This document shows positions 1-64,000 of a stretch of DNA of 64,000 nt, one piece after another; the first letter of the stretch is position 1; the number at the start of each line of letters is the position of its first letter. The stretch is from positions 33,978,001-34,042,000 of the forward strand of contig CM119372.1 of the NCBI GenBank assembly GCA_051294905.1. Reading direction: 5' to 3'. The notes below the pieces were generated by a model, which did not search any database, had not been told where the DNA came from, and saw nothing but the letters and a program-made list of their open reading frames with translations. The position numbers and the translations under genes are program-made. The stretch comes from Botryllus schlosseri. Taxonomy: Eukaryota.

Positions 1-840
1 AGATTTCACCATATTCACAAGCCATACGCATTATTGTAGGATGCAGTTAGTAGTCAATCCTTTATTTAATGATACTTAAGAATGCAATGCCTGGAATACT
101 GCCTTCAATCTGGCCGTGTTATAACACTTCGTGATATTTTGCTGCCTGCTCTAGATTACCGCAATGAAGAATTTGATGCACTCATTAAAATAAGACCAGG
201 AATGGCGGAGTTTATTTGAGTAGCGGCATCGTCAAAGTTAGCCGGGACGATGTTATTGCTGGACACGAGACCCGATATATTTCTCGCCCTGATACAGTAG
301 CAGTGTTGATGGATTAGTTGTGTTGCATTTATTATTTTCAATAAAACTATTGATTCACAATGAAGAATGAAGCATTTCAAATTGAAATCCTTTGAAACTA
401 CCGGATGTGAATCTTGATCGGATGGTAATAACGACATGCGCAGGCAGGATTTTCCGTATACTTTTTCTGCAGAATCCCCATAGCAAATCGGACGAAATAT
501 CTCTGCGGTGTTTCTCAGCTTCCTGAAAAGTGTAGTTGTGTTAGGAAATTACTTGGCAACGGACTCGCGGTTTCATCTTAATGAGGCTCATTCACCGATG
601 CATCAAACTAGATGTTATAGTTCTGTAGTCATTTTCCTGTTCATATCTATGGTAAGACATCTCCAATGTATCATCATCCCGACGCGCTGATTGAAATCAT
701 GGTAATGCTGTGATTCACTCTTATTCTGTTAGCACAAACTCTCCGTGATAGTTGCCATTCGAACTGGCTAACTCCATACTAACACCTGTGATTGATTGTG
801 GCAAGATTCCTAATTGAAACGAGGTAATAATCCACCAAAT
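1..840 (-). pseudogene. Degenerate non-LTR retrotransposon (CR1/L2-like LINE) ORF2 fragment
   Basis: Minus-strand translation 'SGLVSSNNIVPANFDDAATQINSAIPGLILMS..' resembles the pre-RT 'S.G.D.I....LK..A..I...L..I.N.S...G..P' segment of LINE ORF2. Many stops; boundaries approximate. Confidence 0.4.
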
Positions 841-883
841 TATACGTAGGCCGCTACCATACTGTATTTCATATGATTTAGAC

Positions 884-2477
884 CAGTGGTCCTCAACCTT
901 TTTCACCTCGCGGACCGGTAAAATTTCAAAAAATATTCGGCGGACCGGTGGACTTTCAAAAATGGAAATCAACTCAAAGCGTGCCGTATGCAACTGTTTT
1001 ATGCAAGTACATGGTGCTAGAGAGTGACATTTTGAGGATTTTGATCGTAATTAATTATGTTCATGATGGCATCTATCAGATTTTACCGTGGTAAGTCTGT
1101 TGAGTCGAGGTAAAATTGCCTTACCAAGATAAACCTGCTAACGCCGAGAGTCGTTTACAGTCTTTCGCACCGAAGGTCATGGATTTAACCGACCACGCTA
1201 ACTCGAATATCAATATTCTCTTCGACAATATCGAGAGAACAAGCGTTTCGGAGTCAAACCAAGCACCTTGTGCTACCTTGCTCATTGCCCACTACCATCA
1301 GTTGTAGGTTACTGTGGATATACCATGAATTAGGGATGGTGTGAACGTAAGATTAACGTTCGCGGTCTGTGTGTCCACCTCAAAAATTTAGAGGTTCACG
1401 TTCACAAACGAACCTTCGTAGGTTCTACACTGTGAACCTTTTTCATATATTACAATTTTTCACATCTTTAACGTCATTGGTTGAAATTCTTTGCTTTTCA
1501 ACTTAGGGCCACTATGCATGACGCTGGTAATATAAAAAATCAACACTAATCGAGCATGCAACTGGCTAATTTTAAATATTTTACTTGCTTTGTTACAATA
1601 GTTTGCTCGAAATATCCAGCTTTCCGTTTGTGGATATTAGTGACTCTCTACTTTGAGCTTGACCCGCAATTGCACAACATCAAGAGCGAAATACGCTGTA
1701 GGTGGATAGCGAATTATTCTTCATTCCACCAATCAATAAAATTTATATAAAGAATACATCGCTGCTACTGCAAAAAATCTAACAAGCGTTGGGTATCCAT
1801 CTTGATTTTATATGTTTATTGTATCATAAAAACCAAATCCGTGCGATTGGGGTGCTGGCCACTGCATAACGTGTTGATGGGGTAATGTCGGAAGCAAGTA
1901 TACAAACCCGTTTTACACTCAGCTCAATATCAATATATCAATAGTCAGACGCCGAATACATTGTCTAGTCTGGCACATATCGTTAAGGCGTAAGCTTGTA
2001 TTCCCTTGCAAGACCTCGTCGAAATTATTGGCAAAGTGATTGAAGATTGATTTTATGGGAATATTATAGCATTTGATTGCTCCAGTTAATATATTTGGTG
2101 ACTAAAAAGTCAGCATGTACTTCAGCATTGTGGCATAATGTGGCCTCAGTTGTCGCTGTACATTGAAATATGTAAGGTTGGAATTTGCAATATGAGGTCA
2201 CCGTCACCGGCTCACGTTCGCGTTCACACAGAGTCTTAGCGGATTTCTATGTTAGCCGAAACTTCATTATGTGATGGTGCGTCGTGATGGGGTATGACTG
2301 GACGCCGAAATGCCTATTTCAATAATTCATGAGTATTTCTTGGGTGGAAGGACGCCTAATAATCAAGACTTTGAAGACATTTAGTGGCGCTAAACCGCGC
2401 AAAATTAGTTATAAAATTGCAAAATACCTCGCGGACCGGCTGGAAAGTCGTCGCGGACCGGAGGTTGAGAACCACTG
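884..2477. mobile_element. Non-autonomous hAT (Charlie-like) element
   Basis: TIRs CAGTGGTCCTCAACC / GGTTGAGAACCACTG with subterminal CGCGGACCGG motifs. Perfect 8-bp TSD ATTTAGAC (876-883, 2478-2485). Confidence 0.9.
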
Positions 2478-2870
2478 ATTTAGACAAGCGGCGCTTACGC
2501 TGATCAATAGTGCTGTTCAAAAATAACTTTCTTTTCAGGATTCCAGTAATTCCTTGATTAAATGGTCGCCAGGTTACCATAAAAAACGCTGCACGCCAAA
2601 TTTGGTTCAATTCTAACAAGTATAAGACTCCGCAGATCCAATTAAAAATTTTGATTTATTAGGGAAAATTTAAAAATAAAATTCAAATTTTTCTGTCAAC
2701 CCCGTGAAATTGTTGAGCTGTCTTCAAAGACGATGCAAAACAAATTTGACTCAATTCCGACTAGTAGAAGCAGAGTTATTTGAGTTTTTCGTTGATAATT
2801 GTCGGACGCGAAACAATAACTTCATATTGTTAATTAATTCGCGAAAAACTTTTCGACTGACTCTCATCAG

Positions 2871-5300
2871 CAGGGTCATGGTAAGGTATGGTATGGTATG
2901 GAAGTATGGTATGGTATGGTATGGAACGGAATTTCGGTATGGAATATGGAAATGTGCAAGTATGGTATGGTAAGGAACTTTCCCAAGTATGGTATGGAAT
3001 GTCTTTTACATATACTTCCATACTTTTTCCATACTTTGACAGTTTTGTCAGAACCATGATAATTATCCTACTTTCGATTTGACAAATTGATTGCATAGCT
3101 CAGAAAATCGATCACTGTCTAGTGTCTATGCTCGTTCATATCTCAAATTGCGATTCATGACACACACACCCCGGTCATCGACATCTATTTGAAGACAACA
3201 AAGTTGCGCAACGCGAATGAGAAGGAATATGATATTAAGGATAATTATTCCAATCAAAATATCATAGAATGAATGATATTCGACCGCTGTCGCGTTACAA
3301 CCTGTATTTCGCTTATGGCAACCTCTGGTCCGTAAACTACCAAGGGAGTTTTAAATCCGTAGACTCTGAGAACGTAGAAGTTACATGAATATTTGTTGAA
3401 CAGGAAATAATTTTCTGCGCTTTGGTAGGATGATCATCACGCAATATCTATTTGAATAAGCATCATTGTAATTCAAAAATATGTAGCTTGTCTCGGAGCG
3501 ACGTTACGATATGCCGGCCTCCAACACTACTACACACCACTGTTGGGATGACTCGAGTCAGACTCGAGTCAACTTTTTCGTATGACTTGACTTGACTCGA
3601 GTCACTTTGGAAAAATGACTTGACTTGACTCGGAGCTTCAAAAATGTGCATTGACACGTGACTGGGAGAAAAATTTACGAGTCAATTTCAAGTCATTAAG
3701 TAAGCGGTGTCGAATAAATCACTGTATCTTGTGTATGTTCGGATTGTTCGAGATGCGCCGGTGTCACTTGTGAGAGCAACCAGTCATTCACTGATTGTAC
3801 ATTACAAGGTTCCTCCATTGGTAGATCACAAATAAATTAACAGCAAATTAGAAAATTAATCTAAATAGCAATGTGTCTCTGTTTCTTAGACTGCTCAATG
3901 CTTACGTTGCCCATTGCTCAGATTTACCAATCCTCTTGTATGATTTAAATCGAACGAATGTATTGTGTGCGTTTATATTCTCACGGATGTGTAGATGGGT
4001 AGTGTAGGCTATTGTACCATATCAATTTGTTTCAACTTCTCGAAGCTTCGTATTAGGTCCTATATTTTGGCTGATAAGAACTGACTGTATAGTATGTAGC
4101 TGTACAGTTACTCACATATACTTTATTAGCAGTTCTACGTGTGCATGACGGATACACCGTCTTTTTGCATGTATATTTAACTAGATATTCGTTATTTGAT
4201 CAGGATAAATGATTAATTAATCTGTCTTTCACACAGCTAGCAAAATGAAATGACTTTGAATCATCACTCATACTTCGAAAATTCAATTTGACTTGAATTG
4301 TGACTTGACTCGTGACTTGACTTGACTTGACTTGACTCGACTTGACTCGAGTCACCTTAAAAAAACGAGTGACTTGACTTGACTCGAGTCACCTTTGAAA
4401 ATCGATTGACTTGACTTGACTCGAGTCAAAATTTGCAATGACTCGAGATGACTCGTGACTCGAAGGTGGTGACTTGATCCCAACACTGCTACACACTGTA
4501 GCGTGCGAAAGTGTAGCTGATGGCGGCTTATATCTACCATAAACATTAGTTCTTCAACAGCAGACAGTTCATCCGGCCAATGCATTATTTGGCATTTACA
4601 CCTGTAAATTGATGCTACCTCGCTACATTTAGAAATATTTCAAAATTTTCCCATTTTTCTGTCGGCTTACACATACATTTGACGGAGGCGCAACATTGCA
4701 TTTACGGTTACCAGTTCACTGCTCATTAATTTCATTGCGTGCCGCCCGATTCTGGGGGTCTTAATATTCACCAATGAAGTCTTTATAAAACAATTCTTAC
4801 CTAATTTTATTGGAGGAAACAATTTTAAAGGGTGGAAATATAGATTTCAGGTTGAAGGGATAAAGAAAAAAAGGTTGGAAACCAATCTTCTAATTTCAAA
4901 ATACCTTTGGTTTATGTAATTTTGTAAATGATGTTACTGCAGGCAGTGCGTAACCACACTAGATTTACATGTCATGAGATTCTGTTGTGATTAGGCTGAC
5001 CACATGTGATATAAAGTAACTGGGGATATCAATGGTTTTATCAGGGCTCTTTAAATAGATAATTTTATCTAAGATAATTCGAATAAAAACGCCGCAACAT
5101 TTCCACATATCAAAAATAGTGAGCAGAGCTTGGGTATCAGAGCTTGGGCAAGATGCGAAAGTATCGAAAAAGTATCAAATATGGTATGGAAGAATGTTGC
5201 TATGGTATGGAAAATTGTTAAGTATGGTATGGAACGATTCGGCGGGCATGGAGTATGGAAGATTCCCCTTCCATACCATACCATACCATACCATGCCCTG
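2871..5300. mobile_element. Non-autonomous hAT-type element with (GGTAT)n subterminal arrays
   Basis: Termini CAGGGTCATGGTA / TACCATGCCCTG. 8-bp TSD CTCATCAG (2863-2870, 5301-5308). An empty-site copy of the target lies at ~21301-21475. Confidence 0.9.
3538..4488. mobile_element. hAT-type MITE with (GACTT/GACTC)n arrays, nested in 2871-5300
   Basis: Termini CACTGTTGGGAT / ATCCCAACACTG. TSD CTACACAC (3530-3537, 4489-4496). Confidence 0.9.
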
Positions 5301-5327
5301 CTCATCAGTAGCGAACGTCAGTGATAG

Positions 5328-5915
5328 TATAGAAATTAAACATGGAACGGCAACGACCGATTTTGCAGCTTCGTTCCGCTTCGCCGAGGCTGGAGTGGAG
5401 AATTGTTTTGCGTAAGCGACAGTAGGATTTCTGGCAATCCAAAAGCTATCTTTCCGAACGCAGAAATTATTGAATCTGGTTTTGATCGAAAGCTATTGTT
5501 GCACCGATTCCGAAAATATAAATTAAAATAATGATCAGGCACTGATCCACCTAGAATCCGTCCTCCAAGTTTGAAATATCGGCATTGTTCGAACAATCAG
5601 AGAGTCGCAACGGATCATTGTTATGGCCATTGTGTTGCGGTTACCCGATTGTTCTGAATGCCGATATTTCAGACTTGGAGGACAGATTCTAGGTGGATCA
5701 GTGCCTGATCAATATTTTAATTTATATTTTCGGAAACGGTGCAACAGTAGCTTTCGATCAAGACCGGATTCAGTAATTTCTGCGCTCGGGAAGATAGCTT
5801 TTGGATTGCCAGAAATCCTACAGTCGCTTACGCAAAACAATTTTCCACTCCAGCCTCAGCGAAGCGAAACGAAGCTGCAAAATCAGTCGTTGCCGTTCCA
5901 TGTTTAATTTCTATA
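5328..5915. mobile_element. Fold-back (palindromic) element, ~290-bp arms
   Basis: TATAGAAATTAAACATGGAACGGCAACGAC... is the reverse complement of ...GTCGTTGCCGTTCCATGTTTAATTTCTATA. Flanked by the direct repeat GTGATAG (5321-5327, 5916-5922). Absent from the empty-site copy at ~21375. Confidence 0.85.
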
Positions 5916-6016
5916 GTGATAGGGTGAATCAAATTTGAAATATAGGAACTATTTTGTCCGTATGACGTAATAATAACGAAAACAAACAACTAGTACACTG
6001 GTAAGATACGGTAGGC

Positions 6017-6851
6017 CTAGTAACGATACAAAACAAACGTTAACGAGTAGCCTACATATTCGGTTATAAATAACCGAGAGCAACAACACACCACATTAAT
6101 GTAATAATCCAAGAGTGTAGAGGCGTGTTCCTTCTGGCGACAGAGAATCGGCTTTCGCAGCTTTATGATCGTGGATTCCAGGACCTTCAAATGAAAAAGA
6201 GACCGGCCACGAGCAACTATAGAAAACTGACTGTCATTGCAATGATCAGCACGTTCTGGATGGGATAAGAGATGCTGTCCGATAGCCGAATTACAAGCAG
6301 TAACTTGATCATTAATCACGCAGCGTGTCACTAGACTCCGATGATGGAGTTGGAGAAACATTATAGTTATTCTAATTTGCCGTGGAAACTTGCTGGCGAA
6401 TTCTTTGCTGCAAGCGCTGAGACGTGCGACCTACATACCGACTATCACATCGGCACGTGTATTCATATATTATATTGCGTTGATTTTTCGCAGGTAGCAC
6501 ATCCTCTTGCGTTGCACGCATCAGAGATTTCGTCATGAAGATTATCTGCGGTTCTACTTGTGAAAAACAATGTTTAACTTTTCTGAAATCTTTGACTTTA
6601 CGATCCATGGTCATTTTAATGGTATGATCAGGATAACCATTAGACTGAAAGATTGACCGAATGTACTCCAATTCAGAATCAAGTTTGACGCTACTACAAA
6701 TCATCAGAGCCCCGTGCACCAGAGTTCTTATCAAATTGACTTTACGTTTGACTGGACAGAAAGACTCCCACGAAATGTATTGCCCACTGAATAGGCTTAC
6801 GGTAAACCGATGTAACAAAATTAGCACCCGTCTTTTCAACAAAAACATCAA
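6017..6851 (-). pseudogene. Penelope-like retroelement remnant (RT C-terminus + GIY-YIG endonuclease)
   Basis: 'IIYEYTCRCDSRYVGRTSQRLQQRIRQQ', 'SAIGQHLL', 'LESTIIKLRKPILCRQKE', 'NGYP'; frameshifted. Confidence 0.85.
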
Positions 6852-6869
6852 GGAATGCTAATGATAGCT

Positions 6870-9150
6870 TTCAATACAACATCCATTGCAGTAAAATATT
6901 TATTCAACTCGAAGACTTTTGGAATGTTTTGTTTCCAGTCAGGGTCTCTTGATACTCTGCAAATCCGCATATCCTTTGTAGTCCAAACAACAAAATGTGC
7001 ACAGGCAATATTTGTGGCATACATTTGGGCCTGAATTTGATGCCAATAAGTGTGATTTACTTGTAATTACCCAGCAGCAGTAAAAAATTGATATCTGTTC
7101 AAGATCGAATTTCATGAGCTCATCGACTGTTGTTACGATATTTCCAGGGGCACTTTACCTCAAGCACACCTACTGCCCATGCGGTCTGCTCAGGTAGAAT
7201 CACTCTATCAGGTGAAGCACCGATACATCCACATGGAAAAAGAACAAGATCATGCTTCGTGCTAACCGCCACAATATTGAATCCATGTTCAGTGTTCATT
7301 AGGGTTATGACCAGAAAAATTTTTTTTGCCTGTAGCAGGAATTAATGAACATTTTGGTAGAAATTAATAAAAAATATAATCATTTTGTTCAAATCGAAAA
7401 AAATGTCCCGCACAAATTAACTTCAATTTTTGACACTGGTCCAAACATAGAAAAAATTTACAATCCAAAGGTGTTCTTTGCTACAAATTTAATCTTCATA
7501 TATATGTCCTTTTGCACTCCTGGTACAGTTCATCCATCAAATTGACTTCCCTTTCTGTGATTATGTTAGTGCCAGGGACATCTACAACTGACATATCCGA
7601 CTTGCAATGGGATTTTTAGGCACGTTATCGCTGCAGGACATTCGAGCGCAAAGATAGCAGCAAATAAACTTTGGTATACTCTAGAGCCCGACCCATATTG
7701 AATTTCTTGGTCGATACCGATATCTCACACTATGGCCGAGAACCCCAATACATTCAGCCGATATTTAAAAAAAGCTGGATATACATAAGCACATTTTCAA
7801 AGCTTCAGAGCATTTATTTGAACATCTTTACAGCCATTGTTATACTTGAACATGAAATAAACTAGAAAGGCTACATCTGGACACCAGTTAAGTGTAAGCT
7901 AAATTTGTAGCTGAGAGTTAGATTTGTTGAGGATGTTGGATTGAAAAACTCTGACATATGCTTTAAGAATCGATATTATTATGTTGGCAACCAATGTAGT
8001 GTGATTTATAAAAACCCTTGCTCATCATTGCAATTTGCAGTTACACAACGACATTCCGCCACCCAGTATCACCAGATACTGAGTCACATATGATATGGCA
8101 TTTTCAAATTTTCATCATATTCCTCGAATCGGTTTTCTAGACCGCTGAAAATAGCTTGAGTTGTTCTACTTTCGCCTTTTCGAACAGTAGTTAGATTTGT
8201 GTCAGACAAATTGCAATTATACGATATATATAGTCTACATCTAAAATCGAAATTAATAATTATTTAATAATTATTTAATTCAGTATGTAAGCAAGAAAAC
8301 GATCGGATAAATTCAATCTGGGCCATCACAATTTACCAATATACTATTTTAAATCTTCGCAATTGGAATTGTGTCAGTTAAATTCAAATAAGTCGGTATA
8401 TATATTATATAGTCTGTATCTACAAAAATTGCCTATCCTTCATACAGTGAAAACTGGAAAATTTTTGTGCGGGAAGTTTTTGTTTAACCAGTCTTAACTT
8501 TTGTTAATTTTGAAATCAGGACACAAAAGTTCATGGTTTGTGACTACAGGACACACAAAATTTTGAATTTTTTTTCTAGTCATAACCCTAGTGTTCATAC
8601 AGCACTGTCCTTGAAGTGATTTGAAAATAGATGACGAATATGGAGTACCTGCTGTCTTGTTCCCCTCAAAGCAGTCCTAAACCCTACCAAAATTGCTACT
8701 TGTGAGTCGAAGAGCCCTGTATTTACCCAATTCTGTACATTCTCTCTGTTCTGGCGATGTCCTGTTGGCATGGTAGCTATAATCCGTATATGACTAAAAC
8801 TTTGTTGGCTTCCAACTCTAAGATTTAGGTGATGGCTTTGAAGATTCCATTTCAAGGCTACACGATGAGGATTCTAGATCCGGATCATCAATGACAGGAT
8901 TTGTATGTGCAGCATCCACAACATCGGAGGAAAGACAGTTAATGACACGGCGTGGAAGTGGTAGGAGCAAATGAAGCTTGTCGAAGTAGGCTTGAAGTCC
9001 CGCCTTCTTGCTCTGCATTCCCAAGCCTTCCTTTCCTTTGCGTTGGAAGGATATTAGTGGAAAGATCTGTTCTTCCTCAGTTCATTGCCATTAGTTGCAC
9101 TACATTTATAAACACAGCAGTATTTCGCGACATTCTATTTGAGTATATGT
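6870..9150 (-). pseudogene. YqaJ-like (lambda-exonuclease, PD-(D/E)XK) transposon accessory gene remnant, split by the 7300-8590 element
   Basis: Manual minus-strand translation gives 'CGCIGASPDRVIL...GVLEVKCPWKYRN' and 'HTYWHQIQAQMYATNIACAHFVVWTTKDMRICRVSRDPDW'. The frame continues across the insertion once it is removed. Upstream limit approximate. Confidence 0.7.
7300..8590. mobile_element. Non-autonomous hAT-type element
   Basis: TIRs TAGGGTTATGACCAGAAAA / TTTTCTAGTCATAACCCTA. TSD GTGTTCAT (7292-7299, 8591-8598). Confidence 0.9.
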
Positions 9151-11451
9151 TACTAAATATTGTATTTCCTTTCCTAATTCCATTATTGATGAAGAAATAA
9201 ACATTTAACTGTAATCTTGTCGTTTTTTATACAGTCCACACGGCTATAGGAATACATCGCAGTGCCAACTAGGCTTAGGTAAATGCAGCGTCCTCCGTTG
9301 CTGCGCCGTTTCTATTGCCATTATTGTCTCTCGACCAATCAGCGTAAAGTTTGGTTTACGGCCGTATAACAAACTTTGAAGTGTACGGTACGGTACTATA
9401 GTACAGTGGCGGCTCGTGACAATATCGGTTGGTGGGGCAAGGGCTGCAAGCGACTTTTTATCAAGATGACGTCACAATGGCGTTTTCCAACTTAAACAAG
9501 TAACTTAATGATGGTACGGTAACATGAATTTCCCGACAACAGTGATTTTGCCGCGAGAAGTCTGCCGGTGAGTTGTGACTTGAAGTGTGGGAACTGCGTA
9601 AACGGCGTACGGAACAAAGATTCAACACGGTTCATGTTCGCACTTGACCTGACTAATTATCTGCAGAAATGGAAATGACTATAACTCGAGAGAATGCGTA
9701 AGCCTAACTGGAAAGGTCAACGAGTTCGGACACATACGCAATTGTTATCTCATAGATTGGGCCTGTCATATTGAATCCAAAACATCATTCTGAAGAACTA
9801 TTAAGGATAGCAGCCTCGGAAATTCGGTCTGGGTACACCATAGGAGATTTTGGCCTTGAAACTGGAGACTGTAACACGACACATACGGCTTACTGTCTAT
9901 ATGTCTGCTGCGAAATCGCCTTTGGAAAATATATTACCGAATAAATACGCCCAGCAAACACAAAACCGTAAAAGGATCATCCGGGATCATCTCGATTAGG
10001 TTCTGATTTTCTAAGTGTCGAGGGAATGTCTAAAATAAGTAGTAGGATGGTCTTGTGGTTATATTCAATCAGAATAAATTCATACTCGGTGTTGTTCCAT
10101 CTCATGCATTAGGCTTCGTTATATCCGGTAGTTAACCTAATAATGCAAATTTTCTATCTCTCGCGGGTACGACTAAAATACGTAGAAAGGATGACTTTGT
10201 CGGTACATTCAATCACGATGAATTCTATCCGGTTTTGTTCGATCTCATGCGGTAGCTTCGTTCTATCCATTAGAAAACAATGTTCTCTCTTCGTTTTATT
10301 GCGTGAGGATGTCACCGGTGTTGTATATTCGTGTTGTTGCTCTAAGGTCGAATAGTTTTGTTTTCCTCTGATATATATGATCTTCATTATATATATATTC
10401 GCTCTTTCGGTAATCTCGCATGGTCAACGAGTATGGTTAATAGTTTTATTCAGAGAATAACTAAATAAGTGATATGTTGTACGTTTAGGAATATGATTAT
10501 CGATGCGTGACTTCTAGAATATTTCGGCGATTCAAATTTTACGTCATCGCGCCATACAAAGATTTGAAGCGCAACAGGTCGCAGCCAGGCATAGTTCGCT
10601 CTTTCTGTATGGTAAATGCCGTAAATATATAGGAATTGTGACTGACTGAGGTAGCGGGTTAAAGGTATATATGCAGTAGCATATAGCTTATGGGGTATTT
10701 CGAATTGCCTGTAGTATATGACGCCTAGAGCTGTTTGACTTTCTGCAAAACAGGTGTAGACAACTATAGAAAAGTTTCAGCTTTTCCAGGTTAGAATTAG
10801 AGCTAAACCGTTTTTCCGAATTAGATTACAATTATATTGCTGGCATTTCGCTCTAATTTAGTGAAATTAGACCACTATAATTCGCTTCAAACATCTGAAT
10901 TACCGGTACCTATACCTACGGTATATCATAATATTTATGCTTGAATTTTCTAGGTATATAAGTCATATAGATACATTCCTGTAGAACACTGATTCATGAT
11001 TTTATAAAAGTTGGTGCAAGAATGGAAATTTTCAACTTGATGTTGATTAATGGAGCAAAATTTGATATTTGAGTGCAATTATACCTCGAATCCAGTGACA
11101 AGATTATTAATCGTTGAAACCAAACGCAGCTTGATTATGTTGGCCAGAGAATTTGGCTAGCCAGACCATATTGATGGAATATGGTCACAGTAAGATAATA
11201 TTTTGGGCTATTTTACATGAACTTTCCAACATTTGATTTGATATGTCCACTAAAACAGTTGTTATTCTGCTTTCGAATAAGACCTTAATTGCTGGTTTCA
11301 ATGGTAACTGTGTTTGTCAAAGGCTGCAAAGGTAATTTCTTTTCCTTGTTAGATGTTTATTTGTTTGTTTGTGGTGTTCATGGTGGTGGTTCGACTACAC
11401 TGGTCATTTTACACAAGGCCGGTTCTTATTATTATTATTCCGTATCTGCCC

Positions 11452-12341
11452 GATTACCAGTGAACTCGGCACTTGGTGAATTCGGCCGCACAAACTCGGC
11501 ACTTGGTGAATTCGGCCGTGGTAGATCTCGTAGCGGTACCGGTCACCATGATTGGTTACTGGAATGTTTGCCGGTGAACTTGGCACTTTGAGTGGTTGTC
11601 AATGTTGTACGGCGGTCAGGGCATGCGTAGATCACACAGTCACGGCGTGATTAGATCACAGATTGCGTAATTGCGGGAAATAACGCGACGCTCTTCACTT
11701 GGTGAACTCGGCCCTTGGAGGAATTGGCACTAGAACACCTTCGCATTATAAATGCATTTAGTATGAATGAACAGTATCAAAAAGGAAATTTAAACGTGTC
11801 GTGGCTCGTGGTAGATCTCGTAATCTTGGGATCCTTCAACCGTGTTATCTAGACACCCTAATCCCAGAGTGGAATCGTCTCTCCAAAGGCAAAAAATAAT
11901 TTATTTTGACGTGATCATGCGAAACATTTGTTGATGAGGAACACTGGCTTGTCGTGATCGATAAACGAAGAAGCGCCGCTTGATGTTCCACAGTTTTGAT
12001 CTCACATACAACGCCAAGATCCATCTTCTCAAAACTTACACGACACAGGCCCGTGACTCACGCCATCGATTCCAAGCAGACCGCGCGTGGTCGGTATATG
12101 AGCGCTGTGTTATTTCCCGTGGCTACGCAATCCGTGATCTAATCACGCCGTGACTGCGCGATCTACGGATGCCCTGACCTCCTTACAAGATTGACGAATC
12201 ACTTGATAATACTATTATTAGTTTGATAATTCATATTAATAGCTGTAAATACACTTCATTTCAAAATTTCCCGAGGGCCGAATTCACCAAGTGCCGAGTT
12301 TGTGCGGCCGAATTCACCAAGTGCCGGGTGCATCGGCAACC
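11452..12341. mobile_element. MITE with long imperfect TIRs built of AACTCGGCACTTGGTGAATTCGGCC units
   Basis: Inverted arrays at both ends. 8-bp TSD ATCTGCCC (11444-11451, 12342-12349). Superfamily uncertain. Confidence 0.75.
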
Positions 12342-12970
12342 ATCTGCCCACTTACAGCACGGCCCACTCCTAGGCTTTTTAAGACATGGCTAGGCGAATC
12401 AGATGGCGAGGAGGAGCCTAGATAAACGGCCAACACTTCGGTAGGAATTATGGAGTCGACGTGTCACGCTCGAACCCGCAATTCATTGGTGTTTAGCTAT
12501 AATGGAACGTACCACTACGTTTCCTCGCCATACCTTGTAAAATGAGACCGTAGCATTTGGCATTTCGTGTGGCAATTGACTTTTGTGTGGAAAATTGTGT
12601 TCGTTTTAGAACTTATCCGAAACTTTTATTCCGCCATAGATTGTATATGATAAAACAATATCGGAATTGATCCTAGAAGAATTCCAAAGCAACTCACCAC
12701 AAAGGAGGATTTAAAGAAGTTTGATGGAAAATTGAATGAAAGCAAAAGCCTTTGCAAGAGATGTGGTATGTTGAATGTTTTGGTATTTTTAAATAGGCCT
12801 ACTTTGTTGTGCCGATAGCAGACAGTATATATAAACGTAAGATGTGGAAGCTATTAAGGTGTTTTTAGAAATTCAGTCAGTCAAAGTGGACGATCGTATT
12901 GCTTGGATTATATTTAGGCTTATTTTAGCATCTTTGAGATGCAACTCTAAACGTGGACGGTCATGAACAG

Positions 12971-13636
12971 TAGGGCTCTTCAAAAATGACTTTTTTTCTC
13001 AAATCGTACTGGCTACTTGATAAAATTGTTAGGTTACCTAATTTAATCCTACAAACAAAATATGGTTCAAATCCAGCCAGTATCCGCTTTGCTACAAGAG
13101 AAGAAAGTTCCTATTTATTATATAAAAATGAATAATAAAAAATTTGAAGATTTTCTGTTAACCCCATGAAAGTGTTAGGCTGTCTATAGAAACGATGCTC
13201 ACCAAATTTGGTTCAATTCCAACCAGTGGAAGCGGAGTTACTGCTGTCGAAAAATTTGGATTTTAATAAAATAGTACTTACGGTGAGCACAATTTAAATA
13301 AGTAAACAAAGAATCGGTCACCGTAAATACTATTTTATTCAAATCCAAATTTTTCGACGGCAATATCTCCGCTTCCACTGGTTGGAATTGAACCAAATTT
13401 GGTGAACATCGTTTCTATAGACAGCCTAACACTTTCATGGGGTGAACAGAAAATTTTCAAATTTTTATTACCTATTTATTTTTATATAATAAATAGAAAC
13501 TTTCTTCTCCTGTAGCAAAGCGGTTACTGGCTGGAATTGAACCAAATTTTGTGTTTAGGCTTAAATTAGGTAACCTAACAATATTATCAAGTAGCCAGAA
13601 CGATTTGAGAAAATAAGTCATATTTTAAGAGCCCTA
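12971..13636. mobile_element. Fold-back element, ~320-bp arms
   Basis: TAGGGCTCTT...AAGAGCCCTA; the arms are reverse complements throughout, with a loop at ~13285-13316. No clean TSD. Confidence 0.85.
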
Positions 13637-15963
13637 ATGTCCATGTGAGAGAAACGTTTTAGGGTAGGCCTACTCATATGTCTCGCAGCGTTCTCTACAT
13701 AATTGTCAATTGCGATACAAACTGTTTGCTTGTATTGGTAAAGCCATCCAACTTCGAATTGTAAAATGTTGGGAGTCTTGATATCAAATTTTTGAAAGGT
13801 GCACTTTGAGAAGATTTCGGAATCTGTCAAATTATACAAAAATTTAGCAAATTCTTTGACATATTTCATCTATTTGGGACTCGATCAACGTAAAAGAATT
13901 GGTAATCATTTTATACAATGTATTGTATTTGTAGTTGAAGTATAGTAATAATTCTTATGGTTACCGCACTTGTAACGATTCACGGCCATAACTGGAATAA
14001 TTAGAATGATGTAACTTTCAAATTGTCATGCATTTTGCAACCACATTGTTCTCAATTTTCAAGGTGCTGACCATTCGAGGAAGAATCACCCACCGGGAAT
14101 TCACGATCCGTAAACGCGGCCGACTGTTTCTCTCCTCAAGCGGAAGCGACAGAGAAGAGGAACGAAGAGAAAAAAGGAGCAGAAATAGCAAGAGTGTGAC
14201 AAGTCGCGTCCGTTCGCTTTAATGCGTATTTCCATCCGCGAAGTAGTAGGTGGGAAAACTAATGGGCGTTTGGTTAGGGCTTATATAAGGTTGACTCCAG
14301 CGCTGTATTTGCTTAATGTTGCTATGAAATAGGGGTGGTGTCATTTGGTATCAATATTGCCTATTGAAAGACCATTTGTTAGTGGTCATGGATTTGTTCG
14401 GCCAGTATGCAGTAATTTCTGATGGTCACTTCCCGGGCTTCTGTTCTCTAACCCCTCATGATTGTTATTCTGCTTCTAGTGAGACTGTCGATTCTAATGT
14501 TTTGTCGTATCATTTGTCGGAGGTTTCGCTCGCTTTATTTACAACGTTTTGCTCTCTGCTAGGTCAATTACTGGCTGAGTATCACTACAGCCTAAGAAAC
14601 TGCACTAATTCTCATTTTAATGTCTTGCTGGTTATCTTGCTGTCAATTCTAATAATTTATTAATGTCTATACCAGTGCCGCCACTCAAATGTTTTGTTCT
14701 CTGTACACAATATTGTTAGGTCTTCAGCTTTCCAGGCAGAGTATCATTCCACTTTCTAGACTTGAGTATATATCTCTCCAACTAGCTGCCAAATAACTGA
14801 TTCATTTGGATTGTTGAATTGATCATTTTGGACAGAATGTGAAGAAATTTTAGTCAAGAATTCTTTTTGTGTTAGTGGCTGTTTTCAAAGAGTGCTGAAG
14901 TAGTCATCGTTGATCTTGATAATCAAGTAGAAGTGACGATTGAAGTCAGTTCTCTAGTCATATAATATTAAAAAATATAATAATAAAACTTGAAAACTTG
15001 AGTGGAAATAGTTCAGAATCGAATCCATTTTAGTAAGTATGGGCGAAAAAAATGTAGGAGTCATTCGTTAGTCGCTACCTCTGCCATTTTCGCAGTACGA
15101 ATGTCTTAGCTATTAATCATCATTTTCATTTTATTTCTGCAGGGTGTTGAGAAAAAAGGCCGCATGCTGGTTATTTAACTGGCTCATCAGAAGATGAAAC
15201 CTGATGATAAGGACTGTTTTCACTTTCTTTCTAAAGACATTCGTTCGTTTGTTCGTTTTATTTTTTACAATGGCATTATTGCCAATTCGTTTGAAATTAA
15301 ATTATCACAAATGTGATTAATATGTAGTAAATAATGTGGTGTGTGTACGCAGCCGTGATCAGGTTAAGCCCATAGTGATAGAAAACAGGTTATTATATCA
15401 GGAGGATCTTCTTCTAACGTAGGATCTACATTCTACTCACCATGTTTAAAGGCTGTAGCATCTGCATAATATTTACATTATTGAAGGACATGGAAAAGAC
15501 GTTGAATTGAGTCGACACAAAATCCCCCTTTCTACGACCTGCCGAGATCTAATATCTACTATATCGGCTCGGCTTTTCTACATCTTTGGTCTGTACTGTG
15601 TTTGCTGGGCGTGGATAAAAGCCGTAAACTTACATGACACTGTACAAGTGTACATGACATCATCGAGAAGTAGCCTCATGGCCATTTTCGGTATGGTACA
15701 CTGTCAAAATTAATACGAACAGACCAACACCGAATTTTGCGTAAAATTTACTGAGGAACAGGCTGATCAAGTGATCAGCTGTTAGCCGCCATCGAAAACG
15801 AAACAGCTATCGCGCTTGACAGGGGGTTGTAATTGTAAGCAAATGGCCTGAAGGCCGCAATTTCACGGTGAAATTGACATTGGAGAACATAAAATAAAAG
15901 TATATATTTGAATGCAAACCGAGAATGTTAGTAAACTGTTTCATGATACCATCATCTCATCAC

Positions 15964-16781
15964 TAGGGCGGTTGTTTTTTGACAAGTCAAAATTTGTCAA
16001 AATTTTGTCAAAATTGTAGCGTTAGGTCAAAATTTGTCAAAATTTTTCAAAAAGTCAAAAATTTTTTGACGTCTGTATTTCGTTTTTATCGTAGATTTTG
16101 TACTGTCGGTGAACTTATTATTTGATATTTTACAGTTTGTAGCCTATTTTATAGGCCTACCGTTGTAAACAGCTAATTGTCTGCTCATTGTGAATCATAA
16201 ATCGTCAAATAAAACAAATAGGTAGACACGGTGTTATGGTCAACGTACCGCAATATCCTAACTAAAGACTTCTTGGGCATTGCATCATTCTCATGTTAAG
16301 AAGCGCTTGATGAAAAATTGTGATGTTGACAACACTGTCAGAATGAAGCAACACGGTGTCGGACGTCCTTGGCAAGTTTCTTAGTAAGGACATGCATTTT
16401 CTACCAAAGAATATAGGAAAGTGGCCTATCTCTTGTTGCACTACAAAAAGTCTTAATTATTTCTTCCATAATACATATTGTAACCACTGGAATTCTTCAT
16501 AGGGCCAGATTCCGTTAAAATATTGGTTTTTTCATGTAAAAAGTTGCCTGTTTCTGAGCCAAAAACATTTTTTCAGGCCAAACTACTTCGTTAGGACAGC
16601 CAGTTCCAACCAGAAATGAAGATAAGTGGAACAATTTTGTGGGAAATGTGGGAAAACACCTAATTTGCATACGTTAGGTCAAAATTTGGTCAAAATTCAG
16701 TTTATTTGGGCCAAAAAAAGTCAAAATTTTGATTTTTAGGTCAAAATTTTCCTTTTTTTAGGTAAAAAAAAACCCGCCCTA
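15964..16781. mobile_element. hAT-type MITE with (GTCAAAA)n arrays, nested in hAT copy 1
   Basis: TIRs TAGGGCGG / CCGCCCTA. TSD CTCATCAC. Empty site in copy 2 at ~43125-43140. Confidence 0.9.
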
Positions 16782-17879
16782 CTCATCACCTATCTCAGTA
16801 TTAAACACAGTTAACGTTAACACAGATACACCGGCTTTTGCGTGAAATCCGCAATGCGTTAGGTAGGCTAAGTGTCAGATCAGCGCACATCTCTACCATA
16901 CTCGGCCTTGATAACGAAATTGCTGCCCTAATCATTGGGTGCCAACCTTGAGACTTGGCACAGCGTTCGATACTAAAATCAAGACATACCGTACAAAAGC
17001 TCATGGCGGATCCAGGTAAGGAGCATCGTTAAAATCAATAGAGACCAATACCGGCTTTGCGTAAAATCTGTTTGCGATAAATGACGAGTCAGCTCTCACT
17101 CGACTTAGGAAACGAAATTACCACTAACATAGTTCAGTGACAAACTTAAAACTTGGTACAGCGTTCGATACTAACATTAGGACTTACCGTACCAAATGTC
17201 ATGACCGATCTCGGTATGGAACATCGTCAAAATCAATGGATACCAATACCGGCTATTGAGTAAAATCTGTTTGCGATATATGACGAATCAGCACAACCTC
17301 AACTTCGGAAACGGAATTACTACCCTAAACTTTAAGTAAAAACCCTGAAACTTGGGGCAGTGTTAAATACCACCATCACGACATGACATACCAAGTTTCA
17401 AGAATTATCATAGTGTGAAATACCATCAAAATCGACCTATACCAGCAAACGTCGACTAAACGCATATGACGGTAACCGAGTTCAGATATAGATACGATTG
17501 TTACATCACACCTTAAGGGCAACAGACCTATGTTGCCCCACTTGCTCGGTAATTTGATGAATAGGAGAGAGTAAATCACCATTTCTTTATTGTGCGCGGC
17601 TTTGAGAGAATAGATAGTGAAAGCTTATTATGAGCGCTACCGGGGCATGCCCCGGCTAGGCATTCGTAAAGCGAAAACATAGGAGAGAATTCGATTTTCG
17701 CTGTGATTTCGGTATATATAGATTGCTGTGCGTCTATAAATGGTAAAGAATTGTTATTGAACAGAATTTTAGGTGGGGCAATGCCCCAGTTGCCCTATAG
17801 GACGAGCCGCCACTGCTATAGTAACATAGCAATTTGAAACTAAACAATAACAAACACGAATTGGAACGCACTAATGGGA

Positions 17880-18480
17880 AATTTGTAAGTTATACAGAAA
17901 ATCTTTTTGTCTACAAAAAATAGGCTTGGTCAATTGGATGATTGTTGATTGTAAGGCTTTCAAATGAAACAAGGATCTTCCTCGCGCAATGACAGTAAAC
18001 ATTTGGTCATTATAGTTTTGAGCACAAGAAGGGTTCTAACTTAAATGTTGGCCAATTGCCGAAGCGTATGCTTGGTAATCGTCATTACAGTCGGTTTTTG
18101 GGGCTAATTTGCATTGTCGTGCGAACTCCGTACGGTCATTTGCGCAAGTTTTTGAGCGAATCAATTTGGGAATGTGTTGCGTTATCCGTTCAAACAATCT
18201 TTGTGATGTACGTCCCACATACCTACTATCACAGTGGCACTTAAATTCGTAGACGACGTTAGTTGCATTTAAAGCAGGAAGTTCATCCTTTCGGAAGTTT
18301 GGCAGAAGTGGTTTGGTTGTATACACCACATGCGCTAATGAATTATTATTTATTACCCTCTTTTTCTATGGTGAATTTCAGTGACGGGTGCAGACCATTC
18401 AATTTGCTCAGAAACAAATCACACTGGTATTCATTCTCAAATATGGCGAAGGTGTCATCAACATTTCTTTGAAACTCCGC
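17880..18480 (-). pseudogene. Penelope-like retroelement remnant (GIY-YIG endonuclease, partial RT)
   Basis: 'NVVYEFKCHCDSRYVGRTSQRLFERITQHIP...SAIGQHL'; related to 6017-6851. Confidence 0.85.
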
Positions 18481-19287
18481 TTCGGCCTTATTTTTTTTCG
18501 CGTGTCTGTTATTTATCCTGATGATGACTCATAGTAATCACGGGCACTGATTGATTTGTTTTACGGATTAGGGATTTAGAAAGGTATCACGAAACAATTT
18601 GAAGCACAGACTGTGTAACGTGTAATGTGACAATAGCAACAAAGAATGCTTGAATGAATTAAACTATACGGAAAGAGTGACTTTCTTGTGACTTTAATTG
18701 TTAGAGCATACTTTGCTATATTGACTTTATTTGAATCTGGATTACGCATGCGAGGTGCGCGTAATCGCGGCATGTTAATGAACAGGCTTCAAAGTAAAAG
18801 AATTTCCTGTTCAGTTTTCAAAGCATATGGTTTTAATCCACGGAGCAAGATTCAAAAGTAGGTTTTATGTTCTCGCGGGTCGCTCAGAATTGCCCAGATC
18901 TGCGCCGGGACGTTATTGTTTGCCCTGGTCTGACCTAGGCTGACCCGGTTGAAGAGCCCTGGTTTAGTATACACTCTAATCCGCGACAATTGCAATATTA
19001 TATCGCTTTTTGAGAATTTGAATTAGTGCTACGTCACGATTCGTGCCACATCTTAAGAATTGGAAAACTACTCACCCAATGCTTGTATACCTCGTCTAAT
19101 CGGCGTGGTCGGTGAAATTTGGTGTGATTAGGCCTTGGCCTTGGAAGATCATATTGTTCGGTTTATTAGCAATTTTTATCAGTTCAATACACCACAAAAA
19201 TTGCGATACAAGGAAATGATAGGAAGGTGTCGAAACGACTTGGAGTAGTCTTTGGAATCAGACACCTAGGTCTACCTTGGCCTAGAT

Positions 19288-20211
19288 CACTGGTTTTCAA
19301 CCGAGAGTCCGCGCCGACCCCTCGGGGTCCGCAAAGCATTTTCAGGGAGTCCGCGAAACCTGCAAATTTGCCTAATGAATAATGACGTAATTTATATATA
19401 TATTAAATAGAGAAATCACGAGGTAGTTTTGCTTCCTAATTGCTAAAACTTCTGGACTCCCATCAACAGCATCGCCGTCTGAGATGAAACATCCTACTGT
19501 GCAAACACATTTTAATTGCAAAATTCCCAATTGCCTACTGATACAGACATATTGCCCTTTGGGGATGTGTAGTCGGGGTGTGTGGAAATTTTTTTTAAAA
19601 AAGTTAGAGCAGTAAGGTCAATCAGGGTGACTTCTAAATGTTTGCAAAACATTTTGGATTTGAAGTTCTCAGTCTTAGCAAATCAGTGAACGTGCAGTCG
19701 TTCGAAATTGAAATTCCTGAATTTTTCTTTTACTAATATTATGCCCCATGCAATAGGATTGAAACCTCGCCACGGAATCCATTTTCTCGTGTGATTTACA
19801 AAACCGCTAGTCTGGAATAACTTCAAGATTAGCTGCTGGAGATAAATGACTGTCTGACTGTTCTTCAATTTTTGTGCCATATGGTGATCATACCCTAAGG
19901 TGTCTTCGGAAGCATTACGCTTGAATATTACATTTGCCTCCATATATCTTTGTAAAAATGGATTTTCAGCAATCGTTTATATCAAATTTTTAAGACACGA
20001 CTGCGTATTTATGCCCCATTTTTAGTATGTTGTATGATGCTACTTTTAAGAAAAGTCAATTTGCTGCTGTTTAGCCGACCGTTAATATTTGCATAAGCGA
20101 GATGACGAATGCGTAATAATTGAGCTAAATTTGAAATAAAACTTGATGGGGTCCGCGGTGATCCGTAACGGTGCAAAGGGGTCCGCGAAGACAAAAGGTT
20201 GATAACCACTG
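19288..20211. mobile_element. hAT (Charlie-like) MITE
   Basis: Termini CACTGGTTTTCAACC / GGTTGATAACCACTG with GGGTCCGCG motifs; TSD degenerate. Confidence 0.7.
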
Positions 20212-20439
20212 CTGGTCTAGGCGATGTGCAGTGGATAGGCATGCACACTGAAAGAAAAGTAATAGGATAGTACAAAAAAGCGCCGTTATTATCGAACACT
20301 ATTTGACTCTTGCCGTGCTCAGCTCATGGTCTCAAATCGATGATCCACCTCGGCCTAGTGCCCGATGTCACAGTTCTTTTCGATGTTGATATCTATTCCG
20401 CGGTGCTTTCCATTCTCTGTGAGTGCGTTCATTCATCGG

Positions 20440-20570
20440 GTCTTTTCTAGGCCTTTTCTCTCGCCATAAAAACAGCGACGCGAGGAAGGAGGAGCCCTGA
20501 TAAACCTCCGACGCGGAATAGAACTCGGGCCGCCCGGCTAGCAGGCGCTTATCGTCACCACCCTGGGCCT
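20440..20570 (-). mobile_element. tRNA-derived SINE head remnant (related piece at ~12405-12520)
   Basis: Minus strand has a B-box-like GAGTTCTATTCC and a tRNA-like 5' part. Both loci share the GAGGAGCC..GATAAAC motif. Confidence 0.4.
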
Positions 20571-20859
20571 AATATGAATGTATCAACAAATATATCAGTC
20601 TGATTTAAATCATGCACGAGGTTCGTCGAGAGTAGCACTGAACAAAAAGACACCGCTATAGAATACTTATAGTCTACGACAACGTAAGCTCTATAATCAC
20701 TTCGTTTGCGGTCAATTTATTTGTGACTTGTGCTGAAGGAAACTGAGTAAAACCAGCTGCACAATCGTTAAATGACCGCTGGTTGCTCACACAGATCGTG
20801 TCAGCGTGGCGAGAACATGTAGGCTACGTACATTCCTACAGGTACAGCTATTTCGTCGA

Positions 20860-21067
20860 CACCTATTGTATCGTCTTATCGTCTTATGTTCTCTACATAC
20901 TTTTCATTCAGTGTGCATGCCTCTTATTTACTTCGCCTAGGCTAAGGTGGGTGTCTGATCTTAATGGCTACTCCAAGTTGTTTCGACACCTTCCTATCTT
21001 TTCATTGTATCGCAGTCTTGTGATGTTTTGAAACGATGAAAATATTAATAAACCTGATTGATTGATC
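20860..21067 (+). repeat. Dispersed repeat, probable LINE/SINE 3' end (second copy ~29150-29374)
   Basis: Shared TTTCATTCAGTGTGCATGCCTC...AAGGTGGGTGTC...TTCATTGTATC, then AATAAA and a short microsatellite tail ((ATTG)n / (ATG)n). Confidence 0.65.
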
Positions 21068-22436
21068 GTAGAGGCATCTGAAAAAGTTGACTGGAGTCTG
21101 ACTCGAGTCGGCCCAACACTGGGGTCTGGGTGGCGACCCAACACCTGCTATATACGCTGCATTGTTGCTATTCTTTAGTTTCCATTCATGTTGTTTACAC
21201 ATTCTACATTATTGCGTTATAATGAGCTTGTTCTGAATCTTACTCTGTTGTGTCCTTTATCGTGATAACAAGTGATTTGTGGTACAGAACTTCAGAATAA
21301 CGCGAAACAATAACTTCATATTGTTAATTTATTCGCTAAAAGCTTTTCGACTAACTCTCATCAGTAGCGAACGTTAGTGATGGGGTGAATCAAATTCGAA
21401 ATGTAAGAACTATTTTGTCTGTATGACGTAATAATAACAAAAACAAACAACTAGTAGACGGGCTAGATACGGTAGTTATCGTGATAACAGACACGTTATC
21501 AGTTCTTCGAGTCGATAAACGTTGATATGAACTGAACTTCTACTTCAGTAGAAAATTACGGTGTTACTTCTACTTTAGCACCGACGGCGATTACTTCGAC
21601 CACTACTTTTGAGGGACAGCAACTTGGTTGACAGCGAGTAGGCTACTTGAAATTAAGTAGATCCGCACTCTTGAAACGTCAAATTATTTTTGCAAAGTTA
21701 GCCTATACTCAAGTCAAGTCTTTTAATAAGTAGACTCGGGTCATGTCACGATTAGAGTCGTCTCAAAACTGCTAGAAACTTGAGATTTGTAGTTAGCAAA
21801 AATGCTCCAAGAAATATACCTACCTGTATTGCACTAGTATACATTGCAGTAGAAAAATCTAGATGGTCAAAGGTTGCCTCCGGGATTGCATGATGCGTCT
21901 AACGTAAATTGGCTAATTGCGTTACACACACATGCTATATTGCATGTAGTTTTGACAATTTCACTCATATCAGCATTGCGAACACATCCTAAAACCGATC
22001 TTTGCACACAGAATCCAAAGTGCAAAATGTATGCAGTTTTGGCCAAAATGTAGTAGTCAAAAATATAACTACTTAAGTACTACATAGCCACTTCAGCACC
22101 CTCGTAAAGCGGAAGTTATCGACCGCCCCTGCCTAAAATTCAGCAGTGGTAATGCAAATCCTGGTACCAGCCTTCTACTAAACCGCCTGCTCTGATATTA
22201 AAACTAAGCTCTACTTTGAAGGTTACTCCAGAAGAAAACATTCCCCTTCAAACACGTGGATTTCTAGATCCCCACCAAAACATTTCGAGACATTACGAGT
22301 TTTATTCGCGTGATGAAAACATTTCATATAAAAACAAAGAAATTCGTCAGCCGATCAAACAAGTACACCAAGTCAGACCACAATACAGCAAATAATAAAA
22401 TCCTTAATAAATACCAAGTGACTTTACAGAAAGTAT

Positions 22437-24677
22437 TCAATCCAACACATCCATATCGGTGTAGGAATCTGCGTTTGGACTGGAATTGATGTAGTTTGAG
22501 CAACACGCCACCTCTGTCTCGTCCTCTCTGGGTACTTTTACATCGGAAGCTTCAGGATTAAGTCCATTCAAATTATTACACGGTTTGCTGGCCACGTTCT
22601 GTACCTTATCGGGGATACCATCTGTGGAATCACTGTGTTTTACCGACGCATCAGCGTTTCGCCTTCGATAAAATAATACGTATGACGATTTGGTCACCAA
22701 CCGGTCCAATGACTTGACTCTTGTAACGTTACTATCGTCACAAAATCTCCATCCGGGCCCGGAACCATCGCTGAGTGTTACGAACGAAGTGTAGTGGCCC
22801 CCGTGCAGAGCACCATGATGGTTGGCCACCGCGAAAAGGTCGTAGATCGGATCTGGATCTTCTGCGTTAACGCAAAACGGACGCAAGTCCAGCCCCTCGA
22901 TCGGGAAATTGACCAAGTCGTCCACCTTGCGTCGCCACAGCCGGTTTTGAAGCGAAAATCTTTTCAGTTGGATTATCAACACTTCCGGCAACTTCCACAG
23001 AGACAGTTCTTTGGTGGCTTTTCTGCTTTCTTTGCATTGCGGGCAGTGCCACGCTTCTTCTGCCGCCAGCACTTCCGGCTCTGTGAACAACCTCAAACAG
23101 TCTGTGATGTCCAGTCCGGTAGATGTCTTCGAATTTACAGTGGCTTTTGGACAGACCACGAAGTCTGTCCCCCATTCGAGTACGACCCGAGAAGCGTTTC
23201 CGAAATCGAGGGCGCCGTCTTTCTTCAAAGGATGTTCCTTGGTCGTTTCGCAACATTTGTACATTTTAAAGTCATCTTCTTTGTGGATGCACGATACTTT
23301 CGATAAAGATTCGGCGTCCTGTGAACTTTTACGCGAAATTTCGACTGAAAAATCAAGCCACTTGTTGACTTTATGTAAAAACGAGTCGACCGACACGTTT
23401 TCCGGAACTTGCACCACAAACGGCACGCCTACGAAGTTCGGCAGGCACGTCGTTTTATGCTTCGACCAATCCGCGCCCTGGCACTCGCGACTGCAATACC
23501 CCACGTTCTTGCATTTTGTACACCTCATTATTTTTACGTTATGTTCTTTCGCGGTTTTGTCGCAATTCCGGCATACGTCACTCGTGTTTTGGCGTTGCAA
23601 AACCACGACCGTACGTGTATCTACGTCGCCTGACATGCGTTCTTTTTGTAGCACGATGAGAGTAGCGTAGCGACAGTATGTAAGAGATGATGTTTTTGTC
23701 ATTTCCTCGCACTCGTAAGACGAAGTGATGTTGAGCAATTTCAAACTCTCAAACGGAACGTTATATTTGACGCTTGCTGCCGCCAGTAGGTGCGACGCCG
23801 TTTCTGTACCCGAAACCAGCACGTCAAACGTAGCGGGTCCGATCTCCTCACCGCAAAACGTAACACCGATTCTCATTTTCCCTTGCGGAATGGGTACGGA
23901 CAAAAACACGAATGGATCGAAAGTGGTCGATCGTTTATCGCACTGCGGACAAGTCAGTCTCGATTTTAGCATACCGTGAAATAAATCGACTATATAAGAA
24001 TCGTTACGCGACTTGTGCAACTTCCATAGTTCTTCCGCGATGGCCTTGTCCGGAAAATTACTGAGATCAGGCGTCTCGAAAAGTGGCTTGTCGACGACTC
24101 GATTCAGGTCTTCGTGCAATAAATCCAGAAAAAAGGCCAGAAACTCTTGAGCGTCGTGCTGCATGAAGCCGGAGAATTGAGACGCGCGCTTTGAAACGAC
24201 AGCCTTCAACTCGTAAGGCGGGTAAGTTCCGGATGACTGGGACCAGATGCGTTTTAGCGTTGTGTGATATTTATCAGCCAGAACGCCCCCGGTGCCCAGC
24301 CTGTTGGCGTAATTTAAATCCTTCCGAAACCGACAGGTCAGGAAGTAGTCGCGTAACTCTTTCAGGTTAGCCAGCGATTGTAAGATACAGTTCATAAAGC
24401 AGGTGTTGCCGATGTTCGACAGGCCCGTGAAGCCAGCCTCTTCGCGGTCTGGGATTTGATTGGGTGTGGTTTTGGACGGCTGCGGTGTCTCTTTAATACG
24501 ATCCAATTTGGCACGGTTTCCAACGGATGAGCTGACAAACTCATTTATCGGGTTTTTGTTCTCTATTAGAATGTCATCATTGGATTTCGGTCTCTCGAAC
24601 CGTTGGGGAGTATTGTTCGCGATCCGCGCGCCGCCGAGCAACGGTTCGTTGATTTGCCCCTCGATTTTGATTGTCAT
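22437..24677 (-). CDS. USP19: Ubiquitin-specific protease with inserted MYND zinc finger (USP19-like), single uninterrupted ORF, 746 aa
   Basis: Cys box GLSNIGNTCFMNCILQSL, QHDAQEF, split CPQC..CPQC finger, MYND 'CRNC..CTKCKNVGYCSRECQGADWSKHKTTC', His box 'YDLFAVANHHGALHGGHYTSF', 'WRFCDDSNV'. AATAAA on the minus strand at ~22301-22306. USP plus MYND is characteristic of USP19; the symbol means USP19-like. Confidence 0.88.
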   Translation of the reverse strand: MTIKIEGQINEPLLGGARIANNTPQRFERPKSNDDILIENKNPINEFVSSSVGNRAKLDRIKETPQPSKTTPNQIPDREEAGFTGLSNIGNTCFMNCILQSLANLKELRDYFLTCRFRKDLNYANRLGTGGVLADKYHTTLKRIWSQSSGTYPPYELKAVVSKRASQFSGFMQHDAQEFLAFFLDLLHEDLNRVVDKPLFETPDLSNFPDKAIAEELWKLHKSRNDSYIVDLFHGMLKSRLTCPQCDKRSTTFDPFVFLSVPIPQGKMRIGVTFCGEEIGPATFDVLVSGTETASHLLAAASVKYNVPFESLKLLNITSSYECEEMTKTSSLTYCRYATLIVLQKERMSGDVDTRTVVVLQRQNTSDVCRNCDKTAKEHNVKIMRCTKCKNVGYCSRECQGADWSKHKTTCLPNFVGVPFVVQVPENVSVDSFLHKVNKWLDFSVEISRKSSQDAESLSKVSCIHKEDDFKMYKCCETTKEHPLKKDGALDFGNASRVVLEWGTDFVVCPKATVNSKTSTGLDITDCLRLFTEPEVLAAEEAWHCPQCKESRKATKELSLWKLPEVLIIQLKRFSLQNRLWRRKVDDLVNFPIEGLDLRPFCVNAEDPDPIYDLFAVANHHGALHGGHYTSFVTLSDGSGPGWRFCDDSNVTRVKSLDRLVTKSSYVLFYRRRNADASVKHSDSTDGIPDKVQNVASKPCNNLNGLNPEASDVKVPREDETEVACCSNYINSSPNADSYTDMDVLD

Positions 24678-25662
24678 TTTCTATCGCCAAGATAAATAGA
24701 AAATATGGTGCAATATCTGTGAAATAGGATGCGGGTATGAGATTGATGTCATATGTAAACTATGGTCGTGATCAAGGCAGGGCACTATGATTCAAATACA
24801 CTCATCAAATTGTTTATTACGGTAATTGTTGTAATTTGAAGAGCTTCTTGGAGGTGTGGAACTACACTATACAATTGAATAGTATATTTTCATTTGGGTT
24901 CCTTCAAGACGACCTTTATCAAAATATGCCAACCAAATGTGTGCCTGCAGGAGCTCGTGTACCATCTAAAAATATTGCAGCAAAATAATACATGAAGCTC
25001 TCTCTTCGCCCCGAGTATTCCAAATTTCATCCCGGTGATGTCGTATTTGGTGACACGATTGTCGATACCGTATACAATGCTTTTTCCAATTCTCTACTAC
25101 TTGCTGACGATTACCCCTGACGAGTGTCGGTCAAGAACATTCGGGTTTATTTCAAAATGAATATAGGCCTACTATTCAATTGTGATAATTCGTGTTGGGT
25201 AGTGAAGCGAAGTGAGAGTCGTTTCTTCCTGTACTGAAATTATACAGTTATACAACTCTTTGCACTAAGAATCGCAATATCATGGAGAATTATAGTTTCG
25301 CTCTGTGTTTCCCACAGTATAATCCTTGAAACCTGGATTTATCGAGGACAGCATCCAAAATATGGCGTAGGCCCTACAAAGCTACGAACGTTGCACATAA
25401 CTGGAAATTACATCTCTAACATAAAGTGCAAAGACTCTTGGCATAAAGGCAAATAGTTGCATTACGAATCCTTACAATTGATACTCGACTAGACAAGACA
25501 AATTTTTAGTAGATCGATTGTTTGGTTAGGAATAAGTTCAGTTTGTTAATTGATAATTTCATCTTTCCAAAACACCACAAGATTGCGATGAAGTCGAAGG
25601 ATAAAATGGCGCCAAAGTGACTTGAATTAGTCGTCCAATGAAACATGTTTGTTGGCCTAGCT

Positions 25663-26395
25663 CAGGGGCGGGCAACATACGGCCCGCGACAGGAATTTGA
25701 GCAGCCCACAGAGTGTTTCTACCCTGAAAGGGAAATTTTAGTCTGAAAGCATTGGCAAACCTGAGAAAGATGGTCATGAATGAAACTTTGTTCGGTTCGG
25801 ATCTCTACCAATGTTCCCTCTAATTTATAACGAGTCTGCGCACACTCACCAACTCACTGCGCAGATTCTTGGACAACAGTGCGTAACAACTAAAGGAAAA
25901 GGTCATCAATTCGGATTTTTTGTGCGCAACTTAGATTTTCTGTGCGCAGAGACCGTCTCGGCACTGCGCATTTGCGCACGTGTGCAGCTTTGAGGGAACA
26001 TTGGTCTCTACATGAATTTGAGAGCAAGCATTTTCTACCATGAGAATTGAAAAGACAAAAATACGTTCCAATCTAACTGATAATCACGTGCAGTCTTTAC
26101 CAATGGTTTCTACATCCGACATGCAGCCAGATTTCAAAGAACTTGCTGACATTTCATCCGTGTGAGCAGTGTCCTATAAAAGCAACAACATCAACTTGTT
26201 GACATCTTAGATGAACCACAAATGTCTGATTGACTTCAACAGCTATTGAAGTAGGCTGCATTAAGTACCGGCACATATATTCATTTTAAATTAAATACGA
26301 TTAATTCCTTGTATAGCTGTATATGTATCAATTCTGTAATCCGGCCCGCCATTTCCCATATCAGACCTGCTATCCGGAGAAGTTGCCCACCCCTG
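25663..26395 (+). mobile_element. hAT (Charlie-like) element retaining a transposase C-terminal remnant
   Basis: TIRs CAGGGGCGGGCAAC / GTTGCCCACCCCTG. TSD GCCTAG(C/A)T. Internal 'EQAFSTMRIEKTKIRSNLTD' dimerisation-domain-like sequence. Confidence 0.8.
25809..26003. mobile_element. Short hAT-type MITE nested in 25663-26395
   Basis: TIRs CAATGTTCCCTC / GAGGGAACATTG. TSD (A/G)TCTCTAC. Confidence 0.85.
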
Positions 26396-26699
26396 GCCTA
26401 GATAGAACATATAAATAAAGGGCATTTTCAATGATCTAAAATAATAGAAGGTAGTGTCATAAAAAGGAAGAGCGAGGAAAATGAAGTCGTTAGTGATGGA
26501 TAGCTGAACTATAGTTATGCATGGTTACAGGTTTAGCTTAGTTAAGCACGTCAGCTATAGGGTCGTTTCAATAACCCTAACTACAGCTAACCTTGCGTAA
26601 CCACGAGCCCAAGCTAACTCTAATACCAACACATGCTGACCCTAGCCCTAACCTTAACCATGTTAACTCTAAACCTACCATACATTGGCGTGATTGGCC

Positions 26700-27680
26700 T
26701 AGTATTTTGAACACGAAATGAGCACCAGTGCTGCCCACATCTGACTACAGTATAATAACGAGCGCATCAACAGCATACATCCTTTCTCTAGTAATAGGCA
26801 GTCAAAAATCAATATCTTTGTATATAGCTTGCAATAAGAACTCGGATTTGACCGACATTGATTCCAGTCCCGTGAGACTGGACATATGTCCAGTTGTTAA
26901 AATGCCTAATTGCGTGTATTTCCTTTCTAATATACGACAGAACAAATTTATATGCCATTTCTGTGTCATACTATACTCCCTAGTCACTAGCATTCCAAAT
27001 TATATATACGGGATTACCGGTATCGATTGCAACAGCAACAGAAGCCACCACTATATCAGACTCACAGAACATCATGTTTGAAAGACGTGTCTTTGTAACA
27101 TTTTCTCATCGTTGGCAGCCCGACCATGTAGTCAAAACATACGATGAAGTTTAAATATTTCTATTTTAATAGAGCGCAGGATACCTATGGTCAGCGATTT
27201 TAGATGTAACTGGTATCAACTGTCTACATCACGAAATGCTCTGGTGAGGAATGTCTATTTACTATTGACAGAATTCTTCAAAGTGAACATGAAGATTACT
27301 TTTATTAGCGGTATTTGATCAAAAACACTCCAATTATCCAACTACCATAATGAACACTAAGACTCTAATCGAAGTGTTTTGTAAAAAAACCTATTTAAAT
27401 GTGTGAGAATTTGTAACAACATTAACCGACATTAAATATATTGATTGGTCTGTAAGATCGTTCTGAATGACCAATAAATATGACACACAGTCAGAGTAAT
27501 GTTGGAATATATATGGAATACTGCACCCAGGAGTTCAACATACATCGATACATGTACTCCCACAAAATAGTGATATTATAAAACGAGCATGTGAGGTTGA
27601 TAGACAACGGTTAACCAAATCGAAAAATTATTCAACTTAACGATGACACGATGAGGAAATATATTATTCATAAGCCCAAC
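26700..27680 (-). pseudogene. Highly degenerate non-LTR retrotransposon (RLE-type, Hero/NeSL-like) fragment
   Basis: 'EFLLQAIYKD' and 'LPGCSIPYIFQH' resemble the 'FL.QAVYD.LP' and 'LPG.FK.WIYQH' motifs of these elements; many stops. Confidence 0.4.
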
Positions 27681-28213
27681 ACTTTCATTTTATAAATAAC
27701 AAATATCGGTTTATCATTTTGGCCAGAAAACCAGAAAGTCGGTTCACTAGTAGCCTCACTTTCAGAAATTTAAAGGGCCACATTTCAAGATTTGGACAGA
27801 CACAGATATAAGTAAGTTTTATACAGTGTCCCTACTCTACTGGAATCTCGGTACGTTTTGCCTAAATATAACAGGTACGGTAAGCAGCGATGATCCTCCA
27901 AGTTGAAGTGCTCTCATTCAACAAAAAATAATGAAAACATGAAAAATTGTGTGAGCTGAGCACAGGACACCGATTCCATACAGACAGTGTAGGCCTAGTG
28001 CGCTGCACTGCAAGATCACAATACCTGTTGTTCGAAACGCTTATGAGATGGAGAGTCAGAGTCAGTTATATAATATCATATCGAGGAGCAACTGTTATTA
28101 AGTCTTTCTTTCAGCGCCGCCTAGGGCTCGGAGATGTAGCGCCAGCACCCGAGATTAAGAACCACTGGTCCCTGTAGTCTGTGGTCTGCACGTCTTTGTC
28201 TGATTGATTGATT

Positions 28214-28685
28214 CACTACAAAAAAAAATTAGACAAATTGGTCTCAAAATTAGACAAATTTGGTCTCAAATTTAAGAAATGAGGATGATTTGGTCTCATT
28301 TTACCACCCACTCACCATAAATGCTATTTTCGACTCAGACAACCATATATATATTGATCTGAATAGTACATGTGAGTAGTAAGTGGCATGTACCTTGATA
28401 ACTATATCTAGTGAATACCTTGTAAACTTAGTACAGGATCATCTCAACACTGCAATTTCTGGTCTCTCTCATCCTTCCCCTCCTCCGCTCAGACCCCTAA
28501 CACTGAAAAGGATGCCCCCGAGGCACTGCTACTATTTTCGATCAATTTCTGGCTTACTTTTGAGACATAAAGTACTTGGTAAGACTAATTGGTCTTTAAG
28601 ACTTATTGGTCTTTAAGACTTTTTTTTTGTAAAAAATCGATTTGAGACATTGAGACCAAATTTGTCTTATTTTTTTTTTGTAGTG
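28214..28685. mobile_element. CACTA-type MITE
   Basis: Termini CACTACAAAAAAAA / TTTTTTTTGTAGTG, subterminal GACAAATTTGGTCTC repeats, 2-bp TSD TT. Confidence 0.8.
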
Positions 28686-29496
28686 TTGTCTTGCGACATT
28701 TTCCCCCTCTTAAGTTTTACAGACAGGTCAAAATTTACTATTTCCTGTGACGCTGGTACAGTAATACTCGCTTCCTAATAAGCCTCACCCTAACACTACT
28801 ATTAGCATCACAGTGGTCCCTACCTTGAGAAGTAGTAGTATCGGGCTATCGCAGCTCTAGTTAATTCACGGTTTATAAGCGATGCGGGTTAGCATTTTTC
28901 GAGTCCTTCAGCTTGGTTGTGGGTGTAGCGTCGGTGGTGGTGAGCCATAATCGAAGAGCGATTTCGAATTAATTTTCAGATGCGGATATGAAGTTTTGTA
29001 TGTAGCTAATGATACTAAGGTACTGCAATCTCTATAATTATACACATAAACTTTCCCTCAACTCCGCTTTTTATGGCTTGCAGCCACTGATTCTATACAG
29101 TCTATCCTCAAGATTACCGGACCACGACTGACCTATCGATCTCGCTTCCCATGACATGCCGCCCTATTTCTTGTCGCATTCTTCTTCTATACTATCTTCT
29201 TTACTTTCATTCAGTGTGCATGCCTCCTCTTTACATCGGCTAGGCCAAGGTGGGTGTCAGATTCCATAGACTACTCCTTGTCGCTTCGACATCTTCCTGT
29301 CTTTTCATTGTATCTCATTTTTGTGGTGTATTGAACTGATAAAATTGCTAATAAACCAATGATGATGATGATGAAGTGAAGCAAATATTTTCTTTAAAAA
29401 TATAATTTGGGCTCTGATTTTATGAAAAAATTTGCAGCAATCGCATTTCGTCTAGTGTACCAGTAGGTAATAGGTAATAAAATAGGCAGTGGCTAC

Positions 29497-29923
29497 CAGA
29501 GATGAGCGGATTTGAAATTTCTATGTCCTAATCCAATCCAAATCCGAACCTTCAAATCCAAATCCAAATTCTAATCCATAACGTTTTCATATTCAAGTCC
29601 ATGTCCAATCCTAATCCGATTCTAACTGGAAATTCAGAAAAAAAACTAATTTGTGCAATGGAAGGATTCGAAAATTTTCTTTTACAACCAACGATTCACT
29701 TCATTCAAGATAACCTAGTAACCATAAGTACATTATTAACTGATCTGAATAAAGTTTGTCGCCATTCGCCACACGACATTTCAATCTCCCAGAAAATAGA
29801 TAAATCCAATCCAAATCCTAATCCGTTCTGAAAAAAATGTCTAATCCAAATCCAATCCAAATCCGACAAAATTTCACAAATCCTGTTTTTTCAAAACCTA
29901 ATCCTAATCCATGCTCATCTCTG
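29497..29923. mobile_element. hAT-type MITE with (AATCCA/AATCCT)n arrays
   Basis: TIRs CAGAGATGAGC / GCTCATCTCTG. TSD GTGGCTAC. Confidence 0.9.
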
Positions 29924-30601
29924 GTGGCTACTCGTCCGGTACCGGACGAATAATTTTCTCAGGCTATTCGTCCGGCACCGTGTGACGTAGGCCCGTTACT
30001 ATGGAGACTGTATGCGTTTATGACAGGCTTCGGTTTTGTACATTATTTATTCGCGTTTCTGGTTACTGATTTGAATGGTTACTGTTACTGATTTGTATGC
30101 TCATAATTATAGCTCCGAGGGAAAGTTTACGCCATACTAATAATTGCAAATTGCTGTCGTGAAAGTACCAGAACTTGACGCCCACCTTTACCTTTACAAG
30201 ATATGTTCACCTACGCTTAATGAAGTAAGAACAAGTAGGATACTGATTTGTATGATCATAATTGGAGCTCCGAGGGAATGTTTGCGCCATACGAAGAGTT
30301 CCAAAGTGCTATCGATAAATAACCGGATGCAGTCAGAACACGAACGATTCGCTGAAATTCTTGCCGCCTCCACCTATTTCTGAACTCATGCAAGCGTCGT
30401 TGACCTAACCAATTGTACGTGAACTTGTACAGCTAAGACGTAATTGTCACCTCTGCTGTACTACGAGTACTCATACTTGATGTTGCTGCGCAGTAATGAT
30501 TGGAATACCAACTGAGAGAGACTGTGCGTCTTTATTTTCATACAACAGAAATACAGAACAAATGGACAGCAGGAATGATCATACAGAAAACATGTGCATG
30601 C

Positions 30602-33600
30602 CAGTGTTGGGATGACTCGAGTCATGACTTGACTCGAGTCAGACTCGAGTCACCTTTTTCGTATGACTTGACTTGACTCGAGTCACTTAGCTAAAATGAC
30701 TTGACTTGACTTGACTCGGCGTATCAGAAATGTGGATTGACTCGTGACTCGGAGCAAAATCAACGAGTCAATTTCAAGTCATCAAGTAATCGGTGTCGAT
30801 AAAAATCGATGTCTCTTGCACATGGTCAGATTGTTCGCGAAACGCTGGTGTAGCCCGTGAGAGCGACCAATCATTCAATTATCGTGCGTTTTACTGAGCC
30901 TCCATTGGTCTCTCACAAATAAATCTACCAGTAGGTAATAGGTAAAAAAAAATACTTTTTCCGGATCCGGAGTCCGTCACTCCGGTTCGCCACTGCGCTA
31001 CTTACATTGATCATTGTCGCGTTCAATCCATCTCGAATGCATTTGGGTCGACTTTTCGAATAGAAGGTAAAAGTAAAGTGTCCTACATACTGATGTAGTG
31101 GTAGCAGTGATGAGCAGAAGATATGGTTCAGATGCAGTAAATACCTACTTTACACGGGGAACACTGAATGTAATTCGAGAGAATATGAGACAAAGAAGAG
31201 TAAAAACTCTGAATATGACGAAGCATGAATTTTATGGAAGTACACTTGATCTCATATGGAACAAGTGCATTTAATACCAATAAGATTTGACGTATAAGTG
31301 TAAAGAAAATGGTGTAAATGTAGTGTAGAGTAATCTGAACTTGAGGGTATTAATTTAGAATACGTGTACCAATAATACTTGGCGGAAACAAACAAAAATG
31401 ACGGTTGGAATAAGTCGTCGGCCATTTTGATTAAAGCAAAGTTTGAACTCGCCTGTTAGTAATTCACGGCAAACACATATTTCAAACTAACGTCTAAATG
31501 CTTAACGGGCGAGGCAAATTCAGGAAGATATCAGGGATCAAATTTCATAATAGAGGCCATATGGTAACTTGAATGGGATGCGACGAACTATCGTTACAGC
31601 AAAGTTCACATGATGGCGTTCGGGCGACTTTTAATTTACCGAGGTAATCTGACCTGGAGTTGCGTTTTGTCTCAATACATACGGGAATACATGAATTTTG
31701 GAATTGCTGTAGAAATGAGTTCGATAAAATCGCGTGAGAAAAAAACGACAATTGTACGAGATTCTAGATTAGCACTCGATTTGAATCTTCATTCACGCAG
31801 GTGAAAACGCCGTGTGCTGGCTATTGTGAGCGTACGTTGTCAAGGTTGTTTAACAAAGCGCGTAGGAAAATGTGAATTATGATTTCATTTTTATAAGGGA
31901 GATACAGTAATAGCCTGATCATCCGCGCAATATAATCTGTGCCCTCCCGTATACACCACATGATTGATGTTAATTCCGGTCTGCCTTGAACACTGGATCG
32001 ATTGGTCAGTATGGTAAGCGTTTGCTCTGTAATTAATACTGTGCAGAAGTGCATTATGCGGTGCTTGGCGTTGGGTTGTGCTGTCAGGTGCTGATGAGGC
32101 GCGAGATTCGCGGCGGTGCGAGTTCTGAATTAGTTCAAGTAGTTTTGCTGAACGGACGTTTTCGACACTGGCTTGCTGGTTGGTGATGCAACATGATTAC
32201 CATATGGATGGCCGCGTAGTGAAAACCCGCGTGAGCCTACCACCTTTTGATCATGAAACTCGAGAACAATCCATCTAAGGTAAACACCCAGCTACGTATC
32301 TCGTGCGGCCGATATAAATATACAAGCGAAGATATATCTGACGTGATACTATATCTATACCAAAGTAATGTGACCTGTAGTTGTATTTTGACCCTTTTAA
32401 AACTCCGCAATTTTGCAACTATTCGGTGAAAGAAAACATAAAGTTAACTCGACGTTGAATTTCAATAAATTCACCTCAGGAAAATCAACAATAGTCCGGG
32501 ATTCTAAACTCGCACTAAATTCGGGTGATCAACGCCGTGTGTTAACAATCGTTGGCATATGATGTCGCATGTATTTGACACAGCGCGCAAGAATATATGT
32601 ATTCTGGTTTCGCCCGTACAAAGAAGATACAAATTATTCGTGCGGTACTCTCTATGCTATAATCCAGTTTAGGAGAACCTCGAATGAATTTCGTGTGCGC
32701 ATAATGAAACAACAGCGCCCGCTGGCGACCTAAAGAAATATATGAACAAAAGTCGCCCTTTTAATAAAAAAGGGGGGCTATTTGTGATGCGCTAGGTCGT
32801 CGCTTCGACCAATTATGGGCCAGCCAAGCTAAGGTCGTACAGGGTATGCCTCTGACGCCTAAAAATACTAGGATCCCGGAGTTCAAGCTAGGCTTCGCAT
32901 GAAAACCCGAATTGAAGAATTCTTGTTGTTAGACGTTGTTGTGTGTGGGTTGCTGAGTAAGCTTGTAAAAGGACTGACAACCCAAAGGTAATGTATTTCT
33001 CTGAGTGGGGGAAAGGTGATTGCAGCGAGCGAGGTACTGCAATGTATTGGGTTGGCACAAAATCAAAAAGGGCGACCGATGTTTCTATCCAAATAAGGAG
33101 CCGAGGCCGAATCGTGACACTTAGTCATTTCTGCTCGTGCACGAAGTCGTTATAATGGGTCATTTATAATGATGAGGGAGATTAACTCGCACACGAAGCT
33201 GTGCCATTTTGGTAGCTGATAGAGCCGAAAACAATTAGTTAATGGCCGCGGCTGGAGCACGAACTGTGATTCATAAAAAGATTAAAAAGAAAATAACTCA
33301 TCACGAACTGGGCCCGAAACTTATAGCCAGCTCTTGGCAGGGAAGACCTTGTTTGTTTTTGAAACAGAAATGCATATAAGCAGCCTCGAATCACCATCTA
33401 TCCAGTCCAATTCGGACTCCAACACGAAGCGGAGGAATTGAAGCTTATAGACAGACCGCATCTACGCACGGACGAGGCTGGCATTGTTGCACTGAGGTTA
33501 CGTCATCGAAGATCAGAGCGTATGTAAATTTAAGTTTATTCAGTATTTGATTCAAGATAAATGACCAATTAATTTGTCCTACACCCAGTTGGCAAAGTGT

Positions 33601-33752
33601 AGTGACTTTGCATCATCATGCAATCATGCATACTTCGAAAATTCAATTTGACTTGAATGATGACTTGACGGTACTTGGCTGGGCTCGGGTCGAAATGTGT
33701 AATGTCTCAAGGTGACTCGTGACTCGAAGGTAGTGGTTTGATCTCCACACTG
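30602..33752. mobile_element. Left and right halves of the 3538-4488 MITE family separated by ~2.6 kb of unrelated DNA
   Basis: 30602-30925 matches 3538-3838, and ~33530-33752 matches ~4185-4488. The flanks do not form a TSD. Confidence 0.65.
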
Positions 33753-33922
33753 TTCTGAGGTCACAAGAGTTTATGGTTATAGCTATTCTGGAACACAGTG
33801 CAACTGTATAAAAAGTGCTAGTCGATTTGAATTCAAAGAAAGGGAACGCTGAAAGACAGAGAGGGTCCGAATTGTATGACAATTGCTAAAGAAAAGAAAA
33901 ACTGACTTGTGGATGATATCAG

Positions 33923-34145
33923 CAGAGGTGGTCAAAGTAGTCAAGAAAGCTACTCAAGTAGAAGTAGGAGTAGCGACGGAAAAATCTACTCAAGTACAAG
34001 TAGAAGTACTTCTTCAATAAGCCACCTAAAACTACTAGAAGTAGAAGTAGAGAAAATCAGATCTACCTGAATAAGTACTAGAAGTAGAGGAAAACTACTT
34101 GAGTACTTCCAAAAAGTAGATGTACTTCGTGACTGACCACCTCTG
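33923..34145. mobile_element. hAT-type MITE with (AAGTAG)n arrays
   Basis: TIRs CAGAGGTGGTCA / TGACCACCTCTG. TSD GATATCAG. Confidence 0.9.
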
Positions 34146-35153
34146 GATATCAGTCATATTCTGTTGTAATTCGAATGGGTGATGACATATGAAATCCTTT
34201 GCAAATATTGCCGTTTGTTCTCAGACATGCGCGGTATATAGTCCTAGTTGCCATGGATGAAACAAAGAAGGCTACACCATATTAACACATTTTATCGATA
34301 GTATTCAAAACGGATCATGCTTGATGGTATTGATCCATGTCTGCGGAAACCCGCTCGAATAATCAATACGAAAAGTATGTAATTCATTTACGCGAAAATT
34401 TGAGTAGGACAGTTAGTATAGTTTAATTAAAGTCCAGAGATACTAATGTCTAGAGATATAAAAGCAGGAAATGACGAGTGCTTATGCCGCGTTTAGTCAA
34501 TCAGTTTTAATAATATTTTCATCATTTCAAAACACCACGAAACTGCGATCCAGGGCAGTCGTACTAACTATCCTGCCGCGTGTAGTAATTGGCTGCGACA
34601 GATTTGGCGCGATGAAAGTGTCTAGTTGAAAGTGAGCCTGACTCCAGTCAAGATTTGAATTTGCCGAAAAACACTCTATTATTTCGTGTAAGCTTACATG
34701 GGCCGAACTAGGACCAAGAATTAGTGAGGATGAAAAATAATCACTAGCAGCGATAAAGTTTCCGTAGGGTATGTTGCGGCGTTGTAAATGTGTGGTATCG
34801 CAGTGCGTCAATAAATATGTGCCGTTCGCTGTGCATATTTATGCCGACAATAAGGCGGGTGCCTTTGTACCTAGATATTCCATGGTTTTGTCAGCATTTT
34901 AGAGCATTCTTGTTTAGTGTTTTTGAGGACAATTTACCTCGCTGACGTAAGATGAAACGCACTAACTCAAGAATAGCTTCAGAAATATACCCACTTGTCG
35001 CATTAAGTAATAACAAGGACAAAGTCAAATTGGATTTATTATTGGTACTGCAAGCAGGCGACTCGAACCAGGCTTGGACAACTAAATAATTCTAGTCGTC
35101 TAATCTCACGGAATTAGAGCGAAATGCCAGTAATATAATTCTAATCTAATTTG

Positions 35154-35420
35154 GAAAAAGCTGCGTAGCTCTAATTCTAATTTTAACATAATTTGAAAAA
35201 GCTGCGTAGCTCTAATTCTAATTTTAACATAATTTGAAAAAGCTGCGTAGCTCTAATTCTAATTTTAACATAATTTGAAAAAGCTGCGTAGCTCTAATTC
35301 TAATTTTAACATAATTTGAAAAAGCTGCGTAGCTCTAATTCTAATTTTAACATAATTTGAAAAAGCTGCGTAGCTCTAATTCTAATTTTAACATAATTTG
35401 GAAAAGCTGTGTAGCTCTAA
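35154..35420. repeat. 41-bp minisatellite, ~6.5 near-identical copies
   Basis: Unit GAAAAAGCTGCGTAGCTCTAATTCTAATTTTAACATAATTT. A single-unit relative lies on the opposite strand at ~10790-10872. Confidence 0.95.
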
Positions 35421-37949
35421 ATCTCACCAAATTCGGAAAAGCTGAAAATTTTCTAAAGTTGTCTGGGTATGACTCGAAATGAAAATATATTTACCTATAT
35501 CTGAACGTCACAAGCGCTACTATTTCGGCAAGGTCAATACACTCAATACCATTCTGATCAGGACATCAATGCCCATGTGGAGACGCTGTAAATGGTCACG
35601 GAGCAGCGAGCCAGTTCGTTGGCTACTGTGTCCGTTTTGTGTTGTGATGTATATCGGGGCCTTGTGTTGATTTTACGACCTAGCGCTGAAGCGCCAGTAT
35701 AGTTGCCGGCTATCTATCGCAAACATCACAAATCGCAAACAACAATATCAGCGGATTTCAAATTGCTAATTCGATACCTTTGGTGCTAGACCTTGGAGAA
35801 GATCGATTAATATTCCAAAAGTTTAGGGCTACTATTGTGATTAATAAACATCGATACCTTGGTCACTAACTAGGATTAATACAGAAATATTATACAACCG
35901 GAATTACTAGGCCTATAACATTAGGAATACTTCAGGCCAGTACTGCTAATATAAAGACCTTAGAAAAGTAACCCATGGTTGAACTTATCCACACATTCGT
36001 TTTTCGAAACTGATGTGTCGATGATGGAATATGACACTAGCCTAAAACCCGCTTTGTCCGCGTATTCACTTTACGAAGTGAATGCGCCTGACGAACGCCA
36101 TTTTGTCGCATTGCAATCATTACGCGTACGAACTATGAAAGTTTACTGTATTGGCAAAAATCAATCTGCAAAAGGGTATTTTCATGTGAGGGTTTACTAT
36201 GACGTATTATTGCAACGTGACGCCTATCTTTCTTATATTGTTCAAGTACTGCATTTACCTAATCTTTGACATCTACCATCATATTGCTTTAAGATGACGC
36301 TAACATGTCTTAGATATAGGTATAAGTTATGAACATTTAATATGAGAATAGTTGGTTGTTACTGCAGTAATTTAACAGCGAGTACTACAACTGTAGGTAT
36401 TAATAAAGCGTCATAACTGACCCCGCCCCTATACTAGTGTCAGGACCCTTCACCCCAACGGGACAAAAGTTTGAAAATTTGATGTGTAATGGACCATAGG
36501 ACAATAGAAACATGGGTATTTAAAGACCTCTCGGGGTAAGGCATTGGAGCATATGTGAGTTCGAAATTCGCGATAAGCCTAGTCTATTGCCTATGAAGCA
36601 CGATATATACGAATGAATAAAAAAGCTTAAGCACACCAATACTGGAAATTAAGGAATATAGCATGATTACAATTAGGATATTGGTTCACATATGACTATT
36701 ATAAGTGAGATGGTATCATTTTGTGCTTATCTGGGACTGTGTCGTATGCATGTTAAGTGTTAGCTATACCATCAGTTTGCTTAACCAAAAATGGCGCCAC
36801 CATTTTTTCATGTATGCGAGCTTTTACAGTGAGCCGAAGTATGACTGATATATGTATGCATATCTATGCCATGTATGATGTCCACATGAATTGTACACTC
36901 AGTTGTAGTATCCAATTATTGCATATAAAGACGACATCGGTGCGTCCGCTAGCTTCGGCGAACTTGTGACTCTATGCCAAGTAAATCCGCCAGTCTGAAA
37001 CAGAGCCCCAAACGAAGCATCCAGTAGCAGACTATATCCAGAAAACCGGACATTGACGGAGGCATTGTGGAAGGGTTTGACGTATTTTGAGATTGAGGGG
37101 TGATGTTCCGATGTCCCTCTAAAAAATCTTGACATGCTATTGATTGGGTCGGCTGCTTGCCGCAGTTGCAAAGTATACAGAAATAAAGCAGTGCGATGAA
37201 ATGGGAGCGACTGCTAACCGAAATTGCAATGTATACATAAATGAAGAAGCTCGATTAAATTTGCTGGAATCGCTCCATAAAGCCGATGGGCTAAAATGGA
37301 AAGAGCCAAGAACATAGAGGTATTGCATTCGGAATATCGTTACAACGAACCCTCAACAAACCCCGCGTTCTGTTGGACTTGGAATGCCCGATCTCCGAAT
37401 CGACAGCACGCAAGTAGGCTATTTGATGACCCTAAGTAGTAACGACTCAAACAAGGGGTCGGTTCCTGGACTAATTGCGGTTTGATATCTGCATCTGGAA
37501 GATTGGGGAACTCTTATAAACAAGGTGGTCGGCAAATTGGTCAACTTGAACTCTGTGTGGTATTGTTTTTTTGTGGCATCGATTGGCATATTTCTTGTAT
37601 ATTATATGCATGTATATTGTCGGCAGGAAATACCGTCACATTTATGGTGTAAACACACCTTAGAGTATTGAACTGTTATTAATCGTGCATGAATATGAAT
37701 AGGTTAAATCTTGACTCGTGTTGTGATTGAAGTATGTTCCGTGTGCTAACTTAACCGAGTTTGGCATAGATACTTCATTGCTGCCTGCATGATAATTATT
37801 GGAGTATGTTGGTTGTGTTAAGCCAAGGGGCTTGTCTATTGTATGAATAGTTTGAGCCGCTGGACCTTCCAAGGTCACTGCTTCGTTCGATCAATCTACA
37901 ACCAATGCTTCAATCAACGTCGACAAAACCGGGTTGTATAAGGGGTGTG

Positions 37950-40081
37950 GAAAAATGTGGAAAAGCCAGGAGATGGGGTTGAGCTCTGTGAAGTAAATCG
38001 AACCAAGTGTGGAACACTTGCATGGCAAGCGCCATGAAGCTACACTATAATCAAATGGAGGCACCAACTGGTCTTCTGGGGCTCAGCGTCATTTCTTGGC
38101 AATTTCAGTGGACGGGGGAGAGTCTGAAGACGAACACATCGATTACCTCCTTACTATCTGCGAACGCCAATCTATGAAAAGAAAAGATCATCGAAGGATC
38201 ACAACTGGGGTTTTCTGCGCCGACACGGGAAGCGTCCTCAAATTGAAAAACGTCGTAGAAACCTAATACCCGCCAAGCTGGGAGGAGCGACAACCTATAG
38301 ACATGAAACTACGTGATATAGGTGACTCCTCCCACGTTGACTCCTTAGTAATAATCAATTTCGACGGACTATCGGCTCCATTTGCGATCGAGGAAGGAGA
38401 CCTCTCAATATTGTAGGTCTAAAATGGATTGATCATGTACAACAATTACCAAACATAGCGACTGAATTTGAATCTCCGCCTAATGCAAACGAAGGGTTGT
38501 CTTTAGTAACGCTTCATGACGGGATCTCGTGTGATCAACGGGACGGAACCAAAGTCGGAAGCAGTCTTCGCGACACTGTAACCGATGATGGGTTGATGGA
38601 AGCTGCAAACCAGATAAGCGTCGAGCCGGCACGTTGTCTGTGTCGCCGCAGGCCGTTGCCGCTGGCGCAAGTGTCGAGATGGTAATCACCACTGGCGCGA
38701 AATGTGTCGAGTTAGGAATCCCTGCTGGCACCAATCATAAATACGCCGATCTTACGACGGCAACTGTCTTACCTTCTTTCCCAAAAGGTCAAAAAAATAT
38801 GGGAAATCCCTAGTGTTGGGTCAGGTAGCCCCTGCTGGCACTAGTCGAGAAAGTGTCGGGTCAGTTAGCACTGCTGGCACTAACTAAAGATGTGTCGAGT
38901 CAGGAATCCCTGACGGCACCAATAATGAAGACGTCGAGCGCGGAATCCCGGCTGACGTAAATAAGGACCTGCACGAGAAAACTGGTCCTGAAAGCTCTCG
39001 TGGATGCACTTGTCCGAATAACTGTAACAATTCGGCCCATAGATGCATGACGACAGCCACAGTTATGAGTAATTTCCCAAACAAAGCAGCTGTTACCGGC
39101 TAACCGGACACATGTCCGGTCATGACCGGCAAGGAGTCTGGGGATTTTAAGATGCACGTCTCCCCAGAAACGGGCCCCCGGCGGCGACTGAATCCGCCGG
39201 CGTGACGGTAGGCGTGGGCACACGCCGAGATCAGAGGTCAGATTGAATAGGTTGGGAATCCCCGCTGACAACGAAGAACCTCGCCCTTCTCTCCACCAAC
39301 ACCAAAACCCCGTTCATAACGAGATTCGCATTGGGCCAATAACTGGCCCAATTACTATGTAACCTTACAACAAGACACCAGTCCCAGCGTGAAGACGGAA
39401 CTCGAAAGTCTCTGTGCACAATCGGTAGCACTGGCGAAACTGTCATACAAACCTCCTGACTTTTGACTGGCCTAGAAAAAATCGCCATTCCTGAAGGAGT
39501 CTTGACAGCCGTTTATGATCCATTTGCTTCCGAACTTGATAGCCTGCGGGGCCAACTCAGCGCCCCCCAATCCATGAAATACCAATGCGACATCGGACGT
39601 AAGGACCCATCGACTAAGCCTTTCGTTTCTGGCCCTTATAACCCGACGCGGGAGGGTCAGGCGAAGGCACTAAAGGAAGCAATAGATATAATACCTTATT
39701 TTGGTATTATTGAACAAGGTTTTGCCGAATGAAAATTGGCTATTCTTGTTGTTCATGAGAAAATAAATGAAAGACTACAAGACAAGGCGTGTCGCTTTCG
39801 ATAGTAGCAAGACGGACGTCAGAGGTAAACCCCCATCCCAAGAAGTGTACATGATCGCTTACTACAGTCCGACGTGGGTAACTCCAGCGGCGAAAGACTA
39901 TGATCCAAGCACTACAGCGCTGAAACATCTGCCTCCCCTAACAAAACAATGGCGGATGAAAGCGAGGCTGGTGCAAGGAAGACGATCGAAATCGATGGCT
40001 AACAAAAAGGGGGAGTATAAAACTGTCAAACCAACTGATGCGACTTATGGGAAGCAACAGTTGCAAACTCTTCGCGCGTGA
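37950..40081 (+). pseudogene. Decayed Ty3/Gypsy-like gag and 5' part of pol
   Basis: Zinc-knuckle remnant 'CYRLTGHMSGHD' (~39089). RT N-terminal signature 'KPFVSGPYNPTREGQAKALKEAIDIIPYFGIIEQGFAE*KLAILVVHEK' (39616-39762) matches the Gypsy 'P....PY......I..ML..GII..S.S.W..P..LV.K' pattern. RT core and integrase not seen; LTRs not identified; limits approximate. Confidence 0.6.
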
Positions 40082-40096
40082 AACCAAACCTACGGA

Positions 40097-40708
40097 ATGA
40101 AGAAAATCATTGGTGAAACACCAACAACGACGCGAGTGCATCCGGTCACCACTGCGAAGGCTCTGCAGAACTCCACGGAAGACGGCAGGACCGACATCGG
40201 AACGGACTACCAAAACCCAGACCACAACCGCAAGGTAAGTACCGAAACAACTGTTTTGTATTCAACAGGAGACGACAAAGACGACTCGTCCTCGAAGAGT
40301 GTCGAACTAATGAATATTACCTTTGAGTCAACGATGGCTAACACATCGCCGCAGCCCGGGCAGAAAACCCGAAGTTTGGGAACACCCGCTCCTGAGTATT
40401 CCCGAATATCAAGAACCACCGTGGGGAAGACAACCACAGATTTCGTTGACCACAACTATACTCGATGGCTGCACGAACTGGTGATGATGGAAGGTGGATA
40501 TAAGGTAAGTGGATTAAACTTGATCGATAGGATGATTATGGAAGGTGCGAAACTGATACCTGCACTGAAACCGGTTGCTGTGATAATGATGGTAACCGGG
40601 TTGATAGCTCTGGTGATTGTGTTATGGGTAGGTTGTATAAGGTGTCGTCGACGTAGAACCTTAAGTCGTATGAGGAACACGAGGAGACGAAACGGAACAA
40701 GTCAATAG
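40097..40708 (+). CDS. Env-like type I membrane glycoprotein C-terminal ORF (203 aa), probably 5'-disrupted
   Basis: S/T-rich stalk with sequons NST, NIT, NTS and NYT; hydrophobic segment VAVIMMVTGLIALVIVLWVGCI; Arg-rich cytoplasmic tail. Lies downstream of the Gypsy pol remnant on the same strand. Confidence 0.5.
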   Translation: MKKIIGETPTTTRVHPVTTAKALQNSTEDGRTDIGTDYQNPDHNRKVSTETTVLYSTGDDKDDSSSKSVELMNITFESTMANTSPQPGQKTRSLGTPAPEYSRISRTTVGKTTTDFVDHNYTRWLHELVMMEGGYKVSGLNLIDRMIMEGAKLIPALKPVAVIMMVTGLIALVIVLWVGCIRCRRRRTLSRMRNTRRRNGTSQ

Positions 40709-43700
40709 ATGGCGATAAGAGTAATACGGAACACAACGGAGAATGACTAAATCTGAAGGTAAGAATGGGTGTTTAAGATTTAGATGTAAATACGGGATTT
40801 TCATAGATTGTTATAGGGAAGTAATGAAGTGTAACGTTATAATTTTGGTAAATCGTTAAGAAAAATGGTGATAGGTATCATGCGTATAAAACAAATCCTT
40901 TGGCGCATCGTTTATGATGAGTCCCAAGCACTCCGTGTTTCACGTAATGGGCGTTAAAGGAAAAAACTGTGAGTCATGGTAAGATAGCTATGTAACGAAG
41001 CATAAATGAATGGCAGTGCATCGTTTATAATAGGTATCAAGTGAATTATTTTACGTAATGGGCGTAAACGGAAAAAACTGAAACCTCGCAACTAGAAATC
41101 TGTTGAGTAATGAAATATCAATTCGAGAGAGCAATAAAAGAAAAAGGTTGACGTGTGAAAAGATTGAGTCAATAAGGTGATTACCATGAACGGGTAATGT
41201 TGGTGTATAGTGCACCAGTTCCGAAGATATTGATTCCGAAAATCCGAATCCGTCTGATCACTTGAGTGTCTGAGGAACTATCCGTCCGAATCCGAAGAAT
41301 CTCATATAAAAATCCATGCGAATATGGAAAACCTCGATTGATTCGGACATCTGGCTATCCGGACATCCGCTTTATTCGGCCAAAATGCTCAGCAACGAAA
41401 CATTAATTGAAAATTCCGGCAGCGAGAAAACCTTATTTGCCGAAAAAGACTGGCTTCACACTGACCGAAAACTTCGATATATCTACATTATACATATAGA
41501 TCTAATTGTCCATAGGCGCGTAAATGACTGGCGCCTGGGGTTGTGAATATAGCCCTTTGGGGGCCACGACCAACGTTTTTTAGGGGGGGCTAACGAAGTG
41601 CTGTTTCGGTCCTGGATATCACTCAAAAGCATCTGCGGTAGGCATACCGATCAGAGTTTGATCAATTACATAAATTCAGTTTAATTACAATTACAATTAC
41701 TTCCTTGCATGGTTCAATTACATTACAATTAAAGTTACTCAATGCCTAAAATATCAAATTACAATTACAATTACAATTACTGTTGAACATGTAATTAAAT
41801 ACAATTGCATTTACTGTTAAACATGTAATTAAATCGGTAGAGATGCCCTTTGGCAACCGTAGCAACGTAATTTTGCAACAACCTCAAGCTAGTCATTTCA
41901 TTCATGATACGTAGAATACCCTTTAATCAAAAACAACTCGAACGTATTCGAACTATTCCTAATCATGAGTACTGAAAACTACAAACACTGAATTTTTTTC
42001 AAGCGACCAAAAGTTTGAGTGAATATAGCCTACAAGAACGGCAGCGAAATGTAATCAAACGAATACACAAAGCTGAGTAAGGCAAATGAAATGTAGGCTA
42101 ATTGGTAAGTCATCAGCGATAAGTATGATAATGACAAGGTGTGTAAAATTAAAATAAATGCAAAAGAAAAGAAGCTCCTGATAACTACGAATTACAAAAT
42201 TTTGGTTCCCATTTACATTTTCACTTGCTCAAGAACTGTTATATAGATTGCATTCAGTGGCGGCTCGTCCTATAGGGCAACTGGGGCATTGCCCCACCTA
42301 AAATTCTGTTCAATAACAATTTAACCATTTATAGACGCACAGCGCTCAATATATATCGAGATCACAGCGAAACCCGCGTTCTTGTGCTTTCGCTTGCAAA
42401 TGCCCATACATAGCGAAGTCTCCGCGCAAATCGAATTCTCTTCTGTGTTTTCGCTTTGTGAATGCCTAGCCGGGGCTTGCCCCGGTAGCGCTCATAACAA
42501 GCTTTCACTATCTATTCTCTCAAAGCTGCGCACAATTAAGAAACGTTGCTTTACTCTCTCCTATTCGTAAAATGGCCGAGCAACCGGGGCAAATATGCTT
42601 GCTCGCCCCTAAGGTGTGATGTAACAATCGTATCTATATCTGAACTCGGATACCGTGATATGCGTTGAGTCGACCGTTGCTGGTACAGGTCGATTTTGAT
42701 GGTGTTTCACACCATGATAATTATTGAAACTTGGTATGTCATGTCGTGATGGTGGTATTTAACACTGTCCTAAGTTTCAGGGTTTCTACTCAAAGTTTAG
42801 GGTAGTAATTCCGTTTCCAAAGTCGAGTGTGTGCTGATCGGTCATGTATCGCAAACATATTTCACGCAAAGCCGGTATTGGTCTCCATTGATTTTAACGA
42901 TGCTCCTTAGCTAGATCCGTCATGAACTTTTACATGGTAGCCTATGTCTTGATTTTAGTATCGAACGCTGTGCCAAGTCTCAAGGTTGACACTCAATGAT
43001 TAGGGCAGCAATTTCGTTATTAAGTTCGAGTATGGTAGAGATGTGCGCTGATCTGACACTTAGCCTACCTAACGCATTGCGGATTTCACGCAAAAGCCGG
43101 TGTATCTGTGTTCCATACTGAGATAGGTGATGAGATGATGATATCATGAAACAGTTTACTAACATCCTCGGTTTGCATTCAAATATTTAGTTTTATTTTA
43201 TATTCTCCAATGTCAATTTCACCGTGGAATGGTGGCCTTCTGGCCATTTGCTCACAATTACAACCCCTGTCAAGCGCGATAGCTGTTTCGTTTTCGATGG
43301 CGGCTAACAGCTGATCGCTTGATCAGCCGATTCCTCAGTAAATATTACGCAAAATTCGGCGTTGATCTGTTCGTATTAATTTTGACAGTGTACCATACCG
43401 AAAACGGTCATGAGGCTATACTTCTCGATGATTTCATGTAACAGTGTACCAAGTTTTCGGCTTTCATCCACGTATTTATTCGGTAATATATTTTCCGAAG
43501 GCGATTTTGCAGCAGACATATAGACACTATAGACCGTAAGCCGTATGTGTCGTGTGACAGTCTCCAGCCTCAAGGCCAGAATCTCCCAAGCTGTACCGGG
43601 ACCGAATTTCCGAGGCTGCTATCCGTAGTTCTTCAGAATGATGTTTTGGATTCAATATGACATTTCCTTGTCCAATCTATGAGATAACAATTGCGTATGT

Positions 43701-43796
43701 GTCCGAACTCGTTGACCTTTCCAGTTAGGCATACGCAATCTCTCGATTTATAGTCATTTCCATTTCTGCAGATAAGTAGTCAGGTCAAGTGCGAAC

Positions 43797-45171
43797 ATGA
43801 ATCGTGTTGAATCTTTGCTCCGTACGCCGTTTAGCCAGCTGCCTTTAGAGCAAAAATTAGAGGTAAAGCGTCGTGGGATAAGTGTGCAAAACCTGCTTGT
43901 TGCGGCTTACGAATGTTGCGATATACTGATGTCCCAAATCCAACATCGTCTGAATAGTGACCAGTTGGTTACTTTCGCCCTGTTAAATCCGAGAAATTTC
44001 CCTGCCTACAAAATTCATTTTCCTTCTGGACTACTGCGCAGCGTGCCTCGTTATTACCCGATGATCGACATTGCTCGGTTGGAGAGCGAGTTGACTTGTT
44101 TGTATTCTAACACATCCTTTTCGGAAATTAAAACCACTAGTGAACTTTCAAAATTCCTAGTTGAAAATTCGCTTTCGATCAACTTTGCTACAGTAACTAG
44201 CTTTCTGAATATCATTTTGACCACCCCGATTTCATCCGCGGAATCCGAGCGCAGTTTAAGCACATTGAAACGTATCAAGATCTTTCTCAGAAACAGGATT
44301 GGCCAAGATAGGCTTAATGCAGGGCTGGCCAACCTTTTCAGCCAAAGGGCCACATTCGATTGACGAACTATTGCGCGGGCCACTAGCCGCGCGAAGCGCG
44401 AAAATTTTTTGAAGTTCATAGGTCAATAATATTTTCACTTGACTATATTGCGAGCCTGTTGTATATCGCTGGGCTCAGTTTGCGAAGACTGGGCTATTCG
44501 GCGCATGGACATATCGATATCGAAAGCTGCGACCAACATGCGTCAATCATTTCGTGTCTATACGTTTCATAGTCGACGGTCTTACTGCGAGCGCAAACGC
44601 AATGTCGCATAGGCTATATGTTGAACTCGTAATCGCGAATATAGTTAGACTCAATCTGATACATAAGATATTCTTCCATTTTCACAAAAGGGCAATAATA
44701 TTAAAAACAAGAAATCATGTGACAACATGTTGCACCAAGCTTGTAGAAAATTTTCACCTTTGATAAATCTATCGCAAATCATTCTGCTTTATTGTAGTGT
44801 ACGAAGATATACCAATATGTGAATGGCTGATGGATCTGTCAATGCGTCGGAACTGATATTTTAGCCATCACATCTTAAGTCTTGCGGCCAGACTAATCAA
44901 ATTTTTGGTTCGCCTTGCAAGTTCACAATCTGTGCAATCCATTTTTGATGATATTAGAAATTTCGGAAATTACCTCGCGGGCCACTCAAAACCTTCTCGC
45001 GGGCCACATTTGGCCCGCGGGCCACGGGTTGGCCGGCCCTGGCTTAATGCGTTGGCTGTTCTCTCGATTCACAACGACGTGGTTCTGGGAATTCCAGATT
45101 TCAATAAACTCGTTATTGAACATTTTGCTAATAAGAAATCACGTCGCGCACAATACTTATACAAGACATAA
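43797..45171 (+). pseudogene. Internally deleted hAT transposase, interrupted by MITE 44320-45041
   Basis: N-terminal 'MNRVESLLRTPFSQLPLEQKLEVKRRG' is fused to the C-terminal dimerisation domain 'LTTPISSAESERSLSTLKRIKIFLRNRIGQDRLN|ALAVLSIH...VIEHFANKKSRR'. Confidence 0.88.
44320..45041. mobile_element. hAT (Charlie-like) MITE inserted in the transposase
   Basis: TIRs CAGGGCTGGCCAACC / GGTTGGCCGGCCCTG. TSD GCTTAATG. Confidence 0.92.
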
Positions 45172-46711
45172 ATTAATGCTGGTGGGCGGACGACTGTACA
45201 CATCATGTTCTTTCCGAATAATTTCAATCAAGTGAGCCCAGGTAAGTCAACCATGTCTATGGCTAAGGAAAAGTGAGTGGTTTTCATCCTTATTACTCGA
45301 GGCACACTGACAGTTAATTTACCGATATATTTTGTTATGGCTATGGAAAAAAAGTGAAAAATTCATCAAGATGAAATAATTTATTCTTGAAATTGTTTAA
45401 TGCGATATGTGCTCGCATTTCAATTTAACACAATGCTTTGATTCCTGCTTGAATGATGGCAGGCAGACTCGTAATTAATCTTCCATGGATAACAGCTGGC
45501 TTTTTATAATGTTTTACGTTTATGGGTGCCACCGCTTTGATTGCCTATCCCCTGGTCGTAACGCATCAGGATCGTGTACCAAACACTTTCGGACGAGGGC
45601 AAATCGATTTGACTCGCTTTCGGGACGAGAATCCATATACAAATCGGGTCGGAGGCGCTGCAGCACTTTACAGAATTGCTGAGCATGTAACGATTAAAAC
45701 ACCACAAGGTGTCATGCGAATGCTCTTTGTAGGTAGTTGGTCTGTGTATTTTTGGTATAGTCTTACTCGGCGCTTGCGTAATCTCTACCACGAAATCATA
45801 ACGCATGCTACTAAGGATAACCTGATGATTGATTCGTGGCATGGGAACGATTCTTAGTTCGCGTACATTTTGTAAAATAATCATTTGAATAAAAAACAAT
45901 GAATAAAACATTTGTTACCGCACTTCAAGTCACGCCACCGGCAAACCTCTCGCGGCACCTACGTTAAAAATCATTGTTTACGGGAAATTCATGTGGCCAT
46001 CATGAACGTTGAAAAACGCTACTGTGACGTCATATTGATAACAAGTCGCTTGCGGCCCTTGCCCCACCACCCGATATTGTCACGAGCCGCCACTGATTGC
46101 ATTTGATGAACATAAGGGTGCGTACAGTTACTGCCCCCAGTAAATTCGCCCAAGATTGGGATAACAACTCTAAAAATGCGTGAGCAAGTTTGATGAAGCC
46201 TTGGTTGAAAACTTGGATTTGTTTTTTTGCAATTGTGGCAGCAAGCCTCAGTACTGGTCAGAGATTAAAAAAAAAAACAATGACCGTGATGTAGGAAATG
46301 GCTCATCACACATTTCACAAGAGTTTATTGGCTGTTTATCCCTTTTTGAAATATTAAGATTTAGTTTAGCCCACTGGTTCTCAAACTTTTTTAGACACGC
46401 CCCCCTTATGACAGTGAAATATTTCGTGCCTCCCTTATCTTCATATCACACAATGAAACCAGAATGCTGGCAATCCTTACAGATAGTTTGATAGTATGGA
46501 GGAGGTTATGACTGTTGATGAGAGAATTCTCCAATATGAAATTCGGACTATACAAAGAGCAGTAACTATGAAATTGAGGTAAATCGCGCCAAGCGCATTA
46601 AAATTCTTCAATTTACCTATAGATAACTAACTTACAGATAGATACGCAAAACCCGTCGTTACGCTTGCTTGCCCAGAGGTAATTACTGCTCAGCAATCTG
46701 AACGCAACATA

Positions 46712-47100
46712 ATTGCTAATCCCATAGCTGACGACCCGCGCGCTTAAATTCAATAAAGTTGATCTTAATTGAAAGCTACAGTTGCACTGATTCCGAAAAT
46801 ATACATTAAAATCCAATGAGGGCAATAGAACTCCCTTGAAATACACCTCAAAGTCGGAAAATCGGCATTGTTCTAAACAATCGCAGTGACGCAGCACAAT
46901 GGCCATAACACTGGCCCTTTCGTGGTTGCGATTGTTCAGAACAATGCCGATTTTCAGACTTTAAGGTGTATTTCAAGGGTGTTCCCTTGCCCTGATTAGA
47001 TTTTAATGTATATTTTCGGAATCAGTGCGACAGTAGCTTTCAAATAAGATCAACTTTATTGAATTTAAGTGCGCGGGTCGTCAGCTGCGGGATCAGCAAT
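46712..47100. mobile_element. Fold-back element related to 5328-5915
   Basis: Arms of ~190 bp are reverse complements. The core (GATTCCGAAAATATA...ATCGGCATTGTTC...ATGGCCATAACA) is homologous to the first fold-back. Confidence 0.85.
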
Positions 47101-47712
47101 AGACACTTACGTGACCTTTGACACGAACCAATCAGGTTGCAGCAGGATGTAAACAAAGAACAAGGCCGGGCATGCGGGCAAGCTTACTATGAGCGCTTAT
47201 GGAAAAGAGTTGAAAAATGAAGGTTTTTAGCAAAATTACATTGAATTGGGAATAGCTGGCTTTGGTGATTGGTAATAACGTAGAGTTAGTATGTATTTGC
47301 AGTGGTGGCAAGCACTTATCAGCATGGTATGTCCAAATGAATGGATTTCTGACAACTTTTCGGATGAAGCAACTATTGCTGTATTATCCTTAGTCTTTAC
47401 AGTCGTATACTATAGGATTGTCGTATCGAATAGCATGTATTAGATTAATCTTGAGTCAGGATATATGGGGCATGGGGTATTCATTATGTGGGCTTGGCGT
47501 TATATGCGTTCTATTTATGGAATCGTATATAGTACAGTCTACAGTCTGCATCATTATCTAGCAAATTTGTTACACTGGACACTTGTCTGCATATTCAATG
47601 ATCATATTAATATGATGTATGTTAGGCAACACGATCCGTTCCCAGTTAAAATCGTCATTTATTGTCCTAGCTCATGTATTGAATCAATCAGGACAAATGC
47701 CGGATAAACACT

Positions 47713-49020
47713 GTGCTAATAGCCTTGTGTAACTTTGAGATGGCTACCCAGACCGGGTGTGCGCTTGTACCTTTCCCAGAGCCAATAACATGCATGGAAG
47801 AATGTAAAATCTGGATAAAGGCATGTGGACTACCTTGTAGTCATCTGAATTCTCATTTTATTAATAAAATGACATATCTATTATTGTACCAAAAATATTG
47901 AATCGTGACATAATTCAGATTGTCCAATCTGAAATGCAGTCACACTTGATGCCACAATCGACTGGGTGTGTGTCTCGTTTTATTCCACTCCAGTTTTGTT
48001 GCTTGATGGTGTGTAATGGATTGAAATTGTTGAGAGCAATATATTCAATAATGAGATGAATAGTTGAAATTGGTAGAGGTGATTCGTTGCACGAGTCGAA
48101 CGAGTTCGCCTTGATAGGTGCCTGCACAGCAGTGTTGCTCTGTAAAATAAACATAAACATATTGTATATTTTGTGCAGGTTTGATGGATATCTTTTATGA
48201 AGCTGCAGAAAGAGGAAGTCGATGGATAAAACGCTAGAAAATCAAATTTCTGGAAGAAGTAAAAGCACAAAACAGGAAACTCGTCCAGGAAAATTACAAA
48301 TTGATGGACAATTATTGCTAGTGAAGTTCAATTCTCAGAGGAGCATCACAATGTCAAAAGATGCGGAGAAGCTGAAATGTTATACTAGAATACATCAAAT
48401 TCTTTCTGAATTGCCCGACTTATCCTACTGACGTCAAATTTATAGTATTGCTGTAAGCATGGTATTAAAACCATTGGGTCAACCGTATGTAACTGCTCAT
48501 TAAATTTCGATTTGGCCATGTAGATATGTGGTTCTAAAAAATGCACCATTTGCATTCATTCATGATTTCTCAAAACTAGAATGATTATTGACTGTCAATA
48601 AATCACATACAACTTTGAAAGGATTGATGGATTGTGGTGCACTTACTTTTGTGCAGGAACTGTTCACAGGGACCATTTCAGATCAAAATATTAGTGAAAT
48701 ATGTGGGTTCGACAAGAAATGTGAGAAAATGATGGAGTTCAGCTATGGTGAACTAGGAAATGCTATCATGGCAGAAATGGGATTCACCATTAAGTCTGAA
48801 ATCAAGAAATTGAATCTAGATTTAAATATTCCTGCACATGATTTGGCACACCGTCTAATGCCTGAGCCAGACTGTTCCGCAACAAGATGGCGAGACAACG
48901 TATTCATATTGAACAGCTGATCGGAAGAATCAAGGAGTATAAAATTTTGTCTGGTGTCATACTATGCAGCATTGTGTATCAACTAACCAAATATGGAATA
49001 ATTGCTTACTCTAATTCAAG
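47713..49020 (+). pseudogene. THAP + DDE_Tnp_4 transposase remnant (ISL2EU / PIF-Harbinger type)
   Basis: THAP-like 'VPFPEPITCMEECKIWIKACGLP'. DDE4-like 'KSHTTLKGL..GALTFVQELFTGTISD', 'AIMAEMGFTI', 'LNIPA', 'IGRIKEYKILSG'. Confidence 0.8.
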
Positions 49021-49199
49021 ATTGAAAATTAAAAATGAATGACGCAACATATTCGGTAATTGTGCAAATTCAGTTCCATTGTGAATATCGTAATGCCTAA
49101 TAGCATGCTACGGATCGTAATTGCGCGGTGCCATGGTCAATGTGTACCAACAGTGCATGTGTATTCATACTATATTCCAGTGGTGTGCATTGAAGCTCA

Positions 49200-50092
49200 T
49201 TTAGATGCCCAATTTGTTGAATGAACAATTCTCCTGGATTATTTGTGTTTGGTGGAATGTTATAAAACTGAAGACACCAGATACACCAAAATCTACCTTG
49301 AGGCAGGAGTTGATCGGTTGCGAGTACGGTCGAAAGATTGCTTGTCAATGTAGTCCTTGTAGCTTCAGGTGCTGGATTGTCTTAATCAATGCATATGCAT
49401 GAGAGCATATATCAGAACCTAATGTGAAAATAAATCATGGTTACAATATCTATTGCAGGAGTCTCTGAAAAAATGTCTTATTCCTTACTTACCCTGTCTT
49501 ACAAGTGCATGACGAATCAATAATGGATTTTCTGAGAACGTGTATTTCAATTGAGTGTTACATCTCACTTTTCTGCAAGTTGTGATAACATTGGCTGTTC
49601 ACTAGAATATTGCTTCCACAAAGAGTGGATTGTCTCCTCAATCTTTTTCCCTAAGTCGTGTACGTAGCGCTCCATGAAATACTTCGTAGCTTTCTCCGCG
49701 GTGTTAGAAGAAGATGCTGTTCCACTCAAATCCAGAAATTCGATAGAATCTCCATAGCTTTCAAGTTTCATAATCAATACACCAAAATTGTGATGTGTGG
49801 CAGCAGCTGTATTTTATAGCATATATTTCTGAACATGAGATATGCTTGAAAATTTGGCTCGAGACCTGGAGCCTGTAGGCCCATTTACATGACGGTTTAA
49901 GTCAGCTTCGAAGCTGACTCGTCGATCCGACTCTCTCGTATTCGATGAAAAGAGAAAAACAAACTGCTTCAAGTCGACTCGAGCGTCAAGCTGTTGTGTA
50001 ATGTGGTTTACGATCGGCTTGAGTATTTGGTCATCGGCGTCCGGCGATTTTCGTTCGACGGCGCTGTATTTTGCCGCGCGGGCTCTTGGCAT
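49200..50092 (-). pseudogene. Convergent second gene of the ISL2EU-type element (SWIM zinc-finger region)
   Basis: 'KATKYFMERYVHDL' and 'IIDSSCTCKTG|gtaag..', followed by 'GSDICSHAYALIK': a SWIM CxC..CxH motif split by an apparent intron. Confidence 0.6.
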
Positions 50093-50669
50093 CGTAATTC
50101 ATGTTTTTCATTCGATGTTGAGAAATTGGGCAAACATGGTAAGGAAAAGTGGGGTTACTTTGTAAGTGCTCGCTTGTTTATATGTAGTACACCAGTACCG
50201 GAGTAGCAACCGTGCTCTTTTAGGGCAGTTTTATATTTGATATTTGGCTTCGATCTGTAGTAGCCTAGTTGCTGTCATCAGCTACATAAAATGGCTAACA
50301 AGGTAAAACGTTGCATCTGTATTTCAACTTCTCAGACTACAGTTCGGAAGAGATATGGATTGTACCGGTACTACAATTCGACTACGACATGCATAGTGAA
50401 CTGATGGAAGAAGCGGCCCTGCAGTGTGATATATCGATACGGGAATACATGGACGATTGCTGCATTTCGTACATAGGCCTACTGTTCCACTGGATAAACT
50501 GATGTGAGCGCGCATGTGATGGGATGGAGCTGGTGTCTCTCCCGTGTGGATGATATGGAGATTTGTGACTCTCCTGGTGATGATGAAGCGCAGCGGTGTT
50601 AGGATTATTGCTTTGTTTTTAGTTCTGGGTTATAGTGTTCTGCTGATATGATAGTAGTTAGTATGATCG

Positions 50670-51135
50670 GTCGTGACCTGGCAGGGGTTCTTATGGGCCC
50701 GCTGGTGAGGTGCCGCGAAACTCGTGTTGGTGATGGCACCCTTTTGACCCCCCCTTCCGCTGGTGAGGTGCCATGTGTTCTTATGGGATCTCTGGTGATG
50801 GTACCCTTTCAGGTATAGGCTTCGTCGTTGATGTGTCGTGAAAACTCGTGTTGGTGATGGCACCCTTTCAGACCCCCTGTCGCTCGTGATGTGCCATTGT
50901 TTTTTACGGGATCTCTGGTGATGTGCCATTGGTTCTTATGGGATCTCTGGTGAGGTGCCATGTGTTCTTATGGGTGCGGTCGTGATTCGCACTTTCAGCC
51001 ATCTCTCGACCGGTACCTCGAAACTCGTCTTGAACCGGTAACCATTTTCGGTATAGGGATCACTCAACCGGTGCCTCGAAACTCGTCTTGAACCGGTGAC
51101 CATCTCCGGTATAGGGATCGCTCAACCGGTGTCGT
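50670..51135. repeat. Compound minisatellite (~32-bp GGTGAGGTGCCATGTGTTCTTATGGGATCTCT units plus a ~58-bp duplication)
   Basis: Units at ~50763, 50885, 50917 and 50949; ACCGGT(A/G)CCTCGAAACTCGTCTTGAACCGGT occurs twice. Confidence 0.8.
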
Positions 51136-54100
51136 AGTGGTAATTCGTACTTTCGGGTATATGCATCTCTCGCACGGTGTTGAATATGTATCAAGTAAAT
51201 AGTCACGTGATTGGCTCTTAGTTAATGTGTACATCCCAAATTATTATATATGACCGATTCGAGTTAATCCCAACGTTTACGGTGAATGTGACTTTAATAT
51301 ATCGTTATTCTTATGGGCGCGGCGATGATTCGTACTTTCGTTGATAGAATGCTAGCGGCATGTCGTACTTTCACCAAAAAGGGTGTGAAATAGTTTGCTA
51401 AATCTAGGAATCAGTCGCTTGGTAATTAGTTTACCACGGAGCCGGCGTAGACGGCGATTCCAATACCAATACCAAAAATAGCCGCGTTCACATATTAACA
51501 CTCCAAATAGGTGTGAAATAGTTTGCAAACCCTGCGTTCGCTGACAAGATAATGTCTCAGACATACGCGACTTGATGTTACAGGCATATCGATCGCTCAC
51601 GCGGTGAAATTTTCGTAAGCAGTTTGTCACAGAACTTGATTTCAGCCGTAAAGATTTAATAAGTAACGAATAACAGACCGCCAGTGTCGGTAACTTGAAT
51701 AGCGACAAATTGTCACTTATTTCCGCTCTAACCCTAATCCTTTGTGAAGTGAACGCTTATTCAAATAGGTGTGAAATAATTTTAAAATCCTACGACACTC
51801 ACAGGGTAATGCTTCAGACAAAGCGATCCCTCATACCCGCTCACAAGGTAATATTTCCGTAATTAGTTTGTCACAGAGTCGTCGCAGACGGTGATTCGTA
51901 AACCAACAATTTGACACTTTCTGGTATGGTCGCTATATATGTTTTTGACACTTTGGAACGTGGTTGACTTTAGTTGTATGATAAGAATCATGCGAATATT
52001 CAAGTAATGTATCAATTGACTGAAATGAAACTTACTACACAGCTCAAGTTGATTCGTGTCTGAATGTGTTAATTCGGTACAATTCTAATTAATTTGAGAA
52101 ATCTTTTTAACGTGATCTTTTGATTCGACCGTAACCTGAATATTACTGACACCGACTTTCAGTCACATTGAATTATTCACACATTCCACGCCGCTGTTTT
52201 AACAGTTATAGAATCAATACCAACTATCTCTAACCCGATAATATTCCATCATTTTGGTAATTTACCAACTTTAAATCCATTCGCGGATGTACTAAAGGTA
52301 AATCCAAATAATCCAAAATGAAATATTTGGACTTTGACATAGTCTGAATTGAAATAGATTGACAAACATGACTACCAACTTCCCCGCAGTCCCATTTCGA
52401 TATTATATGCACATTGATTTGAAACAAGTAATGAAACATTGCAACTCTATTCGCAATCCCGCTTTCCGTTTGTCAAAGAGATATTTTAACATCTTACCAT
52501 ACTCAAAAGAATTCTTCACAACATTAACAATTGTTAAAAATCTAGTTTTCACTTACTTGATTATATCACTACAACTCACAAATTTTAATTCATCCTGGCT
52601 GTATTCGTATGATCGGTCGTTTTTATTCGATTGTAAAGGTCGTTACTATTCTGAAGACAAAGTATTTACTAATCGGTACATATACGATTTGACTTGGACA
52701 TATTATATTTTGAGTATACGAGATTTGAATGTCCGAACAATAACTGAGAATTAATTTATCACAATTAAATCCGTATATTACAGCGTAAAAGATATTGGGG
52801 TGTCAGCAACTCTGTACGGTCGTAGTTACAACCACATTAACTAATCTACCCAGGCAACTCGTCATGATCATTCCTGAAATCAACACAAACACGACCACTG
52901 ACTTGAGTTAACCGCGAAACAGCATCAAGTTTTAAATCCGCTTGCAGCTGACGGATTATTCGAATGCATCGATGGAGAATATTATTGAACTCGTCGGTAT
53001 TGTTACTTCAACAAATTACACCGACTGCGAAAGTTAATATCGAATGATAAGACTTGATCACATATTTGTTGATCACAGACATGACAAAAAAACATTACCG
53101 AGATTTTATAAACTAGTCATATTACTCTACACATCTATCAATATCAAAATGCGAGTCATCCAATTTTTCTACTAAAGTAACATTGCACTTTCGGATTCGG
53201 ATTCGGTATAGTCATACAAATTGTATTAAATCCAACATCAAAACAAAAGGAATTTTTTTTTAGTTTATTGAAATCAAATCATTCGTCTTCGACTTGTGCT
53301 TTTCTAGATTGCGCGCAACAATTCGTTACGAATGAGCTGTAACCAAAGTTAAGAATTCTTTGTGTCCACAGATATAGAAGATGAATATAGCTAACACCAA
53401 TCACGAATCGACGTTTCAGAGTATTTCACGGATGTAATAAACTTGTTAGTGTCGCCTATCTAAAAGTATGCATGCGTTCGATTTCCATACCGACTGTTGC
53501 GATGTTTAGGATTCGCTTACAATGACCAAGAGTGAGGATTTAACATCAATGTCGTTACTGGAGGTATTCACAACAGAGAATCGAAACATTACACAGTGTG
53601 AAAATATATCTTTGATATCAAAGCACTATCCCAAGTACACGATTAATACTCAACTCCGTTCACACTTTTTATAGAACGTGCTAAATGTAAAATATCACGA
53701 GGTTGCACTCTAAGACTTTGATCATTACAAAAGTAAATTGAATATGTTTGCTCGACGCATTCAATTCAACTAGAAATGTCTAGTGCACAACAATCGTAAT
53801 ATTAAGGAAGTACTTGCTACACTGTAATTCACTAAACGTGTTTTGCATTGTTGTTCATTTGTAGCATTGATTGAAATTGTTTTTTGAACCCTCAAATAAT
53901 AATTCCCGACATGAAACCAAACCGCTGAAAGTCGTTACCAACACAAAGAAACACTTTGTACGATGTTTGCCAAATGTACCCTATGGTTAGGTGTACTAGA
54001 ATTATTTGTGTAACACATACACCGACAATGTAATCGAAAATTTTTCCGTTGTCATTCGCTAAAGTAAATGTCATCACAATACTCTGTCACTAAAGATCTT

Positions 54101-55286
54101 ACTTGTATCTGATTGAATCACCGATAATTAACTCGCTAAATCAAACCATAAGGAAATTTCACTCACTCATCAGATATGAAACAGCGTCGCTTAATCGGTG
54201 TAGATCGTTTTTCTAAATGCAAATCATACCTGACCAACAGAAAAACAATTTTCACTCACCTTGTAATGAAACCAAGTGTAGTGGACCTTCGTTCAATATT
54301 TTGTTTGTGTCAAATACTTTGCAATAAACACACTGGAGTGGTCGAGCTTTACATCAGCAGACTGTAATCTGTAAATCAAGCTTACATCCGACTTGTAACT
54401 GTATCGTTTACCTAACCGAGTTGTATGCACTGTTTGATATTTTTTGTTATTTGGTAATTGCTGAATATACTACTTCGAAATACTCCCTTGAACGTAATTT
54501 CCATCATCGTAATAATCGAAGTACATTTATGTCGAATTCGTAACAGCCGACTATGACATGATAAATTTTTGACAAGTTATGCTTGGAAGATTGGTTGTAT
54601 ATCACGAAAAATAATTACCGCTCATATTCATACTGTTATCCATTGTTCGGTATTTTCAAACGAGTAAAATTTATTACTTGAGTTACTCCGCTTAATGCAA
54701 ATGTAAACACAACCGTCTTTCAACATCGCAAAGACATCGATACGAAGTATACAATCAAACGCAACAAGTTTTACTTTTGTAGGTTGTGTATGGTTATCCT
54801 GCATAACTCATTTCTTACCAAAGCCATATGAAATATATTCATGTTACACGAAAATATTCACTCATGCTACGAACCTGTACAATGATTGGTGGTGCTTTCA
54901 AACTGTTTCGATACCTCAAGAACTTTATTGTCTGAATGGTTGTTCATGTATCATAATAATCAAGTAATTCAACACAGAACTAGTATTAACAGAAACACCA
55001 AAGTTGTTTACACAAAAGTTTGTATGTGTACAGTATACGAATACCATGTGTAAGTCCAGCACAATTGTGGTATCCATACGAGTTTAGTTAACACAATTTA
55101 CGACACCGAGGTCGCGTCATCTTTCGTAAGACAACAAACCAAGGCTTCAGGATATGTCCATGTCATAGCAATGAATCAGCTACTCCAACAACAGAGTGCA
55201 TATGTTTTCTAGTTACGGTGCTTACATCTTACACACAAATCAATCTACTTTGCTAACGAAAAGTGGTGAGTCATCATATGGTTATC

Positions 55287-55831
55287 TAGGCGTACCATAT
55301 TTCGGAAAGGAAAAAAGAGGACACTTTTTCAGAAATTTCAGACAAGCAAAACTGGAGAAGAATTCTAAAAAACAGGTAAATTTTACCCGCTTCATGATCG
55401 GATGACTAAAAAAAAAAAATAAAAAAGGTCATCACTTCCGCTCAGAGCTCAAAAACACGTTTTTCACTCCACATTGCCAGGTGGATGACTAAAAAAAAAA
55501 AAAAAAAAAAAAAGTCATCACTTCCGCTCAGAGCTCAAAAACACGTTTTTCACTCCACATTGCCAGGTGGATGACTAAAAAAAAAAAAAAAAAGGTCTTT
55601 TTTTCGCTCATAGCTGAATTCACCCCTTTTCGCTCCGAAATACCCGCCGGAGCTTCACTTCTGCGCTAATTTGCGGCATATCACTCGCGATTTCCTCTAA
55701 ATATGACCTAAATTTTCAAAAAAGAGGACAAAATCTCAAAAAAGAGGACAAAAGGGCGTCCTCCGAGGACACTTTCAAAAAAGTCAAAAAAGAGGACAAA
55801 TCCTCTTAAAAGAGGACGTATGGTAAGCCTA
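55287..55831. mobile_element. hAT-type MITE present only in the left palindrome arm
   Basis: TIRs TAGGCGTACCATA / TATGGTAAGCCTA. TSD TGGTTATC. Empty site at ~60592-60599 in the right arm. Internal GGATGACT-poly(A) tandem units. Confidence 0.93.
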
Positions 55832-56099
55832 TGGTTATCCTCACTAGTAAAACATACTATCATACAAAATGGTCGTTATAGTTTGCACACCAACGGTACA
55901 TGGTACAAGTAACAAGTCTCGAGCATCCAGTTATTCAAAAAACGTGAAAGTATTTCTACACCAAGTCGTTATGTTGACGAAAGCGTATATTGTAATACCA
56001 TGATCGATTTGCATTCGTTGGTCACAAACTGTCACTACTCTAAATAATTATTTTTCACTCAAACACAAAAGCATACTTGTCGCCAATCGTTTTCATCAA

Positions 56100-58689
56100 G
56101 TACGAGTTCAAGAAACTTACTACGACATGAATTTTTATTTTTATGTAGTGTAAATAGGTAATAATTAATTCAAGTAACACTATATCAACATCATCGAGTT
56201 GTGCTAATAGATTTACATGTCTTGTGGTTTTCATCGGGACATACAGCACGAACTAACTGTAGACTCCTCTCTGTTGTACAGCTACTCGGTAATCGAAATG
56301 CATTAACATGTAAACAACGATCTTGTTTCGTCACACCAAAAATATGTTCACTGTCGCGATACTCCGCACAAGACGTGCATAGCCTTTGCACACTCGTAAT
56401 AGTATACCAACGTCAAGCGATAACCTTTAACAAGACCAACGACACTGAACCCACGACGTTTACCTATGTAAAATTACCACTTTCACTTGCCAGTCCATCG
56501 TTTACCTGACTAAACATATTATTTTCCTTTGGAGATCTGACGTTTACCCAGAGTAAGAAACCATTTTCACTTGTAAATATATTTTTTCCTTGGCTAACAA
56601 ACCTTTTTTCACTTGGAAATATATTTTTTCCTTGGCTAACAAACCTTTTTTCACTTGGAAATATATTTTTTCTCTGGTTAACAAACCTTTTTCACTTGGA
56701 AATATATTTTTTCTCTGGCTAACAAACCTTTTTCACTTGGAAATATATTTTTCCCTGGGTAACAAACCTTTTTTTCCCTGAGCAACAAACCATTCTGACT
56801 TGGTGGTTCGTCGTTTAGCCGAGTAAAAATATCATTTTCCTTTGGAGATCCGGCGTTTACCCAGTGTAACAATACATTTTCACTTGGAAAAATACTTTTA
56901 CCTAGAGTAACTAATCATTTTCTCCTGGGTAACAATCCCTTTTCGTCTGGAAACTATCATTTAACTGAGTACCAATACCGTTTTCACTTGGAAATACATT
57001 TTTTCCCTGGGTAACAATACCATTTTCGTTTTGAAAACTGACAACCACACCGGTCAATTTGATATTTTTGTATATTGTTACAACAAACAGTGACGGAAAT
57101 ATACACAGACAACCGGTTTCAGAGTATACCCCATCGGTCGTATCACATCAATATCATCGGCTAACCACATACAATATGTCCTTGTACACCGAAATGCATG
57201 TTTTGGAAAATTGGACAATAGGCCTCGATAGCTCTGTGATGTCCGGGTTCGTGCTTTGGATTTTCCAGAGTCAAAATGTCTGAATAAAACACCTCCTCGA
57301 CTTTGGTACACGGATATGGTCGGAAAACGGTTGGATTTATGTCACCCATCGCGATAACAATTCCTGGTCGAGTTTTCCTCTGGCATGTTTGCTATATTGT
57401 GTCTTTATTGGTCAATGTATGTCTCGACATTCAGTTTGAAATCGGAAATGATAAAGTATGTAACCGGATCCGGATATCAACTCTGAATCGATAAACCAAT
57501 GAACAATATTCAAAGTAAACATGTCACACCCTGTGTTTCCACGAAAAAATACCATCCAGACATACATCGCGCTTGTTTGCCCACACCAGTATACGCGCAA
57601 ATGGAGGTGTGTGACATTGCATGCAATGTGTTGGTATACAAACATCGATCCACAGACATTATCATAGCTGGTAGTTTTGATGTAGATCGAATGTCACCCG
57701 ATAACAATACCAATAAGCCACATTGCAATGACTCTGAGGTAATCTGAAGCATGACATACAGACACACAAACATGGAACCGTAACATGGGTTATTCGCACG
57801 GCGGTGAAAGTGAACTGTACAGTACATACCAATATTGCGATCACAGTCAAATATGCAAACCGTGTACAATCATATAACCAGGTTTTTGTCTGATAAGTAC
57901 AAATCCAATAAATCGATACATTTCTTTTCCCTGGACATCAATAATACAATCACCATTCAAATGCATCACTCGAATGTGAGGTTCGTCTGGTGTAAAATCC
58001 ATATCAAATAACACCAAAGTGTGCCTTCCGTGTTTTATCATTTCCACCGACGCTTCTTGTCTGTGTCGTAACACTATGGTGCTGGGACTTGAAAAACGAC
58101 GGATTGTGAAACGGATTGACATGATCTTCGATATGACCAACAGAATCGACGTCAATAGCCTTGTGACGATGTCGTTTCAAAATGTTACCGATATGACGAG
58201 CGAAACCTCGATCCCTTGCGGTGATGACCGTTTCGAAATGTGGCTGGACGAATGGGACCCTCAAGATGGCGTGTTTTATGATTGTGTGAAATCACGAGGT
58301 AGTGTTCTATTTGTGGTGTACGATTGCAGTCTTCACAGAAACACACCTTATTGGATCACAGTATCAGTCCGAGATTTGCAGAATCACTGTTCGCGATATT
58401 TATCTGGAGTCGTTATGTGGGAGTAGCGACATCCATGCATCGTGATTTAGTGAAAGACTGATCGCAATCATTTCGAGCACCGTACTTCGATAGTTCACAT
58501 TGGTCAAACGCTGTAGCCTCAGCAGAAAACTTCGGTTCTCGACAACACGCTGGATATTGATCGATGTATCCAATTGATCTGGGTGGTCTGTCTGGAGATA
58601 GGGTCATGACTATCTTGTAATGTTACAACGCGATAACACCATCGAGTAAATCAGTGAACGGTATCGAAATATCGATGTAATAGCGCGGA
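56100..58689 (-). pseudogene. Putative decayed LRR-containing GPCR (LGR/GRL101-like); 7TM part duplicated at 58690-~60300 (+)
   Basis: LRR-like 'MVLSRCNITR..QLDTSINIQRVVENRSF..LQRLTNVN' and 'HIRVMHLNGDCII' in the spacer, then a GTATGT..TTCAG intron (~57744-57830). One frame follows with 'LRVIAMWLIGIVIG*', 'GNTGCDMF..FIDSEL', 'IH*PIK', 'FSKTCISV' and 'LCIFPSLFVVTIYKNIK', and later 'VYS*FVLYVPMKT'. Recognised by eye only. Confidence 0.45.
56520..57030. repeat. 42-43-bp tandem repeat (mirrored at ~59398-59910)
   Basis: Unit TTTCACTTGGAAATATATTTTTTCCTTGGCTAACAAACCTTT with homogeneous central and diverged flanking copies. Confidence 0.92.
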
Positions 58690-61600
58690 CTCAGAGTCAT
58701 TGCAATGTGGCTTATTGGTATTGTTATCGGGTGACATTCGATCTACATCAAAACTACCAGCTATGATAATGTCTGTGGATCGATGTTTGTATACCAACAC
58801 ATTGCATGCAATGTCACACACCTCCATTTGCGCGTATACTGGTGTGGGCAAACAAGCGTGATGTATGTCTGGATGGTATTTTTTCGTGGAAACACAGGGT
58901 GTGACATGTTTACTTTGAATATTGTTCATTGGTTTATCGATTCAGAGTTGATATCCGGATCCGGTTACATACTTTATCATTTCCGATTTCAAACTGAATG
59001 TCGAGACATACATTGACCAATAAAGACACAATATAGCAAACATGCCAGAGGAAAACTCGACCAGGAATTGTTATCGCGATGGGTGACATAAATCCAACCG
59101 TTTTCCGACCATATCCGTGTACCAAAGTCGAGGAGGTGTTTTATTCAGACATTTTGACTCTGGAAAATCCAAAGCACGAACCCGGACATCACAGAGCTAT
59201 CGAGGCCTATTGTCCAATTTTCCAAAACATGCATTTCGGTGTACAAGAGCATATTGTATGTGGTTAACCGATGATATTGATGTGATACGACCGATGGGGT
59301 ATACTCTGAAACCGGTTGTCTGTGTATATTTCCGTCACTGTTTGTTGTAACAATATACAAAAATATCAAATTGACCGGTGTGGTTGTCAGTTTTCAAAAC
59401 GAAAATGGTATTGTTACCCAGGGAAAAAATGTATTTCCAAGTGAAAACGGTATTGGTACTCAGTTAAATGATAGTTTCCAGACGAAAAGGGATTGTTACC
59501 CAGGAGAAAATGATTAGTTACTCTAGGTAAAAGTATTTTTCCAAGTGAAAATGTATTGTTTCACTGGGTAAACGCCGGATCTCCAAAGGAAAATGATATT
59601 TTTACTCGGCTAAACGACGGACCACCAAGTGAGAATGGTTTGTTGCTCAGGGAAAAAAAGGTTTGTTACCCTGGGAAAAATATATTTCCAAGTGAAAAAG
59701 GTTTGTTAGCCAGAGAAAAAATATATTTCCAAGTGAAAAAGGTTTGTTAACCAGAGAAAAAATATATTTCCAAGTGAAAAAAGGTTTGTTAGCCAAGGAA
59801 AAAATATATTTCCAAGTGAAAAAAGGTTTGTTAGCCAAGGAAAAAATATATTTACAAGTGAAAATGGTTTCTTACTCTGGGTAAACGTCAGATCTCCAAA
59901 GGAAAATAATATGTTTAGTCAGGTAAACGATGGACTGGCAAGTGAAAGTGGTAATTTTACATAGGTAAACGTCGTGGGTTCAGTGTCGTTGGTCTTGTTA
60001 AAGGTTATCGCTTGACGTTGGTATACTATTACGAGTGTGCAAAGGCTATGCACGTCTTGTGCGGAGTATCGCGACAGTGAACATATTTTTGGTGTGACGA
60101 AACAAGATCGTTGTTTACATGTTAATGCATTTCGATTACCGAGTAGCTGTACAACAGAGAGGAGTCTACAGTTAGTTCGTGCTGTATGTCCCGATGAAAA
60201 CCACAAGACCGCATGTAAATCTATTAGCACAACTCGATGATGTTGATATAGTGTTACTTGAATTAATTATTACCTATTTACACTACATAAAAATAAAAAT
60301 TCATGTCGTAGTAAGTTTCTTGAACTCGTACTTGATGAAAACGATTGGCGACAAGTATTCTTTTGTGTTTGAGTGAAAAATAATTATTTAGAGTAGTGAC
60401 AGTTTGTGACCAACGAATGCAAATCGATCATGGTATTACAATATACGCTTTCGTCAACATAACGACTTGGTGTAGAAATACTTTCACGTTTTTTGAATAA
60501 CTGGATGCTCGAGACTTGTTACTTGTACGATGTACCGTTGGTGTGCAAACTATAACGACCATTTTGTATGATAGTATGTTTTACTAGTGAGGATAACCAT
60601 ATGATGACTCACCACTTTTCGTTAGCAAAGTAGATTGATTTGTGTGTAAGATGTAAGCACCGTAACTAGAAAACATATGCACTCTGTTGTTGGAGTAGCT
60701 GATTCATTGCTATGACATGGACATATCCTGAAGCCTTGGTTTGTTGTCTTACGAAAGATGACGCGACCTCGGTGTCGTAAATTGTGTTAACTAAACTCGT
60801 ATGGATACCACAATTGTGCTGGACTTACACATGGTATTCGTATACTGTACACATACAAACTTTTGTGTAAACAACTTTGGTGTTTCTGTTAATACTAGTT
60901 CTGTGTTGAATTACTTGATTATTATGATACATGAACAACCATTCAGACAATAAAGTTCTTGAGGTATCGAAACAGTTTGAAAGCACCACCAATCATTGTA
61001 CAGGTTCGTTGCATGAGTGAATATTTTCGTGTAACATGAATATATTTCATATGGCTTTGGTAAGAAATGAGTTATGCAGGATAACCATACACAACCTACA
61101 AAAGTAAAACTTGTTGCGTTTGATTGTATACTTCGTATCGATGTCTTTGCGATGTTGAAAGACGGTTGTGTTTACATTTGCATTAAGCGGAGTAACTCAA
61201 GTAATAAATTTTACTCGTTTGAAAATACCGAACAATGGATAACAGTATGAATATGAGCGGTAATTATTTTTCGTGATATACAACCAATCTTCCAAGCATA
61301 ACTTGTCAAAAATTTATCATGTCATAGTCGGCTGTTACGAATTCGACATAAATGTACTTCGATTAATACGATGATGGAAATTACGTTCAAGGGAGTATTT
61401 CGAAGTAGTATATTCAGCAATTACCAAATAACAAAAAATATCAAACAGTGCATACAACTCGGTTAGGTAAACGATACAGTTACAAGTCGGATGTAAGCTT
61501 GATTTACAGATTACAGTCTGCTGATGTAAAGCTCGACCACTCCAGTGTGTTTATTGCAAAGTATTTGACACAAACAAAATATTGAACGAAGGTCCACTAC

Positions 61601-64000
61601 ACTTGGTTTCATTACAAGGTGAGTGAAAATTGTTTTTCTGTTGGTCAGGTATGATTTGCATTTAGAAAAACGATCTACACCGATTAAGCGACGCTGTTTC
61701 ATATCTGATGAGTGAGTGAAATTTCCTTATGGTTTGATTTAGCGAGTTAATTATCGGTGATTCAATCAGATACAAGTAAGATCTTTAGTGACAGAGTATT
61801 GTGATGACATTTACTTTAGCGAATGACAACGGAAAAATTTTCGATTACATTGTCGGTGTATGTGTTACACAAATAATTCTAGTACACCTAACCATAGGGT
61901 ACATTTGGCAAACATCGTACAAAGTGTTTCTTTGTGTTGGTAACGACTTTCAGCGGTTTGGTTTCATGTCGGGAATTATTATTTGAGGGTTCAAAAAACA
62001 ATTTCAATCAATGCTACAAATGAACAACAATGCAAAACACGTTTAGTGAATTACAGTGTAGCAAGTACTTCCTTAATATTACGATTGTTGTGCACTAGAC
62101 ATTTCTAGTTGAATTGAATGCGTCGAGCAAACATATTCAATTTACTTTTGTAATGATCAAAGTCTTAGAGTGCAACCTCGTGATATTTTACATTTAGCAC
62201 GTTCTATAGAAAGTGTGAACGGAGTTGAGTATTAATCGTGTACTTGGGATAGTGCTTTGATATCAAAGATATATTTTCACACTGTGTAATGTTTCGATTC
62301 TCTGTTGTGAATACCTCCAGTAACGACATTGATGTTAAATCCTCACTCTTGGTCATTGTAAGCGAATCCTAAACATCGCAACAGTCGGTATGGAAATCGA
62401 ACGCATGCATACTTTTAGATAGGCGACACTAACAAGTTTATTACATCCGTGAAATACTCTGAAACGTCGATTCGTGATTGGTGTTAGCTATATTCATCTT
62501 CTATATCTGTGGACACAAAGAATTCTTAACTTTGGTTACAGCTCATTCGTAACGAATTGTTGCGCGCAATCTAGAAAAGCACAAGTCGAAGACGAATGAT
62601 TTGATTTAAATAAACTAAAAAAAAATTCCTTTTGTTTTGATGTTGGATTAATACAATTTGTATGACTATACCGAATCCGAATCCGAAAGTGCAATGTTAC
62701 TTTAGTAGAAAAATTGGATGACTCGCATTTTGATATTGATAGATGTGTAGAGTAATATGACTAGTTTATAAAATCTCGGTAATGTTTTTTTGTCATGTCT
62801 GTGATCAACAAATATGTGATCAAGTCTTATCATTCGATATTAACTTTCGCAGTCGGTGTAATTTGTTGAAGTAACAATACCGACGAGTTCAATAATATTC
62901 TCCATCGATGCATTCGAATAATCCGTCAGCTGCAAGCGGATTTAAAACTTGATGCTGTTTCGCGGTTAACTCAAGTCAGTGGTCGTGTTTGTGTTGATTT
63001 CAGGAATGATCATGACGAGTTGCCTGGGTAGATTAGTTAATGTGGTTGTAACTACGACCGTACAGAGTTGCTGACACCCCAATATCTTTTACGCTGTAAT
63101 ATACGGATTTAATTGTGATAAATTAATTCTCAGTTATTGTTCGGACATTCAAATCTCGTATACTCAAAATATAATATGTCCAAGTCAAATCGTATATGTA
63201 CCGATTAGTAAATACTTTGTCTTCAGAATAGTAACGACCTTTACAATCGAATAAAAACGACCGATCATACGAATACAGCCAGGACGAATTAAAATTTGTG
63301 AGTTGTAGTGATATAATCAAGTAAGTGAAAACTAGATTTTCAACAATTGTTAATGTTGTGAAGAATTCTTTTGAGTATGGTAAGATGTTAAAATATCTCT
63401 TTGACAAACGGAAAGCGGGATTGCGAATAGAGTTGCAATGTTTCATTACTTGTTTCAAATCAATGTGCATATAATATCGAAATGGGACTGCGGGGAAGTT
63501 GGTAGTCATGTTTGTCAATCTATTTCAATTCAGACTATGTCAAAGTCCAAATATTTCATTTTGGATTATTTGGATTTACCTTTAGTACATCCGCGAATGG
63601 ATTTAAAGTTGGTAAATTACCAAAATGATGGAATATTATCGGGTTAGAGATAGTTGGTATTGATTCTATAACTGTTAAAACAGCGGCGTGGAATGTGTGA
63701 ATAATTCAATGTGACTGAAAGTCGGTGTCAGTAATATTCAGGTTACGGTCGAATCAAAAGATCACGTTAAAAAGATTTCTCAAATTAATTAGAATTGTAC
63801 CGAATTAACACATTCAGACACGAATCAACTTGAGCTGTGTAGTAAGTTTCATTTCAGTCAATTGATACATTACTTGAATATTCGCATGATTCTTATCATA
63901 CAACTAAAGTCAACCACGTTCCAAAGTGTCAAAAACATATATAGCGACCATACCAGAAAGTGTCAAATTGTTGGTTTACGAATCACCGTCTGCGACGACT
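58690..64000 (-). repeat. Right arm of giant inverted duplication (continues beyond window)
   Basis: Starts CTCAGAGTCATTGCAATG, the reverse complement of 57721-57738. The last bases of the window match 51877 onward. Confidence 0.97.

Follow-up and report, generated by a model that had tools for sequence, protein, structure and literature searches.

The distal part of the window, by which we mean the whole 64,000-nucleotide stretch of Botryllus schlosseri DNA analysed here, is occupied by a near-perfect palindrome. It consists of a left arm (50653-57738, plus strand; 7,086 bp including an inserted MITE), a 951-bp spacer or loop (57739-58689) and a right arm (58690-64000, minus strand) that is clipped at the window edge. 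Self-BLAST of the window returned two inverted matches, which pair 51877-55286 with 64000-60592 (99.8% over 3,410 bp) and 55830-57738 with 60601-58690 (99.3% over 1,912 bp). When aligned, the two arms differed by 16 substitutions, eight of them transitions, in 5,308 paired columns (0.30%), and by indels of 1 bp at 53228 and 3 bp at 56218/60212. These measurements agree with the initial annotation, which had described arms of at least 5.3 kb, a 951-bp spacer and differences limited to substitutions, small indels (the one quoted being the 3-bp indel) and one MITE. Its left boundary had to be moved: position 51877 is merely the partner of base 64000, where the window stops, and only 51877-57738 has its mirror within the window; the repeat itself begins at 50653, some 1.2 kb to the left. 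A tandem array of 41-42-bp units lies inside the arm at 56476-57037, with a mirror copy at 59391-59952.

The left arm alone carries a 553-bp insertion, made up of a 545-bp MITE and an 8-bp target site duplication (TSD). The MITE (55287-55831; 55279-55839 with the TSD on each side) has 13-bp terminal inverted repeats (TIRs) with one mismatch, and from its 8-bp TSD we take it to be of hAT type. Loose RNA ends were found at both of its edges, and a joint lacking the MITE (55276-55830) is present in DNA runs X5 and X12. Its insertion postdates the last equalisation of the arms.

At the left terminus, the element interrupts an expressed host repeat between 50652 and 50653. AGTAGT (50653-50658, plus strand) starts exactly at this break and corresponds to the (AGT)2 form of the Maverick/Polinton 5' end motif, given as (AGT)2 or (AG)3 for vertebrates (Barreat and Katzourakis 2021, PMC8097293). 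The break is marked by 76 RNA reads (X23) and by X12 contig 13, all of which leave the window at 50652, and DNA depth begins to climb in the bin that holds this position. The final bases of the interrupted repeat, TATGAT (50647-50652, plus strand), form the left copy of a candidate 6-bp TSD. Inward of the terminus lies a GC-richer subterminal region (50653-51906, plus strand) that contains short, imperfectly repeated units of 32 and 58 bp as well as dispersed motifs; across it depth climbs in runs X1, X5 and X12, and within it other copies show many rearrangement joints. This region is possibly the part inherited from the TIR of a Maverick, perhaps the helper. The window contains the left end only, and the element is predicted to extend from 50653 to an (ACT)2 right end near 65224, followed by the second TSD copy beyond the window. 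Its arms would measure 6.5-7 kb (at least 5,308 paired bp observed; the prediction excluding the MITE is about 6.5 kb) and its total length 14.0-14.6 kb.

Were AGTAGT a coincidence, the locus could hold a cut-and-paste foldback DNA transposon of the Mutator or P/Galileo type. Long modular TIRs, internal tandem repeats and a non-coding middle are described for Tetris (PMC4079207), and the present element has both subterminal and internal tandem repeats. We nevertheless regard this reading as improbable: the Tetris TIRs described there reach at most 1,735 bp, with TSDs of 8-10 bp, against arms of 7 kb here, and the start of a Maverick motif coincides with the break to the base. In the whole window, one or other of the vertebrate end motifs begins at 25 of 63,995 plus-strand positions, and the chance of meeting one within 3 nt of the break is about 0.1%.

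A check of arm depth and copy number had been proposed at the outset, and both arm and spacer proved to be a high-copy repeat in all three DNA runs (X1, X5 and X12). The median arm bin was 7.6, 8.7 and 41 times as deep as the neighbouring Harbinger repeat, respectively, where depth is summed over contigs and hence gives no direct copy number. Each of the three runs showed a roughly 3- to 4-fold fall in depth that coincides with the arm/spacer boundary. The median arm/spacer ratios were 3.6, 3.8 and 2.9, and even the lowest arm bin was 2.0, 1.6 and 1.5 times as deep as the spacer. Ratios above 2 also fit copies that have other or larger centres. The DNA encoding ENA protein P0122 is collinear with 57728-58633, showing that the loop is common to other copies. 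A variant contig in X5, a run from another study, carries a 67-bp deletion (joint 58610 to 58678, depth 657) with at least 30 letters on each side of the joint, and therefore crosses the 58689/58690 junction by at least 18 bases into the right arm. No 31-letter bridge over this junction was present among the contigs listed; X1 record 8 extends 15 letters into the arm. The depth in all three runs, together with the host repeat broken at 50652/50653, identifies a multi-copy family that inserts into unrelated sequence. Because depth falls at the boundary in every run and the X5 contig crosses the junction, the palindrome appears, on indirect evidence, to belong to the replicating unit, and the fold-back is most likely a family trait rather than a one-off breakage-fusion event or a chimera.

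Bases uncommon in the family as a whole also recur in both arms of this copy. Eleven arm sites outside the MITE fell among the 40 sites listed of 617, and at 10 of them both arms carry the window's base. That base accounts for 0.3% of X1 depth at 52058 and for 1.6% at 54744; at these two positions it occurs in no X5 or X12 contig, though contigs drop rare variants, so that its absence there is no proof. Since both arms carry family-rare bases, these data point, indirectly, to copying or equalisation of the arms of one copy against each other.

A recent inverted duplication confined to this locus, arising by fold-back or breakage-fusion-bridge within a high-copy but otherwise linear repeat, would also yield rare bases in both arms. 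We consider such an event highly unlikely, as one folded copy among hundreds would not be expected to cut spacer depth 3- to 4-fold at that boundary in three of three runs, and the same junction occurs in an X5 contig bearing a deletion absent from the window copy. An assembly artefact, in which chimeric reads, two haplotypes or two family members were joined head to head, deserves equally little credence. Misjoins arise readily in high-copy repeats, and head-to-head joining of two alleles of one insertion would formally account for the structure. Against a fold-back chimera, whose arms should be identical, stand 16 substitutions between the arms and a MITE with a clean TSD. Rare bases common to both arms are unexpected for two unrelated family members, and the junction was found in a run of another study.

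The initial annotation had held that arm and spacer read continuously through an intron/exon boundary, and its first alternative made the right arm the derived copy of a template switch or fold-back, as in breakage-fusion-bridge, which we read as a duplication of a host gene at this locus. The supposed boundary is merely a GT at 57739-57740. Two other copies, represented by ENA proteins P0121 and P0122 (evidently called with TGA as a Trp codon), encode Ser-Gln at the place of AGG TAA in the window. A Gln codon at this place cannot retain the GT, so the exon/intron argument is unsupported. None of the 15 RNA joints listed, of 301, lies at 57739, and no host gene was found in the arms by Pfam and PHROG searches of ORFs and frames. 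With the polarity evidence gone, this alternative lacks support. The annotation's other alternative placed the region at the centre of a very large fold-back mobile element, and this is supported by the high copy number, the sharp terminus with a Maverick motif, the depth step and the recurrence of the junction in a second sample. A template switch probably lies behind the family's ancestor rather than behind the present locus.

Little coding potential was detected. With stops read as X in all six frames, Pfam gave no family below E 0.18 in the element (one match at 0.18); searches of sets of 13 and 85 ORFs gave only weak matches in arms and loop (best E 0.0024), all under the curated cut-offs. 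PHROGs matched none of 45 ORFs, and Rfam had no match in the 64-kb window. Among the Maverick core genes, neither pPolB, integrase, ATPase, protease nor capsid was detected in the arms or loop, and no intact ORF for any of them was found. The longest stop-free stretch in the left arm and loop is 148 aa and the longest ATG frame 128 aa; for the arm's longest ATG frame (52371-52751), the fold model has a pLDDT of 43, and a search limited to this frame as it stands found no homologue. The stretch 57487-57744 was at first presumed, from a motif, to be an AP-endonuclease remnant, a reading dropped for want of Pfam support.

Within the loop, a putative 91-aa ORF (57850-58122, minus strand) is open in two other records that are 81-82% identical. 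It matches no Pfam or PHROG family. Its fold model has a pLDDT of 50 and a best Z of 4.0 (rmsd 3.0, 71 aligned), with no Foldseek match at E 0.001, and its best Atlas value of 0.88 is a lead only. An ATG frame of at least 91 aa arose in 45% of 300 shuffles. Amino-acid changes in the overlapping plus-strand frame numbered 12-14 of 90 inside the loop ORF versus 9 of 42 outside it, which indicates no clear constraint. The plus-strand ORF itself (57980-58423, 148 aa; best Atlas value 0.84, uninformative) found two matches only among 1.84 billion representatives, P0121 and P0122. Each of these is a reading of the same DNA in which TGA counts as Trp, so we rejected the ORF as a gene and treat it as a shadow of the minus-strand frame. 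The initial annotation had envisaged that read-through transcription would give a multi-kb dsRNA hairpin. Long RNA from the arms and loop is scant: in one RNA run, of which about 6% was read, depth was 0 to 3.9 per direction in pure arm or spacer bins outside the MITE, and 74 in the neighbouring host repeat.

Taken together, we interpret the locus as one insertion of a family that is high-copy, non-autonomous and almost wholly palindromic, has Maverick/Polinton ends and is moved in trans by an autonomous Maverick resident in this tunicate genome; we put the probability of this reading at roughly 0.76. Because its start resembles that of a Maverick and it shows no known genes, the element probably spreads as a parasite of a Maverick/Polinton transposon. 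A copy-back-like, non-autonomous Maverick satellite is the best reading, in which the copy-back origin is suggested by shape and not by sequence, since no sequence link was found between the arm interior and Maverick genes. In searches for the helper, viral contigs gave no match to an autonomous Maverick with the same end beyond four motif-only matches, and no relatives of the loop ORF; metagenome contigs gave two chance matches only.

Under a copy-back origin, a Maverick-like parent would have been in protein-primed strand-displacement replication when the polymerase quit its template and turned to copy the strand it had just made. The product would carry the same end twice and lack the core genes, as a copy-back defective viral genome does. 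It would retain an origin and an integrase site at both ends, so that helper enzymes could amplify it and integrate it, creating a 6-bp TSD. Within each copy, the arms appear to undergo mutual equalisation; the probable reason is that the displaced single strand forms a giant panhandle. The present copy interrupts the expressed host repeat at 50652/50653, and later gained its 16 arm-specific substitutions and the MITE. More tentatively, and with odds we place somewhat below even, the family may represent a copy-back satellite, now endogenised, of a Polinton virus: a DNA palindrome of viral size, replicated and integrated by its helper and possibly packaged, whose arms are equalised in each extrachromosomal round through the panhandle, and which outnumbers and may restrain the helper.

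Alternatively, the same family and helper could have arisen with no copy-back, if the arms were Maverick-lineage TIRs lengthened to 7 kb through conversion or flank capture while the gene-bearing centre was deleted to 0.95 kb. Arm/spacer depth ratios above 2 (2.9-3.8) are expected if some copies have other centres, and non-autonomous DNA transposons are described as arising usually by internal deletion (PMC3014272). Against this, the TIRs reported for intact vertebrate Mavericks measure merely 46-1,447 bp (PMC8097293), and the loop is collinear in other copies and holds no core-gene remnant. We therefore consider TIR growth unlikely, if slightly less so than a cut-and-paste foldback transposon.

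Gene-poor, whole-element palindromes with Maverick ends and a high copy number are the expected residue of a copy-back error in the Maverick cycle. If the copy-back satellite is real, the animal germline would possess its own counterpart to snap-back defective genomes, and the satellite's arm differences would offer an in-genome test of the racket-like single-stranded intermediate that was proposed for Polinton replication from bioinformatics (PMC4196379). The shared rare bases and the few arm-specific changes could test whether equalisation happens during replication or after insertion, and arm-to-arm differences could serve to date copies in the way that LTRs are used for retroelements. The presence of hundreds of 14-kb palindromes would bear on genome stability and assembly in this animal. 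Literature searches, which left out the founding Polinton paper and Repbase, found no prior description of such a palindromic family.

The element shares with autonomous Mavericks/Polintons, as described in PMC8097293 and PMC10748475 (Jeong et al. 2023), an (AGT)2 5' end, TIRs and dispersed insertions, and its predicted length falls within the 12.7-24.6 kb given for intact vertebrate Mavericks (PMC8097293). It differs in its inverted repeats, which at about 7 kb make up more than 90% of the element and far exceed the vertebrate TIR range, and in a copy number apparently far above that reported for anole, fewer than 10 (PMC3014272). The core genes of autonomous Mavericks were undetected in it. 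Non-autonomous Polintons bear an N in their Repbase names. Compared by name only, Polinton-1N1_DR (PMC9341505) and Polinton-N1A_NV (PMC11296320) are similar N-type derivatives, though Polinton-N1A_NV, unlike our element, is reported to keep a capsid gene (PMC11296320). Foldback transposons such as Tetris and Galileo (PMC4079207) likewise have long TIRs with tandem-repeat modules and a short non-coding middle and are non-autonomous, as here; the present arms are four times longer than those of Tetris, a Mutator element, and end like a Maverick. Copy-back or snap-back defective viral genomes (PMC13506859) resemble the element as we reconstruct it, with one end copied back, complementary arms around a loop, lost coding capacity and dependence on a helper. 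Whereas these genomes, as described there, are transient and belong mainly to negative-strand RNA viruses, the element is a 14-kb DNA that persists in many copies in an animal genome.

Self-comparison of the window confirmed that the palindrome is real. We observed that 51877-55286 pairs in inverse orientation with 64000-60592, and 55830-57738 with 60601-58690; the two blocks enclose a spacer of 951 bp, the length given in the initial annotation. Over the 5,308 columns paired in the full alignment, the arms differ by 16 substitutions (0.30%), 8 of them transitions, by one 1-bp and one 3-bp indel, and by a 553-bp insertion found in the left arm only. The insertion is accounted for by a 545-bp MITE (55287-55831) with 13-bp terminal inverted repeats (TIRs) plus an 8-bp target-site duplication (TSD). 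Within this MITE, an 86-bp stretch is duplicated (55400-55593) and accompanied by poly(A) runs; the MITE is abundant among RNA reads, where it has a large variety of flanks. The left limit previously placed at 51877 pairs with base 64000; it was therefore imposed by the window edge and is not the end of the arm.

The true left end of the element is 50653. Matches of 76 RNA reads of an expressed host repeat end at 50652 and give way to other sequence, and contig 13 of X12, one of three sequencing contig sets (X1, X5 and X12), likewise terminates there. Just before the terminus, at site 50429, depth is 2,500 in X1, 2,500 in X5 and 8 in X12, and the depth of bin 50336-50727 implies 38,000, 77,000 and 127, respectively, for 50653-50727. 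The element begins with AGTAGT at 50653, which agrees with the Maverick 5' end motif; among vertebrate Mavericks, 5'-(AGT)2//(ACT)2-3' is described as the most frequent end motif, and it occurs there with 6-bp TSDs (PMC8097293). Either Maverick end motif starts at 25 of 63,995 plus-strand positions in the window, so the chance of meeting one no more than 3 nt from any particular break is ~0.1%. Mirroring the left end predicts a right end near 65224 and an element of 14,572 bp (14,019 bp once the MITE is subtracted), which would be flanked by a TSD. The interrupted host repeat (~49878-50652, plus strand) is expressed and multi-copy and has no Pfam match. It appears to be spliced: its RNA reads break at 50336, and the letters upstream of the break resemble those preceding 50162, which fits a GT-AG intron at 50162-50335.

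The palindrome is a high-copy repeat. We compared 47200-58950 with these contig sets and with an RNA run (X23); together they come from four studies and represent 4 of 24 runs listed; X1 is possibly the source sample and does not count as independent support. Median arm depth, taken over 12 arm bins that exclude two MITE bins, one tandem-repeat bin and three terminal bins, was 7.6 (X1), 8.7 (X5) and 41 (X12) times that of the adjoining decayed Harbinger-type transposon, as summed contig depth, which does not equal copy number. The data themselves provide an approximate scale: the X1 base fractions of 1/279 for a left-arm-private base at 53669 and 1/339 for a base common to both arms at 52058 suggest that the arms number in the hundreds. 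We consider a local inverted duplication very improbable. The Harbinger-type transposon (~47100-49900) has DDE_Tnp_4 remnants at 48585-48917 and in the next frame, is present in high copy in X1 and X5, and shows some RNA cover.

Variant sites point to exchange between the arms. Of the 40 sites listed out of 617, eleven lie in the arm outside the MITE, and 10 of them show the left-arm base in the right arm too. At 52058 and 54744, both arms carry the window base, which accounts for 0.3% and 1.6%, respectively, of the depth in X1; these bases are absent from the X5 and X12 contigs, and contigs drop rare variants. If copies are palindromic family-wide, a new base can come to occupy both arms only through arm-to-arm copying, and the arms of one copy thus appear to have been equalised against each other. 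The MITE and the 16 substitutions indicate that copying at the locus has not efficiently continued since, and equalisation therefore probably took place at or before insertion. An assembly artefact is about as improbable as a local duplication: the rare bases common to both arms speak against two unrelated family members having been joined, and a read-level fold-back chimera would leave identical arms, whereas these differ.

The fold-back is most likely a trait of the whole family. At the boundary from arm to spacer, depth fell from 370,000 to 75,000 (X1), 200,000 to 45,000 (X5) and 536 to 114 (X12). Median arm/spacer ratios were 3.6, 3.8 and 2.9, and the lowest arm bins gave 2.0, 1.6 and 1.5, respectively; two arms per loop should give 2, and the excess may come from copies with other centres or from uneven counting. 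One X5 contig, of depth 657, lacks 67 bp that the window copy has (joint 58610 to 58678); with at least 30 letters on either side of the joint, it must extend at least 18 bases beyond the 58689/58690 junction. X1 record 8, at 10 differences per 100 bases, extends 15 bases beyond it; both are shorter there than the 31 letters that define a bridge, and so support the junction indirectly. None of the 24 loose ends listed, out of 3,622, falls at 58689. The loop is present in other copies, represented by two ENA protein records (P0121 and P0122), the latter collinear with 57728-58633. Both lack the splice donor at 57739 from which an intron/exon boundary, and hence a derived right arm, had been proposed, and no RNA joint occurs there among the 15 listed out of 301. 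The derived-arm claim is therefore unsupported.

No known genes were recognised. We found no credible Pfam match in arm or loop ORFs or in six frames translated through stops, and no PHROGs match for 45 ORFs. A 91-aa ORF in the loop (57850-58122, minus strand) is kept open in two other records, with the same ATG as its start and 81-82% identity, and may be a small gene; an ATG frame of its length arises in 45% of shuffles, it gives no clear constraint signal, and its predicted fold is poor, with no structural match. Long RNA from the arms and loop is scant, given the many copies contributing: in X23 (~6% of the run sampled; of the aligned reads, 93% fit only partly), depth per direction was 0 to 3.9 in bins wholly within arm or loop outside the MITE, and 74 on the host repeat.

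Elsewhere in the window, an intronless 746-aa USP19-like deubiquitinase ORF with UCH and MYND domains (22440-24680, minus strand) has its best named matches in the tunicates Clavelina and Phallusia. It lacks the CS domain (PF04969) of the longer Clavelina and Phallusia matches, as does an unnamed 763-aa relative (57%), and is possibly a retrocopy or a single very long exon. A GC-rich (45-54%), decayed coding-like stretch (~37800-40750, plus strand) without a Pfam match ends in a 208-aa ORF (40082-40705). The product would be rich in Ser/Thr over one region and hydrophobic over a C-terminal segment, after which basic residues follow, and in this it resembles a membrane or envelope protein. Nested DNA-transposon fragments at 42255-46100 include a hAT dimerisation-domain remnant (43776-44360), and pieces of them recur at 9404-9949, 15610-15963 and 16819-17815. 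Smaller palindromic MITE-like elements (390-690 bp, 86-90% self-complementary) occupy 5328-5915, 12962-13645 and 46712-47100, the first and last being related, and a 41-bp tandem array of seven copies (97% identical) lies at 35136-35424.

Taken together, we favor, at a probability of roughly three in four, a non-autonomous Maverick derivative of copy-back origin, spread by helper enzymes. Polintons have been proposed to replicate by protein priming via an extrachromosomal, racket-like single strand, with integration coming afterwards (PMC4196379), and copy-back or snap-back defective genomes have one end doubled around a loop, with most genes lost (PMC13506859). Here, the polymerase would have switched template to the new strand, yielding one end twice around a loop with most genes gone. 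Such a molecule would still have its two origins and its two integrase sites, and could spread using the helper's enzymes, perhaps with packaging or interference. The strand displaced from it would form a panhandle of 7 kb, where one arm could correct the other. TIRs that grew long around a deleted centre would likewise give long arms with Maverick ends, with no copy-back; we consider this unlikely.

Our literature search, mostly below full-text level, found no whole-element palindromic Maverick family; N-named Polintons exist, including Polinton-1N1_DR (PMC9341505) and Polinton-N1A_NV (PMC11296320). In foldback transposons, Tetris for example, TIRs are reported to reach 1,735 bp and TSDs to measure 8-10 bp (PMC4079207), and an ordinary member of that class is slightly less likely still than overgrown TIRs. 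In TIR size and core genes the element departs from an autonomous Maverick, and is for that reason not one. It resembles a copy-back genome in appearance and a non-autonomous Maverick derivative in how it works.
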